Below, in pieces: positions 1 to 64,000 of a DNA stretch of 64,000 nucleotides. The first letter of the stretch is position 1. Each line of letters opens with the position of its first letter. The translations under genes were made by a program, and so were the position numbers. The notes beneath the pieces were generated by a model. It was given only the letters and a program-made list of their open reading frames with translations. It was not told where the DNA came from and made no database searches. This DNA is from an uncultured virus (IMG/VR IMGVR_UViG_3300032136_000003) (lineage: Duplodnaviria > Heunggongvirae > Uroviricota > Caudoviricetes), in the IMG/VR virus record IMGVR_UViG_3300032136_000003; one strand, written 5' to 3'.

Positions 1-79
1 ACGCAGGTCGGTACAAGGTTAGCTACACCTCGTAACACGTTCCAGCGCAACACGTTAAGTTGGTACAGGAAACAGTGTA

Positions 80-259
80 TTATCGTAACTTGCTATCTTG
101 CAACTGCTTACGACTTCTCTTCCATTCACGTAATCTCTTACGATAAATGGGGGCACAGTACTTACACACTTCTTTAGATCCGTTCAATACTTCTGGGTCG
201 GCTCTAAACTCTTTTATGTCTCTAAGTTTGCTGCAGGCAATGCATCTTCTGGTGCTCAT
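80..259 (-). CDS. small CxxC...CxxC zinc-finger protein (59 aa, not in ORF track)
   Basis: Translated by hand: MSTRRCIACSKLRDIKEF...VCKYCAPIYRKRLREWK...; AGAGG SD upstream; downstream of a sigma70-like promoter. Confidence 0.6.
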   Translation of the reverse strand: MSTRRCIACSKLRDIKEFRADPEVLNGSKEVCKYCAPIYRKRLREWKRSRKQLQDSKLR

Positions 260-358
260 AATAACCTCTACTAGTTATATCTACGTATTGAGGACAAGAA
301 GCAGAGTGAGCGTAGAAGTCTCACCTTTTCAGACCATGAATCCTAGCTTCTATTAAAC

Positions 359-387
359 AATTTACTAAACTAATAACGATTTGTCAA
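359..387 (-). promoter_or_regulatory. sigma70-like promoter (leftward)
   Basis: Minus strand TTGACA-17 nt-TAAATT. Confidence 0.65.
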
Positions 388-399
388 CAATTTATATTC

Positions 400-490
400 G
401 ATTCACCCACCCAGGTTTGTCATGGGACCTGCTCCTGCGATTCCTAATTTATTCGGGATTATGCGGATCGCTGGTGGGTGAATCCTTTTT
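400..490 (+). ncRNA. helix-closed structured RNA element
   Basis: GATTCACCCACC (400-411) pairs perfectly with GGTGGGTGAATC (473-484); two internal hairpins; T-run after. Confidence 0.5.
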
Positions 491-587
491 AAACCTCACC
501 AGCCTAAAGGAAGACTGGCGCTCTTCCCCCCTTTTAAATACTAACAGTTAAACAATAAGTAGATTATATTATGAGGAGGCTTTACAT

Positions 588-800
588 ATGGCTGTAATAC
601 GAATACGAGTACCATCTAAGGACTGCACGTGCCTCGGGTGCGTGTATAACAACAACCCAGTTGCCTGTCACAACGCGCCAAGGTGCGAAGATTCAACGGG
701 CAGCTACAACTATGTGGAGAAAAACAACTATGAGAAGAAAAACAATACCGAAGGTAATTTTAGTGCCTTCAGACGACGGCTGCGGCGGGTGCTTGTATGA
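588..800 (+). CDS. small Cys-rich hypothetical protein
   Basis: GAGGAGG SD; CxGC motif. Confidence 0.6.
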   Translation: MAVIRIRVPSKDCTCLGCVYNNNPVACHNAPRCEDSTGSYNYVEKNNYEKKNNTEGNFSAFRRRLRRVLV

Positions 801-900
801 GCACGACAGGGACGGCTGCATTGAAGCCGACGACTGCTTCAACGAGAAATATTTACAAGAATGTATATTTGTTAAAGCGGAGGACAAAGAAGATGAGTAA
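730..900 (+). CDS. small Cys-rich acidic hypothetical protein
   Basis: ATG 730 after GGAG; CGGCLY resembles CLGCVY of the preceding gene. Confidence 0.5.
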   Translation: MRRKTIPKVILVPSDDGCGGCLYEHDRDGCIEADDCFNEKYLQECIFVKAEDKEDE

Positions 901-1102
901 GGTATTAAGATTTGAAACCATATGCGGGGTTAGTACGCGTACAGTAACGATACATGCGTCCAACGTCTTCTTAGAGCGTAAGGAAATGCCAGACGGCGTA
1001 TATAAATATTACGTCTTTGTAATACCTGAGGCGGAGGACTCTTCGTGGTACGCAATAGACGCAGAGACATATAATCGTCTCGACCGCGAAATGGATCACT
1101 GA
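893..1102 (+). CDS. hypothetical protein
   Basis: GGAGG SD before ATG 893 (internal start of ORF 797..1102). Confidence 0.6.
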   Translation: MSKVLRFETICGVSTRTVTIHASNVFLERKEMPDGVYKYYVFVIPEAEDSSWYAIDAETYNRLDREMDH

Positions 1103-1192
1103 TTACACGGGGTGCGCTAACGTCAACTCCTAGCACATCGCGTTCCTCGGCTCCCCGGCTCTCCGGGCCCCGTTCCCCGTTCCAAGCTTAAA

Positions 1193-1219
1193 GGTGAGGT
1201 AGCTCCTCACCCCCTTTTT
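1193..1219 (+). terminator. intrinsic terminator-like hairpin
   Basis: GGTGAGG-TAGCT-CCTCACC followed by CCC-TTTTT. Confidence 0.55.
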
Positions 1220-1226
1220 ATAAAAC

Positions 1227-1449
1227 AAAGCAACAGTGGCGGAAGATAGACGCTACAGTACCAGATAATCTTAAGTAAGGGTGATGCCTGAAAAAGAGAT
1301 TTGCCGAGTAACTTCGGAATTGTTTGCCGCATCTAGTAGAGGGTTCATCACCCCCACGGATCAATGGCATCGATTAAAACTGTCTGGAATTAGGCTCTGT
1401 CCGCGGAGGGCAGTAGGCCGTGCAGGTATCGAATCCTGTCTGTTGCTTT
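1227..1449 (+). ncRNA. tRNA-like RNA with about 115-nt insertion in the anticodon arm
   Basis: 10-bp terminal helix AAAGCAACAG/CTGTTGCTTT; Leu-type D arm TGGCGGAAGATAGACGC; long variable arm; T arm GCAGG-TATCGAAT-CCTGT. Confidence 0.7.
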
Positions 1450-1471
1450 CGTTTTACCTATTTTGATTTAT

Positions 1472-1543
1472 GGCAATAGGTAGGATGCGATACGCAGTGT
1501 AGTACTATAGATACACGTAAGTCAACGCATCCTGCCTGTTGCT
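1472..1543 (+). ncRNA. minihelix-like RNA sharing the 3' end of the tRNA-like family
   Basis: GGCAATAGGTAGGATGCG pairs with CGCATCCTGCCTGTTGCT (18 bp incl. G-U); 3' tail matches those ending at 1449 and 2128. Confidence 0.6.
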
Positions 1544-1555
1544 TTCATTTTTTGT

Positions 1556-1649
1556 GAGGATTCTGGCTCTGAACGCGCTATCGTGCGCGGTTATCTGACA
1601 ATAGCGAGGCTTAGTATGTCAGTACTGTAGCTGATTCAACCAGATCCTC
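1556..1649 (+). ncRNA. helix-closed multi-branch RNA element
   Basis: GAGGATTCTGG/CCAGATCCTC terminal helix; internal CGCGC/GTGCG and CTGACA/TGTCAG hairpins; T-run flanks. Confidence 0.5.
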
Positions 1650-1681
1650 CTCATTTTTATCAACACTAACGAGGAGAAATA

Positions 1682-1840
1682 ATGGCAACCTTATTAACTA
1701 TTATAGCCGGAGGGGCTATCGGCTTGGGGGCTGCACTGTTGACCGACCGTCCTATGAAAACACTAGGATATGCACTGTATGCCTGGGGCATAATAGGGAT
1801 ACTCCTGATACAGGGTGCGCGCCTGCTTGGTAGAATATAA
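1682..1840 (+). CDS. small two-helix membrane protein (52 aa, not in ORF track)
   Basis: GAGGAG SD; MATLLTIIAGGAIGLGAALLTDRPMKTLGYALYAWGIIGILLIQGARLLGRI. Confidence 0.7.
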   Translation: MATLLTIIAGGAIGLGAALLTDRPMKTLGYALYAWGIIGILLIQGARLLGRI

Positions 1841-1846
1841 CTTACA

Positions 1847-1873
1847 GCCGGGATAGTGACCCGGCCCATTTTT
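1847..1873 (+). terminator. repeated GCCGG hairpin, copy 1
   Basis: GCCGGG-ATAGTGA-CCCGGC then CCATTTTT; near-identical at 4318 and 5122. Confidence 0.6.
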
Positions 1874-1876
1874 ATT

Positions 1877-1992
1877 ATGTACAGAGTGACTCAACGAGTT
1901 GTTGCGGTGAGGAGCCTGTGAGAGTGTGGGCGCGTCCACATAAGTTCTCGAAGTTATGGGGTGGTTGTGGTGGTCATCCTCACTCTGTACAT
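1877..1992 (+). ncRNA. helix-closed structured RNA element
   Basis: 13-bp perfect terminal helix ATGTACAGAGTGA/TCACTCTGTACAT with internal hairpins. Confidence 0.55.
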
Positions 1993-2002
1993 ATTCATTT
2001 TT

Positions 2003-2128
2003 AGCAACGGTGGTGTAACAGAACACCTGGGTAACAGGCAGAGATAATAAGGGGCTCTCAAGCCTACATTAAAACTCTGACGGCCGGTTTATAAACGGAG
2101 CTGTAGGTATCGAATCCTACCCGTTGCT
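2003..2128 (+). ncRNA. tRNA-like RNA with extra arm and enlarged anticodon loop
   Basis: AGCAACGG/CCGTTGCT acceptor; D arm GTGT/ACAC; CAGAG/CTCTG stem; T arm GTAGG-TATCGAAT-CCTAC. Confidence 0.7.
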
Positions 2129-2158
2129 TTCATTTTAACAACTAACGAGGAGAACATC

Positions 2159-2425
2159 ATGGGAGACATGGCTGATATGCTGATTGCAGATGGTATGGAA
2201 TCCCTCTACAGCGGCTATATGGATTATGAAGAGGATAAATACGATCGCGTACGAAGGACGGCATCAGCTGGTGACAAATGTCACGCTTGTGATGATGGTA
2301 CTTACATTAAAAGAATAAACAGTTGCTCGGGAGTGACTTTCTTAGGTTGCAGTAGGTATCCTAAGTGCAGAAGCACAATTTCACACCGTTTTATAATAAC
2401 ACAAGGAGGATTAAATGAGTCTTAA
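2159..2425 (+). CDS. topoisomerase-type C4 zinc-ribbon protein
   Basis: CHACDDG...FLGCSRYPKCR matches the topoisomerase I C4 zinc-finger pattern. Confidence 0.65.
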   Translation: MGDMADMLIADGMESLYSGYMDYEEDKYDRVRRTASAGDKCHACDDGTYIKRINSCSGVTFLGCSRYPKCRSTISHRFIITQGGLNES

Positions 2426-4310
2426 CTACAAAGTCGGTGACCACGTTCACTACATGGCTAGCGGCCGTGACGCTGTTCTCGAGATAACTGACATTGACGA
2501 GTTTAACCAGATATATAGGATCAAACTCATCACAGACAATTTGAACGGAGAATATGACAAGAACCTTATGAATATTAAATCTCTTAAGGCGTTAGAAATG
2601 GCTTATCTTGAGAAGAACTCAGTTCTCTTGAGAAAGCCTGAACCTAAGCCTGAACCTAAGTCTAAGTATACACACAAGTTCAAAGTAGGCGATCTCGTTC
2701 ACTACTATCGAACAACAGACATGAAACGAGATGTCGTTCTGAAGATAACAGGGTTTATAGATGCTGATTATAAGGTGGCTACTGTCACAGACAAACTATA
2801 TAATTGGACTTTGAAATCCATATCAAGCGGGTGTTTAGATAAATTTGGTACTCGCATAGACGAGCCTGAACCTAAGCCTAAAGCTGAATACAAGTTCAAA
2901 ATAGGCGATTGCGTTCATTACTATCGAACAACGAACAAAAACAGAGACGTCGTTCTGAAGATAGAGGGTTTTATGAAGGCCGATTATAAAGTGTCTGTTG
3001 TCGAAGACAAACTAAATAATTGGACTATGAAATCCATTTTACGCTCGTGCTTAAATAAGTTTGGTACTCGAGTAAACGAGCCCAAGCCTGAACCTAAGCC
3101 TAAAGAGACGCATCACAAATTCAAAGTAGGAGATCGTATTCTGTTTAGTGACTCCGAGTTGCATGGTGAACTAGAAGTACTCGATATCTGTTATAACAAT
3201 AACAATTCAGGTACTAAGTTAATGTACGCTCTGAAACTCATAGCTGACTATTCTGATCACGACTTTAGCATAGTCGACTCTTCAACGTATGGAGGGACTG
3301 CAAGGTTTAATCGATACGTGTCTTACATAGACCGTCACTCTAGTCTGATAGCTAATCCTGAACCTAAGCCTAAGCCTAAGCCTAGGTTCAAGTACAAAGC
3401 AGGCGATCGTGTGCGGTTTCAAACCGCCGACAGAGACGCTGTCTTTGCGGTAAATGGTACCTACGGAAGTGAGGGCGATTATAATTATCACCTCCAGTTC
3501 ATTGAAGACTTCTATACAGGAGGCTTCAAGCCTCCCCCTGTGACTGATATAAACTATCTCGAAGCGAATTACTTAGAACGTAATTCTACTTTGTACAACG
3601 AAGCGCCTATGCCTGTGCCTGAAACTTCTTTCAAGAGCATAGACAAGTCTTGGCATTTGAAACAGGTAGAGGCTGTCTTAAAGAAGGGCTCAAACACCCC
3701 TAGACATGTCCAAGGTATGCTGTACATGGGTAAATATGGTGCGGCGTACTTGTTACATAACTACGGGGACTTCGTCAACGGATTCGAACCTATAGACAAA
3801 GACTATAGAGCAGGGGGGTGGAGAGACAAATACGCAGGCTCGTGGCATATAGGCTCAGTAAAAGAGGGTCTAGACCATCAATACTGTGACAGCATCAAAC
3901 TCATCGATAATCAAAACACGGAAGGTGAAGTATCTTCCACAACAACCAAAGAAGGAGAACCTAACATGTCAAAGATTAACATCAAGAAATTAGACAAGGC
4001 CCTAGCCGTAGCGAGGGACACACACAAAGCAGCAATAGAAGATTCACAGAAGGCCGCGAAAGTCGAAGCATTGGCTCTTGTAGAAAAGTTCTTCGAAAAG
4101 CAAGGCGCTGCCGTGCAGACTGAAGAGAAGGTGCTAGTTAGCACATCATCAGTAACATGTTCCGATTTCGACGACCTCAGAGCCCAGCTGGCCCTGTTGG
4201 ACGGCGATAGCGTCGACTCATCAGAGTTGATAAAGAACCCATTCACATTGATCAAGAACGCAGGCGCCTTGAACTCAGAGAAAAGGCACATTTCCATAAG
4301 TTCGTTCTAA
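2415..4310 (+). CDS. multidomain protein with five KOW/SH3-like repeats joined by PEPKPKP linkers
   Basis: Five (Y/F)KxGDxx modules separated by Pro/Lys/Glu linkers; strong SD. Confidence 0.7.
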   Translation: MSLNYKVGDHVHYMASGRDAVLEITDIDEFNQIYRIKLITDNLNGEYDKNLMNIKSLKALEMAYLEKNSVLLRKPEPKPEPKSKYTHKFKVGDLVHYYRTTDMKRDVVLKITGFIDADYKVATVTDKLYNWTLKSISSGCLDKFGTRIDEPEPKPKAEYKFKIGDCVHYYRTTNKNRDVVLKIEGFMKADYKVSVVEDKLNNWTMKSILRSCLNKFGTRVNEPKPEPKPKETHHKFKVGDRILFSDSELHGELEVLDICYNNNNSGTKLMYALKLIADYSDHDFSIVDSSTYGGTARFNRYVSYIDRHSSLIANPEPKPKPKPRFKYKAGDRVRFQTADRDAVFAVNGTYGSEGDYNYHLQFIEDFYTGGFKPPPVTDINYLEANYLERNSTLYNEAPMPVPETSFKSIDKSWHLKQVEAVLKKGSNTPRHVQGMLYMGKYGAAYLLHNYGDFVNGFEPIDKDYRAGGWRDKYAGSWHIGSVKEGLDHQYCDSIKLIDNQNTEGEVSSTTTKEGEPNMSKINIKKLDKALAVARDTHKAAIEDSQKAAKVEALALVEKFFEKQGAAVQTEEKVLVSTSSVTCSDFDDLRAQLALLDGDSVDSSELIKNPFTLIKNAGALNSEKRHISISSF

Positions 4311-4317
4311 ACTTAAT

Positions 4318-4344
4318 GCCGGAGTAGTGCTCCGGCCCATTTTT
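4318..4344 (+). terminator. repeated GCCGG hairpin, copy 2
   Basis: GCCGGAGTAGTGCTCCGGC then CCATTTTT. Confidence 0.6.
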
Positions 4345-4355
4345 CGATTTTAATT

Positions 4356-4439
4356 TCCGGGCGTGGTAAGCATTGACTTGACTTATCCTGAGCCCCGATG
4401 ACGTCGGGGGCCAGCTAGGTGAAAGACCTAGGCGTCGGG
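4356..4439 (+). ncRNA. three-arm tRNA-like RNA
   Basis: Imperfect terminal helix; GGTAAG/CTTATC arm; CCCCGAT/GTCGGGG arm; 5-bp/7-nt-loop T-like arm CTAGG-TGAAAGA-CCTAG next to the 3' strand. Confidence 0.5.
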
Positions 4440-4470
4440 TCTATTTATTAACAACTAACAAGGAATTAAT

Positions 4471-4719
4471 ATGGACATTATCGGCGAAGTACACGAAAAG
4501 TATAAAGACTTTATGTTGGACACTCCCCACGGAATGGGGCGCTCTCCTAATCTGTTATTGATGCCCCACGGCTTCATGCATGGATGGGTTGAAAAAATTA
4601 GGGGGCTACAGGGCTCGCGTTCCATTGAACTTATCAACACGTATATGGGAATGGACGTGGTACCCGTAGATATTAACGAGATAATTGTATGTTACAGAGT
4701 AAAAGGGGGAGACAAGTAG
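4471..4719 (+). CDS. hypothetical protein
   Basis: AAGGA SD in repeated leader. Confidence 0.65.
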   Translation: MDIIGEVHEKYKDFMLDTPHGMGRSPNLLLMPHGFMHGWVEKIRGLQGSRSIELINTYMGMDVVPVDINEIIVCYRVKGGDK

Positions 4720-5115
4720 ATGAAAAGAAAAACTAAACAAGTAAGCGACTGGATGTATTATGACCCTATATTAGAAGAGTTCTGTTTAGGGTTCCACGGT
4801 ATGTGTCTCAGCGGTATCCGAGAAGTCGTAGAACTTCCAGCGGGTACTCAGGCTATCAGGATTCACGTAAGCACAAAGAAGCAACATCCTCAGGATTTGT
4901 GGATTGATGTTGCTACTGAGCGCCACGGCAAGAAATCGAAATATAGCTGGCATCGAGTGCTTGATGCCGAGTCTTGCCGAAGCGGTGACTGGGCAATGCC
5001 GTTAGAAAGTACTCTCACTTATGGACTATTAGATTTACTGATCGGAGACTTGATTCCCTTAGACGACAGCTTATTCGAATTCACAAGACTATACTACCAC
5101 ATCGAATACAAATAA
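4720..5115 (+). CDS. hypothetical protein
   Basis: Abuts upstream stop; GGGGGAG SD. Confidence 0.65.
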   Translation: MKRKTKQVSDWMYYDPILEEFCLGFHGMCLSGIREVVELPAGTQAIRIHVSTKKQHPQDLWIDVATERHGKKSKYSWHRVLDAESCRSGDWAMPLESTLTYGLLDLLIGDLIPLDDSLFEFTRLYYHIEYK

Positions 5116-5121
5116 CTTACA

Positions 5122-5148
5122 GCCGGAGTAGTGCTCCGGCCCACTTTT
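5122..5148 (+). terminator. repeated GCCGG hairpin, copy 3
   Basis: GCCGGAGTAGTGCTCCGGC then CCACTTTT. Confidence 0.6.
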
Positions 5149-5152
5149 ATTT

Positions 5153-5248
5153 AGAGAGTAGGCCATAAAAGCGTCTTCGGACGTAGGCTGATCGTAAGGG
5201 GCCTGCCTTGTGGGATATCGTGCCCTGAAAAACCCACACCTACTCTCT
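5153..5248 (+). ncRNA. helix-closed multi-branch RNA with cUUCGg tetraloop
   Basis: AGAGAGTAGG/CCTACTCTCT terminal helix; GCGTC-TTCG-GACGT; GTGGG/CCCAC arm. Confidence 0.55.
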
Positions 5249-5280
5249 TTCACTTTATTAACAACTAACAAGGAATTAAT

Positions 5281-5481
5281 ATGTCTATAGAACTAAAATC
5301 AGTGATGAGCCTCGAACTAGAAAACAGGGATGGCGGACTGCTTCTTTGCGAAGATGAGGATAATAACTGTTACCTCGTGCTCGAGGCTGACACGTTTCTC
5401 AATAAGGAAGTGTTTAAGGACCTAGGAAGTACGGAGCACATAGCTATATCTAGAGAAGCCTTCGACGCTTTGTCAAGTTAA
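5281..5481 (+). CDS. small acidic hypothetical protein
   Basis: Same leader as 4471. Confidence 0.65.
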   Translation: MSIELKSVMSLELENRDGGLLLCEDEDNNCYLVLEADTFLNKEVFKDLGSTEHIAISREAFDALSS

Positions 5482-5503
5482 CTAAACAAAATAGGAGAAA
5501 AAT

Positions 5504-5791
5504 ATGCCCGGTTTAATGGATGTAGTAGCACCACCGTCTGAGACCTTCGAGGATATGCTAGAAGACTTCGACTGTGCGGGTGAGAGAATATACCCAGATT
5601 GCGACAAAATGCACGTCTGTCAATGGCCTGACGGCACGTGGTGCGGCCTGGACGAGATTGACAACTATTCGTGGATGAGCGACGACTATGAAGTCATAGC
5701 CGTCGATGCGAGTACGCCTGACATAGATACTTTTCTATTTCAGAGGGCTCACGGATTGAGTATAAAACGATTCAAACAGAGGAAATCATAA
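5504..5791 (+). CDS. acidic hypothetical protein (WPDGTWC motif)
   Basis: AGGAG SD. Confidence 0.65.
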   Translation: MPGLMDVVAPPSETFEDMLEDFDCAGERIYPDCDKMHVCQWPDGTWCGLDEIDNYSWMSDDYEVIAVDASTPDIDTFLFQRAHGLSIKRFKQRKS

Positions 5792-5800
5792 ATAAAGAAT

Positions 5801-5841
5801 AGCCCCCGTTCCACGTTCCAACGATCCAGTGGAACGGGGCT
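5801..5841 (+). other. GC-rich hairpin after gene
   Basis: AGCCCC(C)GTTCCAC / GTGGAACGGGGCT. Confidence 0.5.
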
Positions 5842-5937
5842 CCTCATAACGATTTTTCAAGCTAACATTGGTTTTTAACACAAAATGCAAGGTAAATACG
5901 TGAATATTTACATAAAATACAAGGTAAAAGGAGTAAT

Positions 5938-6129
5938 ATGACACCGACAAGCAGGGCAAAAATCAGAATAATGCTTCATTGCGACAGAATAAGTCGCTTA
6001 ATATCTTCTATAGACAACTGGAATGCTATCATTAACAGGTTGTCTGACGAGGATGAAGACATAAAAGCCTTCGCAAGGCTGAGAATATCGGACCTGGAAG
6101 CCGAACTCGCTTTGTTAAAAGAAATTTGA
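5938..6129 (+). CDS. small coiled-coil hypothetical protein
   Basis: AAGGAG SD. Confidence 0.6.
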   Translation: MTPTSRAKIRIMLHCDRISRLISSIDNWNAIINRLSDEDEDIKAFARLRISDLEAELALLKEI

Positions 6130-6136
6130 TTTGTAT

Positions 6137-6211
6137 GGGGTGCGATTAGTTCAGTGGCAGAACTGTCTTTTGCGCTAGATAAGTCGCCGGTTCGATTCCG
6201 GCATCCACCCC
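6137..6211 (+). tRNA. atypical or pseudo-tRNA (anticodon ambiguous, TGC or GCG)
   Basis: D arm GTTC-AGTGGCA-GAAC; canonical T arm GCCGG-TTCGATT-CCGGC; acceptor with bulged C; 8-nt anticodon loop; no encoded CCA. Confidence 0.6.
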
Positions 6212-6319
6212 TCTTTTGATTTATTGGCTCGTCATTTATGACGAATTAAACCTGAATATTAACTTAATTCGCCATATATGTCCATATAAAGTGGACATAC
6301 GTGTGCATAAACTAGGAGT

Positions 6320-6508
6320 ATGATGATAGATATAACATTCAAAGTAGGGGTCACAGCGGCAGTGATAGCCGCGGCCTTTTTGTGCCTCACTAACGTTCTT
6401 ATTGAAATTAGAGCGAGAGATGGGGTGTGGATAACGTTCTCTTGGCTGACCATTCTGTCAACTTGTATAACGATAATCTATTTCCTCAAATGGATATGGG
6501 GGTTATGA
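6320..6508 (+). CDS. small two-TM membrane protein
   Basis: Two hydrophobic stretches; AGGAG SD. Confidence 0.65.
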   Translation: MMIDITFKVGVTAAVIAAAFLCLTNVLIEIRARDGVWITFSWLTILSTCITIIYFLKWIWGL

Positions 6509-6831
6509 TGACACTCGAAGAAGTACAGAAATTAACTGATGATGAGCTACGAATTAAAGTGGCTGAGTTATGCCCACTTAATAAATGGGCAGATTTAGAG
6601 TGGGCATTGTATCGTACTAGAACGCATACTAACCCGAACTATACCCAAGACCTCAACGCTATGCACGAGGCTGAGAAGTTACTCAACGACGTTCAATACG
6701 CAGAGTACTCTCGTTTTGTCGGCGCTGGACATACTGGAGCGCGTCACGGGCTCACTGATAAATGTGCGGCGATGTTCGCAACAGCAAGACAAAGGGCAGA
6801 AGCCTTTGTATTAACAATGGAGGAATTGTAA
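6505..6831 (+). CDS. phage protein, DLNAMHxAE family, paralog 1
   Basis: ATGA overlap; shares MTLEEVQ, DLNAMH and ATARQRAEAFVLT blocks with next gene. Confidence 0.7.
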   Translation: MMTLEEVQKLTDDELRIKVAELCPLNKWADLEWALYRTRTHTNPNYTQDLNAMHEAEKLLNDVQYAEYSRFVGAGHTGARHGLTDKCAAMFATARQRAEAFVLTMEEL

Positions 6832-7151
6832 TGACACTAGAAGAAGTACAAGCCCTCAGTGATGATGAACTAAACGCAATCATGGATGAGTTAACGGATA
6901 TTCACAAAGGATATGATTGGGTTAGAGACCTCAACGCTATGCACAAGGCTGAGCAGTCGCTTACCGGTGAACAGTTCTTGGTCTACTTGGATAACCTGAT
7001 ATCAATAACAACAGGAACCGAGACAGGAATTAAGGTAATACTTGCAACAGCGAGACAAAGGGCAGAAGCCTTTGTCTTAACTAAAGAAAATGAACGCCTC
7101 TCATCTTTGGCTGATGAAATATTGGATGAGAAAGAAACCGAAAACAAATAA
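6831..7151 (+). CDS. phage protein, DLNAMHxAE family, paralog 2
   Basis: GGAGG SD, TAATG overlap; tandem paralog. Confidence 0.7.
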   Translation: MTLEEVQALSDDELNAIMDELTDIHKGYDWVRDLNAMHKAEQSLTGEQFLVYLDNLISITTGTETGIKVILATARQRAEAFVLTKENERLSSLADEILDEKETENK

Positions 7152-7238
7152 CCACACCCCACACTATTCGGGCCCACCTATCTAAGCGGGGTTTACGCTC
7201 GTTTTCCTCGCTCGTTTGGCCCGAGTGGGGGTGGTTAT
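7148..7238 (+). ncRNA. long hairpin RNA element
   Basis: ATAACCAC/GTGGTTAT, CCCCAC/GTGGGG and TTCGGGCC/GGCCCGAG stacked helices. Confidence 0.5.
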
Positions 7239-7247
7239 CCTTTTATT

Positions 7248-7367
7248 GCAACGGAGGGGTGGCGCCCTGACAACTATTTCTCCCGCCTCTATCCCTTCTG
7301 GAAATCTCCTGCGGAGATTAAGGGGTATGCTTGCGGAGATTAGCTGTTGCCCGCCAGGGCCCGTTGC
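7248..7367 (+). ncRNA. structured RNA closed by GCAACGG/CCGTTGC
   Basis: Same terminal helix sequence as the tRNA-like RNA at 2003; GCCCTG/CAGGGC and AATCTCC/GGAGATT helices. Confidence 0.55.
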
Positions 7368-7423
7368 CCCTTTGATTTTTGTAGTGTACGAAACAATGAA
7401 ACAAAAAACTAAACAGGAGTAAT

Positions 7424-7603
7424 ATGACAGATTTAGAAAAGTTAGAAGAGGTTTTCATGGAACTCAACATTGATTACGACGTTGACGAGATGAACGACCA
7501 AAAATTCATTACAATATCAGACGAGGGTGAGGAATGTACCACCATCGTAACACGTTTCAAGTTCAACGATTTAGGGGAGTATCAATACTTCTCAATAATT
7601 TAA
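7424..7603 (+). CDS. small acidic protein (59 aa, not in ORF track)
   Basis: AGGAG SD; MTDLEKLEEVFMELNIDYDVDE... Confidence 0.65.
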   Translation: MTDLEKLEEVFMELNIDYDVDEMNDQKFITISDEGEECTTIVTRFKFNDLGEYQYFSII

Positions 7604-7610
7604 TAATTTT

Positions 7611-7675
7611 CGCGCCCACCCTCCTTCTTTTATGTTGGACACTACTTCTCGATACTGTAGGAAAGGGTGGGCGTG
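7611..7675 (+). ncRNA. helix-closed RNA element
   Basis: CGCGCCCACCCT/AGGGTGGGCGTG 12-bp helix. Confidence 0.45.
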
Positions 7676-7693
7676 ATACGACTTAAGGAGCAT

Positions 7694-8197
7694 ATGAACA
7701 TAATATTCGTATCAGGAATAATGCACGGTGGGAAATCCCACTATATCAAACAAGAATTGTCTCAGTACCCAGTCTATGATTTGTGGGACTATCAGGAGAA
7801 TTGCGAATCGCGGATGGACGTATACAGAAGCTATGTCCAGCTGTCTAACGCCCTTAGGATTAAGTGTGTCCTCGCGAAGCCCGATGATACCATAGTCGTT
7901 GAGCATACGTTGGCTAAGGCCAAGCGTAGGCTCTGGTATTTGAAACGCCTCCCAAAGAATGCTCACAAACAGATTAGGTGGGTTAATCCTTCTAAAGAGG
8001 AGTTTATAAAAATATGGGTAAGGGACGCAACACACCACAACAAGCATTTGAGCCCGAGATGGGTAAGCCAGATGTGGGACGCGTGGCAAGAACAGGCCGA
8101 ACCACCTGATCTTGATGAGGGTTGGGACTCGATTATAGAGGTCAGTCCCATCATAGACTACGACGCTGAACTATTACATAAACAATGGATAAGATAA
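7694..8197 (+). CDS. P-loop kinase (AAA_33 / polynucleotide-kinase-like)
   Basis: N-terminal IIFVSGIMHGGKS Walker A; C-terminal EPPxxxEGWD typical of this family. Confidence 0.6.
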   Translation: MNIIFVSGIMHGGKSHYIKQELSQYPVYDLWDYQENCESRMDVYRSYVQLSNALRIKCVLAKPDDTIVVEHTLAKAKRRLWYLKRLPKNAHKQIRWVNPSKEEFIKIWVRDATHHNKHLSPRWVSQMWDAWQEQAEPPDLDEGWDSIIEVSPIIDYDAELLHKQWIR

Positions 8198-8206
8198 AGG
8201 AGAATT

Positions 8207-8353
8207 ATGGCTGAAGCAAAAGGATTGAAGAAGTTAAGATCTCAGACAGGCAAAACACCGACCCACAAGTGTGATAACTGTGGCTGTATGAGATACTCGC
8301 CGTGCAAATGCCAGATCAAGGCCAGCACTACCAAAGAGCCCGCCGAGAATTAG
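8207..8353 (+). CDS. small basic zinc-binding protein (48 aa, not in ORF track)
   Basis: AAGGAG SD; CDNCGC...CKC. Confidence 0.6.
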   Translation: MAEAKGLKKLRSQTGKTPTHKCDNCGCMRYSPCKCQIKASTTKEPAEN

Positions 8354-8360
8354 GCTCTAT

Positions 8361-8396
8361 CGGGCCTCGGTTACATGCGTAACCGGGGCTCGTTTT
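8361..8396 (+). terminator. intrinsic terminator
   Basis: 14-bp stem CGGGCCTCGGTTAC/GTAACCGGGGCTCG + TTTT. Confidence 0.7.
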
Positions 8397-8399
8397 CAA

Positions 8400-8429
8400 T
8401 TTATGTTGTGAACGAAACTATTTATTAAT
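8400..8429 (+). repeat. 30-bp direct repeat, copy 1 (candidate phage promoter or leader)
   Basis: TTTATGTTGTGAACGAAACTATTTATTAAT identical at 9453-9482. Confidence 0.7.
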
Positions 8430-8448
8430 CAAAATAAGGAATGATATA

Positions 8449-9072
8449 ATGGAGGATTGTTATACAAAAAAGGATCTCCCCTTGGGGAGTTATTGGATCA
8501 ACTTGACCACAAGCAGAGACCCAAATTTCTGGGCGGCGGTGCAAGTAATCTCGCATCACGCCGAGGATGATCGGATTAGGCTCCGCATAATTGCGAGAGA
8601 CTCGAACCCGAGCGGACGTCGTACCAAACAACGAGATATACGTGTAGTGGCTGGTGATGCTTGGTTTAACAAATCACTGCTACTACCCTTCTACGCGCCA
8701 CCGTCTCAGAAATTCTTGGATCGTCACGAGATGGAACTCGTGGGGGTTGGTCCGGTAAGCGGTGAAAAGGTGCGCGCCTTCTATTCAAAGGACGGCCGTG
8801 CGGTAATAGGAGGCATAGGCGGCGACTGGAGACAGTGGACCGCGTTCGCTGAAGGTTGGAGATACCTTCTCAAACCCACTAGTGAGAAAGAATCAGAATT
8901 TACGGATGATTATGACTATGGGGCTACTTTCTCTATGAAACTAGACCGGACACAAATTCAGGAATCAAACCCATTCGTAGCTCATTTTGACAACGAGCCT
9001 ACGATAGCAGAAATGATCAGTAATGGAGCTAGACAAACGATAGTCCACCCCGAGTGTGGCGTGGTTTCTTAA
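8449..9072 (+). CDS. hypothetical protein
   Basis: AAGGA SD after the repeat. Confidence 0.65.
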   Translation: MEDCYTKKDLPLGSYWINLTTSRDPNFWAAVQVISHHAEDDRIRLRIIARDSNPSGRRTKQRDIRVVAGDAWFNKSLLLPFYAPPSQKFLDRHEMELVGVGPVSGEKVRAFYSKDGRAVIGGIGGDWRQWTAFAEGWRYLLKPTSEKESEFTDDYDYGATFSMKLDRTQIQESNPFVAHFDNEPTIAEMISNGARQTIVHPECGVVS

Positions 9073-9103
9073 CAAACAATAACACAAAACGAGGAGTAAC
9101 ATT

Positions 9104-9421
9104 ATGCAGGTAATCACAGTAAACGGCGAACAGTATCTCGGCGAGATCAAAGATACTAAAGACGGTAAGGTAGTGTCTGAAGCACTTCAGATCGAAAAGA
9201 GTAACGGCGATGTGGCTGCGTCAACATTCGCCACATATATTACATCCAGGAATGTAGGAGATTTGAATACTCTCACGGTTGCAGGCCCTGTGGTCTCATC
9301 TGTACGTGATCTCCGTCCAGTTGAGGCAGAGAGACTGGCTAATCTTGAAGCCAAGTTTAATAGAGCTAAAGAGCTGGCCATTCCAAAACTGGTCAACGAC
9401 ACGTTCTTGAGCCTGAGATAA
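9104..9421 (+). CDS. hypothetical protein
   Basis: GAGGAG SD. Confidence 0.7.
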   Translation: MQVITVNGEQYLGEIKDTKDGKVVSEALQIEKSNGDVAASTFATYITSRNVGDLNTLTVAGPVVSSVRDLRPVEAERLANLEAKFNRAKELAIPKLVNDTFLSLR

Positions 9422-9427
9422 CTATAC

Positions 9428-9455
9428 GCGGGGGCGAAATACCCCCGCCCATTTT
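9428..9455 (+). terminator. intrinsic terminator-like hairpin
   Basis: GCGGGGG/CCCCCGC + CCATTTT. Confidence 0.6.
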
Positions 9456-9482
9456 ATGTTGTGAACGAAACTATTTATTAAT
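9453..9482 (+). repeat. 30-bp direct repeat, copy 2
   Basis: Identical to 8400-8429. Confidence 0.7.
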
Positions 9483-9501
9483 TAAAATGAAGGAGATAGA
9501 C

Positions 9502-9609
9502 ATGCATTACTGTCCATTCTGCGGCAGCGAACAAATAGAAAAGCTAGAAGATGGCTTCTACGAATGCCTTGATTGTGATGAGGAGTTCCACGAAGACAAT
9601 GAATACTGA
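9502..9609 (+). CDS. 35-aa acidic zinc ribbon (not in ORF track)
   Basis: AAGGAG SD; MHYCPFCGS...YECLDCDEEF. Confidence 0.65.
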   Translation: MHYCPFCGSEQIEKLEDGFYECLDCDEEFHEDNEY

Positions 9610-9618
9610 GGAGAATAA

Positions 9619-9888
9619 ATGAAAGGATCAATGTTAAATCGGTTTAAAGTGGGACAACGGGTTATGTTCCGCACAAACATAGGGACTGACGTTTTTGTCG
9701 AGAAAAAGATTGACAATGGGAGGAAAAGTGTTAAGGTGTTCTCCCATAAAAACAATATATTCGTTGAAGACTTCGGCCGCATTGTAAAACTTCACAGGTC
9801 GGGAACGCATGGATCAGCTGAAATACGCCCCGAAGACGGAGGTAAGAAATTATGCCGGAAACTACAACACGTAACGGAAGTTAAATAG
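9619..9888 (+). CDS. KOW/SH3-like small protein
   Basis: FKVGQRV motif; GAGGAG SD. Confidence 0.55.
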   Translation: MKGSMLNRFKVGQRVMFRTNIGTDVFVEKKIDNGRKSVKVFSHKNNIFVEDFGRIVKLHRSGTHGSAEIRPEDGGKKLCRKLQHVTEVK

Positions 9889-10081
9889 TATGTATACATC
9901 AATGAAAACAGAGTTCACTATAGCCATGGGCTCCCTCATAGCGATATTACTTTCGCTGCTAATGCTCGGGGGTTAGCCATGGAATATAAGTTATCAAACT
10001 GCCCTTACTCTACAGTTCGCTGTTCAGAGGTGGGCAAGGGTAAGTGCGAATCGTGTAATATAAAACAAGCTAAGGAGACAG

Positions 10082-10456
10082 ATGACAAACGAAGAACTGA
10101 CAGAAAAGTACAAAGATAGAATCACAGATCCCATTGAGATGCAAGGGGTTATGAATGTCAACTACAGACCACACCCTTACACAGTTGGGCCTAAGCACAT
10201 AAAGCACGCTCATGATAATCACGGCGGCCTCCTCGGAGATGAGACCGTTAAAGAAGTCCCATGTGCCGCAGAGGGGTGCGGGCTCCCATACGAGGAACAC
10301 ACCTTTGATAGGGTGATGTTCGTCAAGTTGACTCGGGCATGTACGTCTGACGAAGTTCAATCCGTATTGAAACTCGTTGCGGATGATGCTGAGAGCGATA
10401 AAATAGACGGGTTCGGGTTCGTGGAAACTCCCGAAAAATTCAGAATGCAAGACTAA
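10082..10456 (+). CDS. hypothetical His/Cys protein
   Basis: AAGGAG SD. Confidence 0.65.
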   Translation: MTNEELTEKYKDRITDPIEMQGVMNVNYRPHPYTVGPKHIKHAHDNHGGLLGDETVKEVPCAAEGCGLPYEEHTFDRVMFVKLTRACTSDEVQSVLKLVADDAESDKIDGFGFVETPEKFRMQD

Positions 10457-10462
10457 AAACGT

Positions 10463-10520
10463 GCGGGCTGCGTAAGTTCCTCAAGAGCACGAGAGTGCGC
10501 TAACGCAGGCAGCAGTCCGC
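10463..10520 (+). ncRNA. helix-closed RNA element with GNRA hairpin
   Basis: GCGGGCTGC/GCAGTCCGC; GCAC-GAGA-GTGC; T-run after. Confidence 0.45.
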
Positions 10521-10541
10521 CTCTTTTTAAGGAGACTAGAT

Positions 10542-10976
10542 ATGTCACCTAACACAAGCATACCAGAACTACGGGGAGACCTTAGGGCTGTGTACAGGTC
10601 ACTGCTTCATTGGAGGCAGGACCATAAAAAATTAAAACTCTTTGGTGGGGTGAAGCCTTTCGCCAAAGTATTCAACAATGAACAATGTCCCATGTGCCAG
10701 CGCCATCGGACCGAGCACAGAGTATATGGGCACAAACACCCATGTGGCCGGTGTCCACTAGATTGTACTATGGGTAGCGCATTCGGCAAGGCTTGGTTCG
10801 CCAACGTACTCCCCCTATTTGCCGAGAGGCGAAGAAAGAAATTCAACAGCGCTCGAGAGCAGATTGTAGGGACGTTGCTCGACGAACAACTTAGGCTGGA
10901 GAGTCTACTAAAGGAAGCGTTAGTAAATGAACAAACAGAAGCGGCGGTCTCTCGTTTAGGGGGTGTTGAAAGATGA
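10542..10976 (+). CDS. Cys-rich hypothetical protein
   Basis: CPMC...CGRCPL; AAGGAG SD. Confidence 0.65.
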   Translation: MSPNTSIPELRGDLRAVYRSLLHWRQDHKKLKLFGGVKPFAKVFNNEQCPMCQRHRTEHRVYGHKHPCGRCPLDCTMGSAFGKAWFANVLPLFAERRRKKFNSAREQIVGTLLDEQLRLESLLKEALVNEQTEAAVSRLGGVER

Positions 10977-11143
10977 ACAAACCCATTAAGGTAAAGAAGG
11001 ACATTAAATCAGGAATCATAATTGAAAAATCGTGGAATTCTCTTAGGGGAACCCTACGTGATGGTTTTCACCTCGGTCCAACCGAGAAGATTGTGGCAGT
11101 AGAGCCGACAGAAGACGGCTTGAAGATCCAGATTACAAGATAA
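10973..11143 (+). CDS. small hypothetical protein (56 aa, not in ORF track)
   Basis: ATGA overlap; MNKPIKVKKDIKSG... Confidence 0.55.
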   Translation: MNKPIKVKKDIKSGIIIEKSWNSLRGTLRDGFHLGPTEKIVAVEPTEDGLKIQITR

Positions 11144-11146
11144 CTT

Positions 11147-11184
11147 AGTCGGGTGCGGTATGATAAGTACCGCACCCAACTTTT
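11147..11184 (+). terminator. intrinsic terminator
   Basis: GGGTGCGGTA/TACCGCACCC + TTTT. Confidence 0.65.
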
Positions 11185-11241
11185 CTTAGCGATTTTATAG
11201 GTTCGAAACATTATTAATAACACAAACGAAAGGTAACCAGT

Positions 11242-11634
11242 ATGGCAAAGCTATCAATAACAATTGGAAAGACGGAAACAAACAAGGGCTCCGGCCTCGG
11301 TATTTACACACAGATGGAGGACGCAGACGAGTTGCAGGCTGCTATGAAAGTGTTCATAGAATCTGGTATGGATATAGAAGTGCTAAGGGGTTTCGATGTA
11401 GCTACTTTACTTGGGGTGTCAATAGCTATGGGCATTAATACGGTGGTGCATGACGCTTTACAAGCCTTGGACATAGGGCCTTCAGACGAGGTTCTTGGTG
11501 ACCCGTCGAGAGGCGTCGACGCCCGCGACCGAGCGATAACAATGGGTATCATAAAAGACCCGGCGCTCCAGAAAGACCTGGAAGAGATATCCAAAATGCT
11601 CGGAGACATAACTCCTGACAAGGAGACTGCCTGA
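11242..11634 (+). CDS. hypothetical protein
   Basis: AAAGGT SD. Confidence 0.65.
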   Translation: MAKLSITIGKTETNKGSGLGIYTQMEDADELQAAMKVFIESGMDIEVLRGFDVATLLGVSIAMGINTVVHDALQALDIGPSDEVLGDPSRGVDARDRAITMGIIKDPALQKDLEEISKMLGDITPDKETA

Positions 11635-11825
11635 TGGATAAATGGTATCTGGAAAAAGTAAAGGACGAACGGTGCCCCTCACGGTGCATCGTTCGTGAAG
11701 ACGGAAGCTACGTGGCTATCAACGTTAGGACAGAAGATGCTGAGTTTATAATTGACGCCCGGGACAGGGCTATAGCCGCTGAGGAACGCGTCATCATTAA
11801 ACGAGGCCTCCTGTTACAGAAATGA
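11634..11825 (+). CDS. hypothetical protein
   Basis: TGATG overlap; AAGGAG SD. Confidence 0.6.
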   Translation: MDKWYLEKVKDERCPSRCIVREDGSYVAINVRTEDAEFIIDARDRAIAAEERVIIKRGLLLQK

Positions 11826-11834
11826 GGAGTCATA

Positions 11835-11990
11835 ATGGCTAGAAATTGCAAGGACGGAATGTGCGGCGCCTGGGACTGCGGGAAGTGCTTCCCTTACTCC
11901 GAGGCTGAAATTGAGTATCAGGAGGCGAAGGAAGAGGCGCAGCTTGATCGGATGGATCGGGAACGTGAACAAGAAAGCGAGGAAGGATGA
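11835..11990 (+). CDS. small Cys/acidic protein ending ESEEG (51 aa, not in ORF track)
   Basis: GAGGAG SD; MARNCKDGMCGAWDCGKC...EQESEEG. Confidence 0.65.
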   Translation: MARNCKDGMCGAWDCGKCFPYSEAEIEYQEAKEEAQLDRMDREREQESEEG

Positions 11991-12511
11991 AACATTACAA
12001 AACAATAGATGAGTTAAAGGCTGACTTAAATGATTATAAAGACTTGATTGTCCCTGAACATGATGTCAAGGTTGATTTTGACATTCCGTTGGGAGTGTTA
12101 AGAAATATTGAGTGCAGGAACTTCACCGGCAGGAACTTCACCAGCAGGGATTTCAACGGCTGGGATTTCAATGGCTGGAATTTCACCGGCGGGAATTTCA
12201 CCGGCGGGAATTTCACCGGCTGGAACTTCACCGGCTGGGATTTCAATGGCTGGGATTTCAATGGCTGGGATTTCAATGGCTGGGATTTCAATGGCAGGAA
12301 CTTCACCGGCAGGGATTTCAACGGCGGGAATTTCACCGGCGGGAATTTCACCGGCATGGATTTCAACGGTGACCACATAGATTATTACGCATTATTCGTC
12401 TGTTACGACTCATGTTCTTGTCTGTCACATAAATCGAGGCGCAACAACGCTCTACCTATCCAGTGTTTAGATGGGGAGTTGATTATCAGGGAAGAAAGCG
12501 AGGAAGGATGA
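11987..12511 (+). CDS. pentapeptide-repeat protein
   Basis: 17 tandem x(N/D)F(T/N)G pentapeptides encoded by a 15-nt repeat at 12116-12370. Confidence 0.75.
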   Translation: MKHYKTIDELKADLNDYKDLIVPEHDVKVDFDIPLGVLRNIECRNFTGRNFTSRDFNGWDFNGWNFTGGNFTGGNFTGWNFTGWDFNGWDFNGWDFNGWDFNGRNFTGRDFNGGNFTGGNFTGMDFNGDHIDYYALFVCYDSCSCLSHKSRRNNALPIQCLDGELIIREESEEG

Positions 12512-12515
12512 CAGA

Positions 12516-12695
12516 ATGATTAAAAAATGTCCATGCTGTAAAAAGCGGATTTGGAGATGGTGGAAAATCAGGAAGAGACGGATGAACACTCGATTTGTTG
12601 ACGAATCTCGTAATTTTCTAATGTCATGCGAATCATGCGCCCAAGAAACTTATGACTATTATTCGGACTTATGGTCTGAATGTTACTACGGATAA
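12516..12695 (+). CDS. small zinc-finger protein (59 aa, not in ORF track)
   Basis: MIKKCPCC...CESC...ECYYG. Confidence 0.55.
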   Translation: MIKKCPCCKKRIWRWWKIRKRRMNTRFVDESRNFLMSCESCAQETYDYYSDLWSECYYG

Positions 12696-12733
12696 AGGCA
12701 CTCGTTGCCAACAGAACAAGAAAGCGGGGAAGG

Positions 12734-13036
12734 ATGAATCTAGATACAATTACGTGGTTTGATTTATACCAGAGGGCCGAACATAAAAAGCATTTCGCAG
12801 AGCAAAAAAGGGCAGAAGGTGTTTTTGGCATAGCTATTGAAAAGGATATATTTGCAAAAATATGGCAAAGGGTAGATAGACAATCTCGAAAGTTTGAGGG
12901 ACGATTAAGGGCTTCTCTAGGGCAAAACTATTATAAGAATAGATGTGGTCGATGTGGTTATATGAGATACACAGAGGCATGTTGCAAGGAATTGGATTCG
13001 CAATCACTACAGACAAGAGAAAGCGGGGAAGGATGA
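12734..13036 (+). CDS. hypothetical protein ending ESGEG
   Basis: Starts and ends within junction motifs. Confidence 0.65.
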   Translation: MNLDTITWFDLYQRAEHKKHFAEQKRAEGVFGIAIEKDIFAKIWQRVDRQSRKFEGRLRASLGQNYYKNRCGRCGYMRYTEACCKELDSQSLQTRESGEG

Positions 13037-13218
13037 AAATAACAATAAAGCAGGCACGTAGGACGATTAAACAGGCATTCAAAAAAGACCCTGATTTCAG
13101 GCGTGGTTATGTTGATAATATAGCCTGTGTAATTATGGATAACGCCAAAGGATACACAAGAGACAAGGCTAAGCGTGATGCTTTGGCAGATAAGATACTG
13201 ACTCATATTTTGGGATAA
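13033..13218 (+). CDS. small basic hypothetical protein
   Basis: Starts in junction motif. Confidence 0.65.
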   Translation: MKITIKQARRTIKQAFKKDPDFRRGYVDNIACVIMDNAKGYTRDKAKRDALADKILTHILG

Positions 13219-13256
13219 TTAAAGGCACTCACTACAGAACAAGAAAGCGAGGAAGG

Positions 13257-13418
13257 ATGAAAGCTAAAGAATTGCTATTACTACTTGCAGAAATACTCAA
13301 TGCAGGAGAATTACAGCCTCACCATATTGGAGCTATAAAAGAAGTTTTGAATTATCCTACTGATGAGGAATTGTCAAAGATTATATTAACAGGAGAATTG
13401 AAAGAAAGCGAGAAGTAA
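13257..13418 (+). CDS. small hypothetical protein ending ESEK (53 aa, not in ORF track)
   Basis: Starts in junction motif; MKAKELLLLLAEIL... Confidence 0.6.
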   Translation: MKAKELLLLLAEILNAGELQPHHIGAIKEVLNYPTDEELSKIILTGELKESEK

Positions 13419-13422
13419 CAAA

Positions 13423-13629
13423 ATGAAACGTTGTGGATTTAAGCGGTCAACAATTTGGATAGATGACGATAAGCTTGAGACTTGGCGATGTAGTCGCCTA
13501 GGTAAGCATAAGTTTAATGATATTGATGGAGACGGAGAAATACTGCTTTGTACTCAACATTTTAAAATCGCAACTAAAGATTGCGAACTGCAAAGAGAAA
13601 GCGAGGAACAAAAATGCCAACTAACATAA
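13423..13629 (+). CDS. small Cys/His hypothetical protein
   Basis: Between junction motifs; ESEE near C-terminus. Confidence 0.6.
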   Translation: MKRCGFKRSTIWIDDDKLETWRCSRLGKHKFNDIDGDGEILLCTQHFKIATKDCELQRESEEQKCQLT

Positions 13630-13880
13630 TTACAGTTAATAACGCCGAAGAATTAGAATGGACAGTTTCAGACAGCAAGATGCCTGCAATTCTGTCTGTA
13701 CTTGATGCGATTGGAGAACGCACATGGTTATTGTGCGACTCTGATGTCGCGGATGAATTTAGGATAATGCAGCGATCAGGTGAGTGGTCGGACTGGCTAC
13801 CTATGCCTGACGATCTTAAAGGCAAAACCCTATACAACGGTTTCTCCGACATAGTGCAACACAGGTGTCGTAACAAATGA
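13614..13880 (+). CDS. hypothetical protein
   Basis: ATG after junction motif at 13597. Confidence 0.6.
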   Translation: MPTNIITVNNAEELEWTVSDSKMPAILSVLDAIGERTWLLCDSDVADEFRIMQRSGEWSDWLPMPDDLKGKTLYNGFSDIVQHRCRNK

Positions 13881-14140
13881 GCAGATTAATATGTGATTCT
13901 TGCGGAAAGCAATTTGTGATAGGGAACTTAGAGAGTTACCAAGACTTAGAACAACATGCTAAAAAGCACGGCTGGACATTTATAGAAGATGTGCTTTGTT
14001 CTAAGTGTATTCCCGATTGCGAAATGTCTGTCAAGATAAACGGACTATGGACAGAGTGGACGCCTGAAAGACCTGTTAATTACGGTGTTGAGGTAAAATA
14101 TAGGATGACAAAAGTAAAGGAAGAAAGCGAGGAAGGATGA
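13877..14140 (+). CDS. zinc-binding hypothetical protein ending ESEEG
   Basis: CDSC...CSKC; ATGA overlaps. Confidence 0.65.
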   Translation: MSRLICDSCGKQFVIGNLESYQDLEQHAKKHGWTFIEDVLCSKCIPDCEMSVKINGLWTEWTPERPVNYGVEVKYRMTKVKEESEEG

Positions 14141-14340
14141 GTACTTGCCCAGAATGTTATGAGGATGTAGGTTGCACTTGCATAGAGAATAAGCGCATAG
14201 CACAACTCGAAAAGGCTATCTGCGTTTATCAGCGAGAAGAGCATGGACACATCGAATGGGAGGATGATGAGACTGCTATAGATGAGTTCTTGATGAGATG
14301 GAATGATGAAACGTGTGATAAAGAAAGCGAGGGAAAATGA
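14137..14340 (+). CDS. acidic hypothetical protein ending ESEGK
   Basis: CPEC; bounded by junction motifs. Confidence 0.65.
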   Translation: MSTCPECYEDVGCTCIENKRIAQLEKAICVYQREEHGHIEWEDDETAIDEFLMRWNDETCDKESEGK

Positions 14341-14708
14341 GTGACTTAATCAGTGAGTATACGAAAAGTGGTTTAGTAAGTTCGCCTGCACTAAACTTTG
14401 AAGAATGTCATGGCTGTAGAGGTAGATTTCATAGAGATGAGTTAAACGATTATCTTTGTGCTGATTGTGAATTAGAAGACAAAAAGCATAGAGACCTGCT
14501 AAATAGAAAACTTAGAGGCGAATTAGATATGGCGGAGGCAAAAATCAAAATACTTGAGGGAATAAGAGATTGCTATAACGAATTACTAGCTGAGGTTGTT
14601 AATAAATACGAAGGAATTAGTAGGCACGACAGGGCTAAAGCTATCATAAGATCATCTGAACAGATGTGTAGCAGGGGTTCAGCTAAAATAGAAAGCGAGG
14701 GAGGATGA
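14337..14708 (+). CDS. zinc-finger/coiled-coil protein ending ESEGG
   Basis: CHGC...CADC; bounded by junction motifs. Confidence 0.65.
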   Translation: MSDLISEYTKSGLVSSPALNFEECHGCRGRFHRDELNDYLCADCELEDKKHRDLLNRKLRGELDMAEAKIKILEGIRDCYNELLAEVVNKYEGISRHDRAKAIIRSSEQMCSRGSAKIESEGG

Positions 14709-14750
14709 AGAAGTTAATAACGGCAAGAGTAAAGAAAGAGAGGCTTCATA

Positions 14751-14879
14751 ATGGCAGGAAAAGGAGATAGACCACGTCCGGTAGATCGGACTAAGTGGGA
14801 GTCCGCCCCTTATTGGAAGCAATTAGAGCTGCGGAAGCGAAAAGAGCAGATGGGCAGTTCTCGGGTAAAGAATAAATAA
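14751..14879 (+). CDS. small basic phage protein (42 aa, not in ORF track)
   Basis: MAGKGDRPRPVDR...; GAGG SD. Confidence 0.55.
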   Translation: MAGKGDRPRPVDRTKWESAPYWKQLELRKRKEQMGSSRVKNK

Positions 14880-14888
14880 GGAGCACTC

Positions 14889-16199
14889 ATGGATAAAATT
14901 GTACCTTTTGACTGGCAACAACAAAAGATTGATCTTGTTGCTGAAATTTTTAAATCAAGTTCCGTAGCGTTCGATATGTCGGACACGGGAACTGGTAAGA
15001 CGGTTACGGCTCTTGGGATACTCAAGGCTTTGAACAAACCCGCCGTAGTTGTTGCGCCTAAAAAAGTTCACACCAGTTGGAAGCGTACGGCCGAGGCTAT
15101 GGGGGTATCACACCTTTTAATCGATGTGGTTAACGCAGAGAGACTGCAGTACAAAAACAACTGGTTTAAAATGGAGGGTAAGTGGCGTAAAGAACGGGGC
15201 GAGTGGGTTGGTAAAGGCATGTGGCTCGTACCAGCGGATGCTATGCTCATAATCGACGAAGTTCATCGGGGATGTAGTGGACCGAAGACAAAGACAACGA
15301 GAATCATGTCTTGTTCCAAGGCTCAAAAGATCCCCGTACTTGCGATGTCGGCTACGATGGCGGACAACCCTTTAAAAATGCGATTCATCGGATACTTAGC
15401 GGGACTGCATATGTACAACCAAGCCTCCTTTTACGGGTGGTGCAGGAAGAACGGATGCTTTGAAATGCCTGGAATCCGGGGCCTCCACTTCTCTAAAGGA
15501 CAGCGGGGCTCTGATCATATGGCCGCTATCCACAAGGAGATCAGCGACATATCTGTACGTACGAGGGCGGAGGATGTCCCAGGATTCCCCGAGTCGATAG
15601 TCCAGCCTAAGCTATACGACTTGGACGGAAAGTCGCTAGGGATGATGGTCTCGGCTTACGCAGAGCTCGCTAAACTATTAGAAGCTCACACGCCATTGAC
15701 GGAAATGCTTAGGGCTCGCCAAAAGGTAGAGCTTATTAAGGTACCGCTTCTGGCTGAGTTAGCCATAGAATCTATGGACGAGGGCAGGGCTCCTGTAATT
15801 TTTGTTAACTTTAGAGACACTCTTTTCAAATTGAAATCTGTTCTAGAGGGGATGAACTACGGCGTGGGCAAAGTTATTGGTGGTGAGAGCGCGGATGATG
15901 ACATCGACGCATTCAGTGCAGACAAACTGGACGCTATGATATGTATGACTTCTGGCGGATTCGGCATCAGCTTACACGCGACAGAGGGCATGAGACCTCG
16001 GGAGAGTTTCATCAGTCCATCGTACAACGCGGTTGACATGAAGCAGAACCTGGGTAGAATACGTAGGATTAATGGTAGTAAAGTGGTGCAGACGTTTGTC
16101 TTAATCGCTAACACTATTGAAGAGAAAATACACGACGCAATTATGCGGAAGGCACGAAACATTGCATCACTTAACGGTGATGACTTATTAGGATTATAA
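14889..16199 (+). CDS. superfamily 2 (DExH/SNF2-like) helicase
   Basis: GTGKT, IIDEVH, SAT and QNLGRIRR motifs. Confidence 0.85.
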   Translation: MDKIVPFDWQQQKIDLVAEIFKSSSVAFDMSDTGTGKTVTALGILKALNKPAVVVAPKKVHTSWKRTAEAMGVSHLLIDVVNAERLQYKNNWFKMEGKWRKERGEWVGKGMWLVPADAMLIIDEVHRGCSGPKTKTTRIMSCSKAQKIPVLAMSATMADNPLKMRFIGYLAGLHMYNQASFYGWCRKNGCFEMPGIRGLHFSKGQRGSDHMAAIHKEISDISVRTRAEDVPGFPESIVQPKLYDLDGKSLGMMVSAYAELAKLLEAHTPLTEMLRARQKVELIKVPLLAELAIESMDEGRAPVIFVNFRDTLFKLKSVLEGMNYGVGKVIGGESADDDIDAFSADKLDAMICMTSGGFGISLHATEGMRPRESFISPSYNAVDMKQNLGRIRRINGSKVVQTFVLIANTIEEKIHDAIMRKARNIASLNGDDLLGL

Positions 16200-16214
16200 A
16201 GGAGACACAGTATT

Positions 16215-17258
16215 ATGACATCAGTACTCGTACCAGAATTGGTAAAAGAAACAGAGGGCCTGGAGGAATCTAAGGCGTTGACACTTCGAGGAGAGTTCAC
16301 AGATATGTTTACTCAGGCGCAGGATTGGGCCGAGAAAGCAAGCAAGATACAGGTCACCAGCGTGACACAGGTAGCGGAAATGAAGCAAGCCAAAGAGGCT
16401 CGCCTCGCTCTAAAGAATCTTCGTTGCGAAACGGAGAAGACTCGTAAGCGTTTAAAAGAGAATTGCTTGAGAGAAGGTAAAGCGATAGACGGGATGGCTA
16501 ACCTCGTAAAGTATCTTGTTGTTCCTATAGAGGAGCACCTCAAGGAACAAGAGGACTTCATTCTGCGTAAGTTAGCAGAAGAAGCAGCTCTCAAATTAGA
16601 GGCTCGTCAGGATAAAATACGGAACGCAGATCCTTCGATCGACGTTTCTATTCTTAACCTCGGTGGCATGGAGGACGAACAGTTCGAAACGTACTTGGCT
16701 CAAGTTATTGAAACCAAGGCACTTAGGGAGAAAGAAGCTGCGAGATTGGATCTTGAAAAGAAAGCTGCTGAAGAAGCTGCTGCAAAGAAGCGTGAAGAAG
16801 ATCGGATAGAGCGGGAGCGTCTTGAGAAAGAGAACGCTAAGCTCGAAGCTGAAAAGAAAGCACGCGAAGCAGAAGCTGAGAAGGCTCGCATTGCCGCAGA
16901 GAATAAGTTAGCCGCCGAACGCAAGGCTCAGGAAGAAAAACTTCGAATCGAACGCGAAGCAAAGGAAGCTCTTGAAGCTAAACTTCGCAAAGCTGAAGAG
17001 GAGAAAGCCGAAGCAATTCGCAAAGCTAAAGAAAAAGAGCTGCGTGATTTGAGGCGTAAGGAACGTGAAGCTAAGAAAGCTGCTGCGGCTCCGGAACTGG
17101 TCAAGTTGGAAGCATTTCGAGCGGCAATCGATAGTATCGAGCCTCCTCATCTGTCAGATCCAGACCTCGTAATCATCGTGACCCAAGCAATAGCTATGCT
17201 GGAGTCTATTAACGTTGATATTAAGAACGCAGTAAAGGCGTACAAAGAGAGGACATAA
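16215..17258 (+). CDS. long coiled-coil protein (possibly DUF1351-like)
   Basis: Charged E/K/A/R helical body; sits next to exonuclease. Confidence 0.5.
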   Translation: MTSVLVPELVKETEGLEESKALTLRGEFTDMFTQAQDWAEKASKIQVTSVTQVAEMKQAKEARLALKNLRCETEKTRKRLKENCLREGKAIDGMANLVKYLVVPIEEHLKEQEDFILRKLAEEAALKLEARQDKIRNADPSIDVSILNLGGMEDEQFETYLAQVIETKALREKEAARLDLEKKAAEEAAAKKREEDRIERERLEKENAKLEAEKKAREAEAEKARIAAENKLAAERKAQEEKLRIEREAKEALEAKLRKAEEEKAEAIRKAKEKELRDLRRKEREAKKAAAAPELVKLEAFRAAIDSIEPPHLSDPDLVIIVTQAIAMLESINVDIKNAVKAYKERT

Positions 17259-17260
17259 TT

Positions 17261-18403
17261 ATGGGAAAGCACAAACACGCAAGGTTCAGTCCGTCGAGTC
17301 ACGATTCACTGGAACAGTGTATCAGGTTTGAATACCTACAGCAGGACGACGGAGACGAGAACGCCGCAGCATCTGAGGGTCAGATGTTGCATGATGCTTA
17401 CGAGAGAGAGTGTCTAGCCGGTCTTGACGACGAGCAGAAAAACTGTGTTCAAGGTCTCATCGACTATAGAAACAGTTTACTCGCCACAGAAGGCGGGCCC
17501 GACTGTTGGGAACTGATCAAGGAAGGTAAGTGGACTCTTGAGGATAGAACTTATGGCAGAGCAGATGATGTTCTGATCCACAAGACTAAACCAATTGTAC
17601 ACGTTAATGATGCTAAGTTCACACGTCGAGACGATGATCATTCACACCAGGTTGAGACATATGGGGCGGCTGTCTTTGAAGAGAGGTTCTTAGGAACGAA
17701 GTTCGAAGACGAAGTTATCATTCACACTCACGTTGCTATGCCACGCGTAAAGACTATACATTCAGAAACTTACAAAGGTACTGAGTTGTATAAGAAAACA
17801 TGTGACCGCATAGACGCTTTGTATGAACGGATAGAAGACCCATTCAACCCACCAACACCGCACGAAGATTTGTGTGAGCGTTGCAACCGTGCTGGCAAGT
17901 GCCCCGCTTTGGGCAAGGCCGTAGTACAGGTTGCTCAGGGTATTGGATTGCCTCTGCCTGAAGTGTTCGCCCCTAATGCTATTGTTAGCCTTAGAGACAG
18001 AGCTCTTGCGCAAGTGTTGGCCGGTGCTCTTAAGACGTGGGCTGAAAAGGTGAAGAAAGCGAACAACGAGTTCGCTAAAGAGGGGAATGATATCCCCGGC
18101 TTTACTCTTCGTTCCCGTTCCAACGGTTATCGCGCTGGTAATGACGTCACTAATGACATCTTCGCAACACTCAAAGACAGTGGTGTTGATGAAGCTGAGA
18201 TATTAAACGCGTGTACGTTTAGTCTATCAAAGTTTGCGAAGAACAGGTCTGCTATAAGCATGTCCTCGGAGGCTGAGATAAAAGAGGAAGTGCAAGCACA
18301 AATCGGTGAGTATCTCACAGAGAGTTCTTCTCAGTTTCTCGTCAAAGCTAAACGCATAGATGACGTAACTGCTCTCAAGGCAGCCGCGCAGATTGGAGGA
18401 TAA
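17261..18403 (+). CDS. PD-(D/E)XK exonuclease (Cas4-like / DUF2800-like)
   Basis: FSPSS..C, EG..LH, GRADD, DAK, Q..Y, CERC.....CP. Confidence 0.75.
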   Translation: MGKHKHARFSPSSHDSLEQCIRFEYLQQDDGDENAAASEGQMLHDAYERECLAGLDDEQKNCVQGLIDYRNSLLATEGGPDCWELIKEGKWTLEDRTYGRADDVLIHKTKPIVHVNDAKFTRRDDDHSHQVETYGAAVFEERFLGTKFEDEVIIHTHVAMPRVKTIHSETYKGTELYKKTCDRIDALYERIEDPFNPPTPHEDLCERCNRAGKCPALGKAVVQVAQGIGLPLPEVFAPNAIVSLRDRALAQVLAGALKTWAEKVKKANNEFAKEGNDIPGFTLRSRSNGYRAGNDVTNDIFATLKDSGVDEAEILNACTFSLSKFAKNRSAISMSSEAEIKEEVQAQIGEYLTESSSQFLVKAKRIDDVTALKAAAQIGG

Positions 18404-18481
18404 TGTTTGAAAAATTCAGTGGTGTGTGGTCGTTGGGCTCTTAGGAAATCATAATAAGGAAATCAAAGAGAAGGAAATAGA

Positions 18482-21232
18482 ATGATAACAGATCAAAAGA
18501 CTAATAAAGTAACATCTGGTGGGCGAGTATTGGACGGCGCTGCTTATCACATCAACCCAGAAAACGTCGTCCACATAACGCAGATACTACGAAACTTCTA
18601 TGGTGATCCGCTGAAGGCTGTGATCAGGGAGTACGTATGTAACGCCATAGATGCGCATCAACAAGATGGTATCGAAAGGCCTATAGAACTACACGTTCCC
18701 AGTACCCACGAGCCTTACTTGTCAGTAAGGGATTTTGGAACTGGTCTGAATGTTGCGGACACTAAACAACTTCTTTATGGGTATGGAAGTTCGGGAGATC
18801 ATAAACGAGTTAGCAATAACCAGATAGGGGGATTCGGACTCGGTTGTAAGTCAGCCTTCTCTATAAGCACAGCGTTCACATATACTATATGGCACGAGGG
18901 CATGCGTAGAACCTGGTCTTGCTATCTGGATGAGTATGATGCCGGTCAAGCTAACATGCTTGAGGAAGTATCTGACACGGATTCCCCCTCTGGTATCTTG
19001 GTACAGATTCCAGTATCCGGTGACATGGCTTCGCAACCCGATAAATGTTACCATAAGATAAGTTCTCTGTTCGGATTCATGCAGCCAAATGTGGAACTGA
19101 CTAACTATCCGGAAACCGACATAACAGCTTGGGAAGAGCCAACGGCTTCCGTCCCTATGAAGCTGTCTGTCAACGATCAGGAAGTTACGCTAGTGGTCAA
19201 CGCGTTCATGGAACGCGGGTTCGAAGACGACGTAATTAATCCTATAGTTACTGTTGGTGGTATACCATATTCAGTCAACACAAAAGAACTAAACTTGGAT
19301 AATCGGACCTGTGAATTCTTTACCGTCGATCGTTGGTCTAACCACGGTAGCGCGAGCTCTCATATACAGATTACACTTCCCATAGGACTGGTACAGCCAG
19401 CACCTAACCGGGAGAGTCTTCAGTATAGTGGTTCTGCTAAGAAGATACTGCAACATATATTCACGCAAATCGCTTCTACTTCCTTTAGGGAGAAGATGAC
19501 GGCCCGAGCTAAAGATAAGTTCAAGTGTGATAACATAAGAGATCGGGTGCGAAGAACGTACAAGCTCCCGTGGTTATTCCCACCGGAAAAGAATACTCCT
19601 TATGTTAGAAACGACAGCTTAGCTGCATATATCAAAGATTCATTCGGGGGGTTGATTAGTAAAGTATCGGTAGATACTATTCCTCAAGACGGAGTGCTGA
19701 AGTTCCACAAGGGATACGTGCATCACTATCTCAATTTGGATTATCCAGCGAAGCAAGTTGAATCGTTGTTCCCCACTTCCAAGAGCCGATTGTGCGTGCT
19801 GGTTTCTGGCGTCTCGTATGATAAAGACCCGTGTAAATCGAAAGTTTATATGGACAGGGTCTATACATACTTGAGCCAAACACCTGAGTACAAAGCGGCG
19901 GTAAAGGACTTGGCCACAAATCGCCTGTCAAAACTGCTGGTATCGTTGGCGTTCGTTAGGAAAGCAGACGACAAAGTTCCTTGGTCTACCGATGGAAGCG
20001 TAGTTGTGGTAGAAGAGAAAGATCTTCCAGATGAAAGCGCTATCAATAAGTCTTTGACGTATCGTCGCGATCGACGTCAAAGCAGCTATAGTCGGGGATC
20101 TTCTCCGGGAGTGGCCGCGGCTAGCTCTCACAAACTTCACATCATGGAAGGCAAGACTAGTTCATACGGAACGAATAGTGACAGCTGGTGCCCCTGCAAA
20201 GTAGCAGATAACGTGTGCAACACGTATGTTGTTATGGACAGGTTCGTAGTAGTTCCCGCAGGACACGGGGGACTGCAGTCAGCGACTGGGGATTATTTAT
20301 TCCAGTTGTTTGCGACACGCAATTCGGACGCTGTCAAGGCAACTATACACAACATCCTTCCCGACGTAGCGCCGGGATTACTCGGGGTGCGTGTGAGTGG
20401 GGCCGAGTCGCTAGAGAAGTCACCTAAATTCCAATATCTATGGGACTATGTATATAAGAGATTCTCAGAAGATGTGGCATCTGGTAAATTGGATACTGAA
20501 GTATTGGCTCAAGGCTTGTATTTCTTCGCACTTCGCGAACACTCGTACATGGGAGACCTGGACCTCGGGACCGTTTATCAAGGCACCACTGCTGATTACG
20601 ATCGTTTCGGTTCGAGGTGGTTGAGCTTCGCGCGAAGTATCGCTGATACTAGTGGCCTAAAAGGGACTGAACTGCACAGACGTATGAAATGGTGGTCAGA
20701 CCGGAACGCCGAGGTGCTTGAAACTAATGCTTGCACCAATAGTTGGATATACTTCCTCTCATCGTTAATGAGCCGCACAGACAATAGATCCCTGTATGGG
20801 GAGCTTGCTGAGCTGCGTTGCTTGTTACGGGCGAGGCACGCAAAGACCGATAGACACGTAGTCGATTGGGACTTGCTAAAGGGTGGTGAACTGGGCGACC
20901 TGTTCATCAGAATAAAGGAGTCGTTAGGAGATTCATTATATGACGATACTATTATGACAACCTACGACACCGCATCAACAATTCGTTTGAACAGGGATAT
21001 GTCATTCTTGTTCGACAATCACCCACAGTTGTTCAAGGAGGCTCAACTGTTCCAGGATTCCGACTATGAAAGAGGAAATAGATACAAAAAATCCTCGACA
21101 AAGTCCAAAAATCCTTGGTATAATATGGGCTTGTATTCAGTGAAGGTTCTGAGTACGCTTGATGATAAGAGCTATTTGGACTTTCTAAAAGCTCAAGATA
21201 AACTAATAAAGAAGGAGACAAGGAAATGTTAG
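18482..21232 (+). CDS. rIIA: rIIA-like protein
   Basis: GHKL ATPase N-terminus: AVIREYVCNAIDAH, VRDFGTG, IGGFGLGCKS; followed by rIIB. Confidence 0.85.
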   Translation: MITDQKTNKVTSGGRVLDGAAYHINPENVVHITQILRNFYGDPLKAVIREYVCNAIDAHQQDGIERPIELHVPSTHEPYLSVRDFGTGLNVADTKQLLYGYGSSGDHKRVSNNQIGGFGLGCKSAFSISTAFTYTIWHEGMRRTWSCYLDEYDAGQANMLEEVSDTDSPSGILVQIPVSGDMASQPDKCYHKISSLFGFMQPNVELTNYPETDITAWEEPTASVPMKLSVNDQEVTLVVNAFMERGFEDDVINPIVTVGGIPYSVNTKELNLDNRTCEFFTVDRWSNHGSASSHIQITLPIGLVQPAPNRESLQYSGSAKKILQHIFTQIASTSFREKMTARAKDKFKCDNIRDRVRRTYKLPWLFPPEKNTPYVRNDSLAAYIKDSFGGLISKVSVDTIPQDGVLKFHKGYVHHYLNLDYPAKQVESLFPTSKSRLCVLVSGVSYDKDPCKSKVYMDRVYTYLSQTPEYKAAVKDLATNRLSKLLVSLAFVRKADDKVPWSTDGSVVVVEEKDLPDESAINKSLTYRRDRRQSSYSRGSSPGVAAASSHKLHIMEGKTSSYGTNSDSWCPCKVADNVCNTYVVMDRFVVVPAGHGGLQSATGDYLFQLFATRNSDAVKATIHNILPDVAPGLLGVRVSGAESLEKSPKFQYLWDYVYKRFSEDVASGKLDTEVLAQGLYFFALREHSYMGDLDLGTVYQGTTADYDRFGSRWLSFARSIADTSGLKGTELHRRMKWWSDRNAEVLETNACTNSWIYFLSSLMSRTDNRSLYGELAELRCLLRARHAKTDRHVVDWDLLKGGELGDLFIRIKESLGDSLYDDTIMTTYDTASTIRLNRDMSFLFDNHPQLFKEAQLFQDSDYERGNRYKKSSTKSKNPWYNMGLYSVKVLSTLDDKSYLDFLKAQDKLIKKETRKC

Positions 21233-22092
21233 CGTTCACAGTAACAAAAGACACCATCAACGTAGTCGTTGGTGGTATAACCAAGAGCGTCCCACGGGAT
21301 TCCATGCAGGCACCTCAACTCATGGCCGAACTTCACAAGGGTGAAGAGGCTTCTGATGAAGAGGTACTGCGGCTATTATCCCCAGCGGCTTCTCTTGTAA
21401 TGTATTCGAAGGGCGATGCAAACTTCATGGCCGACGGATCAATCCAGTACAAAGGCGAAACACTGCCCAGAGTATTGGCGGACAGGATTGTTTCCTGTAT
21501 GCATGACGATGTTCCTTATGAGAACTTGCTTAAGTTCTTTGAGAGACTCGCCGCCAACCCATCCCAGCGTGCTATTAAAGAACTGTATTCGTTCTTAGAG
21601 CACAAGAAGATGCCAATCACACCAGAGGGTCACTTCATAGCCTACAAAGGGCTGGATGAAAAGTACTGGTCAATAACCGGTAACGAACGGACCGAGGTTA
21701 TCGATGGTAAGACCTGCAAGGACGGTCGCATCTACAACGGGGTGGGCGAGACCATCAGAGTTCAACGCAACCACGTTGATGATGATGCCCGCGTAGGTTG
21801 TGCATCGGGTTTGCATGCAGGCAGTTTGGAATATGCGAAGGGCTTCGCGCGAGGAAAGGTAGTACTTGTTGCTATCGATCCAGCGGATGTCGTCAGCGTT
21901 CCTTACGACTGCTCTTGCCAGAAGCTAAGAACCTGTGCCTACAAAGTTATCGGTGACTTCGTTAAGGAGTTATCTGATGGCGGCGTCGACAAGAACTACG
22001 CTGAGTTCGGCGGTAAAGCTGTGTACCATTTCGATTCAGATCCTGATCTGGAAGTACGCACGCTTGAAGACGAACTGGACGAATTGTCGTAA
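21226..22092 (+). CDS. rIIB: rIIB-like protein
   Basis: NPSQRAIKELYSFL...ITPEGHFIAYK, CASGLH, PADVVSVPYD, KLRTCAY. Confidence 0.9.
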   Translation: MLAFTVTKDTINVVVGGITKSVPRDSMQAPQLMAELHKGEEASDEEVLRLLSPAASLVMYSKGDANFMADGSIQYKGETLPRVLADRIVSCMHDDVPYENLLKFFERLAANPSQRAIKELYSFLEHKKMPITPEGHFIAYKGLDEKYWSITGNERTEVIDGKTCKDGRIYNGVGETIRVQRNHVDDDARVGCASGLHAGSLEYAKGFARGKVVLVAIDPADVVSVPYDCSCQKLRTCAYKVIGDFVKELSDGGVDKNYAEFGGKAVYHFDSDPDLEVRTLEDELDELS

Positions 22093-22259
22093 TGGCAAGC
22101 GGAGGAAGCGCATTCTCCACATGGAGAGTGCGCTGTAAGTGTGGCCACGAGTTCAATACCAAAGTAGGTACTCCTACATGCAGTCGCTGTTATGCAGAGT
22201 CTGGAATGGAGTACCTATATCAGGTGAGGGATAAGAAAACTCGTAAGCCTCGCTACTGA
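22092..22259 (+). CDS. small zinc-ribbon protein (55 aa, not in ORF track)
   Basis: TAATG overlap; CKCGHEF...CSRC. Confidence 0.55.
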   Translation: MASGGSAFSTWRVRCKCGHEFNTKVGTPTCSRCYAESGMEYLYQVRDKKTRKPRY

Positions 22260-22260
22260 A

Positions 22261-22332
22261 TGATAAATAGGATGATAACTAGAGTGATAACTAGAGTGAT
22301 AACTAGAGTGATAACTAGGATGATAAATAAGG
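22261..22332. repeat. intergenic 12-bp tandem repeat x6 (iteron-like)
   Basis: TGATAAATAGGA, TGATAACTAGAG x3, TGATAACTAGGA, TGATAAATAAGG. Confidence 0.85.
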
Positions 22333-22398
22333 AGATTGGGCGGGGCCGCGGTGGTCTCGCATATAAGATTATGATATGATATAAATAAGGAAATAGAC

Positions 22399-23160
22399 AT
22401 GGCACGCAAGGAAACAAGTACACCCACAGACGTAGACCCAGAAGTAGAGAACGAGATGAACGCTGGAGCATCTGAAGACGGAAGCAATCTTCCAGCGGTT
22501 CAAGGCTCCATGGAGCTAGGTGCTGTTCAGGGTGAAATGGGTCCGGATGATATCATCTTGCCAAGACTTAAGATCACATACGGAGTAGGAGCTCTAGCAG
22601 AGAACTTCACCCCAGGTGATATAGTCTTAGCTGATGACAACTGTCTGGCTCATAAGGAAGAGGACATTGATGTTATCTTCTTGAACGTAACTCAATACTG
22701 GAAAGAGTATCTCTCTAACGATGACTTTAAAGCTGGTATTCGTCCACGGACGTTTATGTCAGCGGCTGAAGTACACAATGCGGGAGGCTCAACTAAGTGG
22801 ATCAACGGCGTAGGCCCGTCCTTTATGAGGGCAATGTGCCTCAAGATGTTGATCAAGAAGCCTGATGATCTTGTATGTGGCTTGTTCGGAATTCCAATAG
22901 ACGGGGCAGAGTATGCCGTGGCTGTCTGGGATATTGACAAGTCTGCTTATAAGAGTGCAGGCCCAGTAATACTGAGCGCGTCTCAATTCAGTCTGCGCGA
23001 ACGTGGACTGCTCGCTGGTAAGTTTACCATGCACACTCACATGGACAAGAAAAAGACTGGGAACATAGTTCCTATTCCAATGATTAAACTGGCTGGGTAT
23101 AACAGTGATGAAGTTATCGCTGAGATCAAAGCCGTTTTCAACGGAGCCCCTAGTGAGTAA
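22399..23160 (+). CDS. probable ssDNA-binding / replication protein
   Basis: DIILPRLKI...PG N-terminal motif seen in phage SSB-like proteins; own terminator; replication context. Confidence 0.5.
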   Translation: MARKETSTPTDVDPEVENEMNAGASEDGSNLPAVQGSMELGAVQGEMGPDDIILPRLKITYGVGALAENFTPGDIVLADDNCLAHKEEDIDVIFLNVTQYWKEYLSNDDFKAGIRPRTFMSAAEVHNAGGSTKWINGVGPSFMRAMCLKMLIKKPDDLVCGLFGIPIDGAEYAVAVWDIDKSAYKSAGPVILSASQFSLRERGLLAGKFTMHTHMDKKKTGNIVPIPMIKLAGYNSDEVIAEIKAVFNGAPSE

Positions 23161-23176
23161 CACATAAGTTAATATT

Positions 23177-23200
23177 GCCCCTCTTCGGAGGGGCTTTTTT
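23177..23200 (+). terminator. intrinsic terminator
   Basis: GCCCCTC-TTCG-GAGGGGC-TTTTTT. Confidence 0.9.
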
Positions 23201-23218
23201 ATTTTAGGAGCTAGTAAG

Positions 23219-23851
23219 ATGGAACTATCAATATCAACAGGGAACACAAAACTGGGAAAGATACACAACATCAGTCTTCCACCAGTGCAGGCATGCCCGA
23301 AGAGAGTACCTTGCGAGACCAAATGTTATGCTCGCAAGTCTTGGGTCATGTATAAAAATGTAAGAGATGCGTGGACCAAGAATTGGGACGCCTTCAAGAA
23401 AGACCCAAACGGCTATTTCGAAACAATAGCGAACCACTGCGCCACGAACCAAGTGACACGGTTCAGGTGGCACGTTGCAGGTGATATACCGAACCTCAAA
23501 TATTTGGCGGGGATGAATGACGTAGCGTCAGCTAATCCTGAAACACAATTCTTAGCATTCACCAAAAACAAAGATACACTACCTGTATCAGAGTCTCTTG
23601 AGGACAACCTAAGAATAACGTTTAGTATGTGGCCGGGATGGCTTAGCGACAAGCAGACATTAGCTTTCGCTGACGGGATGGCGCCGTATCCACTCGCTTG
23701 GTACGGACCAAAAGAGTGTGACAACAAAGTCTACAACACTGCCTTAGATATAGTGGGTGGACTCAACCAAGTATGCAATGGCGCGTGTGACGAGTGTTTC
23801 ATGTGCTGGTACTTTGAACCTGGAATGAGTGTATTATTGAAGGAGCATTAG
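23219..23851 (+). CDS. gp88-like Fe-S protein
   Basis: GNTKLG...SLP..ACP...C..KCYA, FRWHVAGD, CxxCxxC near C-terminus. Confidence 0.7.
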   Translation: MELSISTGNTKLGKIHNISLPPVQACPKRVPCETKCYARKSWVMYKNVRDAWTKNWDAFKKDPNGYFETIANHCATNQVTRFRWHVAGDIPNLKYLAGMNDVASANPETQFLAFTKNKDTLPVSESLEDNLRITFSMWPGWLSDKQTLAFADGMAPYPLAWYGPKECDNKVYNTALDIVGGLNQVCNGACDECFMCWYFEPGMSVLLKEH

Positions 23852-23852
23852 A

Positions 23853-24032
23853 ATGAGCAACAAAATAAGAGTGGATCTGGACGAAGCAGATGTCAAAGAA
23901 ATCGTGAACGGACTGGGGTGCTCAGACAGCGAGGGCCTAGCCATTGACTACGGGTGTAACAGTAGTCTCAGAAAAATGTTGGTCGCTAAGGCCGAACGAA
24001 AGTGGCCTGAATCCGACATAAAGAGTTATTAA
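23853..24032 (+). CDS. small hypothetical protein (59 aa, not in ORF track)
   Basis: AAGGAG SD; MSNKIRVDLDEADV... Confidence 0.55.
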   Translation: MSNKIRVDLDEADVKEIVNGLGCSDSEGLAIDYGCNSSLRKMLVAKAERKWPESDIKSY

Positions 24033-24044
24033 AGGAGCATCAGG

Positions 24045-24746
24045 ATGTATGACGATGTAAATAAATTATTAGGGACATTAGATAAGACAAAAGTACCGGC
24101 GTACGAAGGCTACTTCGATACGCTTAGACCTAAGAATGAAAGAGATAAATTCCGCAGGGGGTTGTTTGCGCTAGCATCAGTCCACACTACGTGGGCCTTG
24201 AACTGTGAACTGTACGCAGCCCTGTGGGATCTTAAGTGGCTCAAGGATCCAAAGTTACTGAGAGAACGCATCATCGAGTCGAGAGCTGGGTTAGTGAACA
24301 ACAGGGTAAAATCCATCACAGCTTACGCAGCGTTGTTCTGGCAGTTCCCAGGAATCTTTGACAGAGAATCCGGTGAGACGTGGTATCAGTACCGGGATCG
24401 TATTCAAGGGATGACACATGGTCTCGGCCCAGCGAAGTCAGCGTTCTTCATTGAACTCATGCACTTTCACGACAGTAGAATTCCTTGTATGGATACTCAT
24501 ATGTATCAAGCATACGGAATTCTTCCTAAGGACGTGGGCAAAGTAAAGGACGCTGACCGCGTACGAATGGAAACTCATTGGGATATGACTTGCGACAAGC
24601 GAGGCCTCAACCCAGTGACTGCTCGGTGGATTGTGTGGGATCAGAAACAAGGTAAGTCTGACTCAAGATATTGGGCTCAAGTATTGGAAGGGAAGCCGAA
24701 GCGCACTGAACGTATGGTTCAGGAGACTTTGGCTATCGCATCATGA
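24045..24746 (+). CDS. HhH DNA glycosylase/lyase-like protein
   Basis: GLGPAKSAF helix-hairpin-helix followed by PCMDTH. Confidence 0.65.
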   Translation: MYDDVNKLLGTLDKTKVPAYEGYFDTLRPKNERDKFRRGLFALASVHTTWALNCELYAALWDLKWLKDPKLLRERIIESRAGLVNNRVKSITAYAALFWQFPGIFDRESGETWYQYRDRIQGMTHGLGPAKSAFFIELMHFHDSRIPCMDTHMYQAYGILPKDVGKVKDADRVRMETHWDMTCDKRGLNPVTARWIVWDQKQGKSDSRYWAQVLEGKPKRTERMVQETLAIAS

Positions 24747-25048
24747 GAGCATATAAGTTATTAAGGGAAAGAAAGAACGGGACGATAGGCCCTCTGTTCA
24801 TCAACGCTCGCCAGGTCATAAAGATCGGCGAGTGGATGAAAGCGGAAGCACATAGAACCAAAGGGTTCGCCTTCCGTCCCGGTTGGCATGCGACCTCGAA
24901 ACCAGAAGCACCGCACCTAAGTATGGAGGGGCGGGCTTGGTACGAGGTTAGCATATTGAAATATAAAAAGCTGCAGCGACCTAAGGCTCAAGGTGGTCTT
25001 TGGTACTTGGCTGACAGAATGAAAGTGATTAGAAGATTGGAGGAGTAA
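24743..25048 (+). CDS. conserved phage hypothetical protein
   Basis: AYKL...LFI...FAFRPGWH. Confidence 0.6.
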   Translation: MRAYKLLRERKNGTIGPLFINARQVIKIGEWMKAEAHRTKGFAFRPGWHATSKPEAPHLSMEGRAWYEVSILKYKKLQRPKAQGGLWYLADRMKVIRRLEE

Positions 25049-25049
25049 C

Positions 25050-25916
25050 ATGGGTTATAGAAAAATACCAAACTTATATAGAGATATACGCATCCTTGAT
25101 TTCAAGAAGTGCTTCGCACTTGAAAAGATACATGGGACGAGTGCACACATATCATTCAGGATAGAGAACGACGCTCCACATTTCTTTTCTGGAGGAGAGA
25201 AACACGAGAACTTCGTGGCTCTATTTGATCAAGATAAACTTATGGCCGCGTTCAAAGGTGGGCCTATAATGCATGAATCCGTAACCATATTCGGAGAAGC
25301 ATATGGAGGCAAGCAGCAGGGCATGCGTGAAACATATGGAGACAAACTTAAGTTCATAGCATTTGAGGTCAATGCAGGCGGGGTTTGGCTCCCAGCTGAC
25401 GTCGCTCGCATGGTAGCGGATATGTATGACATAGAGTTTGTTGATTATGAAATCGGGCCCGCTACTATAGAATGGCTAAACGAACAACGTGACCGACCCA
25501 GCGTTCAAGCTGTTAGGAACGGGATTCTTGAGTCGAAGAAACGTGAGGGGATTGTAATACGTCCCTTGTCGGAGTACCTCGATTACAGAGGAAATCGCAT
25601 TATAACAAAGCACAAAGCAGATGACTTCAGGGAAACTAAGACCAGGCGGGAGATAGGGATGAGTCCCGAGAAGTTAAGGGTTCTTAAGGAGGCTAACGCC
25701 ATCGCAGACGAGTGGGTTACCCATATGCGATTGATGCATGTGCTCGATAAAATGCCAGAGAAAGGTGAACTGAAACACATTCCTCTAGTTATAAAGGCTA
25801 TGCAAGAAGACATCGAGTCGGAAAGCAGCGGCGAAATAGAGTGGTCAAAAGAAGCTAACAAAGCGATAGGAAATGCTACTGTAAAGCTTTATAAAAACCA
25901 CATTTCTAAAATCTAG
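25050..25916 (+). CDS. RNA ligase (Rnl2-like)
   Basis: Motif I EKIHGT, III FGEAYG, IIIa FIAFEV, IV REGIVIRP, V KHK. Confidence 0.8.
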   Translation: MGYRKIPNLYRDIRILDFKKCFALEKIHGTSAHISFRIENDAPHFFSGGEKHENFVALFDQDKLMAAFKGGPIMHESVTIFGEAYGGKQQGMRETYGDKLKFIAFEVNAGGVWLPADVARMVADMYDIEFVDYEIGPATIEWLNEQRDRPSVQAVRNGILESKKREGIVIRPLSEYLDYRGNRIITKHKADDFRETKTRREIGMSPEKLRVLKEANAIADEWVTHMRLMHVLDKMPEKGELKHIPLVIKAMQEDIESESSGEIEWSKEANKAIGNATVKLYKNHISKI

Positions 25917-25927
25917 TTAGTGTTGCG

Positions 25928-25977
25928 AGAGTTCTTATGGGTTCTATCCCTGTAAGGACTCTTGTTACTTCTTTTTT
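25928..25977 (+). terminator. intrinsic terminator
   Basis: GAGAGTTCTTATGGG/CCTGTAAGGACTCTT stem, T-run downstream. Confidence 0.6.
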
Positions 25978-26084
25978 CACGTAGCGGTGAAAATATGGGG
26001 ACTGCTCGTAAATTTTTTTCATGTCGTAAGTTGTTGCCCCGTATAAAAATACAGCCGCGAAAATATTCCGCAGGAAAAAAGTTG

Positions 26085-26113
26085 TTGCAATATTTTCATT
26101 TACCTGTTAGCTT
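26085..26113 (+). promoter_or_regulatory. sigma70-like promoter for the DNA polymerase operon
   Basis: TTGCAA-17 nt-TAGCTT with A-tract upstream. Confidence 0.55.
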
Positions 26114-26192
26114 TACGTCGGCTGAGAGAAAGGAGGACAGAGCCGAGAGACAAACAAATCATCACCCACCACCACTAAAGGAGACAATTAAA

Positions 26193-27995
26193 ATGCTGGC
26201 AATAGACTTTGAGACTTACTATGGCGATAAATATTCGCTTACCAAGATGTCCACGTGGGACTACTTACACCACGAGAAATTCGATGCTTACCTAGTATCG
26301 GCTTATAACCACGATGTTAAATGGGCAGGCCACCCTAAAGATATGGACTGGTCATTAACCGACGGCGTTTGGCTATGTGCTCACAACGCTTCGTTCGACG
26401 AGCTCGTTTACAAGAGACTGCAGGAGCTAGGGGTAATACCAGCCTCCATTAAACCAAAAGGATTCAAGTGTACCGCAGACCTCACGGCTTATCTAAGATG
26501 TATGCGTAACTTGAAAGCAGCATCTAAGTACCTGCTAGGCAGGGAGATGTCAAAAGAGATGCGTGATTATATGCAGGGGCGTACTTGGCAGGACATCGTA
26601 GCCGATGGCAAGGAACAAGAAGCCCTTGACTATGTGTGCAGCGACGCCATAAACTGCTTCGACCTTTGGGAAAAATACGGAAGCACGTGGCCTGAAGTTG
26701 AGCAGGAATACAGCCGTATGAATCGTGAGGCTTGCTATCGCGGAGTGCCTATAAATCCAGATATTGATGCAGATATCAGACATTTGGAGACAGAAGCTTG
26801 GAAAGTCGCTAAGCGTATGCCGTGGATTGCAGAGGGAAAGAAGCCTCTCAGCCCCATAGCTATACGTGAACAGGGTCAAAAAGACGGCATACCTGTCCCA
26901 GCAAGTAGGGCTAAGACCAACGAGGATGCCATCAAATGGTATGAAACGTACGGCGAGAGCCATCCATGGGTCAACGCCATAAAAGACCACACGAGCTTAA
27001 ATAACCATCTTAAGAAGGTAATTACGCTACGCGATGGAACGAGGGAAGATGGTACATTCCCCCTGCAAATTAAGTATTTCGGCACGCATACTGGCAGAAC
27101 AGCTGCTGGTTCAACCGATCGTACAGGGGGGAAATTCAACCCGCTGAACTTCACCAGAGAAGCCCTGTTCGGGGTGGATCTGCGCGGAGAAGTCAGGGCT
27201 CCTAAGGATAAGATGATAGCGATACTAGACTATGACCAGATAGAAGCCATTATCCTCCTATGGAAAGTAGGCGACCAGAAGATGCTTGACATGGCTGTGG
27301 AAGAGGGCAACCTATACCAAGCATACGCCAAGCAGAATGGGTGGTACCCACCTAACGGCAAGTCATTGAAAAAAGATGACCCAGTTACCTATGGGAGATC
27401 CAAGGTGTCTGTATTGCAGTTGGGCTACCAGTCAGGCTGGGAAAAGTTTCAGAGCGTAGCTAAGACTAACTACGGCATTATATTCTCGGACGACGAGGCT
27501 CAGGGTCTCGTGACAACGTATCGGCGCAACAACCCTAAGATCGTCAGACACTGGGCATCACATCATATGATCGCCCAACTGTCGTGCAATCACGGTGACC
27601 CTACACATGAGATAGCGTTGCCGAGCGGCCGTGATCTTGTGTACTTCAACCCTAAGTGGCAGACGGTCACGAGGAAGGGAAAGAAGACCCGCGAGATGGT
27701 TATGAGGCCTCGCATGGGTGATAGGCACGAGAAAGTTTACGGGGGTAAGCTTACTGAGAATGAAATTCAGGCAATCGCTAGGGATGTATTGCGTGATGGG
27801 CGTGTCGCTGTGGAAAAAGCAGGGCACAATGTTATGTGGGATGTGTACGACGAGTTAATATGCTTGGTTCCTAAAAAGGATGCTGAAGAACATGCTAAGG
27901 AAATCCAACGGCTCATGGTTTCATCGTCTCCTTGGATTGAAAACTGCCCCCTTGGAGCGGGCTATGATCTATTTGATCGTTATACAAAGGCGTAA
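26193..27995 (+). CDS. family A DNA polymerase with 3'-5' exonuclease
   Basis: AAGGAG SD before MLAIDFET; HNASFD; THTGR; DYDQIE; K..VL.LGY; EN.IQA.ARD; VYDE. Confidence 0.9.
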   Translation: MLAIDFETYYGDKYSLTKMSTWDYLHHEKFDAYLVSAYNHDVKWAGHPKDMDWSLTDGVWLCAHNASFDELVYKRLQELGVIPASIKPKGFKCTADLTAYLRCMRNLKAASKYLLGREMSKEMRDYMQGRTWQDIVADGKEQEALDYVCSDAINCFDLWEKYGSTWPEVEQEYSRMNREACYRGVPINPDIDADIRHLETEAWKVAKRMPWIAEGKKPLSPIAIREQGQKDGIPVPASRAKTNEDAIKWYETYGESHPWVNAIKDHTSLNNHLKKVITLRDGTREDGTFPLQIKYFGTHTGRTAAGSTDRTGGKFNPLNFTREALFGVDLRGEVRAPKDKMIAILDYDQIEAIILLWKVGDQKMLDMAVEEGNLYQAYAKQNGWYPPNGKSLKKDDPVTYGRSKVSVLQLGYQSGWEKFQSVAKTNYGIIFSDDEAQGLVTTYRRNNPKIVRHWASHHMIAQLSCNHGDPTHEIALPSGRDLVYFNPKWQTVTRKGKKTREMVMRPRMGDRHEKVYGGKLTENEIQAIARDVLRDGRVAVEKAGHNVMWDVYDELICLVPKKDAEEHAKEIQRLMVSSSPWIENCPLGAGYDLFDRYTKA

Positions 27996-27997
27996 TT

Positions 27998-30190
27998 ATG
28001 TTTTTTTCTATAGAAAATTTACGAGCTAACATCGCTGAACCATTGGAGAAGCCGTGGGAATTCAAACCTACCATGCCTCCTCCATACGATGAAGGTAAGG
28101 AAGCAATGTCTCGGTGGGAGATAGATACAGGTACTCAGCATGCCTTCGTATCGGGGTTCGAGGGCTTGTCTCCTGATGTCAGGGTGACGTCAGGGGACAA
28201 CCCTCCCTTTAAGATGCACTGTCTTATTGTGGACTACGATGCAAAACTACCGGACAACCCAGCCAAGTATGTAGTGGAAAAAGCCCCGTGCGATTTCCGC
28301 CCTACGTATCTGGTGGAGACAGGAAGCGGAAACGCCCGATTGATATGGGAGTTTGAGAAGCCGTTCCTTTACACTGGCGAAGCGCACATGAAGGAATTCA
28401 TGAAGTTGCTGAGCAAGAAGCTAAAGCTGAGCAGTTGGCTTCCTGGAATGGATACCAAAGCATATAGAGCGCCACATCAGTATTATGAAATTGGGAAGAG
28501 CTGGGTTAAGTTAGACAAGGGAGCCCCTCTGAAATCTTCTATGCTGGAACTGTGGCTTATCAAATCAGCGTCGAAGATATCGTTCACCGACAAAGAGGGT
28601 CTCTCCTACAAAATTCCTATTGAGGATATAGCGAAGGAAGTTGATTTGAGATACCCCGGGCGTTGGACGGGTATGTTTGCGTTGGGTGCGAGGGGTCTCC
28701 GATTCTGGGATCCATCAGCCGACAACGTTACAGCGTCTGTAGTTACAGAAGAGGGGATGCTTTGCTTCACCGGACCCAAACCATTTATGTCTTGGAAAGA
28801 TATATTTGGTCAGGCGTTCGTTGAAGACTACGAAGCCGATTATATATCCGGTGTCATAAACAAGTCTGCATACGACGGCAATGCCTTTTGGATAGAGGAG
28901 ACTGACGAGGGAACTTGGATAGACTTTAGCAAGGAAGATTTTGCTCAAGACCTGCGATGCAAGGGTTACAGCGGGAAGCGTACGGGATCTCAAACAGCAT
29001 CTGAGATCGATAGGATAGAGAACACTATTAAGAAAACAAGGCGAGTCGATAAGGCTTTGCCGTTCTTATTTTTTCCAAAAGGAAGAATAAGATATGAAGG
29101 GAAACATTACTTGAATACAGCGACTACAGAAGTTACGAAGCCAGCACCTCCGTGTACGGCGAGCAAGATGACATTCTTAGATGGGCGGAAACATTTTCCA
29201 TTCATCTATAAATTATTGAGAACAATGTTCTCGGAACAAGAGAACGATGAGACGGGTACCGAGCAACTAACCGCTCTGTTGGCCTGGCTTAAGTTCTTCT
29301 ACTGCAACTCCTTAGAGAACACACCGAGGCCCGGGCATACTATTGTTTTGGCTGGTGTAGCTGGTAAAGGAAAGACGTTGTTTAGTAAACGCATCATCGG
29401 CGGACTGATGGGTGGGGCGGCAGATGCGTCTTCTCATTTGGTTGATGGCGACCGTTGGACAGAACGTCTGGTCGACAGTCCTGTAATGAGGATCGATGAC
29501 TCGCTTGCCAACTCAGACCACAAGAGTCAGATGCAGTTCTCTGCCAGGCTTAAGAAGTACACAGCTAACTCAGAAATGATATACGATCAGAAGTATAGAA
29601 AAGCAGCAGCTACTCCGTGGTTCGGCCGTATCGTCATAACGTGTAACCTTGACTCGGAAAGTCTCAGGATTCTTCCTGACATGGACATCAGTTCAAAGGA
29701 CAAGATCAGCTTGTTCCGCACGTCCGACAACGTAATGAACTTCCCAGACTGGGGAACTATTACCAAGACGTTGAACAAGGAACTGCCTAACTTCGCACGC
29801 TTCCTGATTGACTGGGATATACCCGAAGAGTGGGTCGCTCACGAGGCACGTTTCGGTGTGAAAGCGTACCACCATCCAGAACTGTTCGAGGAATCGAGAC
29901 AGCAAGGTCAGGGAACTCTGTTGGAGTTGTTGCATGGATTCCTACAAGAATACAAAGAAGCCAACCCAGAAAAGGAACGTTGGTCTGGTAACGCGACTGC
30001 ATTACACGCAGACTTATCCGCATACAACCCAGAAGTTACTAAGGAGTTCCAGAACAAGGCTTTGTCTATGCAGCTCGGTAGGTTGAGCAAGAATGGATAC
30101 CGGCTGAAGAAGCGCAAAGAACGCTTGACAGGCATAAACATCTGGGAAATAGAGTATGACATCACTAACTTGGGAGGCAGCTATGAGTGA
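27998..30190 (+). CDS. primase-helicase (primase-polymerase-like N-terminus, P-loop helicase C-terminus)
   Basis: IVDYDA and ETGSGNAR at N-terminus; GVAGKGKT Walker A, RIDD, ITCN. Confidence 0.75.
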   Translation: MFFSIENLRANIAEPLEKPWEFKPTMPPPYDEGKEAMSRWEIDTGTQHAFVSGFEGLSPDVRVTSGDNPPFKMHCLIVDYDAKLPDNPAKYVVEKAPCDFRPTYLVETGSGNARLIWEFEKPFLYTGEAHMKEFMKLLSKKLKLSSWLPGMDTKAYRAPHQYYEIGKSWVKLDKGAPLKSSMLELWLIKSASKISFTDKEGLSYKIPIEDIAKEVDLRYPGRWTGMFALGARGLRFWDPSADNVTASVVTEEGMLCFTGPKPFMSWKDIFGQAFVEDYEADYISGVINKSAYDGNAFWIEETDEGTWIDFSKEDFAQDLRCKGYSGKRTGSQTASEIDRIENTIKKTRRVDKALPFLFFPKGRIRYEGKHYLNTATTEVTKPAPPCTASKMTFLDGRKHFPFIYKLLRTMFSEQENDETGTEQLTALLAWLKFFYCNSLENTPRPGHTIVLAGVAGKGKTLFSKRIIGGLMGGAADASSHLVDGDRWTERLVDSPVMRIDDSLANSDHKSQMQFSARLKKYTANSEMIYDQKYRKAAATPWFGRIVITCNLDSESLRILPDMDISSKDKISLFRTSDNVMNFPDWGTITKTLNKELPNFARFLIDWDIPEEWVAHEARFGVKAYHHPELFEESRQQGQGTLLELLHGFLQEYKEANPEKERWSGNATALHADLSAYNPEVTKEFQNKALSMQLGRLSKNGYRLKKRKERLTGINIWEIEYDITNLGGSYE

Positions 30191-30524
30191 ACCGGAAAAA
30201 ATGCACAGAGACTTCTGCCCACGATGCGCCATTAAGCATCTAGGCAAAGCGAGTATATTATTGAAGGAAGCCAAACTGGGGTATCCGCACCATGTGTGGT
30301 ACGCCATGGCTAACATGAGTGAGGCCGAGGACGAGATAGTTGATATGATGCCAGCAGAAGCCGAGGCCATTCGTGAGGCCCGACTCAATGTTCAAACCTC
30401 GCTGACAGACGGGACTCGTTTCATACCAGACTTCGATTCTCTTATGACCATGGTTGCGGAAGGTGGTCTGCTGGAAGAGGTTATGGATACTCAGACGGAA
30501 CTGGATTTCTCCGGAGGCAAGTAA
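30183..30524 (+). CDS. hypothetical protein
   Basis: GGAGG SD; CPRC..KHL..A. Confidence 0.6.
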   Translation: MSEPEKMHRDFCPRCAIKHLGKASILLKEAKLGYPHHVWYAMANMSEAEDEIVDMMPAEAEAIREARLNVQTSLTDGTRFIPDFDSLMTMVAEGGLLEEVMDTQTELDFSGGK

Positions 30525-30742
30525 TGAAATTATTCTTAGCGTATGTATTGTTAATCATGTCCCCATTTTTATTGGTGGGGATGAGGGTGGCCGAAGAAGA
30601 CATGATCCACGTTCCAAGTTCCCCGACCCTTGAAGAGACGGTTCGGGAGCTGGGGAAACAAGGGATCATATGTAAGGTGTACGGGCACCATTGGAACAAA
30701 GATGTTTGCAAGGTATGTAACTTTGAGAGGGCAGAAAGATGA
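30524..30742 (+). CDS. small membrane-anchored protein with C/H zinc motif
   Basis: Hydrophobic N-terminus; CKVYGH.W...CKVC. Confidence 0.55.
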   Translation: MKLFLAYVLLIMSPFLLVGMRVAEEDMIHVPSSPTLEETVRELGKQGIICKVYGHHWNKDVCKVCNFERAER

Positions 30743-30972
30743 TTAAAATAACGATGGATTGTGAAACGCAGGTTGAGGCTAGGGCTGTTTTAGAAGCGCT
30801 GCAGCTACGTAGGTTCTTGATGGGCGTAATAGAACAAGACTTGTTAGATGCGGCGACTCGAGGCTCTCAGTTTAGACACCCAGGTGCCGCCCTAGAATCC
30901 ACAATCGGTTGCCGGGATAAATGGGAAGAGCGCCTTGCCGACGCTGGCATAACATGCATAAGGGGGCGGTGA
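30739..30972 (+). CDS. hypothetical protein
   Basis: ATGA overlap. Confidence 0.55.
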   Translation: MIKITMDCETQVEARAVLEALQLRRFLMGVIEQDLLDAATRGSQFRHPGAALESTIGCRDKWEERLADAGITCIRGR

Positions 30973-31265
30973 TGGGTATACGATCTTTATTTACACCCAA
31001 AGGAACTATAGTTGCGGCGCTCAGGCGCATGTGGCTCAGGAGCCGGGAGCGTGCGAAGGCGCTCAAGGACGCAGGATATTGCTGTGCTAAGTGTGGCGTG
31101 AAACAGAGTAAGGCCAAAGGTAAAGAAGTCGCCGTACATGTTCACCATAAAAGCGGCATAGTTAATTGGGATAAGATGGTGTCCGAGATACGCGAGCACC
31201 TACTCAACCCAGACGACCTCGAAGTATTGTGTAAGGAATGTCACAAAAAGGAGCATCAAGTATGA
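30972..31265 (+). CDS. HNH endonuclease
   Basis: CAKCG...VHVHH...LEVLCKECHKKEH. Confidence 0.8.
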   Translation: MGIRSLFTPKGTIVAALRRMWLRSRERAKALKDAGYCCAKCGVKQSKAKGKEVAVHVHHKSGIVNWDKMVSEIREHLLNPDDLEVLCKECHKKEHQV

Positions 31266-31531
31266 AATACTCAGAGTTGAAACTAGGCGACTTAGTAGAA
31301 ATCGAGTGGTTAGATGCCGCTGGTTTTGTAAACGAGCCTCTGTCCAGAGTCAAGATTGCAAAGGCGAGGAACATAGGATATGTCGCTAAGCTGGAGAAAC
31401 AGTTTATAGCCCTAACCACGGGGATATATCTTGACGATGGAAGTGATCCGATGGTTGACGCCACTACAATCCCGCGCGGTTGGTTCGAGTCAATCAAATT
31501 ATTAAAGCGGGCTAGGAAGAAAAAAATATGA
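31262..31531 (+). CDS. conserved phage protein (VEIEWLDA...IPRGW)
   Basis: AAGGAG SD, ATGA overlap. Confidence 0.6.
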   Translation: MKYSELKLGDLVEIEWLDAAGFVNEPLSRVKIAKARNIGYVAKLEKQFIALTTGIYLDDGSDPMVDATTIPRGWFESIKLLKRARKKKI

Positions 31532-32115
31532 TAACCAGAATATTATTAGACATGGATGGAGTGATAGCTAACTTTTTCGCCGCATCTTTAGCCGCCCATT
31601 CAGCTGCGGTAGTGAAGAAGTACGGGATCAAATTCCAGTTTGAGATAGACGCGACTTTTCCGCGAGGCGATTGGGACATACCTAAACTGCTCGGGATAAC
31701 GGCAAAAGACTTCTGGGATCCTATAGACAACTATGACTTCTGGATCAACGTGCCAGCTTTCGACGGGGCTCGCGCCTTTGTCGAGGAGTTACAGACCGTC
31801 GCACCAGTAACCATATGCACCAGCGCTTCGTGGTCCTCTGACTGCGCCAAGGCTAAGATAGAGTGGATAGAAAACCACATCGGACGCAAGATACCTGCAT
31901 TTGTGTGCCATCACGGAGCAAAGAAAAGTCTGTTGGCGAACCCTGAACACTTGTTGATAGACGATTACATTAAGAATATACATGAGTTCAGAAATGCTGG
32001 GGGCGCGGTGCACCATGTCCTCGGCCCGTGGAACGATAGCGCGCCGGAGACTGCCTCTTTTTTTGCGGTGGACTACGCCAGTATATTATCAGCAGTAAAA
32101 GATATGTGTAAGTAA
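31528..32115 (+). CDS. HAD-family 5'(3')-nucleotidase
   Basis: LLDMDGV, ICTS, K..W, LIDD..KN. Confidence 0.85.
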   Translation: MITRILLDMDGVIANFFAASLAAHSAAVVKKYGIKFQFEIDATFPRGDWDIPKLLGITAKDFWDPIDNYDFWINVPAFDGARAFVEELQTVAPVTICTSASWSSDCAKAKIEWIENHIGRKIPAFVCHHGAKKSLLANPEHLLIDDYIKNIHEFRNAGGAVHHVLGPWNDSAPETASFFAVDYASILSAVKDMCK

Positions 32116-32127
32116 GGAGACACTATT

Positions 32128-32958
32128 ATGGAAATGAAAGACAGTGGAAAGAGACAGAGCTTCGGTGACGGAGCTGCAGTTAGAGATTCATCAGAGGGTA
32201 AACCACAGATGCATTTGCTAAGCCCTTGGGTTTGGATGCACCTCCCGTACGGGCGTCATATAGGAGCGTTCCTGCTTGATAGGAACGGGAGTCACCTGCA
32301 CGACGCGTTCACGGAGATGTTGCAGAAGTATGGTTGGGACAGACTTTGCGTCTGGCTGGAGCTGGGCGCAGCTAAGTACTCCGAATTCAACTGGGCGAAG
32401 GGCATGCCCGTTTCAAGATGTATTGATTCCTTGGGTAGGCACTTGGTCAAGCTGGCTGCTGGAGAGGAAGACGAGGACCACGCTGCTGCTGCCATGTGTA
32501 ACATCATGTTCATCATTCATTACCTCAGTGCAGTCAACTTGGAAATGCTCGATGAGAGTTTCGAAGATACGTTTGACTTTGATATATTGAAACGTGAGCC
32601 GGAGGATGTTGAACCTGATCGAGATAGGGAAGCCTGCAGAAGCGCTGATCTGGAACCTATTAATGAGTTTATATCAGAGATGGCTGATATGTCCAGCAGT
32701 TACTTCAGCAAGCTGAGTGATAGGCAACTGGCAGCCCAGCATAAGGCAGACGAAGCGATGCTACGGCCTCCCGTGCTTCATCCAAGGGAGCCTCGAAGTA
32801 CGCAGGATGAGAAACGACAAGCCAAATTTTTCGGGCTACACCCGGAACTCAAGAAGGTCTTGGATAATCGAAAATATAATTCTACGAAAACACCCCCACC
32901 CGTTCACATGCCGGGGGGACGCCATACAACTTTGCCCGCGGGAGTAGTTCCTGAATAA
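32128..32958 (+). CDS. dATP/dGTP diphosphohydrolase domain protein (DUF5664-like) with C-terminal extension
   Basis: GAAKY..NW.KG......SL.RHL....GE.DEDH.AA..CN. Confidence 0.75.
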   Translation: MEMKDSGKRQSFGDGAAVRDSSEGKPQMHLLSPWVWMHLPYGRHIGAFLLDRNGSHLHDAFTEMLQKYGWDRLCVWLELGAAKYSEFNWAKGMPVSRCIDSLGRHLVKLAAGEEDEDHAAAAMCNIMFIIHYLSAVNLEMLDESFEDTFDFDILKREPEDVEPDRDREACRSADLEPINEFISEMADMSSSYFSKLSDRQLAAQHKADEAMLRPPVLHPREPRSTQDEKRQAKFFGLHPELKKVLDNRKYNSTKTPPPVHMPGGRHTTLPAGVVPE

Positions 32959-32984
32959 CGGCCCCACATATTAGTACAAATTTA

Positions 32985-33013
32985 TTGACAAAGACATCAT
33001 ATAATAGTATGGT
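32985..33013 (+). promoter_or_regulatory. sigma70-like promoter, probably giving a leaderless mRNA
   Basis: TTGACA-17 nt-TATGGT; ATG at 33020 is 7 nt downstream; no SD. Confidence 0.6.
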
Positions 33014-33019
33014 TTTATT

Positions 33020-33589
33020 ATGACTGAAGAACTTGTAAAGGGATCTGAATACACCACAGTAGATAGTTACGACCCGAAGGTTAAAGCAAAAGCTTATGAG
33101 TTGTTCCTAACTACAGACCTCAGCATGACCGACATAGCCATCGACCTGGGCATATCAAGCAAGGTGGTGGCTTCTTGGTCGCGTCAAGGTAAGTGGATGA
33201 ACCGTAAGAAGGAAGTCGAGATGGAGCTGTTCAAATCGGCCGAGTCTGACTACCGCGCTTTGGTCGTACAGAACAGAGTCCCAGTCGTCAAGAGACACCT
33301 CCGCATATCAGAGAAGGTGGAGGAGTCTATCGAGCGTGTGTTGGATGAGATCCTCAAGGACGAAGGTATACCCAACGACATGAAAGTCAAGCGTATGGCC
33401 GAGGCACTATCAGTTGTGTCTGCTGTGTCGGCCAGAGCCGCCGGAGTAACTGACCGCCCATTCTCAGATAATCTAGATGAAGACGGAAATAAGAAGGTGC
33501 CTCTCATCATGGTCAACGTGCAAGCGTCCGCTCCTCCCGGAGTAAAGATGGGTGAAGTGAAAGCCAAAGTTATAGACGTTAACCCCTAA
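33020..33589 (+). CDS. HTH protein, probable terminase small subunit
   Basis: SMTDIAIDLGISSKVVASW...W HTH followed by helical oligomerisation-like region. Confidence 0.55.
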   Translation: MTEELVKGSEYTTVDSYDPKVKAKAYELFLTTDLSMTDIAIDLGISSKVVASWSRQGKWMNRKKEVEMELFKSAESDYRALVVQNRVPVVKRHLRISEKVEESIERVLDEILKDEGIPNDMKVKRMAEALSVVSAVSARAAGVTDRPFSDNLDEDGNKKVPLIMVNVQASAPPGVKMGEVKAKVIDVNP

Positions 33590-33698
33590 AATAAAGCCCT
33601 CTGTATTGCAATCCTCAGATTTAATGTGGTAATAGGTACGGAATAGTGGCAACCAGAAGCCTTTATTACCACTATTAAAAGCGCTGTTACCACTATTA

Positions 33699-36600
33699 TT
33701 ATGGGTTCCTGAATGCGTCCTCGATCCACTCTTTCTGTTGATCGGTTAGCTTCCTCGGCTTGCCGTACAAGAAGTTTCTGCTCTTCATACTCCTCTGAGT
33801 ACTGCGGATAGTTCCGTTGACTCTGAGGATGGCGCGACTCCACTTCTCTGTGGACACCTTGTCGTTACCGTCGATCGCTCTGTACAACTTAGCATACAAT
33901 TCTTTCATCACAACACCACGAGCTGACTTGAGAACTTTCTCTCCGTCATACCCATTACGGTTAGCCGCGTCAAGGATAGCTGGCCCAAGAGCTTCAAGGT
34001 TGGCTTTAACCTTTTTATTCTTGTATATGTTATCCGTTCCACCGGCCTTGGCCCACGTTTCAAGCAACCCGGTATATGCCTCAGTGGCTCCACGGAACGA
34101 TATACCTTTGCTCGTTGGACCGAGGAGCTGGAACGGGGCTGCGTCAGGATGCTTAGACCAGGCCAAGATACTGAACGGCATGAACTTCTGGACAGTGTAC
34201 CCAGCACGTGAACCCATGAAACCACCATCTTCACTCATGATCAACCCAGCAAGACCCATGTCCTTGAACTCAAGCTCCCAACCGCCACCACCAGCTGATT
34301 CTCCAGTAGCCTGTTCAATCGCCCAGCGGGCTGGTTGTGACAGCTTACCAGTAAGAGAACCCCAAGGAGTGTCAAGCCAGCGCTTTATTTCGTACGCCTG
34401 CTTACCCCAGCGGATGTATGTCCGACGCTCTCCAGTCGGGTATCCCTTATAGAATGGGAGGTTCCTTACCAGAGGAGTTATGTCAGCACTGAATTTTCTA
34501 CCCTCTTCGTTATTGAACATGAAAAATTCATCGTCATCATCAGGCGGTCCGAAGGCTCTACCTGCTGTGTATGCCAACGCCTGCACCATAGCAGGAACTA
34601 AAGTAATTACCCCCAGCATCATGGTAGGCCACCTGCGGAACATGATATGCTTGAACTCTTGATCAGACAAATATGTCTTGGAGAATGCTCCGGTCAATAA
34701 CTCTCCACCAGCAGCTCTCCAAGCCGATATCGACCAGTTAGGTGAGAACATCAGCAGGGAAAGGTTACGCCTCCAAGTAGGTGTCATATAAGACATCTTA
34801 TTCCAGTTCACTCCACCAAGTTCACCGTTGATGTAGTTCACATACGGAGCCATGTCCTCTTCAAAATCAAACGGCAGACCCGCTGCCTCAGCCTCAGCTT
34901 CCAATTTCTGTGCCATGAAGTGAGCGGCCCAGAGTTTGGCTGAGTTAAAGAAGCTGTCAAAGACTATCTCTGTTTGTTTCAGTGGTAGCTTGGCGATCAT
35001 CTCAAAGTTATCTGCTGCTTTCTTACCGATGTTGGTGAGAACCCAGTCAGTCATCTTCGCTATGTCCTTCTCAAGGATACCCCGCGGCAGACTTAATGGA
35101 TGAGATGAGTCACTATAAGTGATACCTATCTTGCGCCCTTTCTTCATTAGTTCTACCACGTACGGATGTTCGGACTTGATAGCTTCTTCAAACTCGAGAA
35201 GCATCTTAAGACCACCCTGCCTCCAGAATTCTCCATGAGACAAAGCAGTGAGCGATTCCAAACCAGCGATTGGGAAGAACAATGAGAACTGTAGAGCCCC
35301 CATCTTCATCCAAGCATTAGCGCGTTCGATTCCTTTGAGCGCCCCATATGGATCTTGCCAAGGAGTTTCAAATACGTGCTTCAAGATACCAGCCACCTCG
35401 CCACCAGCCATTGCCGCGTCTAGAATGTTTTCTCCTCCTCGGCCCCGGTGTATTGTATAGAACGCGTTGACTGATGGATAAGGCGACTCAACTCTTGTAT
35501 AGCCTTTATTTTTTACGAAATGATCCTGCACCATTTGATCTATGTTCCACTTAGCAGACTGTGTTTTGTCGAGAGGCTTACCCAAATAACGAGAAAGATT
35601 CTGAGCAACAGCTTCCCAAGTAACGTCCGTGACAAGATTCTCACCAGCGTAATTCAGGTTAGGAGACGGAATAACGAGAGGCGTGTTAGCCGCGTCTGTG
35701 GTAAGAAGCATTTGATTTATCATAGCCCTGTTAGCAGTACTCGTCATAATGTCAGACGCGTATTTGTGCAGCATTTCGTTAGCCCCAATGCTATCAGGTC
35801 TGTAACCACCAAGCATATAAGCATCTTCGTATGTGCTGTACTTACGAGTTTTTGTTCTATTGCTATACCCACGATTCTTGAAATCAACCATCATCTCACC
35901 AGTAGCTTTCGCCAGAGCGAGGGGATGCTCGAGCATATCCCCATCAGCAAGTTTGATAGGATCGTCGAGAGTCTTCTGAGCATTCGCTAAACGAGCTAGC
36001 AGTCTGTCATAAACTTCTCCGTGAATGAAGTTAGCCAAGTCAGCATAATCCATGTCAGGAGTTAGCCCGATGTCCTTGTGAGCTCCCGATCTGATCTCAG
36101 AGATAGCTTGACCTTCGTTCTTGAAGTGCAGTCCTTTGAGACCGAAAGCAAACTTGAGCATCTTGTATGAAGCGTCCGTGAGACTTCTCACCCTACCGCT
36201 TGCTTCTTTGGAAGCGGCTAAAGTTAACCTATGGGATTCCATGTTCTTCTCGAGGACGGCTTGGATGTTTTTCTCTAATGCAAGCCTGGCTGCTTTCTCT
36301 TCAGTACCCAAGAAACCAATACCCTTGTAATGGGTAACGTAGTTTTCGCGGTGCCACAGATAAGGTGCGTCAGGGCTCACGAACCAAGGAAGATCAGTTG
36401 TTACTTCCTTGTATAAGTTCTCCAAACGCTCCGACGTTTCACGCGCCAGTTCAGCTATATCCATGCGCTTAGGATCCCTACCAGCATCCAAAAGTTTCTG
36501 TCTATAAGAGGATGATCTAAAGTATTTGTCAATCATGCTAACAGGAACCATCCAGTTCATCTTGGTTGGGCGCCAGTTGCTATCTTCTTCCTGACCGTTA

Positions 36601-39600
36601 GCCAATGTTTCTGTTGCATCTGCCCTATAGTCAGCGTCACCGACGTTGATAGGAACCTTCTGATATATACCAATACCAGCAGCATGCAGGGCACGAGCTA
36701 CAGCTCTGTCTCGAGCCAGTTGCTCGGGACGGCTTTTTCCATCCATCTTAATACCAGCCATAACCTTTTTCTTGGCTTCAAGCAATTGGTCAGCTATTTC
36801 TTTCGGGAATACATCGTAGATACTCTTATCGTTCTCAGTGAATATACCTGTTATAACGTGCGCTACTTCCAGAGCAGCCTTGTGGTCTGTCTTGCCATCT
36901 TTGGTAGCGTGCTCCATGCTGGCCATTGCAGCCGCTTGGACTACTTCAGCAAGTTTTCTCTCGTCCTCAGTCAACTTATTTCTAGTCGCCCCACTTGCAT
37001 GAGTAGTACGAGTTAATTCAGGTCCCTCTCCCCTGTTACCCTTCAAATCTATTTTGGTTTTCTCTGTGATGAACGCACGTACTTGGCCCCCGTCACCAAG
37101 AGCCCATTCGTGAATGATCTTAGTATAGTGGGCACTCTCTTCAGCCAGTATAGCGCTCAGCTTACCCTGCTCTTTCATTAGAATCCTATGCAAAGCGTTA
37201 GATCCACCGATAAGAGAGGGAGCGATGATGCTGTTCAACACTTCAGCCGCATTCAATACAGACGCTGAAACAGTTCCATCAACGTAATCAGAGTCACCTG
37301 CTTCTTGAACCATGGCATATGGTGGTATTTTATGGGGGATGATATTGTGGTCACTCATCCTTGCTGTCTGCATTCTAGGTACGTTGTTCGCGGCATGCTC
37401 AAGCAGTGACAGGATGGTAGCGTTGTCCATACCATAAATCTTTTGGTCTTTAATAGCCATCAAGCTGGCACGAGCAGCTTCGAAAGTAGGTGCTGCTTTG
37501 TATCCAACCAATGCCTTATCCCAAGCAGACTTGATCTTGGCAGCTTCGATAGCAACCTTGTTCTTGCCTTCTTTCTTGGCATGCTCCATCGCAGCTTGTT
37601 CTTTCTCACCTAGCTTGATGGCTTTCTGTTTCATGTGCCATGAGACAAGTTGATCGCGACTTTTGGCCCTGTCAGCCCAGATGTTGGACGTACGTTTACC
37701 TGTGCCGTCGTATGTTCTATCAAAGATATCCATAGTGTTTTCGACGCGGGCACGAAGTCCAGCCATATCACTACGGCGGTACAGTTTGGAGTCTCTCAAC
37801 TCAAGCTGTGCCATAACGAAGTCACCCTCGTTTATGGCTTCTAACATATTCTTGAAACCTGGGAGAACGCTCCAATGATACAAGTCAACGATAGCGACCT
37901 GACGCTCAGTAGAAAGTTTGTCGAATCCAGCAATATCTTTACGGGCTTTTGCGATATACTTTTTGGTGAAGTGGTTGAGAAGCGCATCGTACTCTGCTTC
38001 TGTTATGCTCTTCTTACCGCTCTTCAGATCCTCGAATGACGCCCCGGTGATCTTCTCTATCTCAGCCTTGCGCTTATCAAACAATCTGATTCCCGGGCCG
38101 ATGGCTGGTGTACCTAGATCGTCGTACGCTGACATGTTACGTCCAGTACGCCCCTCGAAACTCGCGATACGTGCTGCAGCAGCTTGTTCCATATTGAGCT
38201 GTTTGACAGATTCAATTGGATTGCCTACCTTGCCACGAGCGTCCATCGTTGGGGTCACTGCCGTAGCAATCAGCCCAGCGGCTACGAGCTCCCGAATGGA
38301 AGCTGTAGTTTCGCCGGTAGCTGCGATCTCAACGCCCGATGGTGTGGGAGAAAACAGGGGTTGCTGTACCGGAGCTACCTGACGTGCAGGGGCTGCGGCC
38401 TCCTTTGTTGAGATCAAGGGTTTAAGTCTATTTGTATAAAGTCTTGTGTCTGCTTGAGATAATCCGCCAATACGATCGCGAGATATCTCACGGGTCAGGT
38501 CTCTCGTTATAAGTTCAGGTTTCCTGTTCTTATCTGTACGAATCCGATCGAATCTTTCAGCGTGGGCCTTGATCTCAGCATTGAAGAAACGCATATCGTT
38601 ACGCGCGCTTTCGGGCATCGGTCTTGGAATTGATTCACCGTAGTTACCGCGAACCCTTGCATATTCATAAGCAGCTCTCGATTTAGCTTGAACCGCTGAC
38701 TTAGCATCTACTATAGAAGCAGATGTTGTTCCCGGTCTCTCTATAATCTGAGGAGCTTCGGACACTACTTCCGAACGAGCTGTCTCCATATCCAACTCTC
38801 GGTACACACCGGGACGATGAAGCAATTTTACCTTGTCAGATGTTCTGGTTATTGCCGTGTAGTACCAACGACCTGCGTTCCAAGACGGGGCTACGTAGTC
38901 CTGATCCACGTAAACAGTTTCCCATTGGCTACCTTGAGACTTGTGGGCTGTAACTGCGTACCCGTAGGTAGCTATTACTAGCTTCTTGCTGACACCGAGT
39001 TTGCCCTCTTTGTCCTTTTTTATATCACCCTTATCCATTAATTTTATCAATGTTTCCCTCGATATTCCCTTCAGAATGTCTGGGTGATACAAGCTCGGTA
39101 TGTCCATGGCAGTTACAAAGTACATGGTCACGCGGCGGGGGCCTCCTTCTCCAAGGGTGTTTATCTGGGCGGTAACCCTCTTTACAGGTACTGTTATATC
39201 CTTCTTATACTTCCCAGACCCCTTGGTCGCCTGAACGGTGAATTCATACTCGTCGCTTTCTGATGCAGGCGCTTCGGTTACAGTGAACAACTCGCTGTTG
39301 GATACCCCCACAGCGTTGGCCACTCCCATAAGCCTATCTCCCTCGTTCAGCATGTTGTTCGCATCCGCCCCAAATAAGGCTTTCCTCGCGTACCTATTGT
39401 ACATATTCCGCTGTCTATTGGTGGCCGTTACCATAATCGTCTGTTCACTATCACGCTTCACGTCGTCCTGATAATCCCGAATGAATTTCTGATCCTGAGC
39501 CGTGTCATAGATCTTAAATTGTTCTGTACCAGCTCCTACGGGTATGGAGGGCACATTGTCTTGCCTCGTCTTAGTAGCCATTACCAAAACATCAGAGTCA

Positions 39601-42600
39601 GATGCTTGTCTCATAACTCCGGACAAAGTAGTTTTGAACGTGGATGGTATTGGACTCTTGTTTACGTGTAGAACAAAAGACGGGGCTCCAACCGGTTCTA
39701 TCTGGTAGTTATCACCTACATAGAGAACGCGGGCCCCTACCTTGGCTGTTTCTGACTTGATAGTCTCGTACAGGTCTTTATCCACCATAGAAGATTCGTC
39801 TATTATAATGAAGGATCCTTCAGTCAGTCCGCGAGGTACCCACTTGTCGGTCTCTGGATCTTTCTCCCCAAACAAGCCTTTGTGAATTGTGCTGATATCG
39901 GCTGATACTCCGTTGGCTTCCATCTTACCACGGACTATGTTCGTCGCCTGGTTAGACAACGCCCATATGGAAACTGACACGCTTGGATCCAAGTACTGCT
40001 GATGCCTCACCACGTTCTCCATCATTGTGGTTTTGCCAGTACCTGCGTACCCAACTAGCTCTGCTTCAGCCGCATCGCTTTTAAGAAATTCAGCTATTGC
40101 CTGCAACGCTTCGGCTTGTTCCACTGTCGGTAGTAACGTGTCGCGTCGTGCTGTGAGTATGTTGCTATCTAAAGCATCGGCTTCTTCACGAGTTGGGTTA
40201 AGCTTCTCTACTGGAGCAGTGGCTTGGTTTACTGCCGCTGCTGGAGCTTCCCCCGACCCTATCGCAGAATCAGCGTCAGCCTTGAGTATATCTTCAGCCT
40301 CTTGGTTGACTTGTTCGGCTCTGGCTAACTCTGGGTCTTTAGGTGCTGCTTCCGCCCGTCTCAGCTTGCCCAATACCACGGCGTTGTCAGCCACATCAAA
40401 GAAGTTTTCCTCATTGACAGGTTGTCCTGCGGCTTCGGATAGCAAGTTCCAGTCTGTTACAGTTAATTCAGGGAGTAGAGCGGCCACGTCTCCTTGGTCC
40501 AAGGCTTCTTCGCCCTCTTGTGGCGCGCTTGCGATGGCTCGTAGTGCGTCAGACATTCCTCCAGCAACTGCTTTAGGTGCGGCTTCTCCCCTACCGAACA
40601 CACTACCAGTTGGAGGCGGTTCAAATTCGCCTTCCAGATCAGGCTCCACACCGACGTCAGCGTCCAAATCCAATCCTTCGGGAGCCTCAAAAAATTCAGG
40701 GGTTGCTTCGAATTCCATTGCGTCCAACGCAGCTGCTGCTTGTCCAGATATTCCGTCTTCGAGGTTAGCCCGGCTCGTCACTGCTACCGCTGCTTTACCC
40801 TTAGGGGTAACACCCAGTAACTGAGCCACCTTCTCGGACGCGTCAAATATAGAAGTGGTATCGTATTTTTCCTGTATGATCGCGTTGAGGTTTTTGTTTG
40901 CTTTCTTGGATGTGAACGGGTCGCCCTCGCTATCCAAGTTCTGGGAGTCCAGATCCGGTTCGGAACCTGATTTAGCTCCCGCCTCACTCTCCAGATAGAT
41001 CACGTTACCTGCGTCTATTCCACTTCCTTTCACGAAGTTCAGACCCAAGTCGCTGAACATAGCAGTAGCAGCAATACGCCGCCTATTATATGCGGTGACG
41101 TTACTAACAGCCATCGTACCAGCCAACGCTGCAGCCCAGTCGCTACCCTCAATATCCATGTTACGGAACCAGTCATTGTGGACAGAAAGTTCTGCTTTGG
41201 TGAGGTCTTTACGGAACTGACTTTCTGGCCCTCCTGTGAACGGCACGAAGGAACCTATGTACGTCCCAGCCACAGATCCATAACTAGCGACTCCATTGAT
41301 GAAAAGCTCGAGCTGTAACTCACGTGGGAGCGCGTCAAAATCTTTTTGGACTCTAAGTAGTTCCGGCTCAGTCAGTTGGATACCGGCGCTTCCTTCGTAC
41401 AAAGGCTGTAGTCGAAGGGCGTTGGTTACTTCCCGGGACTCAGTAACTAGTTGCAAGAAAGTATTTTCTGGATACTCAGCAATAAGATCGTTGAGACGGC
41501 TAGCGTTGAACATAGGATTGAGATCGGATATACCTGAATTATTTACCATATGGCGCAACGCGATTAAACCAGCTACGTTCTTCAAATGAGTCTCTATGCT
41601 GACGTCGCCATGACGAGCAGAATCAGATGCCGATTGTTTCCAAGAGTAGAGCATGCTTCCGTTGTCTGTTGCTGAGTACAAAGCCGATGGCAAAGTGTCT
41701 TTCAACTTGCTGGCTAACACTCTTACAGGAGCTGCCAACGCGCTATCTTCTCCTTTATCAACAAAAGTAATCTCGCCACCGTCACGCAGTATGTCTTCGT
41801 TGACCCATTTGCTAGCTGTCTTCAAGGAGTTCATTATAACACCAAGCGATTCCAGCTTAGGGCTACCAAACATCAAGTCATTGATCTGACCCATCTTGCG
41901 TATATCGACACTGGCCTCATACAGACGAATAATCCCAGCGAACTGAGATTTGTTCTTTAAGAAATCTTTGGTTGCCTGCTTCTCTGCTTTCTTAACGTCC
42001 TCGGGATCATCAAGCACCTCTGCTACGGCGGTGATCTTAGCCTCGTCGAGTCTCTTGCGCTCTTCATCCGTCAGCATATTCTCAGCTATGTCGTACATCA
42101 AAGTAGCGACACTCTTCTGCTTACCGTCAGGAGTCAGCATCTGGGCGCCGTCGTTACTCGCTTTGTCAACAGCCTGGATAAGTTCGGAGCTGGCTAGTGT
42201 TTTCATCAAAGAGATGGCGCGATTTGCCGCAGCTTCGAACTCTACTTTATGGTTATAGTCCCCACCAGCTTCTGGGTTTAACGTGTCTGCGTCCCAAGCG
42301 ATTGCTGGTATCAACATGGACTGCACCAACGCAGTCAGACCCATGTCAGCAACCTGACGTAACTTCGGATCATCCACGTCCAAGTTGACTATACCGGAGG
42401 AAGCAAGGTACATGCCCAACTGCTCTCTGTTCCAAGCGTTACGATCTGTCCTGATTGCTTCTACATCACGAAAGCTTCGGCGAATAACGAGAGTCTCTCC
42501 ATCGTCTGTAGCGACGATGATTGGATTTTCAGTATCCATCAAGTAAGCACCAGCTGCGTTGAGCAATCGTACTGTGGTTCCGCTCTTAGCCGCGATAGCC

Positions 42601-45600
42601 AGAACATCAGATCCAGCACGACCCTTGACCATTGTGTCGACCGTGTATTCATCTGAATTGAGTTTCAGCGGAGCTGTGCGTTTCTTCATCGCCTCTTCTG
42701 TAGCTTCTGCCCCGTATATACCGAACTTCTTGTTAACATCCTCGATGCTCATTGTAGACCAAGTGGCTACATCTACATCGTTGTACGCTTCAATCATCAA
42801 TCTGACGACTCTATTAGATATACCTTCTTTGGTATCTGTATAGAAATCTCCGGCTACGATCATGTGAGTAGCGTCTCCGTCGTAGTCACCACCTGAGTAT
42901 TTGTAACGCTCATCGGCCAGACGAACCAAGTTAGACTTCTTGTTTCCTATGTTGTTTCTAAGACGAGCAACTTGTCCAGAGGCCAAATCCACAGAAGGAA
43001 TTCTAACGTCCAGTACGGTACCGCCAAGCAGAACCCACTCACCGTTGTCCAGCTGTCTTATCGCATCTCTGATTATAGACGCATCCAGTATTGGTCTGCC
43101 CTTGGAATCCAATTGAACTATAGGAGCTCCTGCGGGAATCCAAGGAATGCCATCTTCTTCTGTGAATGCAATTTCATTAGGCGCTGCTGCTCTACCCTCA
43201 GTCTCGCTTACAAATAAATCTGCATATGGAAGCCTCGCAGCTTTTCCTTCTGGAGATTCAAACTTGTAATAATCATTAGGGGTCTTGAGTAAAGCATCTC
43301 CATTGGACCTGTTAAAATTAAATCTGAAAGAGTTCTTCACAAAACCGATGATGTCTTCTCTACCCTCAAAAGCTTTACCTCTTGCACCATATATAGCAGG
43401 ACGTACGCCAGATATGTTACCATCCATAACGGCAGACATTACTACGTTATTCTTGCGGTCGATCAAACCATTGTCAGCTACGGTTATATTCTGGTTATAC
43501 TCAGTAAGTATGTTGGCTTTCTTCGCGGCAAACTCAGCGATATTCTGTCCCATGGCTCTACGTGTCTTGAACTCAACGCTACTGACAACAGCTCTAAGAA
43601 CCTGAGTCTTTGAGATAACATCCGGTGAAACGATGGAACGTGAGCCGTTGCGCAGGGATTCTGCCAACAGAGGGTCGCGGGCTTCCAATGCTTTGATAGC
43701 AACTTGAGTAAGTTCTTCTCTGGTAGGCATGAGTGATTGTCCCGCCACGTCAGAATATCTTGCCATCAAATCAATAATAGGTGTAGCCATTGCGTGAGGA
43801 ACGTCAAGCATGATAGCCTGTATCTGTCTCGCGGCTCTCTTGTACTTGGCGTATGTATCACCGTGCAATACCTGAGGAACCCTGAAGTTTTTCGGATTCA
43901 TTTCTTGTATAAATTTAGACACTCTAGGAGCCATCGCAGCAAGTAACTTGTCTCTGATAGCTTCGTAAGACAGCCCGTTGAGATCTTCTCCCGATTCAGT
44001 GAGGGCGTCGAGGCCCATCAGACCGTCTTTGTTTATAACGTCGCCAATACGATAGTCAGTTATGTTAGGAAGACCAAAAGATTCCTTGCTCGGAACCTTC
44101 ATGTTGGATGTGGGAACGATGAAATCGATACCGAAATGATCCATGAACTCTTTCAACGCTTTGTCTGTAGGACTTACAGTACCCTCAGCCCCTCTATTGC
44201 TGGCTGCGAGTTCTTCTATATTAACGCCGTTCATCTTATCCAGATGGGCCAAGTCTTTGAACGCGCCTGAAATCTGCATCTTCAATGAGTAAGCGGACTC
44301 AGTACTTCCGGCGTGTTCTTCACTAAGCATCTTTGCAAGTGCTCTACCTACATTGCCACTAAAGAAATACTGTCCATCGGAATTACCGTGAACGTCGTTC
44401 ATATCAACAAAGGCTACGCGCAAGTTGTCCCCGGATCTGTCTGGATCCAACTCTTTGAGCATATCTGGAAGTCCTTCAAGAGTGAGGGTAGCGCCAGTCA
44501 ACTGGTTACCATCACGCTTACTCTTTGTGGCGAGCATCTTCTGTACGATAGGAATGGATTCTAGATTCTCAGCTTCTGTAAGTGCTGTACTAAGTTCTCC
44601 CATAGTCATCAACAAGCTTTTGGATATCTTGCCAACTTCTGTGGACACGTAAGCCCGGAGCGATCCAGACATTGCTGTGTCAAACTTCAAACCATAATAA
44701 GCATAATGCATTTGCCTTGCGATATCGAAGGTCTTAATGGAGTCGACACCTTTTGCGTTGTTAAATTCTTTCTGCATATCACGCATATCAGCTGGAGATA
44801 TAAGCGCCGCAGCTTCGATACGCATTCTGTTCGGGTCGTTGTATTCTTTCTCATACAGCGAGACCAGTTCAGCGAGATTTGTTTTGGGCAACTTAAGCCA
44901 GTAACTGGAGTCCTTGTCACCCAAGCTTCCTGTGTGAACATAACCGTGTTTCCACATCATGTCACGTACAGTTGCGTACGCTACGGGATTCTTATACAAT
45001 TCAGAGGCTTTTATATGCGTAAATTTATTTATGGAAAACTCAGGTACGAATAAAATAGCTTCATGGAATGGTATATCTAACTCTTTTGCAAAAGCTTTGA
45101 CACCTTCCAAGAAACCATTGGTTCCCCGCAGAGGAGTAAATCCCTTGCCAGAATTAGCCTTGAACGTCGGTATGACCCAGTTGGGCATGTTGGCCGCATC
45201 AGCTATCAGCACCGCGTTTGGCTGTCCTTTGTTGGACTGCTGAACGCCTATCCAGTTATCGTTCATAGCCTTCGTTATGGCTTGACCGCGTTTGTACTGA
45301 CTCTCTGAAGTGATTAAATTCTTCTGTCGTGCTACGCCAAAATGATACTCAATGGTTTTGCTCAAACCAGATAAGCGTTTCAATCCGGTGGCATTCTTTG
45401 CGGCACTCGAGAACAAAGTCTTTGGAGCACCAGTCCAACGGGCCAAGAAATCAAAGTAGTCAGACGCCCAAGCAGGATCTTTTTTCAATCTACTTATGAC
45501 AGAGTCCTCGGTCAATCGTTCCCTCGGTGCGAGGTTAGCATCGTTCTCCACCTTTTCATACATAGCTACGATCTCACCCATTACCTTAGGTGAACCAATC

Positions 45601-48600
45601 AATCGATCCCTATGAGTCTCGGCACGTTTGATAAGCATAGGAGCAGCTGTCTTTGAGCCGGTGGTCTCTAATTCAATCTCACCATCTGTCATGTTCACCA
45701 CGCCTTGAGCCGCTGGAACGTAGACCCATGATCTGGCTACTCTAAGCTTGGCGTTCAGGTAACCCATGTTGACTCCCTTAGAGTTCTCGTCCTGCTCTAA
45801 GGCTACCTTGTTACTAACTATGACAATATCTTTGAAGGCTCGTTCTTCAGGAAGCATGTCCGGACTATCTTCACTGAGATATGCCTTCATGTTTTCTGTA
45901 CTTAACAAGGCCTTGTGCAGAGCATTCCAAGAAGACTCGGTCTGTGTCAAGCGCTCCAAAGCCCCGTAACCATATCCCGGGCCAAGTGTCTGTTCGAACA
46001 CGGCTGCTAAAGCACCCAGCGCTTCAACGTTTTTCATGTTCTGAGCATCTTGATCCTCGTGAGATCGTTCAATGGTTATACCTTCGTCAGCGGCTTTATC
46101 GTTCTTTTCTTGCACAAAGGAAGCGCCGGGCGCTACCGCAGTCTCGTCTGACTTGGCTTCCTTCTTCTTGTGATCAGCGATTCTGATAAGTTCTTCAACA
46201 GCCGACAAATCTCTGTACAATTCTTTAGCATACTCACCAGGAACTGGAGGTGCTTCGAGATTTCTTTCTATAGCCATGAAATCAGCGAGGAGCGCACCAG
46301 CTGCGGCTTTCTCTTCTGGAGTATTATCTGCAAATAAATTAGCTTCTGCTACGGCCTGCAAGGCTGCGAGTTTATCATCCGGAGGCGCAGCATTGATGAT
46401 TACCTTCGCCTGTTCTACTTTGGCTTCGATAGCACTCAAGACATCTTCAGAAGGTGCGATTGACGCGCTCCCACCGAATATTTTGTCAAGCAAATCAGCT
46501 GCTGCCTTGTTCTCAGCATCTTCTTTACCTACCAACGAGGCCGCGTTGTCAATAACCTTAGGGGCCGGGGCTTCTTTGGGAGCTACTTCAGCGATTTCAG
46601 GTGCTGGAGCTAAACCGACTTCAGGCTCCGGTTCTTGTGGAGCGGGTTTCTTGGCTTCGGCCTTTTTAGGCGCGGCCTTTTTAGGCGCGGCCTTTTTAGG
46701 CGCGGCCTTTTTAGGAGCTGCCTTTTTAGCTTTAGGGGCTTCGGCTTTAGGGGCTTCAGCTTTAGGAGCTTCAGCTTTAGGAGCCTGACCTCTGTCTCCC
46801 TGAGGAAGTAGTCCGGGCAACTGATCATCTAAATCAGGCTCTGATCTCTTGACTTGCTTCTTGGCTTCTGCCTTAGGCTTGCCAGCTTCAGCGTCTTTGG
46901 CTGCTTTTTCTACTGTAGGCTGTTGAGCATTCTTGACAGCAGCGGCCACTCTATCTGCTATAAGGGCTCTCGCCTGCACGTTCAGCAGAGGATTGGCGTT
47001 CCACATCGCTTCCGTAAGATCGACAGATGTGACGCCGTCACGGGATGTAAGCATACCCCAAACGCCAGCCATCTCTGATATGAAAGCATCGATACCTGGA
47101 ACGGTGGACAGGGCTTCTTTTAACTGTCCAATCTCTTTCCTGAAAGGAGCGTTGCCAGGAACTTGGTCATATCCCATAACGGCGTAGCCAAACAACTTTA
47201 TTGCGGCTTCTATGTTATCACTGTCTTTCAACAGTTTGATCAGCGCTTTATAATCCCCAGCATCTGAACGTTCACTTATAGCCCGGTAAGCGTTAGTTAT
47301 AAATCTTGCTACAGCAGGTGGGTTCTTGTACCTAGAAGAGTACCCATTAACAGCCAAGTCGAGGTTCTTAAGAGCGCTTTCTCCTGAGTCTTCCCACATA
47401 GAATAACCACCAGCATCTAAACTAGTAGCGATCTTGTTAGCGCTGTTCAACGCACCAATACTTATAAACCAATTACCATCAGAATCTTGTCTTCCGAGCA
47501 ACGTATCTTTAACATACTTCTCAGCTGCTTTATCTGTTGACCCAGACATAGCACCATAATCAAATAGATTAGCCAAAAGTCTTGGGTTCTTGCTGCTTAC
47601 TTGGTTAGGGAGAGTGAGTCTATAAGATCTATCAGCGTTTAAACGACCTTCGAAACCACGCTGGGATAACTTACTCCTAGCGTCTTCCAGAGACATTACA
47701 TTGGTGGCACTACTTATATCTGAAACAGAAGCCGCCCCGGCTGGGTTCCAACCCTGGATTCTAACCTGACCTTTTCCAGCAGGTTTTATCGTAACCACCT
47801 CGTCATTGCCGTCGGCATCTTGCTTGGTGTAGAACTCTCCAATTTTACCCTTTGCCACGAAATCTTGATATCTCTTCGCCGACTCTACAAGCTGATCGAC
47901 ACCGCTCAGCATACCATCCTTGCTTGCTTCATCTGTCAAACGTATGCCCTGAGATATAGCCAAATCCCAAGCCTGCTCGGAGAATGGATTGTTTATTATG
48001 AAATCAAGTTCTTCGGGGGTGAGATCAAATCCAGGCAGTTCATCCGGAGTCATGCGGACCCTGTCAAGGTCGGCTGGTTCTTTGCTATCTGCTACGGCCT
48101 GTGCTGATGCCAACGCATCAACATCCACTACACCAGCCCTCAGTCCATGCTTGCCCAGTACTGTAGCAATGGCCTCGCGGTTAGCATCAACAGCATCTGC
48201 GATCGGATTCTTCTGGTTGCGAAGAGCCCAGTAATGTCTTTCGGAATCCAAGGGAACGCGAACCAAAGGACTGTCGTTGTCTAATGTAAGAGCGTTTAAC
48301 TTATCTCTGAGATCTTCGTAAGACAAACCATTGAGATCTTCTCCTGATTCCTTGAGGGCATCGTACACACGTCCCTTGACTTGAAATGTTTTTCTAGCCA
48401 TAGCTATGGCTTCCATAACAGATTCTTTAGCCAATACAGCGGCTTGCTTTGTGGCGTCTTCTTCTGATACGCCTTTCTTCAGCATGTTGTCTTTCAGTCT
48501 CTGATTGACTTGCGTGTACATGCTAACAAAAGCAGTCTTACCATCGAACCCAATCTTTTGGTCAGCGGTACTGTACCGAGGGTGGTTGATGAACTGTCCT

Positions 48601-50321
48601 GTGGCAACCATTTCGAAAAGTGTCAACGCTGTGTCAGCTATCTTTCCGGGGATGCTGGTGGGACGAGATGCTTCTATCTCAGCGAGGCGAGCTATATCGG
48701 TGGCTATTTCATCAACACCAGCCATCTCACGACCACGCCTATCCAAGATAACTTGATTGTCACCTTCAACAAGCGTGCCCTCGCCAGCTGGGTTTGTTCC
48801 ACCGTATACTGATTTTACTAATCTTGTGTGTTCTGAGAGACTCTGTCCCGATAAAGCAAGATGCCCTTGCTGTGCCGCTGACTTAATGCCAAGCGGAATA
48901 GCAAAGGATATTGCTTCTACCATGAACTGCTCTTTGTCAGGCCACATGTTTGACCAAGCGTCGGCTAACTGGCCTCGGTCTGTATCACCCTCTAATCCTA
49001 AAAGTCCTCTAGTAAATCCACCTACACGCTCTTCAAGTATTTCTTCTGCCCAGCCGTCGTAACCAGCTTTAGCCCAACGCTTTGCAACTGTGTCTAAGTC
49101 GCCCCCAGCACTCAACCAATCCACGGCCATTTTAACGCCGGCAGAAGTCGCCAGCTTTTCTTTCAAATAAGCCACTTTTCCCAGAGGCCCTTTGACTGCG
49201 GTGCTTGCTGCCTTTCCGGCAACGTCTGCGGCTTCCGTGCCAGCCTTTCCTAATACGCGGTCAAACATCTTAGCAAGACTTAACCCGCCCTCGCGTCCAG
49301 TGAGTTTACCCAATTTACCAGCCACAGGCCCTACCAACGCCCCACTGATCATTTCACCACTGGCTTCTGAATAATACTCAATCCAACGGTCAGCCATGGC
49401 CATCATCTGGGCGCTGCGCACTGTAAGGTCATCGCCCTCTATAGCAGCTTGTATCAATCTTTCCTCAGCACCGCGGGACGCCATAGCGTCTCTACCCATA
49501 GCCGTGTTAGCTAGCGCGTTGACGCCTGTATCGGCGAGCGCTGTGAATGTTCCCACCTCAGCAAGTTTTATAGCACCCTTAGTCAATGCCGCGGTGTACT
49601 CAGCGCCTGCGGCTTTTGTCAAATATTTAAGGGCTGCTTTGGCCGCTTTGTTGGACGCTTTCTTTGTCAAACCTTTTTTGACTCCAGCACGTAGCGCACC
49701 GCCGGTGACTTTGAAAATACCAGCGGCCAAACCACCGCCGGATCCAACAGCCGTTGTTACGGGGTCTGGTGATATAGCTCCGATAGCAGTACCTGCAGCG
49801 GTGTAAGCTGCGATCTCGGCCATAAAACCAGGCATGGCCCTTGTTACATCACCAACCTTGCCGCCCAAAGTAGCCTGGCCTTTGCGCTCGGCATCCGCGA
49901 GATACAACTGGGCATATAAGGCCTCCTGATCGCTGATAGGAGACCCCTCATCAAGTTTCCGGAACGTATTCGCTATATTACGCATCTCCCTAATAGGGAT
50001 CAGGCTGCCCACAATGTCACCTACAAAAGGCGCGTCAGCGCTTGAAATATCAGATAGAGCTTCCACGAAACCTCTCGGACCTCTTTGCTGGCTCTTAAGA
50101 ACATCTAGATATTCCTTGCCGCCGTCGAGAGCTGATATCTGATTAGGGGATAGGTGGACTCCGCTGAGCATACGCACGTTATCTGGTGAGGCCACCCACT
50201 TGTCAGAGATCGCCGAAGGCAATTGGGGCGCTGCGTAAGCATCTTCTGAAGATAGAGGAATCGAATTGTCGACGGGCACGGCACTAGAACTATCGAGATA
50301 AGAACTCAAATCTATGGGCAT
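33699..50321 (-). CDS. 5540-aa virion protein: two-barrel RNA polymerase + RecD/Dda-like helicase + lysozyme-like domain
   Basis: SDG (about 44375), RIP (about 43000), GGDYDGD (DYDGD at 42873-42887); GYAGTGKTT, IIIDESSMV, VGD.YQ..PV, AHKSQGS, YTAITR; FEG...DD.G..AIGPG; AAGGAG SD. Confidence 0.85.
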   Translation of the reverse strand: MPIDLSSYLDSSSAVPVDNSIPLSSEDAYAAPQLPSAISDKWVASPDNVRMLSGVHLSPNQISALDGGKEYLDVLKSQQRGPRGFVEALSDISSADAPFVGDIVGSLIPIREMRNIANTFRKLDEGSPISDQEALYAQLYLADAERKGQATLGGKVGDVTRAMPGFMAEIAAYTAAGTAIGAISPDPVTTAVGSGGGLAAGIFKVTGGALRAGVKKGLTKKASNKAAKAALKYLTKAAGAEYTAALTKGAIKLAEVGTFTALADTGVNALANTAMGRDAMASRGAEERLIQAAIEGDDLTVRSAQMMAMADRWIEYYSEASGEMISGALVGPVAGKLGKLTGREGGLSLAKMFDRVLGKAGTEAADVAGKAASTAVKGPLGKVAYLKEKLATSAGVKMAVDWLSAGGDLDTVAKRWAKAGYDGWAEEILEERVGGFTRGLLGLEGDTDRGQLADAWSNMWPDKEQFMVEAISFAIPLGIKSAAQQGHLALSGQSLSEHTRLVKSVYGGTNPAGEGTLVEGDNQVILDRRGREMAGVDEIATDIARLAEIEASRPTSIPGKIADTALTLFEMVATGQFINHPRYSTADQKIGFDGKTAFVSMYTQVNQRLKDNMLKKGVSEEDATKQAAVLAKESVMEAIAMARKTFQVKGRVYDALKESGEDLNGLSYEDLRDKLNALTLDNDSPLVRVPLDSERHYWALRNQKNPIADAVDANREAIATVLGKHGLRAGVVDVDALASAQAVADSKEPADLDRVRMTPDELPGFDLTPEELDFIINNPFSEQAWDLAISQGIRLTDEASKDGMLSGVDQLVESAKRYQDFVAKGKIGEFYTKQDADGNDEVVTIKPAGKGQVRIQGWNPAGAASVSDISSATNVMSLEDARSKLSQRGFEGRLNADRSYRLTLPNQVSSKNPRLLANLFDYGAMSGSTDKAAEKYVKDTLLGRQDSDGNWFISIGALNSANKIATSLDAGGYSMWEDSGESALKNLDLAVNGYSSRYKNPPAVARFITNAYRAISERSDAGDYKALIKLLKDSDNIEAAIKLFGYAVMGYDQVPGNAPFRKEIGQLKEALSTVPGIDAFISEMAGVWGMLTSRDGVTSVDLTEAMWNANPLLNVQARALIADRVAAAVKNAQQPTVEKAAKDAEAGKPKAEAKKQVKRSEPDLDDQLPGLLPQGDRGQAPKAEAPKAEAPKAEAPKAKKAAPKKAAPKKAAPKKAAPKKAEAKKPAPQEPEPEVGLAPAPEIAEVAPKEAPAPKVIDNAASLVGKEDAENKAAADLLDKIFGGSASIAPSEDVLSAIEAKVEQAKVIINAAPPDDKLAALQAVAEANLFADNTPEEKAAAGALLADFMAIERNLEAPPVPGEYAKELYRDLSAVEELIRIADHKKKEAKSDETAVAPGASFVQEKNDKAADEGITIERSHEDQDAQNMKNVEALGALAAVFEQTLGPGYGYGALERLTQTESSWNALHKALLSTENMKAYLSEDSPDMLPEERAFKDIVIVSNKVALEQDENSKGVNMGYLNAKLRVARSWVYVPAAQGVVNMTDGEIELETTGSKTAAPMLIKRAETHRDRLIGSPKVMGEIVAMYEKVENDANLAPRERLTEDSVISRLKKDPAWASDYFDFLARWTGAPKTLFSSAAKNATGLKRLSGLSKTIEYHFGVARQKNLITSESQYKRGQAITKAMNDNWIGVQQSNKGQPNAVLIADAANMPNWVIPTFKANSGKGFTPLRGTNGFLEGVKAFAKELDIPFHEAILFVPEFSINKFTHIKASELYKNPVAYATVRDMMWKHGYVHTGSLGDKDSSYWLKLPKTNLAELVSLYEKEYNDPNRMRIEAAALISPADMRDMQKEFNNAKGVDSIKTFDIARQMHYAYYGLKFDTAMSGSLRAYVSTEVGKISKSLLMTMGELSTALTEAENLESIPIVQKMLATKSKRDGNQLTGATLTLEGLPDMLKELDPDRSGDNLRVAFVDMNDVHGNSDGQYFFSGNVGRALAKMLSEEHAGSTESAYSLKMQISGAFKDLAHLDKMNGVNIEELAASNRGAEGTVSPTDKALKEFMDHFGIDFIVPTSNMKVPSKESFGLPNITDYRIGDVINKDGLMGLDALTESGEDLNGLSYEAIRDKLLAAMAPRVSKFIQEMNPKNFRVPQVLHGDTYAKYKRAARQIQAIMLDVPHAMATPIIDLMARYSDVAGQSLMPTREELTQVAIKALEARDPLLAESLRNGSRSIVSPDVISKTQVLRAVVSSVEFKTRRAMGQNIAEFAAKKANILTEYNQNITVADNGLIDRKNNVVMSAVMDGNISGVRPAIYGARGKAFEGREDIIGFVKNSFRFNFNRSNGDALLKTPNDYYKFESPEGKAARLPYADLFVSETEGRAAAPNEIAFTEEDGIPWIPAGAPIVQLDSKGRPILDASIIRDAIRQLDNGEWVLLGGTVLDVRIPSVDLASGQVARLRNNIGNKKSNLVRLADERYKYSGGDYDGDATHMIVAGDFYTDTKEGISNRVVRLMIEAYNDVDVATWSTMSIEDVNKKFGIYGAEATEEAMKKRTAPLKLNSDEYTVDTMVKGRAGSDVLAIAAKSGTTVRLLNAAGAYLMDTENPIIVATDDGETLVIRRSFRDVEAIRTDRNAWNREQLGMYLASSGIVNLDVDDPKLRQVADMGLTALVQSMLIPAIAWDADTLNPEAGGDYNHKVEFEAAANRAISLMKTLASSELIQAVDKASNDGAQMLTPDGKQKSVATLMYDIAENMLTDEERKRLDEAKITAVAEVLDDPEDVKKAEKQATKDFLKNKSQFAGIIRLYEASVDIRKMGQINDLMFGSPKLESLGVIMNSLKTASKWVNEDILRDGGEITFVDKGEDSALAAPVRVLASKLKDTLPSALYSATDNGSMLYSWKQSASDSARHGDVSIETHLKNVAGLIALRHMVNNSGISDLNPMFNASRLNDLIAEYPENTFLQLVTESREVTNALRLQPLYEGSAGIQLTEPELLRVQKDFDALPRELQLELFINGVASYGSVAGTYIGSFVPFTGGPESQFRKDLTKAELSVHNDWFRNMDIEGSDWAAALAGTMAVSNVTAYNRRRIAATAMFSDLGLNFVKGSGIDAGNVIYLESEAGAKSGSEPDLDSQNLDSEGDPFTSKKANKNLNAIIQEKYDTTSIFDASEKVAQLLGVTPKGKAAVAVTSRANLEDGISGQAAAALDAMEFEATPEFFEAPEGLDLDADVGVEPDLEGEFEPPPTGSVFGRGEAAPKAVAGGMSDALRAIASAPQEGEEALDQGDVAALLPELTVTDWNLLSEAAGQPVNEENFFDVADNAVVLGKLRRAEAAPKDPELARAEQVNQEAEDILKADADSAIGSGEAPAAAVNQATAPVEKLNPTREEADALDSNILTARRDTLLPTVEQAEALQAIAEFLKSDAAEAELVGYAGTGKTTMMENVVRHQQYLDPSVSVSIWALSNQATNIVRGKMEANGVSADISTIHKGLFGEKDPETDKWVPRGLTEGSFIIIDESSMVDKDLYETIKSETAKVGARVLYVGDNYQIEPVGAPSFVLHVNKSPIPSTFKTTLSGVMRQASDSDVLVMATKTRQDNVPSIPVGAGTEQFKIYDTAQDQKFIRDYQDDVKRDSEQTIMVTATNRQRNMYNRYARKALFGADANNMLNEGDRLMGVANAVGVSNSELFTVTEAPASESDEYEFTVQATKGSGKYKKDITVPVKRVTAQINTLGEGGPRRVTMYFVTAMDIPSLYHPDILKGISRETLIKLMDKGDIKKDKEGKLGVSKKLVIATYGYAVTAHKSQGSQWETVYVDQDYVAPSWNAGRWYYTAITRTSDKVKLLHRPGVYRELDMETARSEVVSEAPQIIERPGTTSASIVDAKSAVQAKSRAAYEYARVRGNYGESIPRPMPESARNDMRFFNAEIKAHAERFDRIRTDKNRKPELITRDLTREISRDRIGGLSQADTRLYTNRLKPLISTKEAAAPARQVAPVQQPLFSPTPSGVEIAATGETTASIRELVAAGLIATAVTPTMDARGKVGNPIESVKQLNMEQAAAARIASFEGRTGRNMSAYDDLGTPAIGPGIRLFDKRKAEIEKITGASFEDLKSGKKSITEAEYDALLNHFTKKYIAKARKDIAGFDKLSTERQVAIVDLYHWSVLPGFKNMLEAINEGDFVMAQLELRDSKLYRRSDMAGLRARVENTMDIFDRTYDGTGKRTSNIWADRAKSRDQLVSWHMKQKAIKLGEKEQAAMEHAKKEGKNKVAIEAAKIKSAWDKALVGYKAAPTFEAARASLMAIKDQKIYGMDNATILSLLEHAANNVPRMQTARMSDHNIIPHKIPPYAMVQEAGDSDYVDGTVSASVLNAAEVLNSIIAPSLIGGSNALHRILMKEQGKLSAILAEESAHYTKIIHEWALGDGGQVRAFITEKTKIDLKGNRGEGPELTRTTHASGATRNKLTEDERKLAEVVQAAAMASMEHATKDGKTDHKAALEVAHVITGIFTENDKSIYDVFPKEIADQLLEAKKKVMAGIKMDGKSRPEQLARDRAVARALHAAGIGIYQKVPINVGDADYRADATETLANGQEEDSNWRPTKMNWMVPVSMIDKYFRSSSYRQKLLDAGRDPKRMDIAELARETSERLENLYKEVTTDLPWFVSPDAPYLWHRENYVTHYKGIGFLGTEEKAARLALEKNIQAVLEKNMESHRLTLAASKEASGRVRSLTDASYKMLKFAFGLKGLHFKNEGQAISEIRSGAHKDIGLTPDMDYADLANFIHGEVYDRLLARLANAQKTLDDPIKLADGDMLEHPLALAKATGEMMVDFKNRGYSNRTKTRKYSTYEDAYMLGGYRPDSIGANEMLHKYASDIMTSTANRAMINQMLLTTDAANTPLVIPSPNLNYAGENLVTDVTWEAVAQNLSRYLGKPLDKTQSAKWNIDQMVQDHFVKNKGYTRVESPYPSVNAFYTIHRGRGGENILDAAMAGGEVAGILKHVFETPWQDPYGALKGIERANAWMKMGALQFSLFFPIAGLESLTALSHGEFWRQGGLKMLLEFEEAIKSEHPYVVELMKKGRKIGITYSDSSHPLSLPRGILEKDIAKMTDWVLTNIGKKAADNFEMIAKLPLKQTEIVFDSFFNSAKLWAAHFMAQKLEAEAEAAGLPFDFEEDMAPYVNYINGELGGVNWNKMSYMTPTWRRNLSLLMFSPNWSISAWRAAGGELLTGAFSKTYLSDQEFKHIMFRRWPTMMLGVITLVPAMVQALAYTAGRAFGPPDDDDEFFMFNNEEGRKFSADITPLVRNLPFYKGYPTGERRTYIRWGKQAYEIKRWLDTPWGSLTGKLSQPARWAIEQATGESAGGGGWELEFKDMGLAGLIMSEDGGFMGSRAGYTVQKFMPFSILAWSKHPDAAPFQLLGPTSKGISFRGATEAYTGLLETWAKAGGTDNIYKNKKVKANLEALGPAILDAANRNGYDGEKVLKSARGVVMKELYAKLYRAIDGNDKVSTEKWSRAILRVNGTIRSTQRSMKSRNFLYGKPRKLTDQQKEWIEDAFRNP
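46647..46784 (-). repeat. 15-nt coding tandem repeats (KAEAP / KKAAP)
   Basis: Encodes (PKAEA)3 then (KKAAP)4 in the giant ORF. Confidence 0.85.
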
Positions 50322-50347
50322 TTGTTCTCCTTAAATTAGGTTGACTA

Positions 50348-50376
50348 AAGGTATAATTTTTTAGGCCTTATGTCAA
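50348..50376 (-). promoter_or_regulatory. sigma70-like promoter of the giant gene
   Basis: Minus strand TTGACA-17 nt-TACCTT, inside an inverted repeat TTGACTAAAGG...CCTTATGTCAA. Confidence 0.6.
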
Positions 50377-50402
50377 TGAAAATAGAAGATAAGCGTGAAT
50401 AT

Positions 50403-52883
50403 TTATTCAGCCAGATCCCGTTTGAGTTCTCTATCTAGTGTTTTCTGTTCTACGTAGGTTTTATTTTTGACATCTTCTTGGGCCAGCTTCCTCTCAGCCA
50501 TCTCCCGGTCCTGCCGCATCTTCAATTCGGACTGCTCAAACTTCTTTATCTTCAAGACGTCGTCGATCGACATACCGCCAACAACGGCTCTGCTGACTAT
50601 TTTAGGATTACCCCCCAAGGCCTGCAGGGCTACAGCTTCCTCTTTGCTCACGCGGCGGTTAGGCTTGATCCCCCCAGCAGACACATTAGAGCTTATGTTT
50701 TTGGCGATGGCCTCGCTATTGTTAACCAGCACGTCGTACCTAGAAGCCCTTATATTTCTGAGTTTCTTCTGAGCACTGTAGAAATTCTGTTGCGCTGGGG
50801 CCATCTCACCCTCAAAAACAATATCAAATAGCTTAGCGAGATCTTGCGGATCATCATAATTATAGTCAACGCCACCTATTTTGGCCCCAGAGCTCTTTCT
50901 AGCTCCGCTAGTCTCAACTATGAAACCTCCGGTAGAGTCGATAGTGAGCGCTCCGGAATCCCATAAAGATCGGGCCGCGTCAGCCCCAATTCGGTTGGGA
51001 TCTGTTATGTCGGTCTCCAGTTCTTTTGGGAGCGTCAGCTGTGTTATGTCTTGGAAGCGCTCTCTAAGCGCAGCTGCTGCAGCAAAACCCGGCCCTATGG
51101 CTTTCTGCAACCATGGATTGCTATCATTGGCTTTGTTTGCCGCAGTCATTACGATGGTGCGTACCTGCGGATCGATATCCGCTATAGCTGAAAGCGGTAT
51201 TGTTCCAGCACCAGGTACAGTCACTTTGATGGACTGCAGCAGAGCTAGTTTCTCGGCTGGTTTCTTATTTATGGATTTTATTAGGAAGTCCGTAATAGAA
51301 CCCGTTATCTCAGAAGCCGCATCCGTCATCCCCTCTTTAGCACGTAACACGGCCGCAGCGCCTGCGGACTGACCCGTAAGAGAATAAGGGTCTAATTTAC
51401 TTACGCGAAGGACCCGAGCCTCCTCAGTTTCTCCCTGCGGAGTTTCTTGGCCCCCATATGATTCCAATGTTTTTAAAGCGGTATCCTGGGCTGGTGTAAG
51501 AGGCTGCACCTTGGATAGGCTCCTCAAAGCACGCACCGCAAAAGACCTCTTGTCAGCCAACGGGGTCTCGGAATCCAGGGCGCTACCTAATGAGTACGTG
51601 AAATCGGCTACCCCCTTTGCGGCGTCCGGAGGCGCCCCACCCATCAACGCGGAGGACGCTGCGTTATATTCCGCTGTCGCCGCCGTCACATTGCTATCCA
51701 CGGCATCTATCCCTGGAATACCTTCTGTGTACTGAGACCCCACGCCAAGGCCGGTTATAGCCGCGGCAAGCACCGCCTTATTCTTGCTCTGAAAAGCAGT
51801 GAGCACGCTATTGTCACCCGTCATAGTATTTAACTTGTTATGCAATACGCTTAGCGCGTTATTGCGTTGAGTCTCATCTCTGTTGGAATAGAGTCCAGAT
51901 TCATATCGGGCTAAAACCCCAACAGCAGCCCCAAAATCACTGTCTACTTCGGACAAGTTGCGGAGAGACCCCGTAAGTTCGGACTGCTTAGTAACCCCCA
52001 ACAATATATCTTGGTTAGATAACCCCTGTCTAGCCCCGCCCTCATATGACGCGAAGTCGGCCAAAGCCTCCGCCGCCCCCTGAGTCTTTATTTGATTCAT
52101 GATAGCTACGGTTCTGCTAGAGATATCCTTGGCATCTTCGACCGATATGGTCTCACCTCGGGCCTTCATACCCTCCCTAAATTTCATTTGAAGACCTTCG
52201 AACCCCTTAGTAAATACCTCGTCAGAAACGCCGATAGATCCCAAATTCATTTGGGTGATAGTCATCTGACTCGCTAACGCAGAAACGGTCTGCTCATCAG
52301 GGGCCGCAGCCTGGTCACCGCCTATAGTAAGAGCACTAGAGGCAAGCGTTTTAAAATCACGGTATCTATTGACCATGGATGTGGCCACAGTACCGTCTCT
52401 CTTAGCAGGGCCGTTGAAGAACTTGCCATAGGCAACCCCGTCCGGATTATTGGTTGGATCCATGAACCCAGCCTCTATCTGCTTTCCAATATCCATAGGC
52501 AATCCGTGGTTAGCGTACAAACCAGAAGCCGTCCTAGAGCTCATTAAGTCTTCTATACGCACGGGCTGCCCGTCTATGACCACGCCTCTAGCCTGAGTCC
52601 TAAATCCAAGCGGGCTAAGCTGAGAAAATCGATCCGCTTTCTCTACCTCACCGAGCTGTTTGTACGACCTCTCAGCGTGGTTTAACCTACGACGCATGCC
52701 AGATGGTTTAACAACTTTTTCTTCAAAAGCAAGCATACGCTTGTAGTTCGAAACTACTCCGGGAAGGTCGCCGCCACTGAGAGACTTCTCATAATCAGTG
52801 TGAACCTGTTTCATATAAGCAAAAGCATCTTTGTCGGAAATCAACCCTCGTCGCGCCTCTGGTATGGTATTGTCATCAGGCAT
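50403..52883 (-). CDS. probable internal virion (ejected) protein
   Basis: 826 aa, Ala-rich helical, directly upstream of the giant protein. Confidence 0.55.
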   Translation of the reverse strand: MPDDNTIPEARRGLISDKDAFAYMKQVHTDYEKSLSGGDLPGVVSNYKRMLAFEEKVVKPSGMRRRLNHAERSYKQLGEVEKADRFSQLSPLGFRTQARGVVIDGQPVRIEDLMSSRTASGLYANHGLPMDIGKQIEAGFMDPTNNPDGVAYGKFFNGPAKRDGTVATSMVNRYRDFKTLASSALTIGGDQAAAPDEQTVSALASQMTITQMNLGSIGVSDEVFTKGFEGLQMKFREGMKARGETISVEDAKDISSRTVAIMNQIKTQGAAEALADFASYEGGARQGLSNQDILLGVTKQSELTGSLRNLSEVDSDFGAAVGVLARYESGLYSNRDETQRNNALSVLHNKLNTMTGDNSVLTAFQSKNKAVLAAAITGLGVGSQYTEGIPGIDAVDSNVTAATAEYNAASSALMGGAPPDAAKGVADFTYSLGSALDSETPLADKRSFAVRALRSLSKVQPLTPAQDTALKTLESYGGQETPQGETEEARVLRVSKLDPYSLTGQSAGAAAVLRAKEGMTDAASEITGSITDFLIKSINKKPAEKLALLQSIKVTVPGAGTIPLSAIADIDPQVRTIVMTAANKANDSNPWLQKAIGPGFAAAAALRERFQDITQLTLPKELETDITDPNRIGADAARSLWDSGALTIDSTGGFIVETSGARKSSGAKIGGVDYNYDDPQDLAKLFDIVFEGEMAPAQQNFYSAQKKLRNIRASRYDVLVNNSEAIAKNISSNVSAGGIKPNRRVSKEEAVALQALGGNPKIVSRAVVGGMSIDDVLKIKKFEQSELKMRQDREMAERKLAQEDVKNKTYVEQKTLDRELKRDLAE

Positions 52884-53404
52884 TATTTACCCCTATTTTG
52901 TAGTTTTTCAATCAGCGTGTCTATCCCCTCAAGATCCTTACCAGATGAGTTAACCGGTTCTTTTGGAGGGGGTAATAAAGAAGTTGTACCAGTGAGGTCT
53001 TTGGGTACTGGATAATACAGACTCCGTCCCATAGTGGCACTGAAATCTGAGAGCACATCGAAGTCCACGTCTACTACGTTTGCCGGGTTACCAATCCCCG
53101 CACTGTCTACGAGGTCTCCGTAACCAGCACCAGATTCAGCGTCGGCGCGCGTTTTTATCAGGGCTCGAGTCTTCATGGCGCTTAGCATAAGGCGATCGGC
53201 AGCCAAATCATTAGCCAAAGTCTGACCTTTTACGCGAGCCTTGGATTCCTCGCCCCGCTGCTTGAGCTGTGCGTAGTTAAAGAATGCGTCAGTCACCCCG
53301 GCTGTCATACGATCAGCGCGAGCCTGATCCGCTTGGTCCAGCTGTCTATTCTTCAAAGCGACATCAATTCCTGGATGTCTTTCAGGCCCTCCAAAATCTG
53401 GCAT
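52883..53404 (-). CDS. probable internal virion protein
   Basis: AGGAG SD; position in ejected-protein block. Confidence 0.5.
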   Translation of the reverse strand: MPDFGGPERHPGIDVALKNRQLDQADQARADRMTAGVTDAFFNYAQLKQRGEESKARVKGQTLANDLAADRLMLSAMKTRALIKTRADAESGAGYGDLVDSAGIGNPANVVDVDFDVLSDFSATMGRSLYYPVPKDLTGTTSLLPPPKEPVNSSGKDLEGIDTLIEKLQNRGK

Positions 53405-53417
53405 ATCTATCTCCTAA

Positions 53418-54635
53418 TTAACTAAACGCACTGCCGAGGGAACCGCCCACTTGAGCGCCCACTCCAGCCCCCGCGCCCCCAGTGGCCCACGCGCCGACTC
53501 CAGCGCCGATAAGCGAACCAGCTATCTGACCCCACGGAGTTTTTCCGCCTTGACCAGCCATAGCCAACGCTTGTTGGTTCTGCTGGTAGTTCATCTGATT
53601 CCAGTATTGCTGTGACGAATACTGGGTTCCGAATTGCAATTGGTTCTGTATCTGGCTACCGGCGTTGCTTACTACTTGTGCCGCAGTACTATATGCAGAT
53701 GTAGCGTTAACGGTACCAGCACCAGCGAGCAAGTTCAACTGACCCCCATACAACGCCCCGGCGTCCACTTGAGGAGCTCGGTACGCAGACAGCAAGTTAG
53801 TCAAAGCTGTTCCCGTTGCTACGGGCATCTGAAGTGTCTGGTTAACTGTCGCATACCCCGATGGAGCCAAATTCAACGCGGACGGAGCGGCCTGCAATCC
53901 AGCCATCTGTAGGTCCAGACTTTTTATACCTAAGTCACGAGTGGTCAGGTACTGGGCCGCTTGGCCTCTAACACCTATTTGGCCCGCTATTTCGGCTGCG
54001 TGGATTTTCAATTGCTGTCCCACATCGTCTGGTACTTGACCGTCAAGCATAGAGCTCACCATCCCAAGGGCTTGTATACTCATCTCATCGATGCTGTCCA
54101 ACAGACCAGGCATAACTTTGTCTCTAAATCTCTTGGTCAAGGCGATAGAGTCACCCTGAGCTTCGGCTCCGGCAAAGGAAATTTGATCTCTCCAATCAGG
54201 ATATAGATCATCCAAGGCCACGTTAAACTCGTCACGCATAAAGGCATTTATTTCGGATGCCGCCCCCATGGAAGACTCTCTAGCGAGGGGATCTATCTTG
54301 TCTTCGAATCTCTCTATGTTATTTTCGATCATGCGGGTGACAGATTCTTCACTCTGCAAGACCTGTTGCCTACCGTATTCGGCGGAGAGACGGAAGAGGT
54401 CTTCCATGTTCTGTGTATTCTCAGCGGCGGCCTCGTCCTTAACTACGTCGGCCTTGTAGTTGTCATACCAAGACTGGTTCATGCGGTCACCGCGACCGTA
54501 CCCTAAACCCTCCATCTTTCCGTAGCTTTTAAGTATGCTGGCAGCCTCGGATTCAGATACTCCGAGCTGGCTAACTGTTGTAGCCAAATCATCGTCCCAT
54601 ACTTCGATGCCGTTTACTGTAACTACTGAAGCCAT
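53418..54635 (-). CDS. probable DNA pilot / ejected protein
   Basis: Q/A-rich body, Gly-zipper C-terminus WGQIAGSLIGAGVGAWATGG... Confidence 0.6.
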   Translation of the reverse strand: MASVVTVNGIEVWDDDLATTVSQLGVSESEAASILKSYGKMEGLGYGRGDRMNQSWYDNYKADVVKDEAAAENTQNMEDLFRLSAEYGRQQVLQSEESVTRMIENNIERFEDKIDPLARESSMGAASEINAFMRDEFNVALDDLYPDWRDQISFAGAEAQGDSIALTKRFRDKVMPGLLDSIDEMSIQALGMVSSMLDGQVPDDVGQQLKIHAAEIAGQIGVRGQAAQYLTTRDLGIKSLDLQMAGLQAAPSALNLAPSGYATVNQTLQMPVATGTALTNLLSAYRAPQVDAGALYGGQLNLLAGAGTVNATSAYSTAAQVVSNAGSQIQNQLQFGTQYSSQQYWNQMNYQQNQQALAMAGQGGKTPWGQIAGSLIGAGVGAWATGGAGAGVGAQVGGSLGSAFS

Positions 54636-54643
54636 AATATCTC

Positions 54644-55711
54644 CTAAATGCTAATCCTGCGGTTCTGATACCGACCGAGGCTAGTCCTATAATCTATGTT
54701 AATCATAGCGGGAGTGCCATCAGTCATTGTTCTGGCAGTCTCGCGGTTACCCATAACAAAACGAGCCTTCTGTTCAAACGCAATAGACCCTTCAATGTTG
54801 CCCGAATCTTCTTCTCTTATCGCCATGATCATGAGTTTAAGAGCCTGCAAACTGTCTAAAGGAACAATGTCGTCGTCACCAATCAAAGGTATGTGTCTCA
54901 ACTTTACGAGAGTCAAGATGTTTGTTTGAACGTTTAACGAATGATTGGTAACGTTGTAACGCCTGAATTGAGGAATTGTTTGCTTGGGATGATACTTAGC
55001 CAGCAGGAAGAAATAATCATTCGCTACGTCAACGGCGTACAGTGTTATGTATCCTTTGGTAACTGGCTTGATTACTCTCGACACATCTTGGAAATAGTTT
55101 TCAGTAGTGGTGAAACCTGAGGCTCCAGGACTTCTACGGATCAACCCCTCAGTACCACCGGTCCAACGTTGCACGACGAGTGTCTCACCGCGAACGGTTT
55201 CCGAAACACCAATCTCTGTAGCATCGTGACGGAAGCCTCTGATATTAAGTTCAACATCTACATCATCCTCTTCAGTGCAAAACGCAGCAAGCACCATACC
55301 TTCTGGATAAATAGTTTCGTCAGGTTCACCCTCTAATACGTATTGCTTTGGAACGTCGAACTGTACTGGCCAGTCATCACCCTTGTCTGCAAGGTCTTGG
55401 AAGCAACTGCTAGAGGCACGATAGTCCAAGTCTCCGGGACCGCTGGAAAGGAACTGATAAGCCTGACCAAAGATACGTGCTGGTGTTCCGTTGGTGTCTG
55501 CCCAGAGCAGCTTTTCGACGTTGTACGGAAGGGAGAAAGCCCGATTACAGACTGATATGCGCATGAACTTACGCATACATTCCCAATCCTGATCGTCAAT
55601 CAATCTTTCAAGGGCATCGTTTATCCTCGCGTCTACGAGATCATTATCACATGTGCCGTTGTCAACAAAGCGCCGTACGTAAGCTCTCGCGTCTGCTAAT
55701 GTGTGTAACAT
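54644..55711 (-). CDS. probable head-tail adaptor / tail tubular protein A
   Basis: TLADAR..V...RINDALERL N-terminal pattern; position. Confidence 0.55.
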   Translation of the reverse strand: MLHTLADARAYVRRFVDNGTCDNDLVDARINDALERLIDDQDWECMRKFMRISVCNRAFSLPYNVEKLLWADTNGTPARIFGQAYQFLSSGPGDLDYRASSSCFQDLADKGDDWPVQFDVPKQYVLEGEPDETIYPEGMVLAAFCTEEDDVDVELNIRGFRHDATEIGVSETVRGETLVVQRWTGGTEGLIRRSPGASGFTTTENYFQDVSRVIKPVTKGYITLYAVDVANDYFFLLAKYHPKQTIPQFRRYNVTNHSLNVQTNILTLVKLRHIPLIGDDDIVPLDSLQALKLMIMAIREEDSGNIEGSIAFEQKARFVMGNRETARTMTDGTPAMINIDYRTSLGRYQNRRISI

Positions 55712-56191
55712 TTATTCATCCTCCAAATAAGCGGCGGCCTTACGCAGAACGTCGGGGCGGTCCCTGAAATACCCCAGCCCAAAATTGCACCACTTGCACA
55801 ACAACCCGCGGACAACTCCGTCCACATGATCGTGGTCTACGCACAACCTCAATTCAAACTCTGCTTGATGTCTGCCGCACACGGCGCATCGACCTCCCTG
55901 AGCTTCAAACATCTTGACGTAATCCTCTGAGGTCACTCCATACTTTCGCAGCAAATTGCCCGCAGATTTGCGCAGGCGGTCGGCATCCCTTTGGCATACG
56001 TCTCCACAGTACTTCTGGTGAGCCGTCGCGGGCGTGAACAGGCTCCCGCACATCTCACACTCTGTATCAATCCTAGCCGCGGCCCGCAAATCTTTTTGTA
56101 TCTCGTGATGGTGCCTTTGCCCGCATTCGCTCGAACAAAACTTTGTTCGGGCACCCGACAGCTCTTTTCCACATACTATACAACTTTTCAT
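55712..56191 (-). CDS. recombination endonuclease VII-family (homing-like) nuclease
   Basis: KYGVT..DY..M...Q.G.CAVC...VDHDH...VRGLLC..CN.GLG.F.D; N-terminal zinc modules. Confidence 0.9.
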   Translation of the reverse strand: MKSCIVCGKELSGARTKFCSSECGQRHHHEIQKDLRAAARIDTECEMCGSLFTPATAHQKYCGDVCQRDADRLRKSAGNLLRKYGVTSEDYVKMFEAQGGRCAVCGRHQAEFELRLCVDHDHVDGVVRGLLCKWCNFGLGYFRDRPDVLRKAAAYLEDE

Positions 56192-56200
56192 GCTGTACCC

Positions 56201-57901
56201 TTAAATTACGTAACTAAATGATGATAAAGTTATACCTGAAACAGCGGAAGAAGTCAACATTATTCCTTCACTATTGTCGCATAAATCTGGGGGAGCCTCC
56301 GTAAGTAGATCCACCACGCACCGGAAGGCATCTATCTGAGCACGCCCAGTCCACTGAATAGAAAACTGAAAACGAGTTCCTGTGTAAAGCAAATCCTTTG
56401 AAACGGGGTCGCAACCAGCCTCGTCCGCGTTCACGCTGAAACGGAGTCTGTTGCGCTGTTGAGGCAAGCTACCTGCAGGTACTTCAATGTTCCTTGTGCC
56501 CATAGAAGTCCACAAAGGATACCCATGAGGCCGGTAAAATATCTCAAACTCAGTATCTGTCGGTATGTTCGATACCCATAAGTCAATGTATTTGAGCTTC
56601 TTCTTGGCAACCAGGTCTCCGAAGTTGAATACCCGAGTCTCAATACGGGCTTCTATTGGAGTATCCGTGCCATCAAACACAGCATCATCATCTACCCGGT
56701 ATAGTACCGGGCCTTCTGCAAATACAAACATAGTGCGTACGTTATCTTTGAACGCGTTTAGAACCTGTGCAAAATTTGCACCGGTCCAAATCCCATCGTA
56801 TGCTCCTACGCCCTGCGCTCCGCTATACATCCCAGCAGCGACATCCCAAGAGATAAGGCCTTGGAAGTAGTAAGTATCCGTACCAGAAGCGGTTATAAGT
56901 ACCCTGTTGTCTGCCGCGGCAGAAGACGTTCTAGCAAGATAATCGTAATCTCCTACGAGATATTTGTCGACTTCGATAGACATCGGGGTATTGGAAAGTG
57001 CGCCACTATTACCTGACGACTGACTGGTTGAATACTTTAAAACCCGGATACCATCTTGACTTCTATACACTAAATCGTTATTAACATTGAGAATACTCCA
57101 CGGACTCAAGGTCCCGGCGCCGAAGAACAATACCTGAGACAAGGCTTGGTCTTTCCAGTACGCACGCTGTATAGAGAAGTCAAAGGCACATACGCCCTCC
57201 CGACCAAAAGCAACTACCTGACCAACACCCGTACCCGACAAAGCGTTTCTTATAGCCCCCAAACCATGGATAAAACCCATCTCAGCTGGTAGAGAATGAG
57301 CCCCGCCCTCGGAGAGATACTCAGTTTCTGTAAAAAGTAAAGCTGTTTCATTGTCCAAGGGCTGCAGAATATCACCACTCACGAGGTATGCCCTGCCGTC
57401 CTGACTCGTACTAGGTACTAATGTAGGTACCATGTGCAGGCGTCCTTGGGCGAAGATCATTGTGTAACCTGTTGGTATAGACTGAGTTCCGGAGAATACT
57501 GTAGGAACTCCAGCAACAAGTTGCAGTATTATAGGAGCGGAGACCCCGTCTTGAATGACCATGAACTCGTCAACTTGTTCGAAGAAACATTGGGCGGTTG
57601 CATTGAGCAATGAGCCGAGGTTTACCAAAGTCAGTGAATCTACGCCCAAGGTATATAATACGCCATCGCACACATATACGAAGCGATCTCCGGACGCGAG
57701 ACTCCAAACGCCGGCGCCTTGGAACAGGCCCTGTGGTAACGATATGTCCTCTAGAACTAAAGCGGGGCGTGTCTGAACGAGTCCGCCACGCGCTGAGACG
57801 TTGATACCATCAGAGTACTGCAACTCAGACAATAAAGCTGGGTTGCGGTATCCATTCATACCGTCTCTCAGTTCAACAAATCCTTCTACTTGTTCTGGCA
57901 T
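56201..57901 (-). CDS. probable tail nozzle / tubular protein B (beta-propeller)
   Basis: Beta-rich 566 aa; N...RGG..TRP N-terminal motif; IETR.F.FG....KK C-terminal motif. Confidence 0.6.
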   Translation of the reverse strand: MPEQVEGFVELRDGMNGYRNPALLSELQYSDGINVSARGGLVQTRPALVLEDISLPQGLFQGAGVWSLASGDRFVYVCDGVLYTLGVDSLTLVNLGSLLNATAQCFFEQVDEFMVIQDGVSAPIILQLVAGVPTVFSGTQSIPTGYTMIFAQGRLHMVPTLVPSTSQDGRAYLVSGDILQPLDNETALLFTETEYLSEGGAHSLPAEMGFIHGLGAIRNALSGTGVGQVVAFGREGVCAFDFSIQRAYWKDQALSQVLFFGAGTLSPWSILNVNNDLVYRSQDGIRVLKYSTSQSSGNSGALSNTPMSIEVDKYLVGDYDYLARTSSAAADNRVLITASGTDTYYFQGLISWDVAAGMYSGAQGVGAYDGIWTGANFAQVLNAFKDNVRTMFVFAEGPVLYRVDDDAVFDGTDTPIEARIETRVFNFGDLVAKKKLKYIDLWVSNIPTDTEFEIFYRPHGYPLWTSMGTRNIEVPAGSLPQQRNRLRFSVNADEAGCDPVSKDLLYTGTRFQFSIQWTGRAQIDAFRCVVDLLTEAPPDLCDNSEGIMLTSSAVSGITLSSFSYVI

Positions 57902-57910
57902 AATAAATCC

Positions 57911-58522
57911 TTACCACGGACCGTTGCTATACACATCCACCCAAGCATACGTTGCCGGGCCCGTTTGCGCTACCATCTGCAGTTTCGCCGACGCGGTCGG
58001 GGTAGTACCGACCACTGTATATCTCAGAGTACCCACGTTCGAGGCACTTGCTGCGGATGCGTCATCAGGCACCTGCTGGCTCTGAATCGCCCACTTCATG
58101 CCTCCGCTTGACGCGGCATCCGCCGTCAGCAAATGCCCATCGGTCGGAACGTTAACTTTCAAATTAGCTTCGTCTATAACGTTGTCCGCTATAGTCAACG
58201 CGGTAGATCCCGTAACTTCTCCGGTGTGAGTTGCATTACTGATCTTTGCGGAGTTAGCCGTGATCGCTGATACGTTGACTCCTGAATCTCGGACCAACCT
58301 CCCGCTAACACCATCGTAAGATGCAAGATTATTGTTTATCGAAGAGGCCGGGCCTTGCATGTACCTAACGTCTAACGCAGCTAACACAGAGGCGCTATCG
58401 AGCCTATCCCAATTCACGTCTGCGGGAACGAGCCAAATCCCGGGGACAGTGTCCGCGCCGCCTTGAATAAACAGAGTGCGCATAGCCCCGATCTGAGCCG
58501 AGCTGAGTTGCTGCATGGGCAT
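57911..58522 (-). CDS. fibre-like structural protein
   Basis: NNLASYDG.SGRL..DSG, HTGEVTG, LTADA....GMKW fibre-type motifs. Confidence 0.55.
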   Translation of the reverse strand: MPMQQLSSAQIGAMRTLFIQGGADTVPGIWLVPADVNWDRLDSASVLAALDVRYMQGPASSINNNLASYDGVSGRLVRDSGVNVSAITANSAKISNATHTGEVTGSTALTIADNVIDEANLKVNVPTDGHLLTADAASSGGMKWAIQSQQVPDDASAASASNVGTLRYTVVGTTPTASAKLQMVAQTGPATYAWVDVYSNGPW

Positions 58523-58542
58523 GAGTTTAATCCCCTATCTAG

Positions 58543-59016
58543 TTAGCCTCGCTTCTTCTTCTTGGTCTTAGGCTCTTTTTTCTTGTTCTTAATCTTATCT
58601 TTCTTCTCTTGATCTGTTATCGGAGGAAGCCCGATTTTATTATCTTCACGAATGACATTTATCTCGTCATATAACGTATCTATAACAGCTTGAAGTTTTG
58701 TATCCCAATTCTCGTAACTTTTAGAATATTCTTCTGCCGCAAGTTTAGCCGCACTTTTAATCGCAGGATCAAGGGCATCCCATCCAGCAGAATGCTGAGC
58801 TTGATTAACGAATACTCTGTAGTATCTTACGGTTCCACCATACCTGTCGTCATTGTATTCTATCATCAATGGGAAGTCATTTGTACTAGCTGTATATCTA
58901 GACCTAAGAGAATCATCAACAAGATACGATTCAAATATATAATATGTATCCTGAGCCTTAGCTATAGTTACAAGACATCCCAACATGAACAACACTATTA
59001 TAAAATATTTCTTCAT
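58543..59016 (-). CDS. signal-peptide protein with Lys-rich tail (fibre-associated?)
   Basis: MKKYFIIVLFMLGCLVTIAKA-QD Sec-type signal. Confidence 0.6.
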   Translation of the reverse strand: MKKYFIIVLFMLGCLVTIAKAQDTYYIFESYLVDDSLRSRYTASTNDFPLMIEYNDDRYGGTVRYYRVFVNQAQHSAGWDALDPAIKSAAKLAAEEYSKSYENWDTKLQAVIDTLYDEINVIREDNKIGLPPITDQEKKDKIKNKKKEPKTKKKKRG

Positions 59017-59020
59017 CACA

Positions 59021-60580
59021 TTACCTTTCTATTGTAAACCCATGTAGTGCGGAATCTGCGCCTTCATCATCAGCTTGTCCTGTATATCTTACTGATCTAC
59101 TAGGTCCTAGTCGTAAAGGAAGCGGTCCAATACGCTGATCGTCGTATCCCTTGCAAATAATTTCACCGCGTTCATAAGCCCATGTACTTAATACAGCAAC
59201 GTGTTCAGTTGTCTTTATCTTTGTCCAACAAGTAGAAGCTCCATCTTCACAATGGGCATCTAACCAAGCATCAACAGCATTAACAGGAGTCCAGTCTTCA
59301 ACCTGAGCGGTATTGGCAACATCCCAAGTGCTTGGTCCAGTAAGATTCTGATTGATAACAGTAGCAACAGTAAGACCAAATGTGAACTTGCCTCTGTCTT
59401 GCAAATATTCAAAAATAACACCTGTACTTGCTTGTTCTAATACTGCCCACAACACACGATCTTCAGGGATAGCCCCGTTGTACCAACCAACTAAGTTAGT
59501 GGAAAATGTTGGCTCGTTAGTAGATGAATAGATTGCCAAGTCATTAGGATATGTAGAACCAGAATCATCTATGTAGTAATAGTGAAACACATTGTAAGCA
59601 GCTCCAGCGGGAGTTATATCTACATTTGTTTCTATCAGTAATTGAAAATAATTACCATTACATAGTCCAGCACCTACATTTATCTTAGTAGTATCTCCGT
59701 CTACATAGTTACCGTAGCAACCGGTTATATAAGAAGGAGATGTTGCAGCCAACGCCCTGATGGTAGTTGTGAAGTTGGTGTTGTCTGCTACCGCATTGAA
59801 TACGGAATTACTGGCCGCCTCATTCCCGAAAACGAGGTTACTATTAAACGTGGTCGTGTCGTTGAAATCGGCGGGGCCGTTGAAATCGGCCGTGCCGTTA
59901 ACGGTCAGATTAGACAGCGTCGTGTCGCCTTCAACATCTAGGTTCCCACCGATCCAAACGTCGTTAGTAAATCTAGAATCAGTACCCACAAAAAGATCGT
60001 TTCCAACATAGAAATCATTCGTTACTATACCGTCGTTTCCGACGTATATATTGTGTGCAACATACAAGTCGTTAAACCTTCCAAGAGTGCACGTCAAAGA
60101 CACGATATTTGCGTTGTCTATGATAACATTCTCAAACGACTGCGTCCCTGTAAAATTGTCACTATAAACACCATCACCTATATCGAAGCGAGTCGTGTCG
60201 CCCCACTCAGGCCAGCGATAAATAAAGTCAGCATCTCCAGAGGCCGTTCCCGCGCCAGAAAAGACTGGGTATCTCCCAGCCCTAAATACGACATTGGTGA
60301 ATTCCATGTTGGCACCCGTATCAACAACCAAGGTACTGCCGTTAACCACTTCGAATACTGCGTTGCTGGGTATAACGACGTCGTTAGTTATTGTCCACGC
60401 GCCACCCGAAAGAATTATAGTAGGTTGGTCAGCCGCTTTGATCCGGTCTATGACGTAGTTAAGTGTCGCAGAATCTCTATTTCCGTAGTCGGCTGGGTAT
60501 ATTTCCTGCCGCTTATTCATGTCAGCAAAAGAGTGTGCTACCAAAACGAAAGACAGTATAGTAAATAGTAGTTTTCTCAT
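59021..60580 (-). CDS. signal-peptide tailspike/fibre-like beta-helix protein
   Basis: MRKLLFTILSFVLVAHSFA-DM; 6-residue-period beta repeats (NDLYVA, HNIYVG, NDGIVT, NDFYVG...). Confidence 0.6.
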   Translation of the reverse strand: MRKLLFTILSFVLVAHSFADMNKRQEIYPADYGNRDSATLNYVIDRIKAADQPTIILSGGAWTITNDVVIPSNAVFEVVNGSTLVVDTGANMEFTNVVFRAGRYPVFSGAGTASGDADFIYRWPEWGDTTRFDIGDGVYSDNFTGTQSFENVIIDNANIVSLTCTLGRFNDLYVAHNIYVGNDGIVTNDFYVGNDLFVGTDSRFTNDVWIGGNLDVEGDTTLSNLTVNGTADFNGPADFNDTTTFNSNLVFGNEAASNSVFNAVADNTNFTTTIRALAATSPSYITGCYGNYVDGDTTKINVGAGLCNGNYFQLLIETNVDITPAGAAYNVFHYYYIDDSGSTYPNDLAIYSSTNEPTFSTNLVGWYNGAIPEDRVLWAVLEQASTGVIFEYLQDRGKFTFGLTVATVINQNLTGPSTWDVANTAQVEDWTPVNAVDAWLDAHCEDGASTCWTKIKTTEHVAVLSTWAYERGEIICKGYDDQRIGPLPLRLGPSRSVRYTGQADDEGADSALHGFTIER

Positions 60581-60581
60581 G

Positions 60582-61025
60582 TTACGCCCCTATGTTAATT
60601 TCACTAGACACAACCAAAACACCGTTAATGCCCTTGAGAACAAGGTACCAAGTGTCGGTCGGCCCCGTGTTAGTAAATACAATGGTTGCAGATCCAGAGG
60701 CGTCAAGTACTATTTCATGATCTATCCACCCAGGAACAGGCGGTGGGGACAGTGTCTTTACGCCGGGCACAGAATCGTTGTCAATTAGGTACGCGTCAAC
60801 AGCTATGAAATCTGCGATGTCGCTAGTAATAACAGCCGTGGCTTGCGTGTCACTGTCTTTGGTAACCGCGATGCTCAAGGCAGCCGAATCAATATTATAT
60901 GTGTTTTCGTTTATGGTGACCGGAACTTCTTCGGGACAAGCACCGTTGAAACAACTTACGCAGTTACCCATTTCGCCCTCCTTAAAAACGCGAGGTGTTT
61001 TAGCACCTCGCGATGTGTTGTCCAA
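60582..61025 (-). CDS. small beta-rich structural protein
   Basis: Tightly packed in virion operon. Confidence 0.5.
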   Translation of the reverse strand: MDNTSRGAKTPRVFKEGEMGNCVSCFNGACPEEVPVTINENTYNIDSAALSIAVTKDSDTQATAVITSDIADFIAVDAYLIDNDSVPGVKTLSPPPVPGWIDHEIVLDASGSATIVFTNTGPTDTWYLVLKGINGVLVVSSEINIGA

Positions 61026-61478
61026 TTATGGGGTTGTTACATCTGCATCGAGGACGTTAGTTACTCCGCCTTCAACCCAGTTGAGTGCATTTCCAGTTCT
61101 CTCAAGAGATCCAGAACCTATCGAGAAAGTGAGTCCCTTGACGTCTGCGTCAAAAACAGCATCTTCGTCAACAGACAGAGTTCCCTGAATGTCAGTGAGA
61201 ATTGTCGTATCCGCTATTTCAACGCTAGTTGCTGTAGCCGCACCCACTGTGAGCGCTGCTGCAGTTGCTGCGTCGATGTTACCACTAACATCGCCGGTTA
61301 CATCGCCGGTTACCCCGCTGCCTACAGTAATAGTATCCACAACAGGAGTACCTAAACTGACTTTACCGCGCTGAATATTCGTGATCTTCTCCAGTGCTTT
61401 GTAATCGGTCTCGGCATAAACAGCCGATGCGATAAGGCACGTACAGGCGATCGCAAATAATATTTTTGATTTATTCAT
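61026..61478 (-). CDS. signal-peptide fibre-like small protein
   Basis: MNKSKILFAIACTCLIASAVYA-ET; GVTGDVTGDVSGN repeat; AGGAG SD. Confidence 0.65.
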   Translation of the reverse strand: MNKSKILFAIACTCLIASAVYAETDYKALEKITNIQRGKVSLGTPVVDTITVGSGVTGDVTGDVSGNIDAATAAALTVGAATATSVEIADTTILTDIQGTLSVDEDAVFDADVKGLTFSIGSGSLERTGNALNWVEGGVTNVLDADVTTP

Positions 61479-61497
61479 AATTACTCCTATTTAAAGT

Positions 61498-61549
61498 GGT
61501 CCTTGGAGCCTTGGCTATAAAGAGACGGAAGTCGCCAAGACTCCAGGAC
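61498..61549 (-). other. intergenic hairpin
   Basis: GGTCCTTGGAGCCTTGGC / GCCAAGACTCCAGGACC. Confidence 0.5.
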
Positions 61550-61560
61550 CGAGGACTAAA

Positions 61561-62094
61561 CTATTGAGCATTACCAAGTATATACGGCAGATAAACCGTG
61601 AACACACCAGAGGTAGCTGCATCTCCAGAAACAGTCAATGCGATCTTGTCATCAGCTGTCGTGATTCCGGAAGTCGTAACACCAGCCTTGATACCAGTAC
61701 TACCAAGGGTTGTTCCTGTTGCCAGAACTGTGACACCACCTACAGCCAGCGCGTTTGTAGACGTGGCCGGAAGTACGGCTGTAGATACTTCTATCACAGC
61801 TTCCTTCAATAGGATTGCTCCTTTAGGGAGGTCGACAGAACCAAGATCGATAGCACCAACAGCCCCGCCATCAGTCGCAAAATCATACGACGCGATAAAG
61901 AGTCCGAGTCTATCTTCCTGAGTTGCATACTTCGATATATCCTTTGAGACAGTAGAACTGCCCAGAGGACCATCGTCCGTCAGTGTGTTAATCGTGATAA
62001 CCTGACCGCGATTAGTGATCGTTAACGCTTGAGCAACTGAAACAATCATGAAGAGTGCTAAAGCGCTAGCAAGTATTTTATATGAACTACGCAT
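61561..62094 (-). CDS. signal-peptide protein resembling a capsid decoration/minor capsid beta-sandwich
   Basis: MRSSYKILASALALFMIVSVAQA-LT; YDFA.DGG..GAI.L....LPKGA...; directly after capsid gene. Confidence 0.6.
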   Translation of the reverse strand: MRSSYKILASALALFMIVSVAQALTITNRGQVITINTLTDDGPLGSSTVSKDISKYATQEDRLGLFIASYDFATDGGAVGAIDLGSVDLPKGAILLKEAVIEVSTAVLPATSTNALAVGGVTVLATGTTLGSTGIKAGVTTSGITTADDKIALTVSGDAATSGVFTVYLPYILGNAQ

Positions 62095-62114
62095 AATATT
62101 ATACTCCTTTAAAT

Positions 62115-62143
62115 GGCTCCAGCTGGGTTATCCAGCCGGAGCC
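62115..62143 (-). terminator. hairpin after capsid gene
   Basis: GGCTCC.GCTGG/CCAGC.GGAGCC; weak U tract, so likely leaky. Confidence 0.55.
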
Positions 62144-62149
62144 GATTGA

Positions 62150-63745
62150 TTAGCTTTTTGTTACAGTACTAACTGCAGCAGTGAAGTCCGTGTAAGCGGA
62201 AGGCTCGTTAGAAGCCCCTTCTACCCATGTGAACGTATACTGCGGCGCCAGTGAGCTATCGGCGATCTTAGCGGCGAACGCATTAGAATCAGCCTTCACT
62301 ATGGACACGTTGTCTCCAACACCAGCCTCAAGCAGGTTAGCCAAGGTCAGCGTAACTCTGTTGAGAGTATCATCGAAGTCGCCAGTGACAGCATCAGATG
62401 CAACCGAGATGGCTCCAGTTGATACGTCGCTGTTATCCTCGATCGCACATGCTGTACGTATGGAGTGAGCGCAGCGCTTGTAAGCGAAGACTGTACACTC
62501 TGTAGCGAACAACAGTGGTTTCGGGAACAGCTGGAATCTTCCGTAGAAGAAGCCGTGCTCGCCGAGCATGTTGGTGACAGGATCCTGAATGTTGATCCAT
62601 TTCCATTCACCAGTCATACCAGGCTTAGGCCCGAAGACCATGCCGGAACCGAGGTTATCGACGCTCGGTACGAACAAGTTCTGAAGAACGTCGTTCATAA
62701 AGATAACACCAATACCGATTTCAGCACGGAAGTACTGTGGGTTAGGAATAGGCACGTTACCGATTGTCACAGCGCGACCAGCCTTGAGAGGCAGTACGCG
62801 TGTAGCAACGACGTCACCGTTCGAATCGTAACCCTTGACTCTGAAACGCATCTGACGTGCATCATGCATAATTGCAAATCCACGGTAGATTTTCATTCCC
62901 ATGTCATAGCCGTCGATCAGAGCCTGCGGTCTTGCATAGCGCCAATCTTCGTATGTGTTTGAATCAGCTTTGATCATGCGCTCGAAATCAAGCACGTCGA
63001 TCATGAGACCAAAGATAGGCATGTTACTTTCCATACCAAGAGCAGCCTCACCAGCCCTATCATTAAGGTTCGTACGCAGATAGTCGAGGAAGTCCCAGTT
63101 AAGGGTAGACAACTCTGTATTAGCGTCAAACGTTATGTAAGGAACTGCATCGCCATCAACATCTGCTACAGTAGCAAACGGATCATAGCTGAAACGATAT
63201 GCGGAGTTCTCTTCGAAATCCAAGCCACCGTTGGCCATCAACATACCGCGGTTAGACAGCATAGCCTGCTGTACATACATTTCACGGTTCCAGTTTTCAA
63301 GCATAGAAATACCATACTCTACACCAGTACGAACGATGAGAGCGAGCTGATCTTTTGCATAATCAACAAACTTCATGTCGTTAAGACATACAGGCTCGGA
63401 CTGCCATTCATCCTGGTATCCAGTGTACTGAACGGTTTCCCATGCATAGCTGTAAGTCTGCGGTGTGCCTGGAGCACAGTTATCGAATCCGGCGTCGCCA
63501 GACGATGGTTTACGAGAAGTGCCAATATCTTTCCAAGTGCTCAAACCAGCCTGAACTGGGAGACCACCGCGATAGATATTTGTCTTCTGTGTAAGACCGT
63601 TGAAAAGCTGGTACGTACCCCTTGGAATCCGGTCGTGCCAGATGTTAGGGTTTTTCATTGTACGAGCTTTTATAAACTCATCCCAATGCTCAGCCATTGT
63701 GAGCATCTTATCATTGTAATATTCTAATCCCGTGATAGGGGGCAT
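62150..63745 (-). CDS. probable major capsid protein (531 aa)
   Basis: GGAGG SD before MPPITG; own promoter and downstream hairpin; heads the virion operon; called from size and context, not a diagnostic motif. Confidence 0.7.
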   Translation of the reverse strand: MPPITGLEYYNDKMLTMAEHWDEFIKARTMKNPNIWHDRIPRGTYQLFNGLTQKTNIYRGGLPVQAGLSTWKDIGTSRKPSSGDAGFDNCAPGTPQTYSYAWETVQYTGYQDEWQSEPVCLNDMKFVDYAKDQLALIVRTGVEYGISMLENWNREMYVQQAMLSNRGMLMANGGLDFEENSAYRFSYDPFATVADVDGDAVPYITFDANTELSTLNWDFLDYLRTNLNDRAGEAALGMESNMPIFGLMIDVLDFERMIKADSNTYEDWRYARPQALIDGYDMGMKIYRGFAIMHDARQMRFRVKGYDSNGDVVATRVLPLKAGRAVTIGNVPIPNPQYFRAEIGIGVIFMNDVLQNLFVPSVDNLGSGMVFGPKPGMTGEWKWINIQDPVTNMLGEHGFFYGRFQLFPKPLLFATECTVFAYKRCAHSIRTACAIEDNSDVSTGAISVASDAVTGDFDDTLNRVTLTLANLLEAGVGDNVSIVKADSNAFAAKIADSSLAPQYTFTWVEGASNEPSAYTDFTAAVSTVTKS

Positions 63746-63919
63746 AATAACCTCCGAATATATAGTTATTGTAAACAAAAACAACGTATGATCAAACACC
63801 AGTTTAATCACCTACTATTCCTGACGAGGCGGATCAGGGCCACGAATGTGGCTAATCCTCTACCCCCATGGGTATGGCCGCACTGGAGCGATGCGAGAGA
63901 TCTTCTCCAACTTTATGAA

Positions 63920-63948
63920 ATGTTACTACAAACCGTTAGGTCTGTCAA
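63920..63948 (-). promoter_or_regulatory. sigma70-like promoter of the capsid operon
   Basis: Minus strand TTGACA-17 nt-TAACAT with AT-rich upstream tract. Confidence 0.75.
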
Positions 63949-64000
63949 CATATTTTTTAAAATAATTAAAACTTTTTTCAAGGCCCGGAAATTAATCCGG

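What the first reader, a model, noticed from the sequence alone, without database searches (positions are those of the whole stretch)
400..10520. Early region carries an array of about 13 distinct helix-closed small structured RNAs
Seen: most large intergenic gaps hold a 60-220 nt element whose ends pair in a 7-18 bp helix, with internal hairpins and T/AT-rich flanks (400, 1107, 1227, 1472, 1556, 1877, 2003, 4356, 5153, 6137, 7148, 7248, 7611, 10463). Several sit back to back (1227/1472/1556, 1877/2003, 7148/7248). Their interiors are mostly unrelated, so this is not a simple repeat family. Established: phage tRNA clusters are cut from AU-rich spacers, and phage RNA decoys exist (pseudo-ToxI, RNA anti-CRISPRs). 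Inference: a variable repertoire of small stable RNAs released from early transcripts, perhaps decoys or inhibitors of RNA-sensing or RNA-cleaving defences.
Basis: partly seen in the sequence, partly recalled or inferred. Interest (0 to 1): 0.88.

Follow-up and report, generated by a model that had tools for sequence, protein, structure and literature searches.

The report
Phage tRNA-like scaffold RNAs, variable middles
Two of the structured elements in this phage region belong to a widespread, apparently undescribed family of phage tRNA-like RNAs that keep tRNA-style ends but carry a highly variable middle, while most of the other listed elements are real structures of unproven status and some are ordinary terminator hairpins.

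Summary
Long-range perfect helices of at least 10 bp are about 14-fold enriched in the early intergenic gaps: 5 found against 0.36 expected. Eleven of the 12 elements folded close as described; 1107 does not, and 6137 is an odd tRNA.

The elements are heterogeneous. Elements 1230-1447 and 2004-2128 have a 7-bp acceptor-like helix, a tRNA-Leu-like D arm without GG, and a T arm with an 8-nt loop. Between these lies a 168- or 76-nt non-anticodon middle. The same scaffold occurs in more than 120 IMG/VR loci, 7 JGI contigs, 8 genome records and cultured phages such as E. coli phage phAPEC8.

When the helix strands are fixed by the D and T motifs alone, 53 of 68 distinct elements pair 7/7, against 3% with shuffled partners, using 44 different helix sequences. 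Near-identical phages keep flanks and scaffold but have unalignable middles. Rfam and ARAGORN do not recognise the long forms.

Six units (the two members, 1473, 1556, 1876, 5152) share a trailer motif: 6 of its 7 occurrences in the window lie just after their closing helices. The remaining items are hairpin-plus-U modules or stand-alone structures without comparative support.

Expression, processing and any decoy role are untested.

The parts
401..483 (+). Helix-closed three-way element with an 11-12 bp terminal helix, followed by CCTTTTT. Its ends resemble those of 7148-7238.
   Evidence: 12-bp perfect stem 400-411/473-484. z -3.89 on +, -3.54 on -. No homologue found.
1107..1173 (+). Claimed element that is not supported as helix-closed.
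   Evidence: z -1.02; the minimum-energy fold does not pair the ends.
1193..1211 (+). GC-rich hairpin plus T run. A weaker copy of the repeated stop-codon-proximal hairpin module, 18 nt upstream of element 1230.
   Evidence: Terminator-like scan; repeat family D3.
1230..1447 (+). tRNA-like scaffold RNA, member A (218 nt). It has acceptor-like helix GCAACAG/CTGTTGC, then TG, a 3-bp D stem with a loop lacking GG, a 168-nt branched middle, a T arm with an 8-nt loop, and a TTCGTTTT trailer.
   Evidence: Covariance model R1 scores 67.5 bits, E 2.4e-16, but it was a training sequence. D-arm and T-arm motifs match IMG/VR and JGI members. z -2.90. No Rfam or ARAGORN hit.
1473..1542 (+). 17-bp hairpin (two G-U pairs). 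Its 3' strand is a 72%-identical copy of the T-arm and acceptor 3' end of member A, and it has the same trailer.
   Evidence: Repeat D6; inverted repeat I2. z -6.96 on +, -3.27 on -. Not a hit to R1.
1556..1649 (+). Helix-closed multi-branch element with a 10-bp terminal helix, followed by CTCATTTTT.
   Evidence: z -3.00; trailer motif.
1847..1865 (+). Repeated hairpin module (ATAACTTACA, hairpin, CCCATTTT) 7 nt after a stop codon and 10 nt before element 1876.
   Evidence: families D3, D7.
1876..1993 (+). Helix-closed element with a 14-bp perfect terminal helix and three internal hairpins, followed by a TTCATTTTT trailer.
   Evidence: Stem found. z -2.26 on +, -3.24 on -. Trailer.
2004..2128 (+). 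tRNA-like scaffold RNA, member B (125 nt). It has acceptor-like helix GCAACGG/CCGTTGC, a D stem GTG/CAC, a 76-nt middle, the same T arm and a TTCATTTT trailer.
   Evidence: R1 scores 60.0 bits, E 2.8e-14, but it was a training sequence. z -2.84.
4318..4336 (+). Repeated hairpin module, 20 nt before element 4357.
4357..4439 (+). Helix-closed four-way (cloverleaf-shaped) prediction that is specific to the + strand.
   Evidence: z -3.35 on +, -0.96 on -. No homologue.
5122..5140 (+). Repeated hairpin module, 11 nt before element 5152.
5152..5247 (+). Helix-closed element with a 10-bp perfect helix and three hairpins, followed by a TTCACTTTA trailer.
   Evidence: z -2.58; trailer.
6137..6211 (+). 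tRNA gene with an 8-nt anticodon loop and an irregular acceptor stem.
   Evidence: ARAGORN reports an anticodon of four bases. Rfam tRNA 33.5 bits against a threshold of 29.
7148..7238 (+). Long helix-closed single-arm element, followed by CCTTTTAT.
   Evidence: z -5.71 on +, -5.06 on -.
7248..7367 (+). Four-way prediction closed by the same GCAACGG/CCGTTGC helix as member B, but without its D or T motifs.
   Evidence: z -2.85. Not a hit to R1.
7610..7676 (+). Long irregular hairpin just upstream of the ribosome-binding site of ORF 7694-8197. No T run follows it.
   Evidence: z -5.09 on +, -4.24 on -.
10463..10520 (+). Hairpin plus CTCTTTTT, terminator-like.
   Evidence: z -2.30 on +, -0.62 on -.

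Best explanation
The region holds a mixed set of RNA structures, not one array of 13 equivalent RNAs.

(1) Elements 1230-1447 and 2004-2128 are genes for tRNA-like scaffold RNAs. Each has a 7-bp acceptor-like helix, a tRNA-Leu-type D arm without the GG dinucleotide, and a T arm with an 8-nt loop. These frame a long, non-anticodon, lineage-variable middle arm.

Inferred mechanism: they are transcribed on the + strand within the small-ORF transcripts. The host tRNA-processing machinery then cuts them out, RNase P at the 5' side of the helix and trimming at the U-rich trailer, with CCA added or not. The tRNA-like ends give processing and stability, and the variable arm is the working part.

(2) 1473-1542 is a hairpin derived from a partial duplication of member A. 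Together with 1556, 1876 and 5152 it shares the same trailer and AU-rich flanks, so these are probably released or terminated in the same way as separate units.

(3) 6137-6211 is an unusual tRNA.

(4) The GC hairpin-plus-U modules after stop codons (1193, 1847, 4318, 5122, 8361, 9428), and 7610 and 10463, are most simply transcription-end or leader structures.

What is shown: the structures, family membership, covariation of the acceptor-like helix, variability of the middle, and the trailer association. What is inferred: transcription, excision, stability and any function acting on other molecules.
For: Family membership and spread:
- An exact scan for the T arm plus acceptor found 7 homologous JGI contigs with the same D arm and a 13-bp closing helix.
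- An IMG/VR scan for the T arm alone stopped at its 120-locus limit.
- An exact scan for the D arm gave 79 further IMG/VR loci. Of their 81 matches, 27 are followed first by the 8-nt T loop, and 19 of those 27 pair 7/7 in the acceptor-like helix.

Unbiased helix test:
- The strands were fixed only by the D and T motifs.
- Of 129 T-arm matches, 44 lacked the D motif within 300 nt. The rest gave 68 distinct elements.
- 53 pair 7/7 and 8 pair 6/7. With shuffled partners, 3.1% pair 7/7.
- The 53 fully paired elements use 44 different 5' strands.

On alignment A2 (40 rows, pre-selected for at least 6 of 7 pairs):
- 98.7% of cells are paired, against 35-43% when the partner is slid.
- 138 cells are changed on both sides, against 35 +/- 5.5 in shuffles; 0 of 500 shuffles reach this.

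Not decoding tRNAs:
- 4 of 66 members have even an anticodon-arm-like hairpin after the D arm.
- ARAGORN calls the element in 1 of 60 loci.
- Rfam gives only sub-threshold tRNA scores, 28.3 and 27.6 bits, for two short members.

tRNA-gene context:
- 17 of 60 loci carry tRNA or tmRNA genes within 1.5 kb.
- In phAPEC8 an unannotated member lies between tRNA-Asn and tRNA-Thr, with gaps of 7 and 6 nt.
- 66 of 84 nearest ORFs are on the same strand as the element.

Variable middle:
- In the lineage with acceptor helix GGATGGG, flanks are 67-98% identical and scaffolds 96-100% identical.
- Its middles are 30-49% identical, with lengths of 50-132 nt.
- The lineages with acceptor helices GCAGCCG and GAGTGTG show the same pattern. 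In the AGCAAGG lineage, two of the three pairs do (see the Against line).

Virus-enriched: 14 hits in 185,579 prokaryote genomes, 8 of them with the full scaffold.

Trailer: 6 of the 7 occurrences of YTCRYTTTW in the window lie 0-2 nt after the closing helices of six units.

Enrichment of long-range helices in the gaps.
Against: - There is no RNA evidence of any kind. The three sequencing runs that hold the window are DNA.
- No relative of this phage's early region exists in the collections searched. Two early proteins are singletons. Nothing outside the two members could therefore be tested for covariation.
- R1 finds no further member in the window; the best other hit scores 11 bits.
- Most elements fold about as well on the reverse strand.
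- The family was retrieved with exact motifs. Its conserved T and D sequences are therefore partly by construction, and its true limits are unknown: 44 of 129 T-arm hits lack the D motif, and 41 of 81 D-arm hits show no recognised T loop within the DNA held.
- One lineage pair (L104 and L115) has an 85%-identical middle, so the middle is not always replaced.
- Only 18 nt separate hairpin 1193-1211 from member A. It must therefore be read through or started from an unrecognised promoter.
- No conserved neighbouring gene points to a partner.
Confidence: 0.55

Rival explanations
1. All the elements act only on their own transcript. They would be intrinsic terminators with enlarged stems, RNase processing sites, and structures that stabilise the 5' or 3' ends of the small-ORF mRNAs. 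The two tRNA-like ones would be decayed tRNA genes kept only as processing or termination punctuation.
For: - Ten of 12 elements are followed within 10 nt by a T-rich run.
- Six share one trailer motif.
- Terminator-like sites are enriched: 19 found against 8.3 +/- 3.3 in shuffles.
- The elements sit exactly between ORFs.
- Most fold equally well on both strands.
- No partner gene is conserved next to family members.
- tRNA-like punctuation of transcripts is known from organelles (my knowledge).
Against: - Punctuation does not explain why D-arm and T-arm sequences stay nearly invariant across very different phages while the middle is replaced.
- It does not explain why members sit inside tRNA arrays that already supply processing sites.
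- It does not explain tandem or multiple copies per genome (window; L250, L274 and L243/L244).
- Canonical hairpin terminators already stand just upstream of four of the elements.
Confidence: 0.28
2. This is the first reader's specific reading: the RNAs are decoys or inhibitors of host defences that sense or cleave RNA, for example tRNA-targeting nucleases or enzymes that modify tRNA ends.
For: - The acceptor and T-arm part of a tRNA is kept without an anticodon arm.
- The middles vary fast between near-identical phages, as expected in an arms race.
- The phage encodes an RNA ligase (Pfam PF09414, 39.2 bits; phrog_548). One family member lies next to an RNA ligase and another next to a tRNA nucleotidyltransferase.
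- Phage tRNAs that counter tRNA-cleaving defences are established (my knowledge).
Against: - No defence target is identified and the host is unknown.
- Only 2 of the 66 neighbouring proteins examined are tRNA-repair or tRNA-maturation enzymes.
- A decoy for anticodon nucleases would need an anticodon loop, which is absent.
Confidence: 0.12
3. The elements act at the DNA level. They would be recombination or attachment sites, miniature inverted-repeat mobile elements, or integron-attC-like or retron-like cassette boundaries.
For: - The ends are conserved inverted repeats (GCAAC... and ...GTTGC) around variable interiors.
- Mosaic breakpoints in L083 against L089 fall at the element and at the gene downstream.
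- A contig of run X1 breaks at window position 1575.
Against: - G-U pairs that would be A-C on the other strand occur in 1473 and in the JGI helix.
- Covariation maintains pairing, not sequence, with 44 different helices.
- An attachment site would copy only the 3' part of a host tRNA with a normal T loop.
- No integrase or reverse transcriptase turned up among the window ORFs scanned. That scan did not cover every ORF.
Confidence: 0.05

Closest known systems
Phage T4 stable RNAs species 1 and 2 (rnaC, rnaD) in the tRNA cluster
   Same: They are phage-encoded small stable RNAs of unknown function next to tRNA genes (annotated in NC_000866). rnaC carries a T arm followed by an acceptor-like 3' end. 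They are longer than a tRNA and not decoding tRNAs.
   Different: R1 does not hit rnaC or rnaD at E <= 1; only T4 tRNA-Leu (20.8 bits) and tRNA-Ser (14.9 bits) score. The rnaC T loop is the normal 7 nt. No family with a variable middle is known for them. That they are processed like tRNAs is recalled, not tested here.
Canonical tRNA (Rfam RF00005), especially class II tRNA-Leu
   Same: They share a 7-bp acceptor helix stacked on a 5-bp T stem, a two-nucleotide linker, and a D arm whose sequence resembles that of bacterial tRNA-Leu (recalled). One member, L185, even has the GG-containing form. Members also sit inside tRNA arrays.
   Different: There is no anticodon arm (4 of 66 have anything similar). 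The T loop has 8 nt, the D loop lacks GG, and lengths run from 66 to about 250 nt. These RNAs fall below the Rfam threshold or go undetected, and ARAGORN of 60.
tmRNA tRNA-like domain
   Same: The ends form an acceptor helix with a T arm, and a large non-tRNA insert replaces the anticodon arm. Phage tmRNAs lie next to members in L134 and L140.
   Different: ARAGORN finds no tmRNA at these elements. Position 3:70 is A-U in the window members, not G-U. The insert is far smaller and has no conserved pseudoknot or tag layout; a tag frame was not tested.
Bacterial and phage YrlA Y RNAs (tRNA mimics bound by Ro60/Rsr)
   Same: They are noncoding RNAs with D-like and T-like arms plus another module, they also occur in phages, and they are RNase P and CCA-adding substrates in one species (PMC4201824; abstract and passages read).
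   Different: The topology is permuted. In YrlA the stem between T and D is a closed stem-loop and the RNA ends lie in the Ro-binding helix. In these elements the ends form the acceptor-like helix. There is no Rfam hit. A neighbouring Ro60 gene was not seen among the proteins scanned, and it was not searched for specifically.
Engineered tRNA scaffolds for expressing recombinant RNA
   Same: The design principle is the same: a cargo RNA placed where the anticodon arm would be, in a tRNA frame, so that it is processed and protected. This is recalled from the literature, not from a call.
   Different: That is a laboratory construct based on normal tRNAs. The elements reported here are natural, have an altered D-loop and T-loop corner, and their processing is unproven.

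Membership tests
Phage tRNA-like scaffold family with 8-nt T loop (defined here) | 7-bp terminal helix directly abutting a 5-bp T stem with loop TATCGAAT | tested here: met
   Window 1230-1447 and 2004-2128. The helix covaries in the family. 1473-1542 and 7248-7367 lack the T arm and are not hit by R1.
Phage tRNA-like scaffold family with 8-nt T loop (defined here) | TG linker, then a 3-bp D stem with an 8-10 nt loop ending in AGA and lacking GG | tested here: met
   Member A matches the family consensus exactly. Member B has GTG/CAC, a change on both sides of one pair.
Phage tRNA-like scaffold family with 8-nt T loop (defined here) | Variable middle without an anticodon arm | tested here: met
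   The middles are 168 and 76 nt, with no 5-bp stem and 7-nt loop after the D arm.
Canonical tRNA (RF00005) | Score at or above the Rfam threshold; cloverleaf with an anticodon arm | tested here: not met
   No hit at E <= 10 for 1230-1447 or 2004-2128, and none from ARAGORN. Only 6140-6209 passes (33.5 bits), and it has an 8-nt anticodon loop.
tmRNA | ARAGORN or Rfam tmRNA detection; G3:U70 pair; tag reading frame | tested here: not met
   No tmRNA call. The 3:70 pair is A-U. A tag frame was not examined.
YrlA / Y RNA | Order T arm, closed stem-loop, D arm, with the RNA ends in a Ro-binding helix; Ro60 gene nearby | tested here: not met
   The opposite topology is seen. No Rfam hit. A Ro60 neighbour was not specifically searched for.
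T4 rnaC/rnaD-type stable RNAs | Sequence or structure similarity to T4 species 1 and 2 RNAs | tested here: not met
   R1 over the T4 tRNA region hits tRNA-Leu and tRNA-Ser only. The likeness is in kind, not in family.
Intrinsic (rho-independent) terminator | Short GC-rich hairpin immediately followed by a T run | tested here: met
   Met by 1193-1211, 1847-1865, 4318-4336, 5122-5140, 8361-8392 and 9428-9448. The large helix-closed elements have a T run but a multi-branch stem, so the scan does not cover them. Whether any of these terminates transcription cannot be tested here.
Integron attC site / retron noncoding RNA | Integrase or reverse transcriptase in the locus; core-site consensus (attC, recalled) | tested here: not met
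   No such protein was found among the window ORFs scanned. Only the AAC and GTT triplets of the recalled consensus are present.

The most novel reading that the evidence does not exclude
Phages from many environments and hosts, including cultured E. coli phages of the phAPEC8 group, encode a previously undescribed class of natural tRNA-scaffolded RNAs. A conserved, altered tRNA frame delivers a rapidly exchanged cargo arm. The cargo would be a lineage-specific effector (a decoy, sponge or guide) used against the host or against competing elements. The window phage would carry at least two, and up to six, such units in one early RNA island.
Probability: 0.3. Interest if true: 0.85.

Novelty: new variant of a known kind. 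Interest (0 to 1): 0.62.

Why it matters
Phage tRNA genes are usually read as codon-usage helpers or, more recently, as replacements for tRNAs destroyed by host defences. This result points to a large set of tRNA-derived genes that standard tRNA finders and Rfam miss and that cannot decode. Their middle part changes completely between otherwise near-identical phages.

If these are stable, processed RNAs, they would be a natural counterpart of the laboratory tRNA scaffold and a new pool of phage RNA effectors. They would also be directly testable, because cultured E. coli phages carry members. In addition, unannotated gaps in phage tRNA clusters would need re-annotation.

Tried and rejected
- **Close relatives of the window.** Megablast and blastn against 50,697 phage records found nothing. 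tblastn with the helicase found nothing. DNA polymerase matched only at 24-27% identity. Two early proteins are singletons in 5.8 billion protein clusters. Helicase relatives in IMG/VR are 28-40% identical and lack the motifs. Covariation of the non-tRNA-like elements therefore could not be tested.
- **Whole genome and earlier findings.** Neither was available.
- **Sequencing runs.** No RNA holder is listed; three sediment DNA runs hold the window. Laying their contigs showed no variant letters, so there is no population variation to exploit.
- **Rfam.** No family other than tRNA matched, at the gathering threshold or at E <= 10.
- **An N4-like reading.** I considered that the hairpin modules might be hairpin promoters for a virion RNA polymerase. 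I could not support it. The 5,540-aa ORF shows only a Dda/PIF1-like helicase domain and no RNA polymerase family. The LUZ7 rule, a G start 13-14 nt after the hairpin centre (PMC9163698, passages), is not met by eye. The modules remain terminator-like by scan only.
- **Antisense targets.** Matches between the middle or interior sequences and the window are at chance level.
- **Other window gaps against all fetched loci.** blastn-short matched only the D and T arms.
- **ORF 7694-8197.** It looked to me like a P-loop kinase, but it has no Pfam, PHROG or PDB sequence match. That idea is dropped.
- **The RNA ligase.** It has no PDB sequence match.
- **Strict coupling of the GG-less D loop with the 8-nt T loop.** This does not hold. 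Of 81 exact D-arm matches, 27 are followed first by the 8-nt loop, 13 by a normal 7-nt loop, and 41 by neither within the DNA held.
- **Literature.** Searches found no description of this family. The motif strings themselves occur only in unrelated primer lists. A 2023 catalogue of 10,006 viral structured-RNA candidates mentions tRNA-like candidates (PMC10690425, passages read). I did not open its supplement, so it may include this family.

Full report
**Setting**

The window comes from an 83.6-kb contig of an unclassified tailed phage found in sediment DNA runs. Genes identified:
- rIIA/rIIB-like genes, a family A DNA polymerase, a superfamily II helicase and an exonuclease.
- An RNA ligase.
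- A 5,540-aa ORF with only a helicase domain recognised.

Positions 588-10976 hold about 22 small + strand ORFs. None has a firm family, and the two tested have no relatives at all. I first took the phage for N4-like, but no RNA polymerase domain was found, so I do not use that label.

Largely, yes.
- The gaps fold better than shuffles.
- In a window-wide count of perfect long-range helices (at least 10 bp, 30-230 nt between arms), 5 of 15 fall in the 2,508 nt of early gaps. The expected number there is 0.36, and the rest of the window is at expectation.
- Folded alone, 11 of 12 elements close as described. The exception is 1107-1173 (z -1.02).
- 6137-6211 is a tRNA hit with an 8-nt anticodon loop.
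- Most elements fold nearly as well as their reverse complements. Thermodynamics alone therefore does not show the strand. G-U pairs favour the + strand for 1473, 4357 and 10463.

The interiors are unrelated, but the ends are not.
- Four elements share one closing helix.
- Three share a 36-nt 3' module.
- The trailer motif YTCRYTTTW occurs only 7 times in 64 kb, where 11.5 are expected. Six of these lie 0-2 nt after the closing helices of 1230, 1473, 1556, 1876, 2004 and 5152.
- A separate repeated module of conserved upstream bases, a GC hairpin and CCCATTTT follows stop codons at 1847, 4318 and 5122. It precedes an element by 10-20 nt.

**What the two best elements are**

By eye, elements 1230-1447 and 2004-2128 show four features:
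- a 7-bp terminal helix;
- a TG linker;
- a 3-bp D-like stem (GCG/CGC in one, GTG/CAC in the other);
- a hairpin with loop TATCGAAT that abuts the 3' strand of the terminal helix.

Together these amount to a tRNA frame with a 168- or 76-nt insert where the anticodon and variable arms would be. Rfam and ARAGORN find nothing there.

An exact metagenome scan for the T arm plus acceptor returned 13 loci. Seven are true homologues with the same D arm and a 13-bp closing helix containing a G-U pair. The other six look like chance matches in coding DNA.

Scanning IMG/VR for the T arm alone hit the 120-locus limit, and most hits carry the same D arm.

**Covariation**

To avoid choosing helices by their pairing, I fixed the 5' strand as the 7 nt before the D motif and the 3' strand as the 7 nt after the T arm.
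- Of 129 T-arm matches, 44 had no D motif within 300 nt. The rest gave 68 distinct elements.
- 53 pair 7/7 and 8 pair 6/7.
- With shuffled partners, 3.1% pair 7/7.
- The 53 fully paired elements use 44 different 5' strands, and every one of the 7 positions shows several pair types.

On a 40-row MAFFT alignment (rows pre-selected for at least 6 of 7 pairs), 98.7% of cells pair, against 35-43% with slid partners. Cells changed on both sides number 138, against 35 +/- 5.5 in shuffles.

A covariance model from that alignment scores the two window elements at 67.5 and 60.0 bits. They were training rows. Nothing else in the window scores above 11 bits. So 1473, 7248 and the tRNA at 6137 are not members by this test.

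**Nature of the family**

- Lengths run from 66 to about 250 nt.
- Only 4 of 66 members have anything like an anticodon arm after the D arm.
- Short members score just under the Rfam tRNA threshold.
- ARAGORN of 60 elements, a tRNA-Lys-like one.
- Some members have a hairpin inserted in the D loop.
- Five of the 53 fully paired elements have CCA after the discriminator position.
- 17 of 60 loci have tRNA or tmRNA genes within 1.5 kb.
- In E. coli phage phAPEC8 an unannotated 77-nt member (33.5 bits) lies between tRNA-Asn and tRNA-Thr.
- About 90 phage records in INPHARED carry the exact T arm. They are mainly Escherichia phages, plus Lactobacillus and Streptomyces phages, one of them annotated tRNA-OTHER.
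- Prokaryote genomes are poor in it: 14 hits in 185,579 genomes, 8 with the whole scaffold, in Acidobacteriota, Bacteroidia and others.
- Neighbouring genes are diverse. They include one RNA ligase, one tRNA nucleotidyltransferase and queuosine-pathway genes among 66 proteins, and 66 of 84 nearest ORFs are co-oriented with the element.

Selecting by the D arm instead gives 79 loci and 81 matches. Of these, 27 are followed first by the 8-nt T loop, 13 by a normal T loop, and 41 by neither within the DNA held. The family's borders are therefore wider and less clear than my motif suggests.

**The variable middle**

In related phages the flanks and the scaffold are conserved while the middle cannot be aligned.
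- In the GGATGGG lineage (named by its acceptor helix), upstream flanks are 67-93% identical and downstream flanks 88-98%.
- Its scaffolds are 96-100% identical.
- Its middles are 30-49% identical, with lengths of 50-132 nt.
- The JGI pair L083 and L089 shows the same pattern, and the gene downstream is also swapped.
- One pair (L104 and L115) keeps an 85%-identical middle, with a compensating change in one hairpin.
- The window repeats the pattern within one genome: same helix and trailer, different middles.

**Mechanism**

What is shown: structure, family membership, covariation and context.

What I infer: the units are transcribed on the + strand with the small ORFs. They are excised by tRNA-processing enzymes at the acceptor-like helix and the U-rich trailer. 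The tRNA frame confers processing and stability on a variable working arm, a natural analogue of laboratory tRNA scaffolds (recalled).

The D loop lacks GG and the T loop has an extra base. The corner of the L shape is therefore probably altered, which could keep these RNAs out of translation. This is speculation.

A decoy role against tRNA-directed defences is possible. The phage has an RNA ligase, but there is no direct support. The middles show no better-than-chance complementarity to the window.

**The remaining elements**

Elements 401, 4357, 7148, 7248, 7610 and 10463 are real predicted structures without relatives. Their status as separate RNAs, leaders or terminators is open. The GC hairpin modules fit the terminator scan. 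Their conserved flanks are unusual for terminators, which I note but cannot explain.

**Comparison with known systems**

- Closest in kind are the T4 species 1 and 2 stable RNAs. They sit in the tRNA cluster but are not hit by the model.
- The tmRNA tRNA-like domain is similar in layout, but there are no ARAGORN calls and no G3:U70 pair.
- YrlA Y RNAs have a permuted topology.
- Recently described bacterial tRNA mimics such as skipping-rope are also related in kind (abstract only). They are recalled to be Rfam families, and Rfam gave no hit.
- I found no paper describing this scaffold (searches listed under Tried and rejected). A 2023 catalogue of viral structured-RNA candidates may contain it in a supplement I did not open.

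**Verdict**

The finding is partly right and more specific than proposed. It is not 13 equivalent RNAs. There are two solid members of a large phage tRNA-like family with variable middles, four further units tied to them by a shared trailer, one odd tRNA, and several ordinary or unresolved hairpins.

Noticed in passing
window 6137-6211: A tRNA gene with an 8-nt anticodon loop (ARAGORN reports a four-base anticodon) and an irregular acceptor stem. It could be a frameshift-type tRNA or another tRNA-like RNA.
   Followed up: partly
window 8397-8435 and 9450-9488 (similar at about 7375-7400): A 39-nt direct repeat, 95% identical, lies just after hairpin-plus-U modules and before ORFs. It is a candidate phage promoter or leader signal.
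   Followed up: no
window 4444-4473 and 5254-5283 (similar at 2135-2151 and 1660-1676): An identical 30-nt leader and ribosome-binding sequence precedes two different ORFs.
   Followed up: no
window 1837-1876, 4308-4347, 5112-5151: The hairpin modules share conserved bases upstream of the stem and CCCA downstream of it. This is unusual for plain terminators, and a second role as a promoter or processing site is not excluded.
   Followed up: partly
window 33699-50321 (- strand): A 5,540-aa ORF in which only a Dda/PIF1-like helicase domain is recognised, at roughly residues 3400-3840.
   Followed up: partly
window 2415-4310: A 631-aa protein built from 216-nt tandem repeats joined by proline/glutamate/lysine-rich linkers. 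It is a singleton in the protein collection.
   Followed up: no
window 25050-25916 and 23219-23851: An RNA ligase (Pfam PF09414, phrog_548) and a GP88/phrog_1392 protein. The same two PHROG families occur next to family members in L103 and L099.
   Followed up: partly
window about 1575: Contigs of run X1 break at this position, inside element 1556-1649, with mean depth 21.5 to the left and 13.5 to the right. This may be a strain branch point or a genome end.
   Followed up: no
window 13944-14006 and 22165-22217: Two further long-range perfect helices (11 and 10 bp) lie outside the reported region.
   Followed up: no
L250, L274, and L243/L244 (one contig): Some phages carry two exact copies of the D arm, either 170 nt apart or 5 kb apart. 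This indicates tandem or multiple members per genome.
   Followed up: no
L088 - strand 2768-2143: An unrelated phage has a 625-nt noncoding stretch with back-to-back helix-closed hairpins followed by T runs, ending in a family member upstream of a PAPS-reductase-like gene. The layout resembles window 1103-2158.
   Followed up: partly
window 6505-6831 and 6831-7151: Two adjacent paralogous small ORFs share several repeats at 77-95% identity.
   Followed up: no

Follow-up and report, generated by a model that had tools for sequence, protein, structure and literature searches.

The window, by which we mean the whole 64,000-nt stretch of DNA analysed here, from an uncultured sediment phage, encodes two tRNA-shaped RNAs on its + strand: R1 (1227..1450), with a large expanded anticodon arm, and R5 (2003..2131), with a small one. 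R1 was delineated from its sequence, its minimum-energy fold, covariation with R5 and a descriptor scan, and R5 from sequence, fold and covariation with R1. At least three further structured elements lie beside them on the same strand, R1–R2–R3 and R4–R5 forming contiguous runs. R2 (1469..1546; repeat family D6) is an 18-bp hairpin (fold z −5.89; none of 200 shuffles equal) in which the T-arm/acceptor 3' strand and trailer occur for a third time, as the 3' arm, paired with a complementary 5' arm; local alignments matched it at 26/32 positions to the 3' end of R1 and at 28/34 to that of R5. This partial 3'-end copy (1517-1552) was missing from an earlier, sequence-only reading of the DNA. R3 (1554..1654) has a long terminal stem enclosing three hairpins (fold z −3.85; 0/200 shuffles equal); downstream come CATTTTT and then a 52-aa ORF (1682-1840), preceded by its leader and ribosome-binding site. 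R4 (1876..1993; inverted repeat I12, fold z −2.41), directly upstream of R5, holds three hairpins in a terminal stem that starts with a perfect 14-bp inverted repeat. A terminator-like hairpin with a T run (1193..1220, + strand) stands just upstream of R1; it is one of four copies of family D3, the others starting at 1837, 4308 and 5112. On the 3' side of R1 is a U-rich trailer, TTTCGTTTTA (1447..1456, + strand), a spacer or terminator-like tract, of which TTTCATTTT recurs after R2 (1544-1552) and R5 (2128-2136).

Elsewhere in the window, similar elements are found at 5153-5248 (R6) and 4357-4439 (R7). A phage RNA ligase gene (25050..25916, + strand; phrog_548, E 1.6e-25; PF09414, E 1e-9) lies 23 kb from R1 and R5, and the candidate link between them is the suggestion in the sequence-only reading that these RNAs contain an intron. 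Within the window, antisense targets of the inserts occurred at chance level (longest complement 13 nt for R3 and R7, and 12 nt for R1). We rejected an N4-like classification with a giant virion RNA polymerase, because the 5540-aa ORF matches only a Dda-like helicase family.

Sequence and folds agree with the earlier description of both RNAs as having an acceptor, a D arm, a long variable arm and a T arm with a common 8-nt loop, and these follow one another in tRNA order. In R1, the acceptor pairs G1230-G1236 with C1440-C1446 and is extended by three A:U pairs to 1227/1449; the D arm spans 1239-1253 (stem 1239-1241/1251-1253), the expanded anticodon arm 1261-1387 (outer stem CCAGA/TCTGG) and the variable arm 1393-1419, and the T stem (1422-1426/1435-1439) encloses the 8-nt loop TATCGAAT (1427-1434). 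The corresponding parts of R5 are the acceptor (2004-2010/2121-2127), the D arm (2013-2026; stem 2013-2016/2023-2026), the expanded anticodon arm (2039-2079; outer stem CAGAG/CTCTG), the variable arm (2082-2102) and the T arm (2103-2120; stem 2103-2107/2116-2120), with an 8-nt loop identical to that of R1. The window contains exactly two occurrences of the string GGTATCGAATCC, at 1425 and 2106. No CCA is encoded 3' of either acceptor, as previously stated; TTTC comes next in each. Both D loops lack GG, being listed as (G)AAGATAGA in R1 and AACAGA in R5. The altered elbow (8-nt T loop, D loop without GG) could hinder RNase P or other tRNA enzymes.

The cloverleaf emerges from unconstrained minimum-energy folding of each RNA, at −76.5 kcal/mol for R1 (z −2.71; 1/200 shuffles equally good) and −41.5 kcal/mol for R5 (z −2.33; 3/200). 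As z-scores, −2.7 and −2.3 are modest. G.U pairs are consistent with the + strand only. R1 and R5 have in common the outer stem of the expanded arm, an inner TAAT/ATTA stem of 4–5 bp and the internal motif GATAAT...ATTAAAACT; their apical domains differ. In the folds, the expanded arm as encoded measures 127 nt in R1 and 41 nt in R5, and a tRNA-frame reading gives 114 and 36 nt of extra RNA, respectively, the insert length varying with the fold chosen. These lengths replace the insert sizes of about 115 and about 25 nt proposed before.

We compared 16 frame pairs (7 acceptor, 4 D and 5 T) between R1 and R5. Eight of the 32 sites differ, a divergence of 25% at stem sites, and the changes comprise three double compensatory changes (acceptor A:T/G:C, D stem C:G/T:A, T stem C:G/T:A), one G.U to G:C replacement and one mismatch (G.A in R1), leaving 15/16 pairs intact in R1 and 16/16 in R5. 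The pairing-preserving differences in T stem and acceptor claimed earlier are therefore real, with one broken pair among 16. When eight random substitutions were simulated on 32 sites, at most one broken pair arose with P = 0.0014 and at least three compensatory doubles with P = 0.0015, a covariation P value that is optimistic because the stems were picked after the sequences were seen. The T loop is identical at 8/8 positions despite the changed T stem; this odd 8-nt loop is therefore older than the duplication and has been retained. R1 and R5 are paralogues with stems under selection: conservation and covariation are seen in the acceptor, the T arm and the T loop, and the apical parts of the anticodon arms are unrelated. 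MAFFT could not align the two across the insert, and a covariance model of R5 found in the window only itself and the 3' part of R1.

Relatives carrying the RNA were not found, and the case for conservation therefore consists of two paralogues in one genome. Neither blastn of 1000-2400 against 50,697 phage records nor tblastn of the 631-aa neighbour against phage records gave a match. In viral contigs, exact-pattern scans for the T arm plus acceptor returned two chance matches in coding-looking sequence without a tRNA, and scans for ATTAAAACT followed by the T arm returned none; in metagenome contigs the latter pattern had seven chance matches, all of them lacking a T stem and an acceptor. Protein-guided searches of viral contigs with the 631-aa neighbour and the helicase, with a 16-sequence alignment of a 405-aa structural protein and with a 3-sequence alignment of a 553-aa protein found nothing. 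The 405-aa protein does have 17 homologues, 41–60% identical, on Logan, ENA, JGI and NCBI contigs no longer than 28.8 kb. The genome collection yielded two syntenic MAG contigs, from both of which the early region is missing because they begin at the helicase or later; they contained no tRNA, descriptor match, motif or R5 covariance-model match. Three runs from two studies, all DNA, hold the sequence in identical form, and therefore supply no variants for covariation.

ARAGORN at default settings called a single gene in the window (6139-6211) and Rfam at gathering threshold matched only 6140-6209; neither identified R1 or R5. At E ≤ 10, the region 900-2500 had three Rfam matches, none to tRNA (RF00005), and tmRNA, YrlA, skipping-rope and other tRNA mimics had no match at either gathering score or E ≤ 10. 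A full-length match to an Rfam family, the outcome that the sequence-only reading had named as counter-evidence, was looked for up to E 10, and none was found for R1 or R5. A tmRNA call by ARAGORN at relaxed threshold was discarded as spurious, being permuted and on the minus strand.

R1 and R5 resemble a canonical class II tRNA (RF00005) in their 7-bp acceptor, U8, D arm, long variable arm, T arm closed by G53:C61 and overall cloverleaf. They differ from it at the elbow, where a canonical tRNA has a 7-nt T loop (T-Psi-C-R-A-N-N) and G18G19 and they have an 8-nt T loop and no G18G19, and in the anticodon arm, where a 5-bp stem with a 7-nt anticodon-presenting loop is absent as encoded. A 7-nt loop, T-TTAAAA, arises only after deleting 36 nt (R5) or 114 nt (R1). 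With relaxed settings that permit introns, ARAGORN reads R5 as tRNA-Leu(taa) with a 36-nt insert at 2033-2068, and the best three matches of the R5 covariance model in the T5 tRNA region are the three genuine class II tRNA-Ser genes of that phage (E 0.0053, 0.049 and 0.072). The frame of R1 and R5 is tRNA-grade.

In architecture, R1 and R5 match RNA1 and RNA2 of phage T5, their nearest known counterparts. GenBank AY543070 lists RNA1 (30501-30644, 144 nt) and RNA2 (32959-33083, 125 nt) as misc_RNA, labelled 'tRNA-like stable RNA with unknown functions' and in tandem with other stable RNAs (RNA1-RNAI-RNAIII-tRNA-His; RNA2-RNAIV). Both fold as cloverleaves with expanded anticodon arms. From the wording of that record, we take them to have been detected as physical stable species; our literature search found no paper on their function. 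With introns permitted, ARAGORN finds RNA1 at its default threshold: the body is a tRNA-Leu(taa) of 91 nt, interrupted by 40 nt on the 5' edge of its anticodon loop. RNA1 is full length in 487/487 matching phage records, and in an 8-sequence alignment 10/36 pairs show compensatory change, some of them inside the expanded arm, which is under structural selection in this family. The UAA 'anticodon' is not conserved in the same alignment.

ARAGORN assigns R5 the same body length (91 nt), tRNA type and insert site as T5 RNA1; the inserts measure 36 and 40 nt, respectively, and TTAAAA and the 3' stem come next in both. Like RNA1 and RNA2, R1 and R5 have a tRNA body in which a structured insert replaces the anticodon loop, encode no CCA and stand in tandem with other structured RNAs of ~100 nt. 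However, the T loop of RNA1 is a canonical one of 7 nt and its D loop contains GG, whereas R1 and R5 have the 8-nt loop and lack GG; the insert of R1 is multi-branched and about threefold longer. The phages are also unrelated, the DNA polymerase of this one being at most ~26% identical to that of any cultured phage. A covariance model built from eight Demerecviridae RNA1 sequences gave 13 matches in the window at E ≤ 10, none overlapping R1 or R5; homology was thus not detectable, and the RNAs are of one design and of different families. Reciprocally, T5 RNA1 was not among the 42 matches of the R5 model.

On balance, we think it moderately probable that R1 and R5 are paralogous genes for non-decoding, tRNA-derived structured RNAs. 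Both would have retained a body of class II (tRNA-Leu-like), with the standard anticodon stem-loop lost to a long structured extension. By analogy with T5 RNA1/RNA2 and tRNA clusters, R1 and R5 would be co-transcribed with R2–R4 on the + strand. Because the acceptor/T-arm minihelix is intact, we propose that host tRNA-processing enzymes may excise them, with RNase P cutting at the 5' end and 3' trimming taking place in the U-rich trailer, and the excised molecules would build up as small, stable RNAs. Processing and stability would come from the tRNA body, with the expanded arm as the working part; our guess is that the arm most likely binds or titrates a tRNA-recognising factor, for instance a modification enzyme or a defence nuclease of the host. 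The sequence-only reading had offered a tRNA scaffold displaying variable RNA cargo, which fits the anatomy and has a precedent in T5 RNA1/RNA2. If R1 and R5 are decoys or scaffolded regulators, they would belong to an unrecognised class of phage early-gene products that tRNA finders and Rfam miss.

R1 and R5 might instead act in cis as parts of early mRNAs, either as tRNA-like 'punctuation' or as leader or terminator modules, with RNase P or RNase E cutting between cistrons, transcription stopping at the U-rich trailers, or protection of the mRNA ends of the genes downstream (1682-1840 and 2159-2425). The layout agrees with this: R1–R5, R6 and R7 each lie between a terminator-like hairpin and a gene leader, each of R1–R5 ends in a stem followed by TTTC(A/G)TTTT or CATTTTT, and only 27 nt separate the end of R5 from the ATG of the ORF at 2159. 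We nevertheless consider it unlikely, since the retained D arm, the long variable arm, the identical T loop and the GATAAT...ATTAAAACT motif are left unexplained and in T5 the annotation treats the analogous RNAs as stable species and not as leaders. The cis and free-RNA readings are compatible because excising a tRNA-like RNA also cuts the mRNA.

A further possibility is that R1 and R5 are interrupted tRNA-Leu(UAA) genes giving rise to working, or at least tRNA-sized, molecules. Inserts at 2033-2068 (36 nt) and 1260-1373 (114 nt) would sit between position 32 and U33, an endonuclease would remove them, and the halves would be joined, perhaps by the phage RNA ligase, whose gene is present in the window. 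One frame can be drawn in both RNAs (D stem, no nucleotide 26, 5-position stem, T, insert, TTAAAA, 3' stem), and R5 without 2033-2068 is a default-grade ARAGORN tRNA-Leu(taa) of 91 nt. There is also a reported parallel in Lak megaphages, where tRNAs have highly conserved introns described as 'enigmatic' (Devoto et al. 2019, PMC6784885). There, as here, conserved extra RNA interrupts phage tRNA genes that bacterial tRNA finders reject, and no splicing route is known, splicing not being shown there either (PMC6784885). The Lak cases differ in involving several tRNA types, called with the eukaryote settings of tRNAscan-SE, and in coming from unrelated phages (PMC6784885). Beyond the Lak report, the literature as far as it was accessible yielded no anticodon-arm-expanded phage tRNA mimics.

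Controls argue against such an intron. With the middle of R5 shuffled, the deletion scan still gave at least one default ARAGORN call in 66/100 shuffles, and in 22/100 at least as many default calls as the real sequence; shuffled middles are called too, and the R5 deletion result therefore supports the frame, not an intron. None of 1800 R1 deletion variants was called. The Leu(UAA)-like loop noted earlier can thus be drawn as T-TTAAAA, but only after the insert is deleted, and it is easily obtained in shuffles. The expanded-arm fold is better than the intron-type fold by 10.1 kcal/mol in R5 and 4.2 kcal/mol in R1, and each intron-type anticodon stem contains a mismatch (T.C in R1, T.T in R5). 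At default threshold with introns permitted, ARAGORN calls nothing at R1 or R5, yet it calls T5 RNA1. Inspection of the folds revealed no bulge-helix-bulge motif. Where that motif would have two 3-nt bulges 5' of the helix strands, the TAAT/ATTA helix of R5 (4 bp) has internal loops of 1x3 and 3x2; in R1 the helix is 5 bp long and the loop 0x6. Group I, other intron and ribozyme families gave no Rfam match at E ≤ 10, and the inserts are below the group I size limit. Among the 41 window ORFs compared with Pfam, most of the small ones matching no family, none was recognised as a splicing endonuclease, a kinase or a CCA-adding enzyme. The U discriminator (bacterial LeuRS as a rule requires A73), the T loop of 8 nt and a D loop that lacks GG also speak against a working leucine tRNA. 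TTA accounts for an ordinary 12.8% of leucine codons, and the UAA triplet itself varies in the T5 RNA1 family. With the ARAGORN argument cancelled by the shuffle control, and the fold energies and the missing motifs opposed to it, a tRNA precursor spliced by the phage RNA ligase seems improbable.

We regard as equally improbable that R1 and R5 are decaying pseudogenes, that is, a duplicated tRNA-Leu gene altered by insertions and local rearrangement and without present function. Both RNAs are missed by standard detectors and have aberrant T and D loops, R2 resembles a rearranged fragment of the same 3' end, no relatives with R1/R5 were found and the contigs of relatives lack any tRNA, all as decay would predict. 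Against decay stand the compensatory changes, which keep 15/16 (R1) and 16/16 (R5) pairs at 25% divergence, and the letter-for-letter identity of a T loop that predates the duplication; moreover, 350 nt of junk is rarely kept in compact phage genomes. Least probable is that R1 and R5 are DNA-level signals (promoter hairpins or an origin) built from a 36-nt repeat: this 36-nt 3' end does have three direct copies, each just upstream of the next unit, and genes downstream of terminators need promoters, of which a sigma-70 scan showed no excess (15 sites versus 15.7 expected), but acceptor covariation across 120 and 210 nt and covariation in the D arm are unexpected for a local DNA hairpin, and the G.T pairs become A.C on the opposite strand.

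Returning to R1 and R5 as stable, non-decoding RNAs, the same body type and insert site in a phage without detectable relationship to T5 suggests a recurrent solution, not a T5 oddity. Reportedly, Ponchon and Dardel engineered a 'tRNA scaffold' for RNA expression in bacteria. In it, the cargo RNA sits in the anticodon arm, and tRNA processing and folding yield a stable chimera. R1 and R5 share the position of the extra RNA with this artificial construct and may exploit its logic. A broader idea, which we put forward as a long shot, is that T5-like phages, Lak-like phages and this phage independently turned tRNA bodies into a general chassis with interchangeable modules: the acceptor/T-arm half may recruit host processing and confer stability, and the 5' edge of the anticodon loop may be where modules are inserted. 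Here, one chassis carries two modules, of 36 and 114 nt. Such a chassis would be a natural counterpart of the engineered scaffold, delivering regulatory or decoy RNAs early in infection. In a bolder form, the phage RNA ligase may join the halves again after excision of the module, which would amount to protein-dependent tRNA splicing in a bacterial system. For comparison with the T5 pair, R1 and R5 add a second and very different pair, with an altered elbow and a threefold larger module.

The two tRNA-shaped RNAs, R1 (1227-1450, + strand) and R5 (2003-2131, + strand), carry the tRNA-like features listed in the sequence-only reading, and their arms were recovered by folding. The acceptor helices are 7 bp long (GCAACAG/CTGTTGC in R1, GCAACGG/CCGTTGC in R5), with an A on the 5' side, TTTC on the 3' side and no encoded CCA, and positions 8-9 are T-G in both. 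Both have a D arm and a long variable arm, which has 10 bp in R1 and an irregular 7-8 bp in R5; the T stem is 5 bp long, and its G:C closing pair lies beside an 8-nt loop, TATCGAAT, identical in the two. Unconstrained folding returned the cloverleaf for both, with modest z-scores (-2.71 for R1, -2.33 for R5). In both RNAs the expanded arm comes after the D arm and before the variable arm. Its 5-bp outer stem (CCAGA/TCTGG in R1, CAGAG/CTCTG in R5) is followed by an internal loop, A-rich and on the 3' side, and by an inner stem, TAAT(C)/(G)ATTA; the apical part beyond is a single hairpin in R5 and about 95 nt with several hairpins in R1. The common ATTAAAACT may be a mere trace of recent shared origin.

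We compared the two RNAs over the 16 pairs of the tRNA-type frame (7 acceptor, 4 D and 5 T). Eight of the 32 stem sites differ, and pairing is kept at 16/16 positions in R5 and 15/16 in R1; three pairs are altered on both sides and one goes from G.U to G:C. Eight substitutions placed at random matched this outcome in about 0.15% of 200,000 trials, an optimistic figure because the stems were selected after the sequence had been seen. We also scanned both strands of the window and of two related contigs with a simple descriptor, which demanded a T arm whose T-loop-like loop has 7-8 nt and, immediately after it, 7 nt able to pair perfectly with a strand 60-320 nt upstream. Four of its five matches were R1 and R5, with two alternative 5' partners each; shuffled sequences gave 0-5 matches, so a lone match means little, and the evidential weight lies in paralogy and compensation rather than in descriptor matches. 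Pattern scans of viral and metagenome contigs returned chance matches only. A 405-aa structural protein had 17 homologues (41-60% identity), and the early region was absent from both related contigs that we compared. The observation made in the sequence-only reading is real.

Neither R1 nor R5 is a standard tRNA. ARAGORN called one gene in the window (6139-6211) and none at R1 or R5, and neither matched Rfam at the gathering score; with E up to 10 there were just three stray matches, to one norovirus UTR and two microRNAs. The T loop is one base longer than normal and the D loops lack GG, a combination that should keep the normal tRNA elbow contacts from forming in the usual way. The frame itself is tRNA-grade. 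When a covariance model built from R5 only was run against 18 kb of the T5 tRNA region, its top three matches were the three class II tRNA-Ser genes of T5 (E 0.0053, 0.049 and 0.072). With relaxed settings and introns allowed, ARAGORN read R5 as tRNA-Leu(taa) with a 36-nt insert, in a run that made six further calls within 1.4 kb unsupported by other evidence, and in silico deletion of 2033-2068 turned R5 into a 91-nt tRNA-Leu(taa) at the default threshold.

The expanded-anticodon-arm design is already known from phage T5, in which RNA1 (144 nt) and RNA2 (125 nt) are annotated as 'tRNA-like stable RNA with unknown functions', RNA3 as 'putative tRNA-like RNA', and RNAI, RNAIII, RNAIV, RNA2H and RNAX as stable RNAs of unknown function, arranged in tandem with one another and with tRNAs (GenBank AY543070). 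RNA1 and RNA2 are predicted to fold as cloverleaves with expanded anticodon arms. With introns allowed, ARAGORN called RNA1 at its default threshold as tRNA-Leu(taa), with a body of 91 nt and an insert of 40 nt that begins directly after the 5' anticodon stem and is followed by CTTAAAA; body type, body length and insert site all equal those of the relaxed call for R5. RNA1 was covered over 80% or more of its length in all 487 matching phage records. We aligned T5 RNA1 with seven copies chosen across the identity range of these matches, and the consensus cloverleaf has 36 pairs. Compensatory change is seen at 10 of them; in the expanded arm, two of these 10 belong to the outer stem, one to the middle stem and three to the apical stem. 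The TTAAAA stretch occurs in three different versions among the eight sequences, so RNA1 is no conserved decoder of UAA. In the T5 family the design is thus seen to exist and to be kept by selection, and the annotation is that of a stable species of full length. R1 and R5 share the design with T5 RNA1 but not the family. A covariance model made from the eight RNA1 sequences gave 13 matches in the window (E up to 10), none at R1 or R5, and RNA1 was not among the 42 matches of the R5 model in the T5 region. The loops of RNA1 are canonical, in contrast to the 8-nt T loop and GG-less D loop of R1 and R5, and the module size of R1 is also unlike that of RNA1. There is also a related report for Lak megaphages (PMC6784885).

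We lean towards the reading that R1 and R5 are non-decoding tRNA-derived RNAs. The scaffold half of the earlier interpretation is reasonable. They would be cut out of early transcripts by host tRNA-processing enzymes and build up as stable RNAs, the tRNA body acting as a chassis for processing and stability; the working part would be the expanded arm. Our best guess at their role is binding of a tRNA-recognising factor.

The surroundings of R1 and R5 also bear predicted structures and repeated signals. R2 (1469-1546) is an 18-bp hairpin (z -5.89). The T-arm/acceptor 3' strand and trailer recur, as a third copy, in its 3' arm (26/32 identical to R1, 28/34 to R5), and its 5' arm is the complement of that copy. 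R3 (1554-1654, +; z -3.85) and R4 (1876-1993, +; z -2.41) are single-sequence predictions of three hairpins with a long terminal closing stem; elements of the same shape are predicted likewise at 5153-5248 (+; z -3.03) and 4357-4439 (+; z -2.55), each with a repeated terminator on one side and a repeated leader of a gene on the other. These four, of about 85-120 nt each, are predicted to fold like T5 RNAIII and RNAIV and may constitute a second class, of small RNAs or of leaders. Each of R1-R5 is followed by a U-rich tract, TTTC(A/G)TTTT or CATTTTT. The repeated cassette ends comprise a 40-nt stop-codon-plus-terminator family in four copies (1183-1222, 1837-1876, 4308-4347 and 5112-5151) and a conserved leader at 2135, 4448 and 5258, with a variant at 1660, which reads TTAACAACTAAC(G/A)AGGA and precedes start codons; 4444 and 5254 share an identical stretch of 30 nt. 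That R1 and R5 are themselves cis-acting leader or punctuation elements is possible, though we think it unlikely.

We give little credence to R1 and R5 being spliced tRNA-Leu precursors, for which the default-threshold call after removal of 2033-2068 speaks. The R5 deletion scan gave 10 default calls among 900 variants, but when the 53 nt between the D and variable arms were shuffled, 66 of 100 shuffles gave at least one default call and 22 gave ten or more; the call is thus explained by how good the other four arms are, and not by a true anticodon stem-loop under an intron. The R1 scan gave no call in 1800 variants. Folds forced to contain an intron-type anticodon stem were less stable by 10.1 (R5) and 4.2 (R1) kcal/mol, no bulge-helix-bulge motif was seen in either, and no intron or ribozyme family matched (Rfam, E up to 10). 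Pfam searches of 41 ORFs found no splicing endonuclease, kinase or CCA-adding enzyme. The RNA ligase gene (25050-25916) is 23 kb distant, with no homologue detected in the one relative spanning that region, and TTA makes up an unremarkable 12.8% of leucine codons in 30 long ORFs. On the shuffle control, the fold cost and the lack of a motif or of a splicing enzyme in the scanned ORFs, the intron proposed in the sequence-only reading is unsupported. It is similarly improbable that the two RNAs are decaying pseudogenes, and very improbable that they act as DNA-level signals.

The 1100-2140 region sits within a cluster of small + strand genes of the uncultured phage and is non-coding save for one 52-aa ORF (1682-1840). 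Besides rIIA/rIIB-like genes, a helicase and the RNA ligase, the window encodes a DNA polymerase of family A, whose identity to that of any cultured phage is at most about 26%; its structural genes had no match in PHROG and Pfam searches. The sequence was found unchanged in contigs of three DNA runs on sediment metagenomes, which belong to two studies, and in no RNA run among those searched. In two of the runs (X2 and X3) the contig over the left part of the window stops at position 16, with 255 unaligned letters as a loose end (the X2 contig is 10,464 nt). The first 15 bases may be an assembly junction. The phage genome continues leftward by at least 8.9 kb, where further RNAs of the R1/R5 type could lie.

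The odd tRNA at 6139-6211 (+) is the only one accepted by the detectors (Rfam tRNA, 33.5 bits; cut-off 29). ARAGORN gave it an 8-nt anticodon loop and a four-base 'anticodon', tgcg, and left it unnamed (Ala or Arg); its acceptor has C.C and A.A mismatches, with two additional G:C pairs possible outside. A 5540-aa ORF (33699-50321, -), with a 5681-aa counterpart in a related contig, matches a single family, that of a Dda-like helicase (phrog_325, E 8e-55), at about residues 3400-3830 counted over the whole ORF, and its N-terminal 2774 aa match nothing. A 631-aa protein (2415-4310, +), with no relatives among viral contigs or cultured phages, contains at least four copies of an about 70-aa module starting (Y/F)K(V/I/A)GD, connected by EPKPEPKPK linkers, and its DNA has 216-nt tandem repeats; unrelated contigs pile up at the linker repeat and produce a huge depth spike. 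A 174-aa pentapeptide-repeat protein (11987-12511, +; PF13599, E 4e-8, and PF00805) is possibly an anti-restriction or anti-defence early protein, since this fold occurs in DNA mimics. Finally, 11835-14708 (+) holds a series of small ORFs, many with CxxC pairs, that end in ...ESEEG, ...SGEG, ...ESEK, ...SEGK or ...ESEGG, apparently because their last codons encode the ribosome-binding site of the next gene.

What the first reader, a model, noticed from the sequence alone, without database searches (positions are those of the whole stretch)
11835..14708. Gene-cassette array: ten junctions share one 18-nt motif that also writes an ESEEG-like C-terminus
Seen: GAAAGCG(A/G)GGAAGGATGA or a close variant recurs at ten gene boundaries in 2.75 kb, and I did not notice it elsewhere. 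It supplies the SD and, in most copies, an ATGA stop/start overlap. Unrelated proteins therefore end ESEEG (x3), ESGEG, ESEGK, ESEGG or ESEK. The cargo genes are small, unrelated and look AT-richer than the flanking core genes. Conservation extends 5' of the SD (AAGAAAGC), more than ribosome binding needs. Inference: an integron-like array without an integrase, where genes are gained and lost by recombination at the junction and are translationally coupled on arrival; alternatively a shared C-terminal tag or a translational operator.
Basis: partly seen in the sequence, partly recalled or inferred. Interest (0 to 1): 0.83.

Follow-up and report, generated by a model that had tools for sequence, protein, structure and literature searches.

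The report
Shared junction links swappable phage genes
In an uncultured sediment phage, eleven small unrelated genes are chained by one recurring 18-letter joint that looks like a strong ribosome-binding and stop/start signal, and other phage fragments show that whole genes have been exchanged exactly at this joint.

Summary
The core GAAAGCGRG occurs 10 times in 64 kb, all on the + strand within 11973-14699. Six copies are exact 18-mers.

The conservation is in the DNA or RNA, not in the peptide:
- Two copies lie 24 nt after the upstream stop codon.
- The eight coding copies show no synonymous variation in the first two codons of the motif.
- 0 of 10 homologues of two cargo proteins carry the tail.

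The cargo genes are unrelated to each other, mostly ORFan and lower in G+C than the flanks.

A metagenome contig with a different backbone (L014) carries one cassette. Identity is 91% in DNA and 60 of 61 residues. It starts and stops at the two flanking motifs and the neighbours differ. L014 and L021 share an 81-nt module that ends at the motif. A contig from another sample joins a different upstream sequence at J5.

There is no integrase and no attC-like repeat. The motif can pair with a 16S tail ending CCUCCUUUCU as 6 bp, a bulged C and 4 bp.

Best reading: a bipartite Shine-Dalgarno and re-initiation joint that also serves as a short-homology linker for cassette exchange. This is a new variant of PeSL-like or SAS-like elements. 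The integron likeness is analogy only.

The parts
11973..11990 (+). J1: exact 18-mer. It forms the tail (ESEEG*) of gene 11835-11990 and supplies the SD and ATGA start of gene 11987-12511.
12494..12511 (+). J2: exact 18-mer. It forms the tail (ESEEG*) of the pentapeptide-repeat gene. Its ATG opens a 3-codon relay ORF whose TGA overlaps the ATG of gene 12516.
12720..12737 (+). J3: exact 18-mer (G variant). It is non-coding, lying 24 nt after the stop of gene 12516-12695. It supplies the SD and start of gene 12734-13036.
   Evidence: a contig of run X3 diverges just after 12737
13019..13036 (+). J4: exact 18-mer (G variant). It forms the tail ESGEG* of gene 12734-13036 and supplies the start of gene 13033-13218. 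It is the left boundary of the homology with L014.
   Evidence: a contig of run X3 diverges after 13037
13243..13260 (+). J5: exact 18-mer. It is non-coding, lying 24 nt after the stop of gene 13033-13218. It supplies the start of gene 13257-13418. It is the right boundary of the homology with L014.
   Evidence: a contig of run X3 joins unlike upstream sequence at 13240
13404..13425 (+). J6: 5' half only (GAAAGCGAG). Tail ESEK*. The next gene starts at 13423.
13597..13616 (+). J7: 5' half plus GAGGAA. The upstream gene reads on 16 nt past the next start at 13614.
14123..14140 (+). J8: exact 18-mer. Tail ESEEG* and ATGA start of gene 14137-14340.
14323..14340 (+). J9: variant with 3 mismatches. 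Tail ESEGK* and ATGA start of gene 14337-14708.
14691..14708 (+). J10: variant with 1 mismatch. Tail ESEGG*. Its ATG opens only a 21-codon ORF. It is the last junction of the array.
11818..11845 (+). Left border: diverged relative of the motif (AGAAATGAGG..TCATAATGGC) at the start of the first array gene.
   Evidence: (repeat D6)
14733..14761 (+). Right border: diverged relative of the motif (AGAAAGAGAGG..TCATAATGGC) at the start of gene 14751-14879.
   Evidence: (D6, D16)
11835..14708 (+). Array of 11 small same-strand genes: 11835-11990, 11987-12511, 12516-12695, 12734-13036, 13033-13218, 13257-13418, 13423-13629, 13614-13880, 13877-14140, 14137-14340 and 14337-14708. They show no significant pairwise similarity.
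13033..13218 (+). 61-aa cassette gene shared with contig L014. 60 of 61 residues are identical, and 9 of the 10 differing codons are synonymous.
12696..12719 (+). Long-form spacer (AAGGCACTC..ACAGAACAA) between a stop codon and J3. It resembles the spacer before J5 and the one in L014.
   Evidence: D2, D15
13219..13242 (+). Long-form spacer before J5. 13 of 29 aligned columns differ from L014, while the motif after it is identical.

Best explanation
The array is a run of promoterless small accessory (probably early) phage genes. They are chained by one standard joint with three overlapping roles.

(1) On the mRNA the joint is a translation re-initiation site. AGAAAG, a bulged C and GAGG form a bipartite, extended Shine-Dalgarno site. 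Four bases further on, an ATGA lets the stop of one gene overlap the start of the next. Each gene is therefore translated whatever its neighbour is. This step is inferred from position, complementarity and lack of structure.

(2) Upstream ORFs often run into the joint in the only frame that ends at its TGA. They therefore acquire an incidental E-S-E/G-E-G tail. This is shown by the sequence.

(3) The same 18-28 identical bases flank every gene, so the joint acts as a patch of short homology. Whole genes are swapped, gained or lost at it, within the array and between otherwise unrelated phages. The recombination would be homologous or copy-choice and needs no dedicated site-specific enzyme. That homology breaks at the joint is shown by comparison. 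The enzymology is inferred.

The exchange, selection on the signal, or both keep the copies identical.
For: Motif distribution and position:
- All 10 core copies lie on the + strand within 2.75 kb, and there are none elsewhere in the window.
- The motif ends 4 nt before, or overlaps, the next start codon.

Nucleotide-level constraint:
- J3 and J5 are non-coding.
- The eight coding copies all use GAA-AGC.
- 0 of 3 homologues of the 100-aa cargo protein and 0 of 7 homologues of the 123-aa cargo protein end in the tail.

Cargo has independent origins:
- The best pairwise E-value among 16 proteins is 0.06.
- The 87-aa protein finds only itself among 5.8 billion proteins.
- Homologues in L053, L174 and L175 sit at other junction sequences.

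Exchange at the joint:
- Of the 37 loci then held, only L014 matched the window by blastn. The match is 13010-13261 at 91%, that is from J4 to J5.
- In the alignment, 36 of 67 upstream columns and 45 of 70 downstream columns differ. Only 1 of 36 motif positions differs, against 13 of 29 in the spacer. Fisher one-sided p is 4e-5 against the spacer and 8e-11 against the outer flanks.
- L014 has a DUF3987-type backbone, unrelated to the window.
- L014 and L021 share 79 of 81 nt ending at the motif's ATGA, then diverge on both sides.
- In run X3, which is from another sample and study, one contig carries J5 and about 62 nt of gene 13257, with 2 changes, behind at least 255 nt of unlike sequence. 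Two further contigs leave the window at 12737 and 13037, the ends of J3 and J4.
- The cassette parts of both phages have similar low G+C (0.383 in L014, 0.396 in the window). The backbones are at 0.483 and 0.45-0.47.

Translation role:
- The duplex with GAUCACCUCCUUUCU is -12.5 kcal/mol (6 bp, bulge, 4 bp). With the E. coli-type tail it is -7.8.
- The mean is -12.1 for 8 array starts against -7.3 for 63 other starts.
- Such long tails are documented in Listeria, Streptococcus, Neisseria and Deinococcus (PMC6288834, passages read).
- Nine of the 10 junction RNAs fold no better than the mean of their shuffles; z-scores run from -0.52 to +1.56.

Comparison case:
- L175 holds homologues of two cargo genes joined by four different junction sequences. 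A uniform joint is therefore not the default.
Against: - Only 1 of the 11 cargo genes was found in another motif-bounded context.
- The same 61-aa gene family also occurs without the motif (L053, 71% identity).
- The array from 12326 to 15031 is letter-for-letter identical in a contig of a second study (X2 record 11, 0 other letters). Turnover is therefore not fast.
- No joint (deletion or circle form) appeared in the contig-level data. Contigs drop rare forms, so this is weak.
- For two of the three X3 loose ends the length of the matching part was not shown.
- 18-28 nt is short for efficient homologous recombination.
- No recombinase is assigned. Only a DUF2800 nuclease (17261-18403) and an endonuclease VII (55712-56191) are recognisable.
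- The host and its 16S tail are unknown, so the pairing model rests on an assumed tail.
- Pairing alone does not explain the invariant bulged C or the AAGG spacer.
- Mosaic boundaries at gene ends are also expected from random recombination followed by selection.
- L014 is a 2.5-kb metagenome contig, and an assembly chimera cannot be fully excluded.
Confidence: 0.55

Rival explanations
1. The motif is only a translational signal. It is a particularly good coupling and SD sequence that spread or converged because it works. Homology ends at it simply because it lies at gene boundaries, where random (illegitimate) recombinants survive selection. The motif itself does not promote exchange.
For: - Position and complementarity fit an SD. 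The junction RNA is open.
- Related phage gene clusters also put the SD in the upstream tail with ATGA or TAATG overlaps (L174, L175).
- The array is identical in two studies.
- The 61-aa family travels without the motif as well.
Against: - The other 63 starts in the window use varied SDs, and none uses this motif. Structural genes, which are presumably highly expressed, do not use it either.
- Positions without pairing potential (the bulged C, the AAGG spacer) are as invariant as the pairing ones.
- Exact 18-mers occur in the window and on three contigs that share no other DNA with it (L014, L021, L020; L014 and L021 could be one genome). This is hard to get by convergence.
- Both ends of the L014 match fall on the motif, while the adjacent spacer has diverged in 13 of 29 columns.
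Confidence: 0.25
2. The motif is an operator. A phage- or host-encoded RNA- or DNA-binding factor recognises AGAAAGCGAGG and switches the whole array on or off together. This has been proposed for Start-Associated Sequences and is known for T4 RegA (the RegA point is recalled, not checked here).
For: - Conservation extends beyond the bases that can pair with rRNA.
- The motif is restricted to one block of non-structural genes in one orientation. SAS has the same distribution (PMC3203893, passages read).
- In L020 the 5' half is followed once by a different, complete SD and ATGA unit. The 5' half may therefore have its own role.
Against: - No candidate binding protein was identified.
- The sites show no structure and no dyad symmetry.
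- It does not by itself explain the homology breakpoints.
- It is compatible with the best explanation rather than exclusive of it.
Confidence: 0.08
3. It is a true site-specific cassette system (integron-like). An unrecognised recombinase or nuclease, encoded elsewhere in the phage or host, cuts and joins at the motif.
For: - Cassettes are promoterless, same-strand and bounded by one site.
- Cassette content differs between contexts at the site.
- In L014 and L021 an 81-nt module with a TATAAT or TATAAG box precedes the first site, as an entry region would.
- Diverged site copies lie at both array borders.
Against: - No integrase, resolvase or transposase family was found in the 71 ORFs scanned (16, 55).
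- The site has no inverted repeats and no foldable attC-like structure.
- The site lies inside coding sequence in a fixed frame.
- No circular or deleted forms were seen (weak evidence).
Confidence: 0.04
4. The conserved element is a peptide. An acidic ESEEG C-terminal tag (for degradation, export or binding) is selected on each protein, and the DNA identity follows from that.
For: Seven proteins end in ES(E/G)(E/G)(G/K) or ESEK, and an eighth reads through the motif as ESEE.
Against: - Two copies are non-coding (J3, J5).
- The first two codons show no synonymous variation in the 8 coding copies.
- 0 of 10 homologues of two cargo proteins carry the tail.
- The 61-aa protein and its L014 copy lack the tail.
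- J6 and J7 truncate or read through it.
Confidence: 0.03
5. The array arose by tandem duplication of one gene together with its junction. The gene bodies then diverged beyond recognition while the junction stayed constrained.
For: - Several cargo proteins carry CxxC pairs.
- Earlier scan notes describe paralogue arrays with coding junctions in other phages (not tested here).
Against: - There is no significant pairwise similarity (best E 0.06).
- Lengths range from 51 to 174 aa.
- Separate cargo genes have their own homologues in other phages, next to other genes.
Confidence: 0.02

Closest known systems
PeSL (promoter-early stem-loop) regulatory cassettes of T4-type phages (Arbiol et al. 2010, PMC2839356: abstract and sections 13 and 16 read; Comeau et al. 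2014, PMC4122927: abstract read)
   Same: - Short repeated expression signals flank small ORFan genes in a plastic region.
- Differences between phages map to these repeats.
- The repeats are proposed to act as patches of homology that shuffle the genes they flank, while giving each gene its expression signal.
   Different: - PeSLs are about 100 bp, intergenic and transcriptional (a sigma-70 promoter plus a terminator stem-loop).
- The element here is 18-28 nt, translational (SD plus stop/start overlap), unstructured and mostly inside the upstream coding sequence.
- It therefore also writes a peptide tail.
- Mini-circles were shown for PeSLs and are not shown here.
Start-Associated Sequences (SAS) of Cluster K mycobacteriophages (Pope et al. 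2011, PMC3203893: passages of section 15 read)
   Same: - An asymmetric short repeat contains the SD core.
- It lies a few bases upstream of start codons and in one orientation.
- It is confined to non-structural genes and associated with unrelated gene families.
- It is conserved at positions that cannot pair with 16S rRNA.
- It is rare in the host.
   Different: - The sequence is different (SAS is 13 bp).
- SAS copies are scattered over half a genome, not chained at consecutive junctions.
- The passages read report no stop/start overlap rule and no role in gene exchange.
Integron gene-cassette arrays
   Same: - Promoterless cassettes on one strand, of unrelated function and deviant composition, are each bounded by a recurring site.
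- Cassette content differs between carriers.
   Different: - There is no IntI-type integrase.
- There is no attC-like imperfect inverted repeat.
- The site is coding and translational.
- Exchange is most likely by homology, not by site-specific recombination.
Translational coupling at ATGA overlaps with an intragenic Shine-Dalgarno site (general bacterial and phage operon feature; recalled knowledge)
   Same: The SD lies in the last codons of the upstream gene and the stop overlaps the next start.
   Different: Ordinary coupled genes each have their own junction sequence, as in L175. Here one near-identical 18-mer is reused at 8-10 consecutive junctions and in other phages.
Linker or 'boundary sequence' model of modular phage evolution (Botstein; lambdoid phages; recalled, papers not read here)
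   Same: Short conserved sequences between interchangeable modules serve as sites of homologous exchange.
   Different: That model was proposed for large functional modules of temperate phages. Here the unit is a single small gene, and the linker is a translational signal.
'LRW' self-coupling small-gene arrays noted earlier in this scan in giant freshwater phages (AI notes, not checked here)
   Same: The last codons of each gene spell the next gene's ribosome-binding site and start. Relatives gain or lose whole genes at the joint.
   Different: Those arrays hold paralogues of one family and use a different motif. Here the cargo genes are unrelated, and the joint is shared by contigs with unrelated backbones.

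Membership tests
Integron | Tyrosine-recombinase integrase (IntI) next to the array | tested here: not met
   Pfam scans of 16 + 55 ORFs of the window found no integrase, recombinase or transposase family. The window is only part of a contig of at least 83.6 kb.
Integron | attC sites: imperfect inverted repeats that fold as hairpins at each cassette boundary | tested here: not met
   No inverted repeat lies at any junction; the 3 pairs found are long-range and elsewhere. The 10 junction RNAs have z-scores from -0.52 to +1.56.
Integron | Promoterless, co-oriented cassettes whose content varies between carriers at the site | tested here: met
   There are eleven + strand genes. Promoter-like sites number 9, against 10.8 expected from shuffles, and none recurs at the joints. 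Breakpoints lie at the motif in L014, L021 and run X3.
PeSL regulatory cassette (T4-type phages) | Sigma-70-like early promoter within the repeat | tested here: not met
   No promoter-like site coincides with the motif copies. The 81-nt leader module of L014 and L021 does hold a TATAAT or TATAAG box.
PeSL regulatory cassette (T4-type phages) | Stem-loop terminator or attenuator within the repeat | tested here: not met
   The only strong hairpin nearby is at 11151-11177, upstream of the array.
PeSL regulatory cassette (T4-type phages) | Repeats flank ORFans, and differences between phages map to them | tested here: met
PeSL regulatory cassette (T4-type phages) | Excised mini-circles formed between neighbouring repeats | not testable with these tools
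   Only contigs of older runs could be laid. No joints were seen, and contigs drop rare forms.
Start-Associated Sequence (Cluster K mycobacteriophages) | The 13-bp consensus given in PMC3203893 | tested here: not met
   The motif here has a different sequence. The likeness is in kind, not in family.
Start-Associated Sequence (Cluster K mycobacteriophages) | Asymmetric repeat with an SD core, a few bases before start codons, in one orientation, on non-structural genes of unrelated families | tested here: met
Translationally coupled overlapping cistrons | SD inside the upstream gene's 3' end and a stop/start overlap | tested here: met
   ATGA is present at 8 of 10 motif copies. At J1, J4, J8 and J9 it is a true overlap of two array genes. 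Coupling itself was not measured.
Translationally coupled overlapping cistrons | Downstream translation depends on upstream translation | not testable with these tools
   This needs reporter or ribosome-profiling experiments.

The most novel reading that the evidence does not exclude
Phages of one sediment community share a common pool of promoterless ORFan gene cassettes. The cassettes move between unrelated phage backbones through a standard 18-nt 'translational joint'. The joint is at once ribosome-binding site, stop/start overlap and recombination site. In function this is an integrase-free integron, written in the translation signals and leaving a peptide scar (ESEEG) on its cargo. The non-pairing bases and the 81-nt leader module may be recognised by a dedicated factor.
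Probability: 0.3. Interest if true: 0.8.

Novelty: new variant of a known kind. Interest (0 to 1): 0.6.

Why it matters
Phage genomes are full of small, fast-changing genes of unknown function. Many of these turn out to be host-takeover or anti-defence factors, and how they are gained and lost is poorly understood.

This case gives a clean example of a short standard linker between single genes. The linker guarantees expression on arrival through translational coupling and provides homology for exchange. That is the old 'linker' idea of modular phage evolution at single-gene resolution, and a translational counterpart of the transcriptional PeSLs.

Practical consequences:
- Gene callers mis-set starts here (for example 12680 instead of 12734).
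- Shared C-terminal tails on unrelated ORFans can be junction scars and not motifs of function.
- The joint is a natural design for stacking genes with coupled translation.
- Scanning metagenomes for repeated junctions could define the mobile accessory gene pools of phage communities.

Tried and rejected
Searches that found nothing useful:
- GenBank phages gave no match: blastn of 11000-16500 and tblastn of the helicase.
- The helicase has no relative in viral contigs.
- The exact 19-mer in viral contigs gave 2 loci. One (L001) is the same contig as L021. The other is a single copy in a GC-rich context.
- In metagenome contigs it gave 35 loci. Only L014 matches the window. L021 shares the leader module with L014. 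L018/L020 (2-3 copies) and L035 (2 copies) have small arrays of their own. The remaining loci have a single exact copy in unrelated contexts, and I treat them as unrelated or unresolved.
- In genome contigs it gave 15 loci in diverse taxa. Each has one exact copy, and no host candidate or array emerged.
Only 1 of the 120 is followed by ATGA, and that one is the L021 contig.
- Cargo searches in viral contigs: the 123-aa protein alone gave no relative and the alignment A4 gave none.
- The 87-aa cargo protein has no homologue but itself.

Sequencing runs:
- No RNA holder is listed among the runs, so expression could not be examined.
- Read laying showed no joints, deletions or circles. Only contigs were available, so this says little.

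Other checks:
- Junction RNA folding and inverted-repeat search found no structure.
- The sigma-70 promoter scan was at the level of shuffles.
- PHROGs gave only weak hits of unknown function for the cargo.
- An N4-like identity for the phage was considered because of the gene order and a giant ORF on the opposite strand. Pfam sees only a RecD/PIF1-like helicase domain in that ORF, so I do not claim it.
- Motif conservation against third-codon-position divergence in the window-L014 pair is not significant (1 of 36 against 8 of 61, p = 0.09). Only the contrasts with the spacer and the outer flanks are significant.
- Earlier scan notes: nothing for this place or sequence.

Literature:
- A full-text search for a 14-nt string of the motif found 0 papers.
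- A term search for phage cassette or coupling arrays returned the PeSL papers and nothing closer.
- Subscription journals are not covered.

Full report
**Setting.** The window has the make-up of a large tailed-phage genome.
- Genes run on the + strand to about 33.6 kb and on the - strand after that.
- Recognisable products are an rIIA-like and an rIIB-like protein, a family-A DNA polymerase, a superfamily-2 helicase (14889-16199), a DUF2800 nuclease (17261-18403), an RNA ligase, an endonuclease VII and a 5540-aa ORF.
- No whole genome is held.
- GenBank phages hold nothing similar to 11000-16500 or to the helicase.
- One cargo protein is on record on a contig of 83,589 bases.
- The stretch 11600-15000 is held by three sediment-metagenome runs from two studies.

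- The 9-nt core GAAAGCGRG occurs 10 times, all on the + strand between 11973 and 14699. Shuffles give a mean of 1.16 and a maximum of 4.
- The full 18-mer with up to 3 mismatches occurs 8 times, 6 of them exact, against 0.12 expected.
- In the alignment of the ten junctions only A-GAAAGCG-G is invariant and the flanks are unrelated.
- The array is lower in G+C (0.396 for 12516-14708) than the DNA to its left (0.448) and right (0.473).

Eleven same-strand genes lie between 11835 and 14708.
- At J1, J4, J8 and J9 the motif is both the last five codons of one gene and the SD and ATGA start of the next.
- At J2 the motif's ATG opens only a 3-codon ORF, whose stop again overlaps the real start at 12516. 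At J10 it opens a 21-codon ORF (read).
- At J3 and J5 the upstream gene has already stopped, in both cases exactly 24 nt before the 18-mer. The motif is therefore non-coding there. It is preceded by a related spacer, which also appears in contig L014.
- J6 and J7 keep only the 5' half of the motif.
- One junction (13877) has an ATGA overlap without the motif.
- The starts of the first array gene and of the first gene after the array carry diverged relatives of the motif within a 22-nt direct repeat.
- Of the 13 AGAAA-N(0-3)-GAGG sites in the window, 9 lie in 11818-14745. The other 4 are inside genes.

**The conservation is in the nucleic acid, not in the peptide.**
- Two copies are non-coding.
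- The eight coding copies all spell the first two codons GAA-AGC, with no synonymous variant.
- The 100-aa cargo protein has three homologues (71, 64 and 60% identity). Their conserved part ends at the same place and their tails are all different.
- The 123-aa cargo protein has seven alignable homologues. They share a conserved C-terminal domain but none has the tail.
- The 'C-terminal tag' idea is therefore disfavoured. The tail is a scar of the joint.

**The cargo genes have separate origins.**
- Among 16 proteins of the region the best pairwise E-value is 0.06.
- Pfam and PHROGs give only a pentapeptide-repeat match for 11987-12511 and weak hits of unknown function.
- The 87-aa protein finds only itself among 5.8 billion clusters.
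- Homologues of single cargo genes sit in other viral contigs at ordinary, different junctions: L053 for the 61-aa gene, and L174 and L175 for the 123-aa gene's domain.
- L175 also holds a likely homologue of the 59-aa gene (E 1.3e-6 against a 16-protein set). Its four junctions share no sequence with each other.
- A uniform joint is therefore not what such gene clusters normally have.

**Exchange at the joint.**
- A scan of metagenome contigs for the exact 19-mer returned 35 loci. Only L014 matched the window by blastn. The match is window 13010-13261 at 91%, that is from J4 to J5.
- In the alignment, 36 of 67 columns upstream and 45 of 70 downstream differ. Inside, the 61-aa gene differs at 10 of 186 bases (9 synonymous codon changes and 1 replacement; 60 of 61 residues identical).
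- The 24-nt spacer differs in 13 of 29 columns. The two 18-mers differ at 1 of 36 positions. Fisher p is 4e-5 against the spacer and 8e-11 against the outer flanks, but only 0.09 against third codon positions.
- L014 carries three exact 18-mers within 450 nt. The cassettes on either side of the shared one are different from the window's, and the backbone is unrelated (a DUF3987 protein).
- Its cassette part has G+C 0.383, against 0.483 for its backbone. This mirrors the window.
- L014 and L021 come from the same sample. L021 is a contig with terminase genes. The two share 79 of 81 nt ending exactly at the motif's ATGA and are unrelated on both sides. This module holds a TATAAT (L014) or TATAAG (L021) box and a 13-codon mini-ORF that ends in the motif. 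Whether L014 and L021 are two phages or two loci of one genome is not known.
- In run X3, from another sample and study, one contig carries J5 and about 62 nt of gene 13257 with two changes, behind at least 255 nt of unlike sequence. Two more contigs follow the window up to 12737 and 13037, the last bases of J3 and J4, and then continue with unlike sequence. For those two the length of the matching part was not shown.
- A further GC-rich contig pair, L018 and L020, chains small genes with the same motif at two junctions and its 5' half at a third.

**What the joint does on the mRNA (inferred).**
- GAGG ends 4 nt before the ATG, which is a normal SD position.
- The 5' extension AGAAAG is the complement of CUUUCU, the end of the long form of the 16S 3' tail. 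That form is documented for Listeria, Streptococcus, Neisseria and Deinococcus (PMC6288834, passages read).
- The predicted duplex is 6 bp, a bulged C and 4 bp. Its energy is -12.5 kcal/mol, against -7.8 with the E. coli-type tail. The 8 array starts average -12.1 and the 63 other starts -7.3.
- The junction RNAs are unstructured: minimum free energy -3.3 to -7.2 kcal/mol, and z at or above 0 in 9 of 10.
- Together with the ATGA overlap this fits a strong termination/re-initiation site that would express any gene placed behind it.
- Pairing does not explain why the bulged C and the AAGG spacer are as invariant as the pairing bases, or why no other gene of the phage uses the motif. Identity maintained by exchange between copies, or recognition by a further factor, would explain both.

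**What it is not.**
- There is no integrase, resolvase or transposase family among the 71 ORFs scanned (16, 55).
- There are no inverted repeats at the joints.
- There is no promoter or terminator pattern at them.
- It is therefore neither an integron nor a PeSL by membership, and its sequence is not that of the Cluster K SAS.
- In its workings it is closest to PeSLs, which are expression signals that double as recombination linkers around ORFans (PMC2839356, abstract and sections 13 and 16). It is also close to SAS, which are start-associated repeats conserved beyond rRNA pairing.

**Limits.**
- Only one of the eleven cargo genes was found in a second motif-bounded context.
- The array from 12326 to 15031 is identical in a contig from a second study, so turnover is slow on that scale.
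- No deletion or circle forms were seen, but only contigs could be laid.
- The host is unknown.
- 18-28 nt is a short homology.
- Selection on random recombinants would also place breakpoints at gene ends.
- Metagenome contigs can be chimeric.

**Verdict.** I put 0.55 on the dual reading (coupling signal plus homology linker) and 0.25 on the reading that the motif is a translation signal only. The rest is spread over an operator, a true site-specific system, a peptide tag and a duplication origin.

**Novelty.**
- A full-text search for the motif string found no paper, and a term search found nothing closer than the PeSL papers. Subscription journals are not covered.
- Earlier notes of this scan describe analogous 'LRW' arrays of paralogous small genes in giant freshwater phages, where the tail codons spell the next ribosome site and relatives swap genes at the joint (not checked here). 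The general design has therefore been met before on other DNA.
- The present case differs in three ways: the cargo is unrelated, the motif is different, and the joint is shared across unrelated backbones.
- I class it as a new variant of a known kind.

Noticed in passing
window 6139-6211 (+): ARAGORN calls a tRNA of undetermined identity with a four-letter anticodon (tgcg). Rfam's tRNA model matches at 33.5 bits (gathering score 29).
   Followed up: no
window 33699-50321 (-): A single 5540-aa ORF. Pfam recognises only a RecD/PIF1-like helicase unit (AAA_30, UvrD_C_2) at about residues 3400-3830 and nothing in the first 2774 residues.
   Followed up: partly
window 11987-12511 (+): This cargo gene encodes a pentapeptide-repeat protein built on about 15 tandem 15-nt repeats (NFTG/DFNG units). 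The repeats break the Logan contigs at 12216-12326. The protein could be a DNA mimic; this was not tested.
   Followed up: partly
window 11151-11177: A strong 11-bp hairpin followed by a T-run lies between genes 10973-11143 and 11242-11634. It may mark the start of the transcription unit that holds the array.
   Followed up: no
L014 1791-1888 (reverse strand numbering) and L021 227-309: An 81-nt module (79 of 81 identical) is shared by two otherwise unrelated contigs. It holds a TATAAT or TATAAG box and a 13-codon mini-ORF ending in the motif. It may be a promoter and leader entry module for the arrays.
   Followed up: partly
L020 900-1151: A second recurring joint (GGAAAGGACGGYGGGGAATGA, giving tails ..GKDGGE*) occurs in the same GC-rich phage contig. 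Once it lies directly behind the 5' half of the motif studied here.
   Followed up: partly
L175 2403-3165: A viral contig holds likely homologues of two window cargo genes (the 59-aa Zn-ribbon protein and the C-domain of the 123-aa protein) one gene apart. Its four junction sequences are all different.
   Followed up: partly
window 14708-14731: In run X1 two contigs end and begin here, directly after J10, overlapping by 24 nt. In run X2 one contig runs through. This may reflect a branch (variant) at the array's end in that sample.
   Followed up: no
window 16757-16789: A contig of run X1 matches only 33 nt here (3 changes), with unlike sequence on both sides. It lies inside the lysine/glutamate/alanine-rich coiled-coil gene 16215-17258 and is probably a low-complexity match.
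   Followed up: no
window 12680-13036, 12943-13218, 13581-13880: Longest-ORF calling places three starts upstream of the motif, in a frame that reads the joint as K-R-G-R-M. The starts at the motif's ATG (12734, 13033) and at 13614 fit the junction pattern better.
   Followed up: yes
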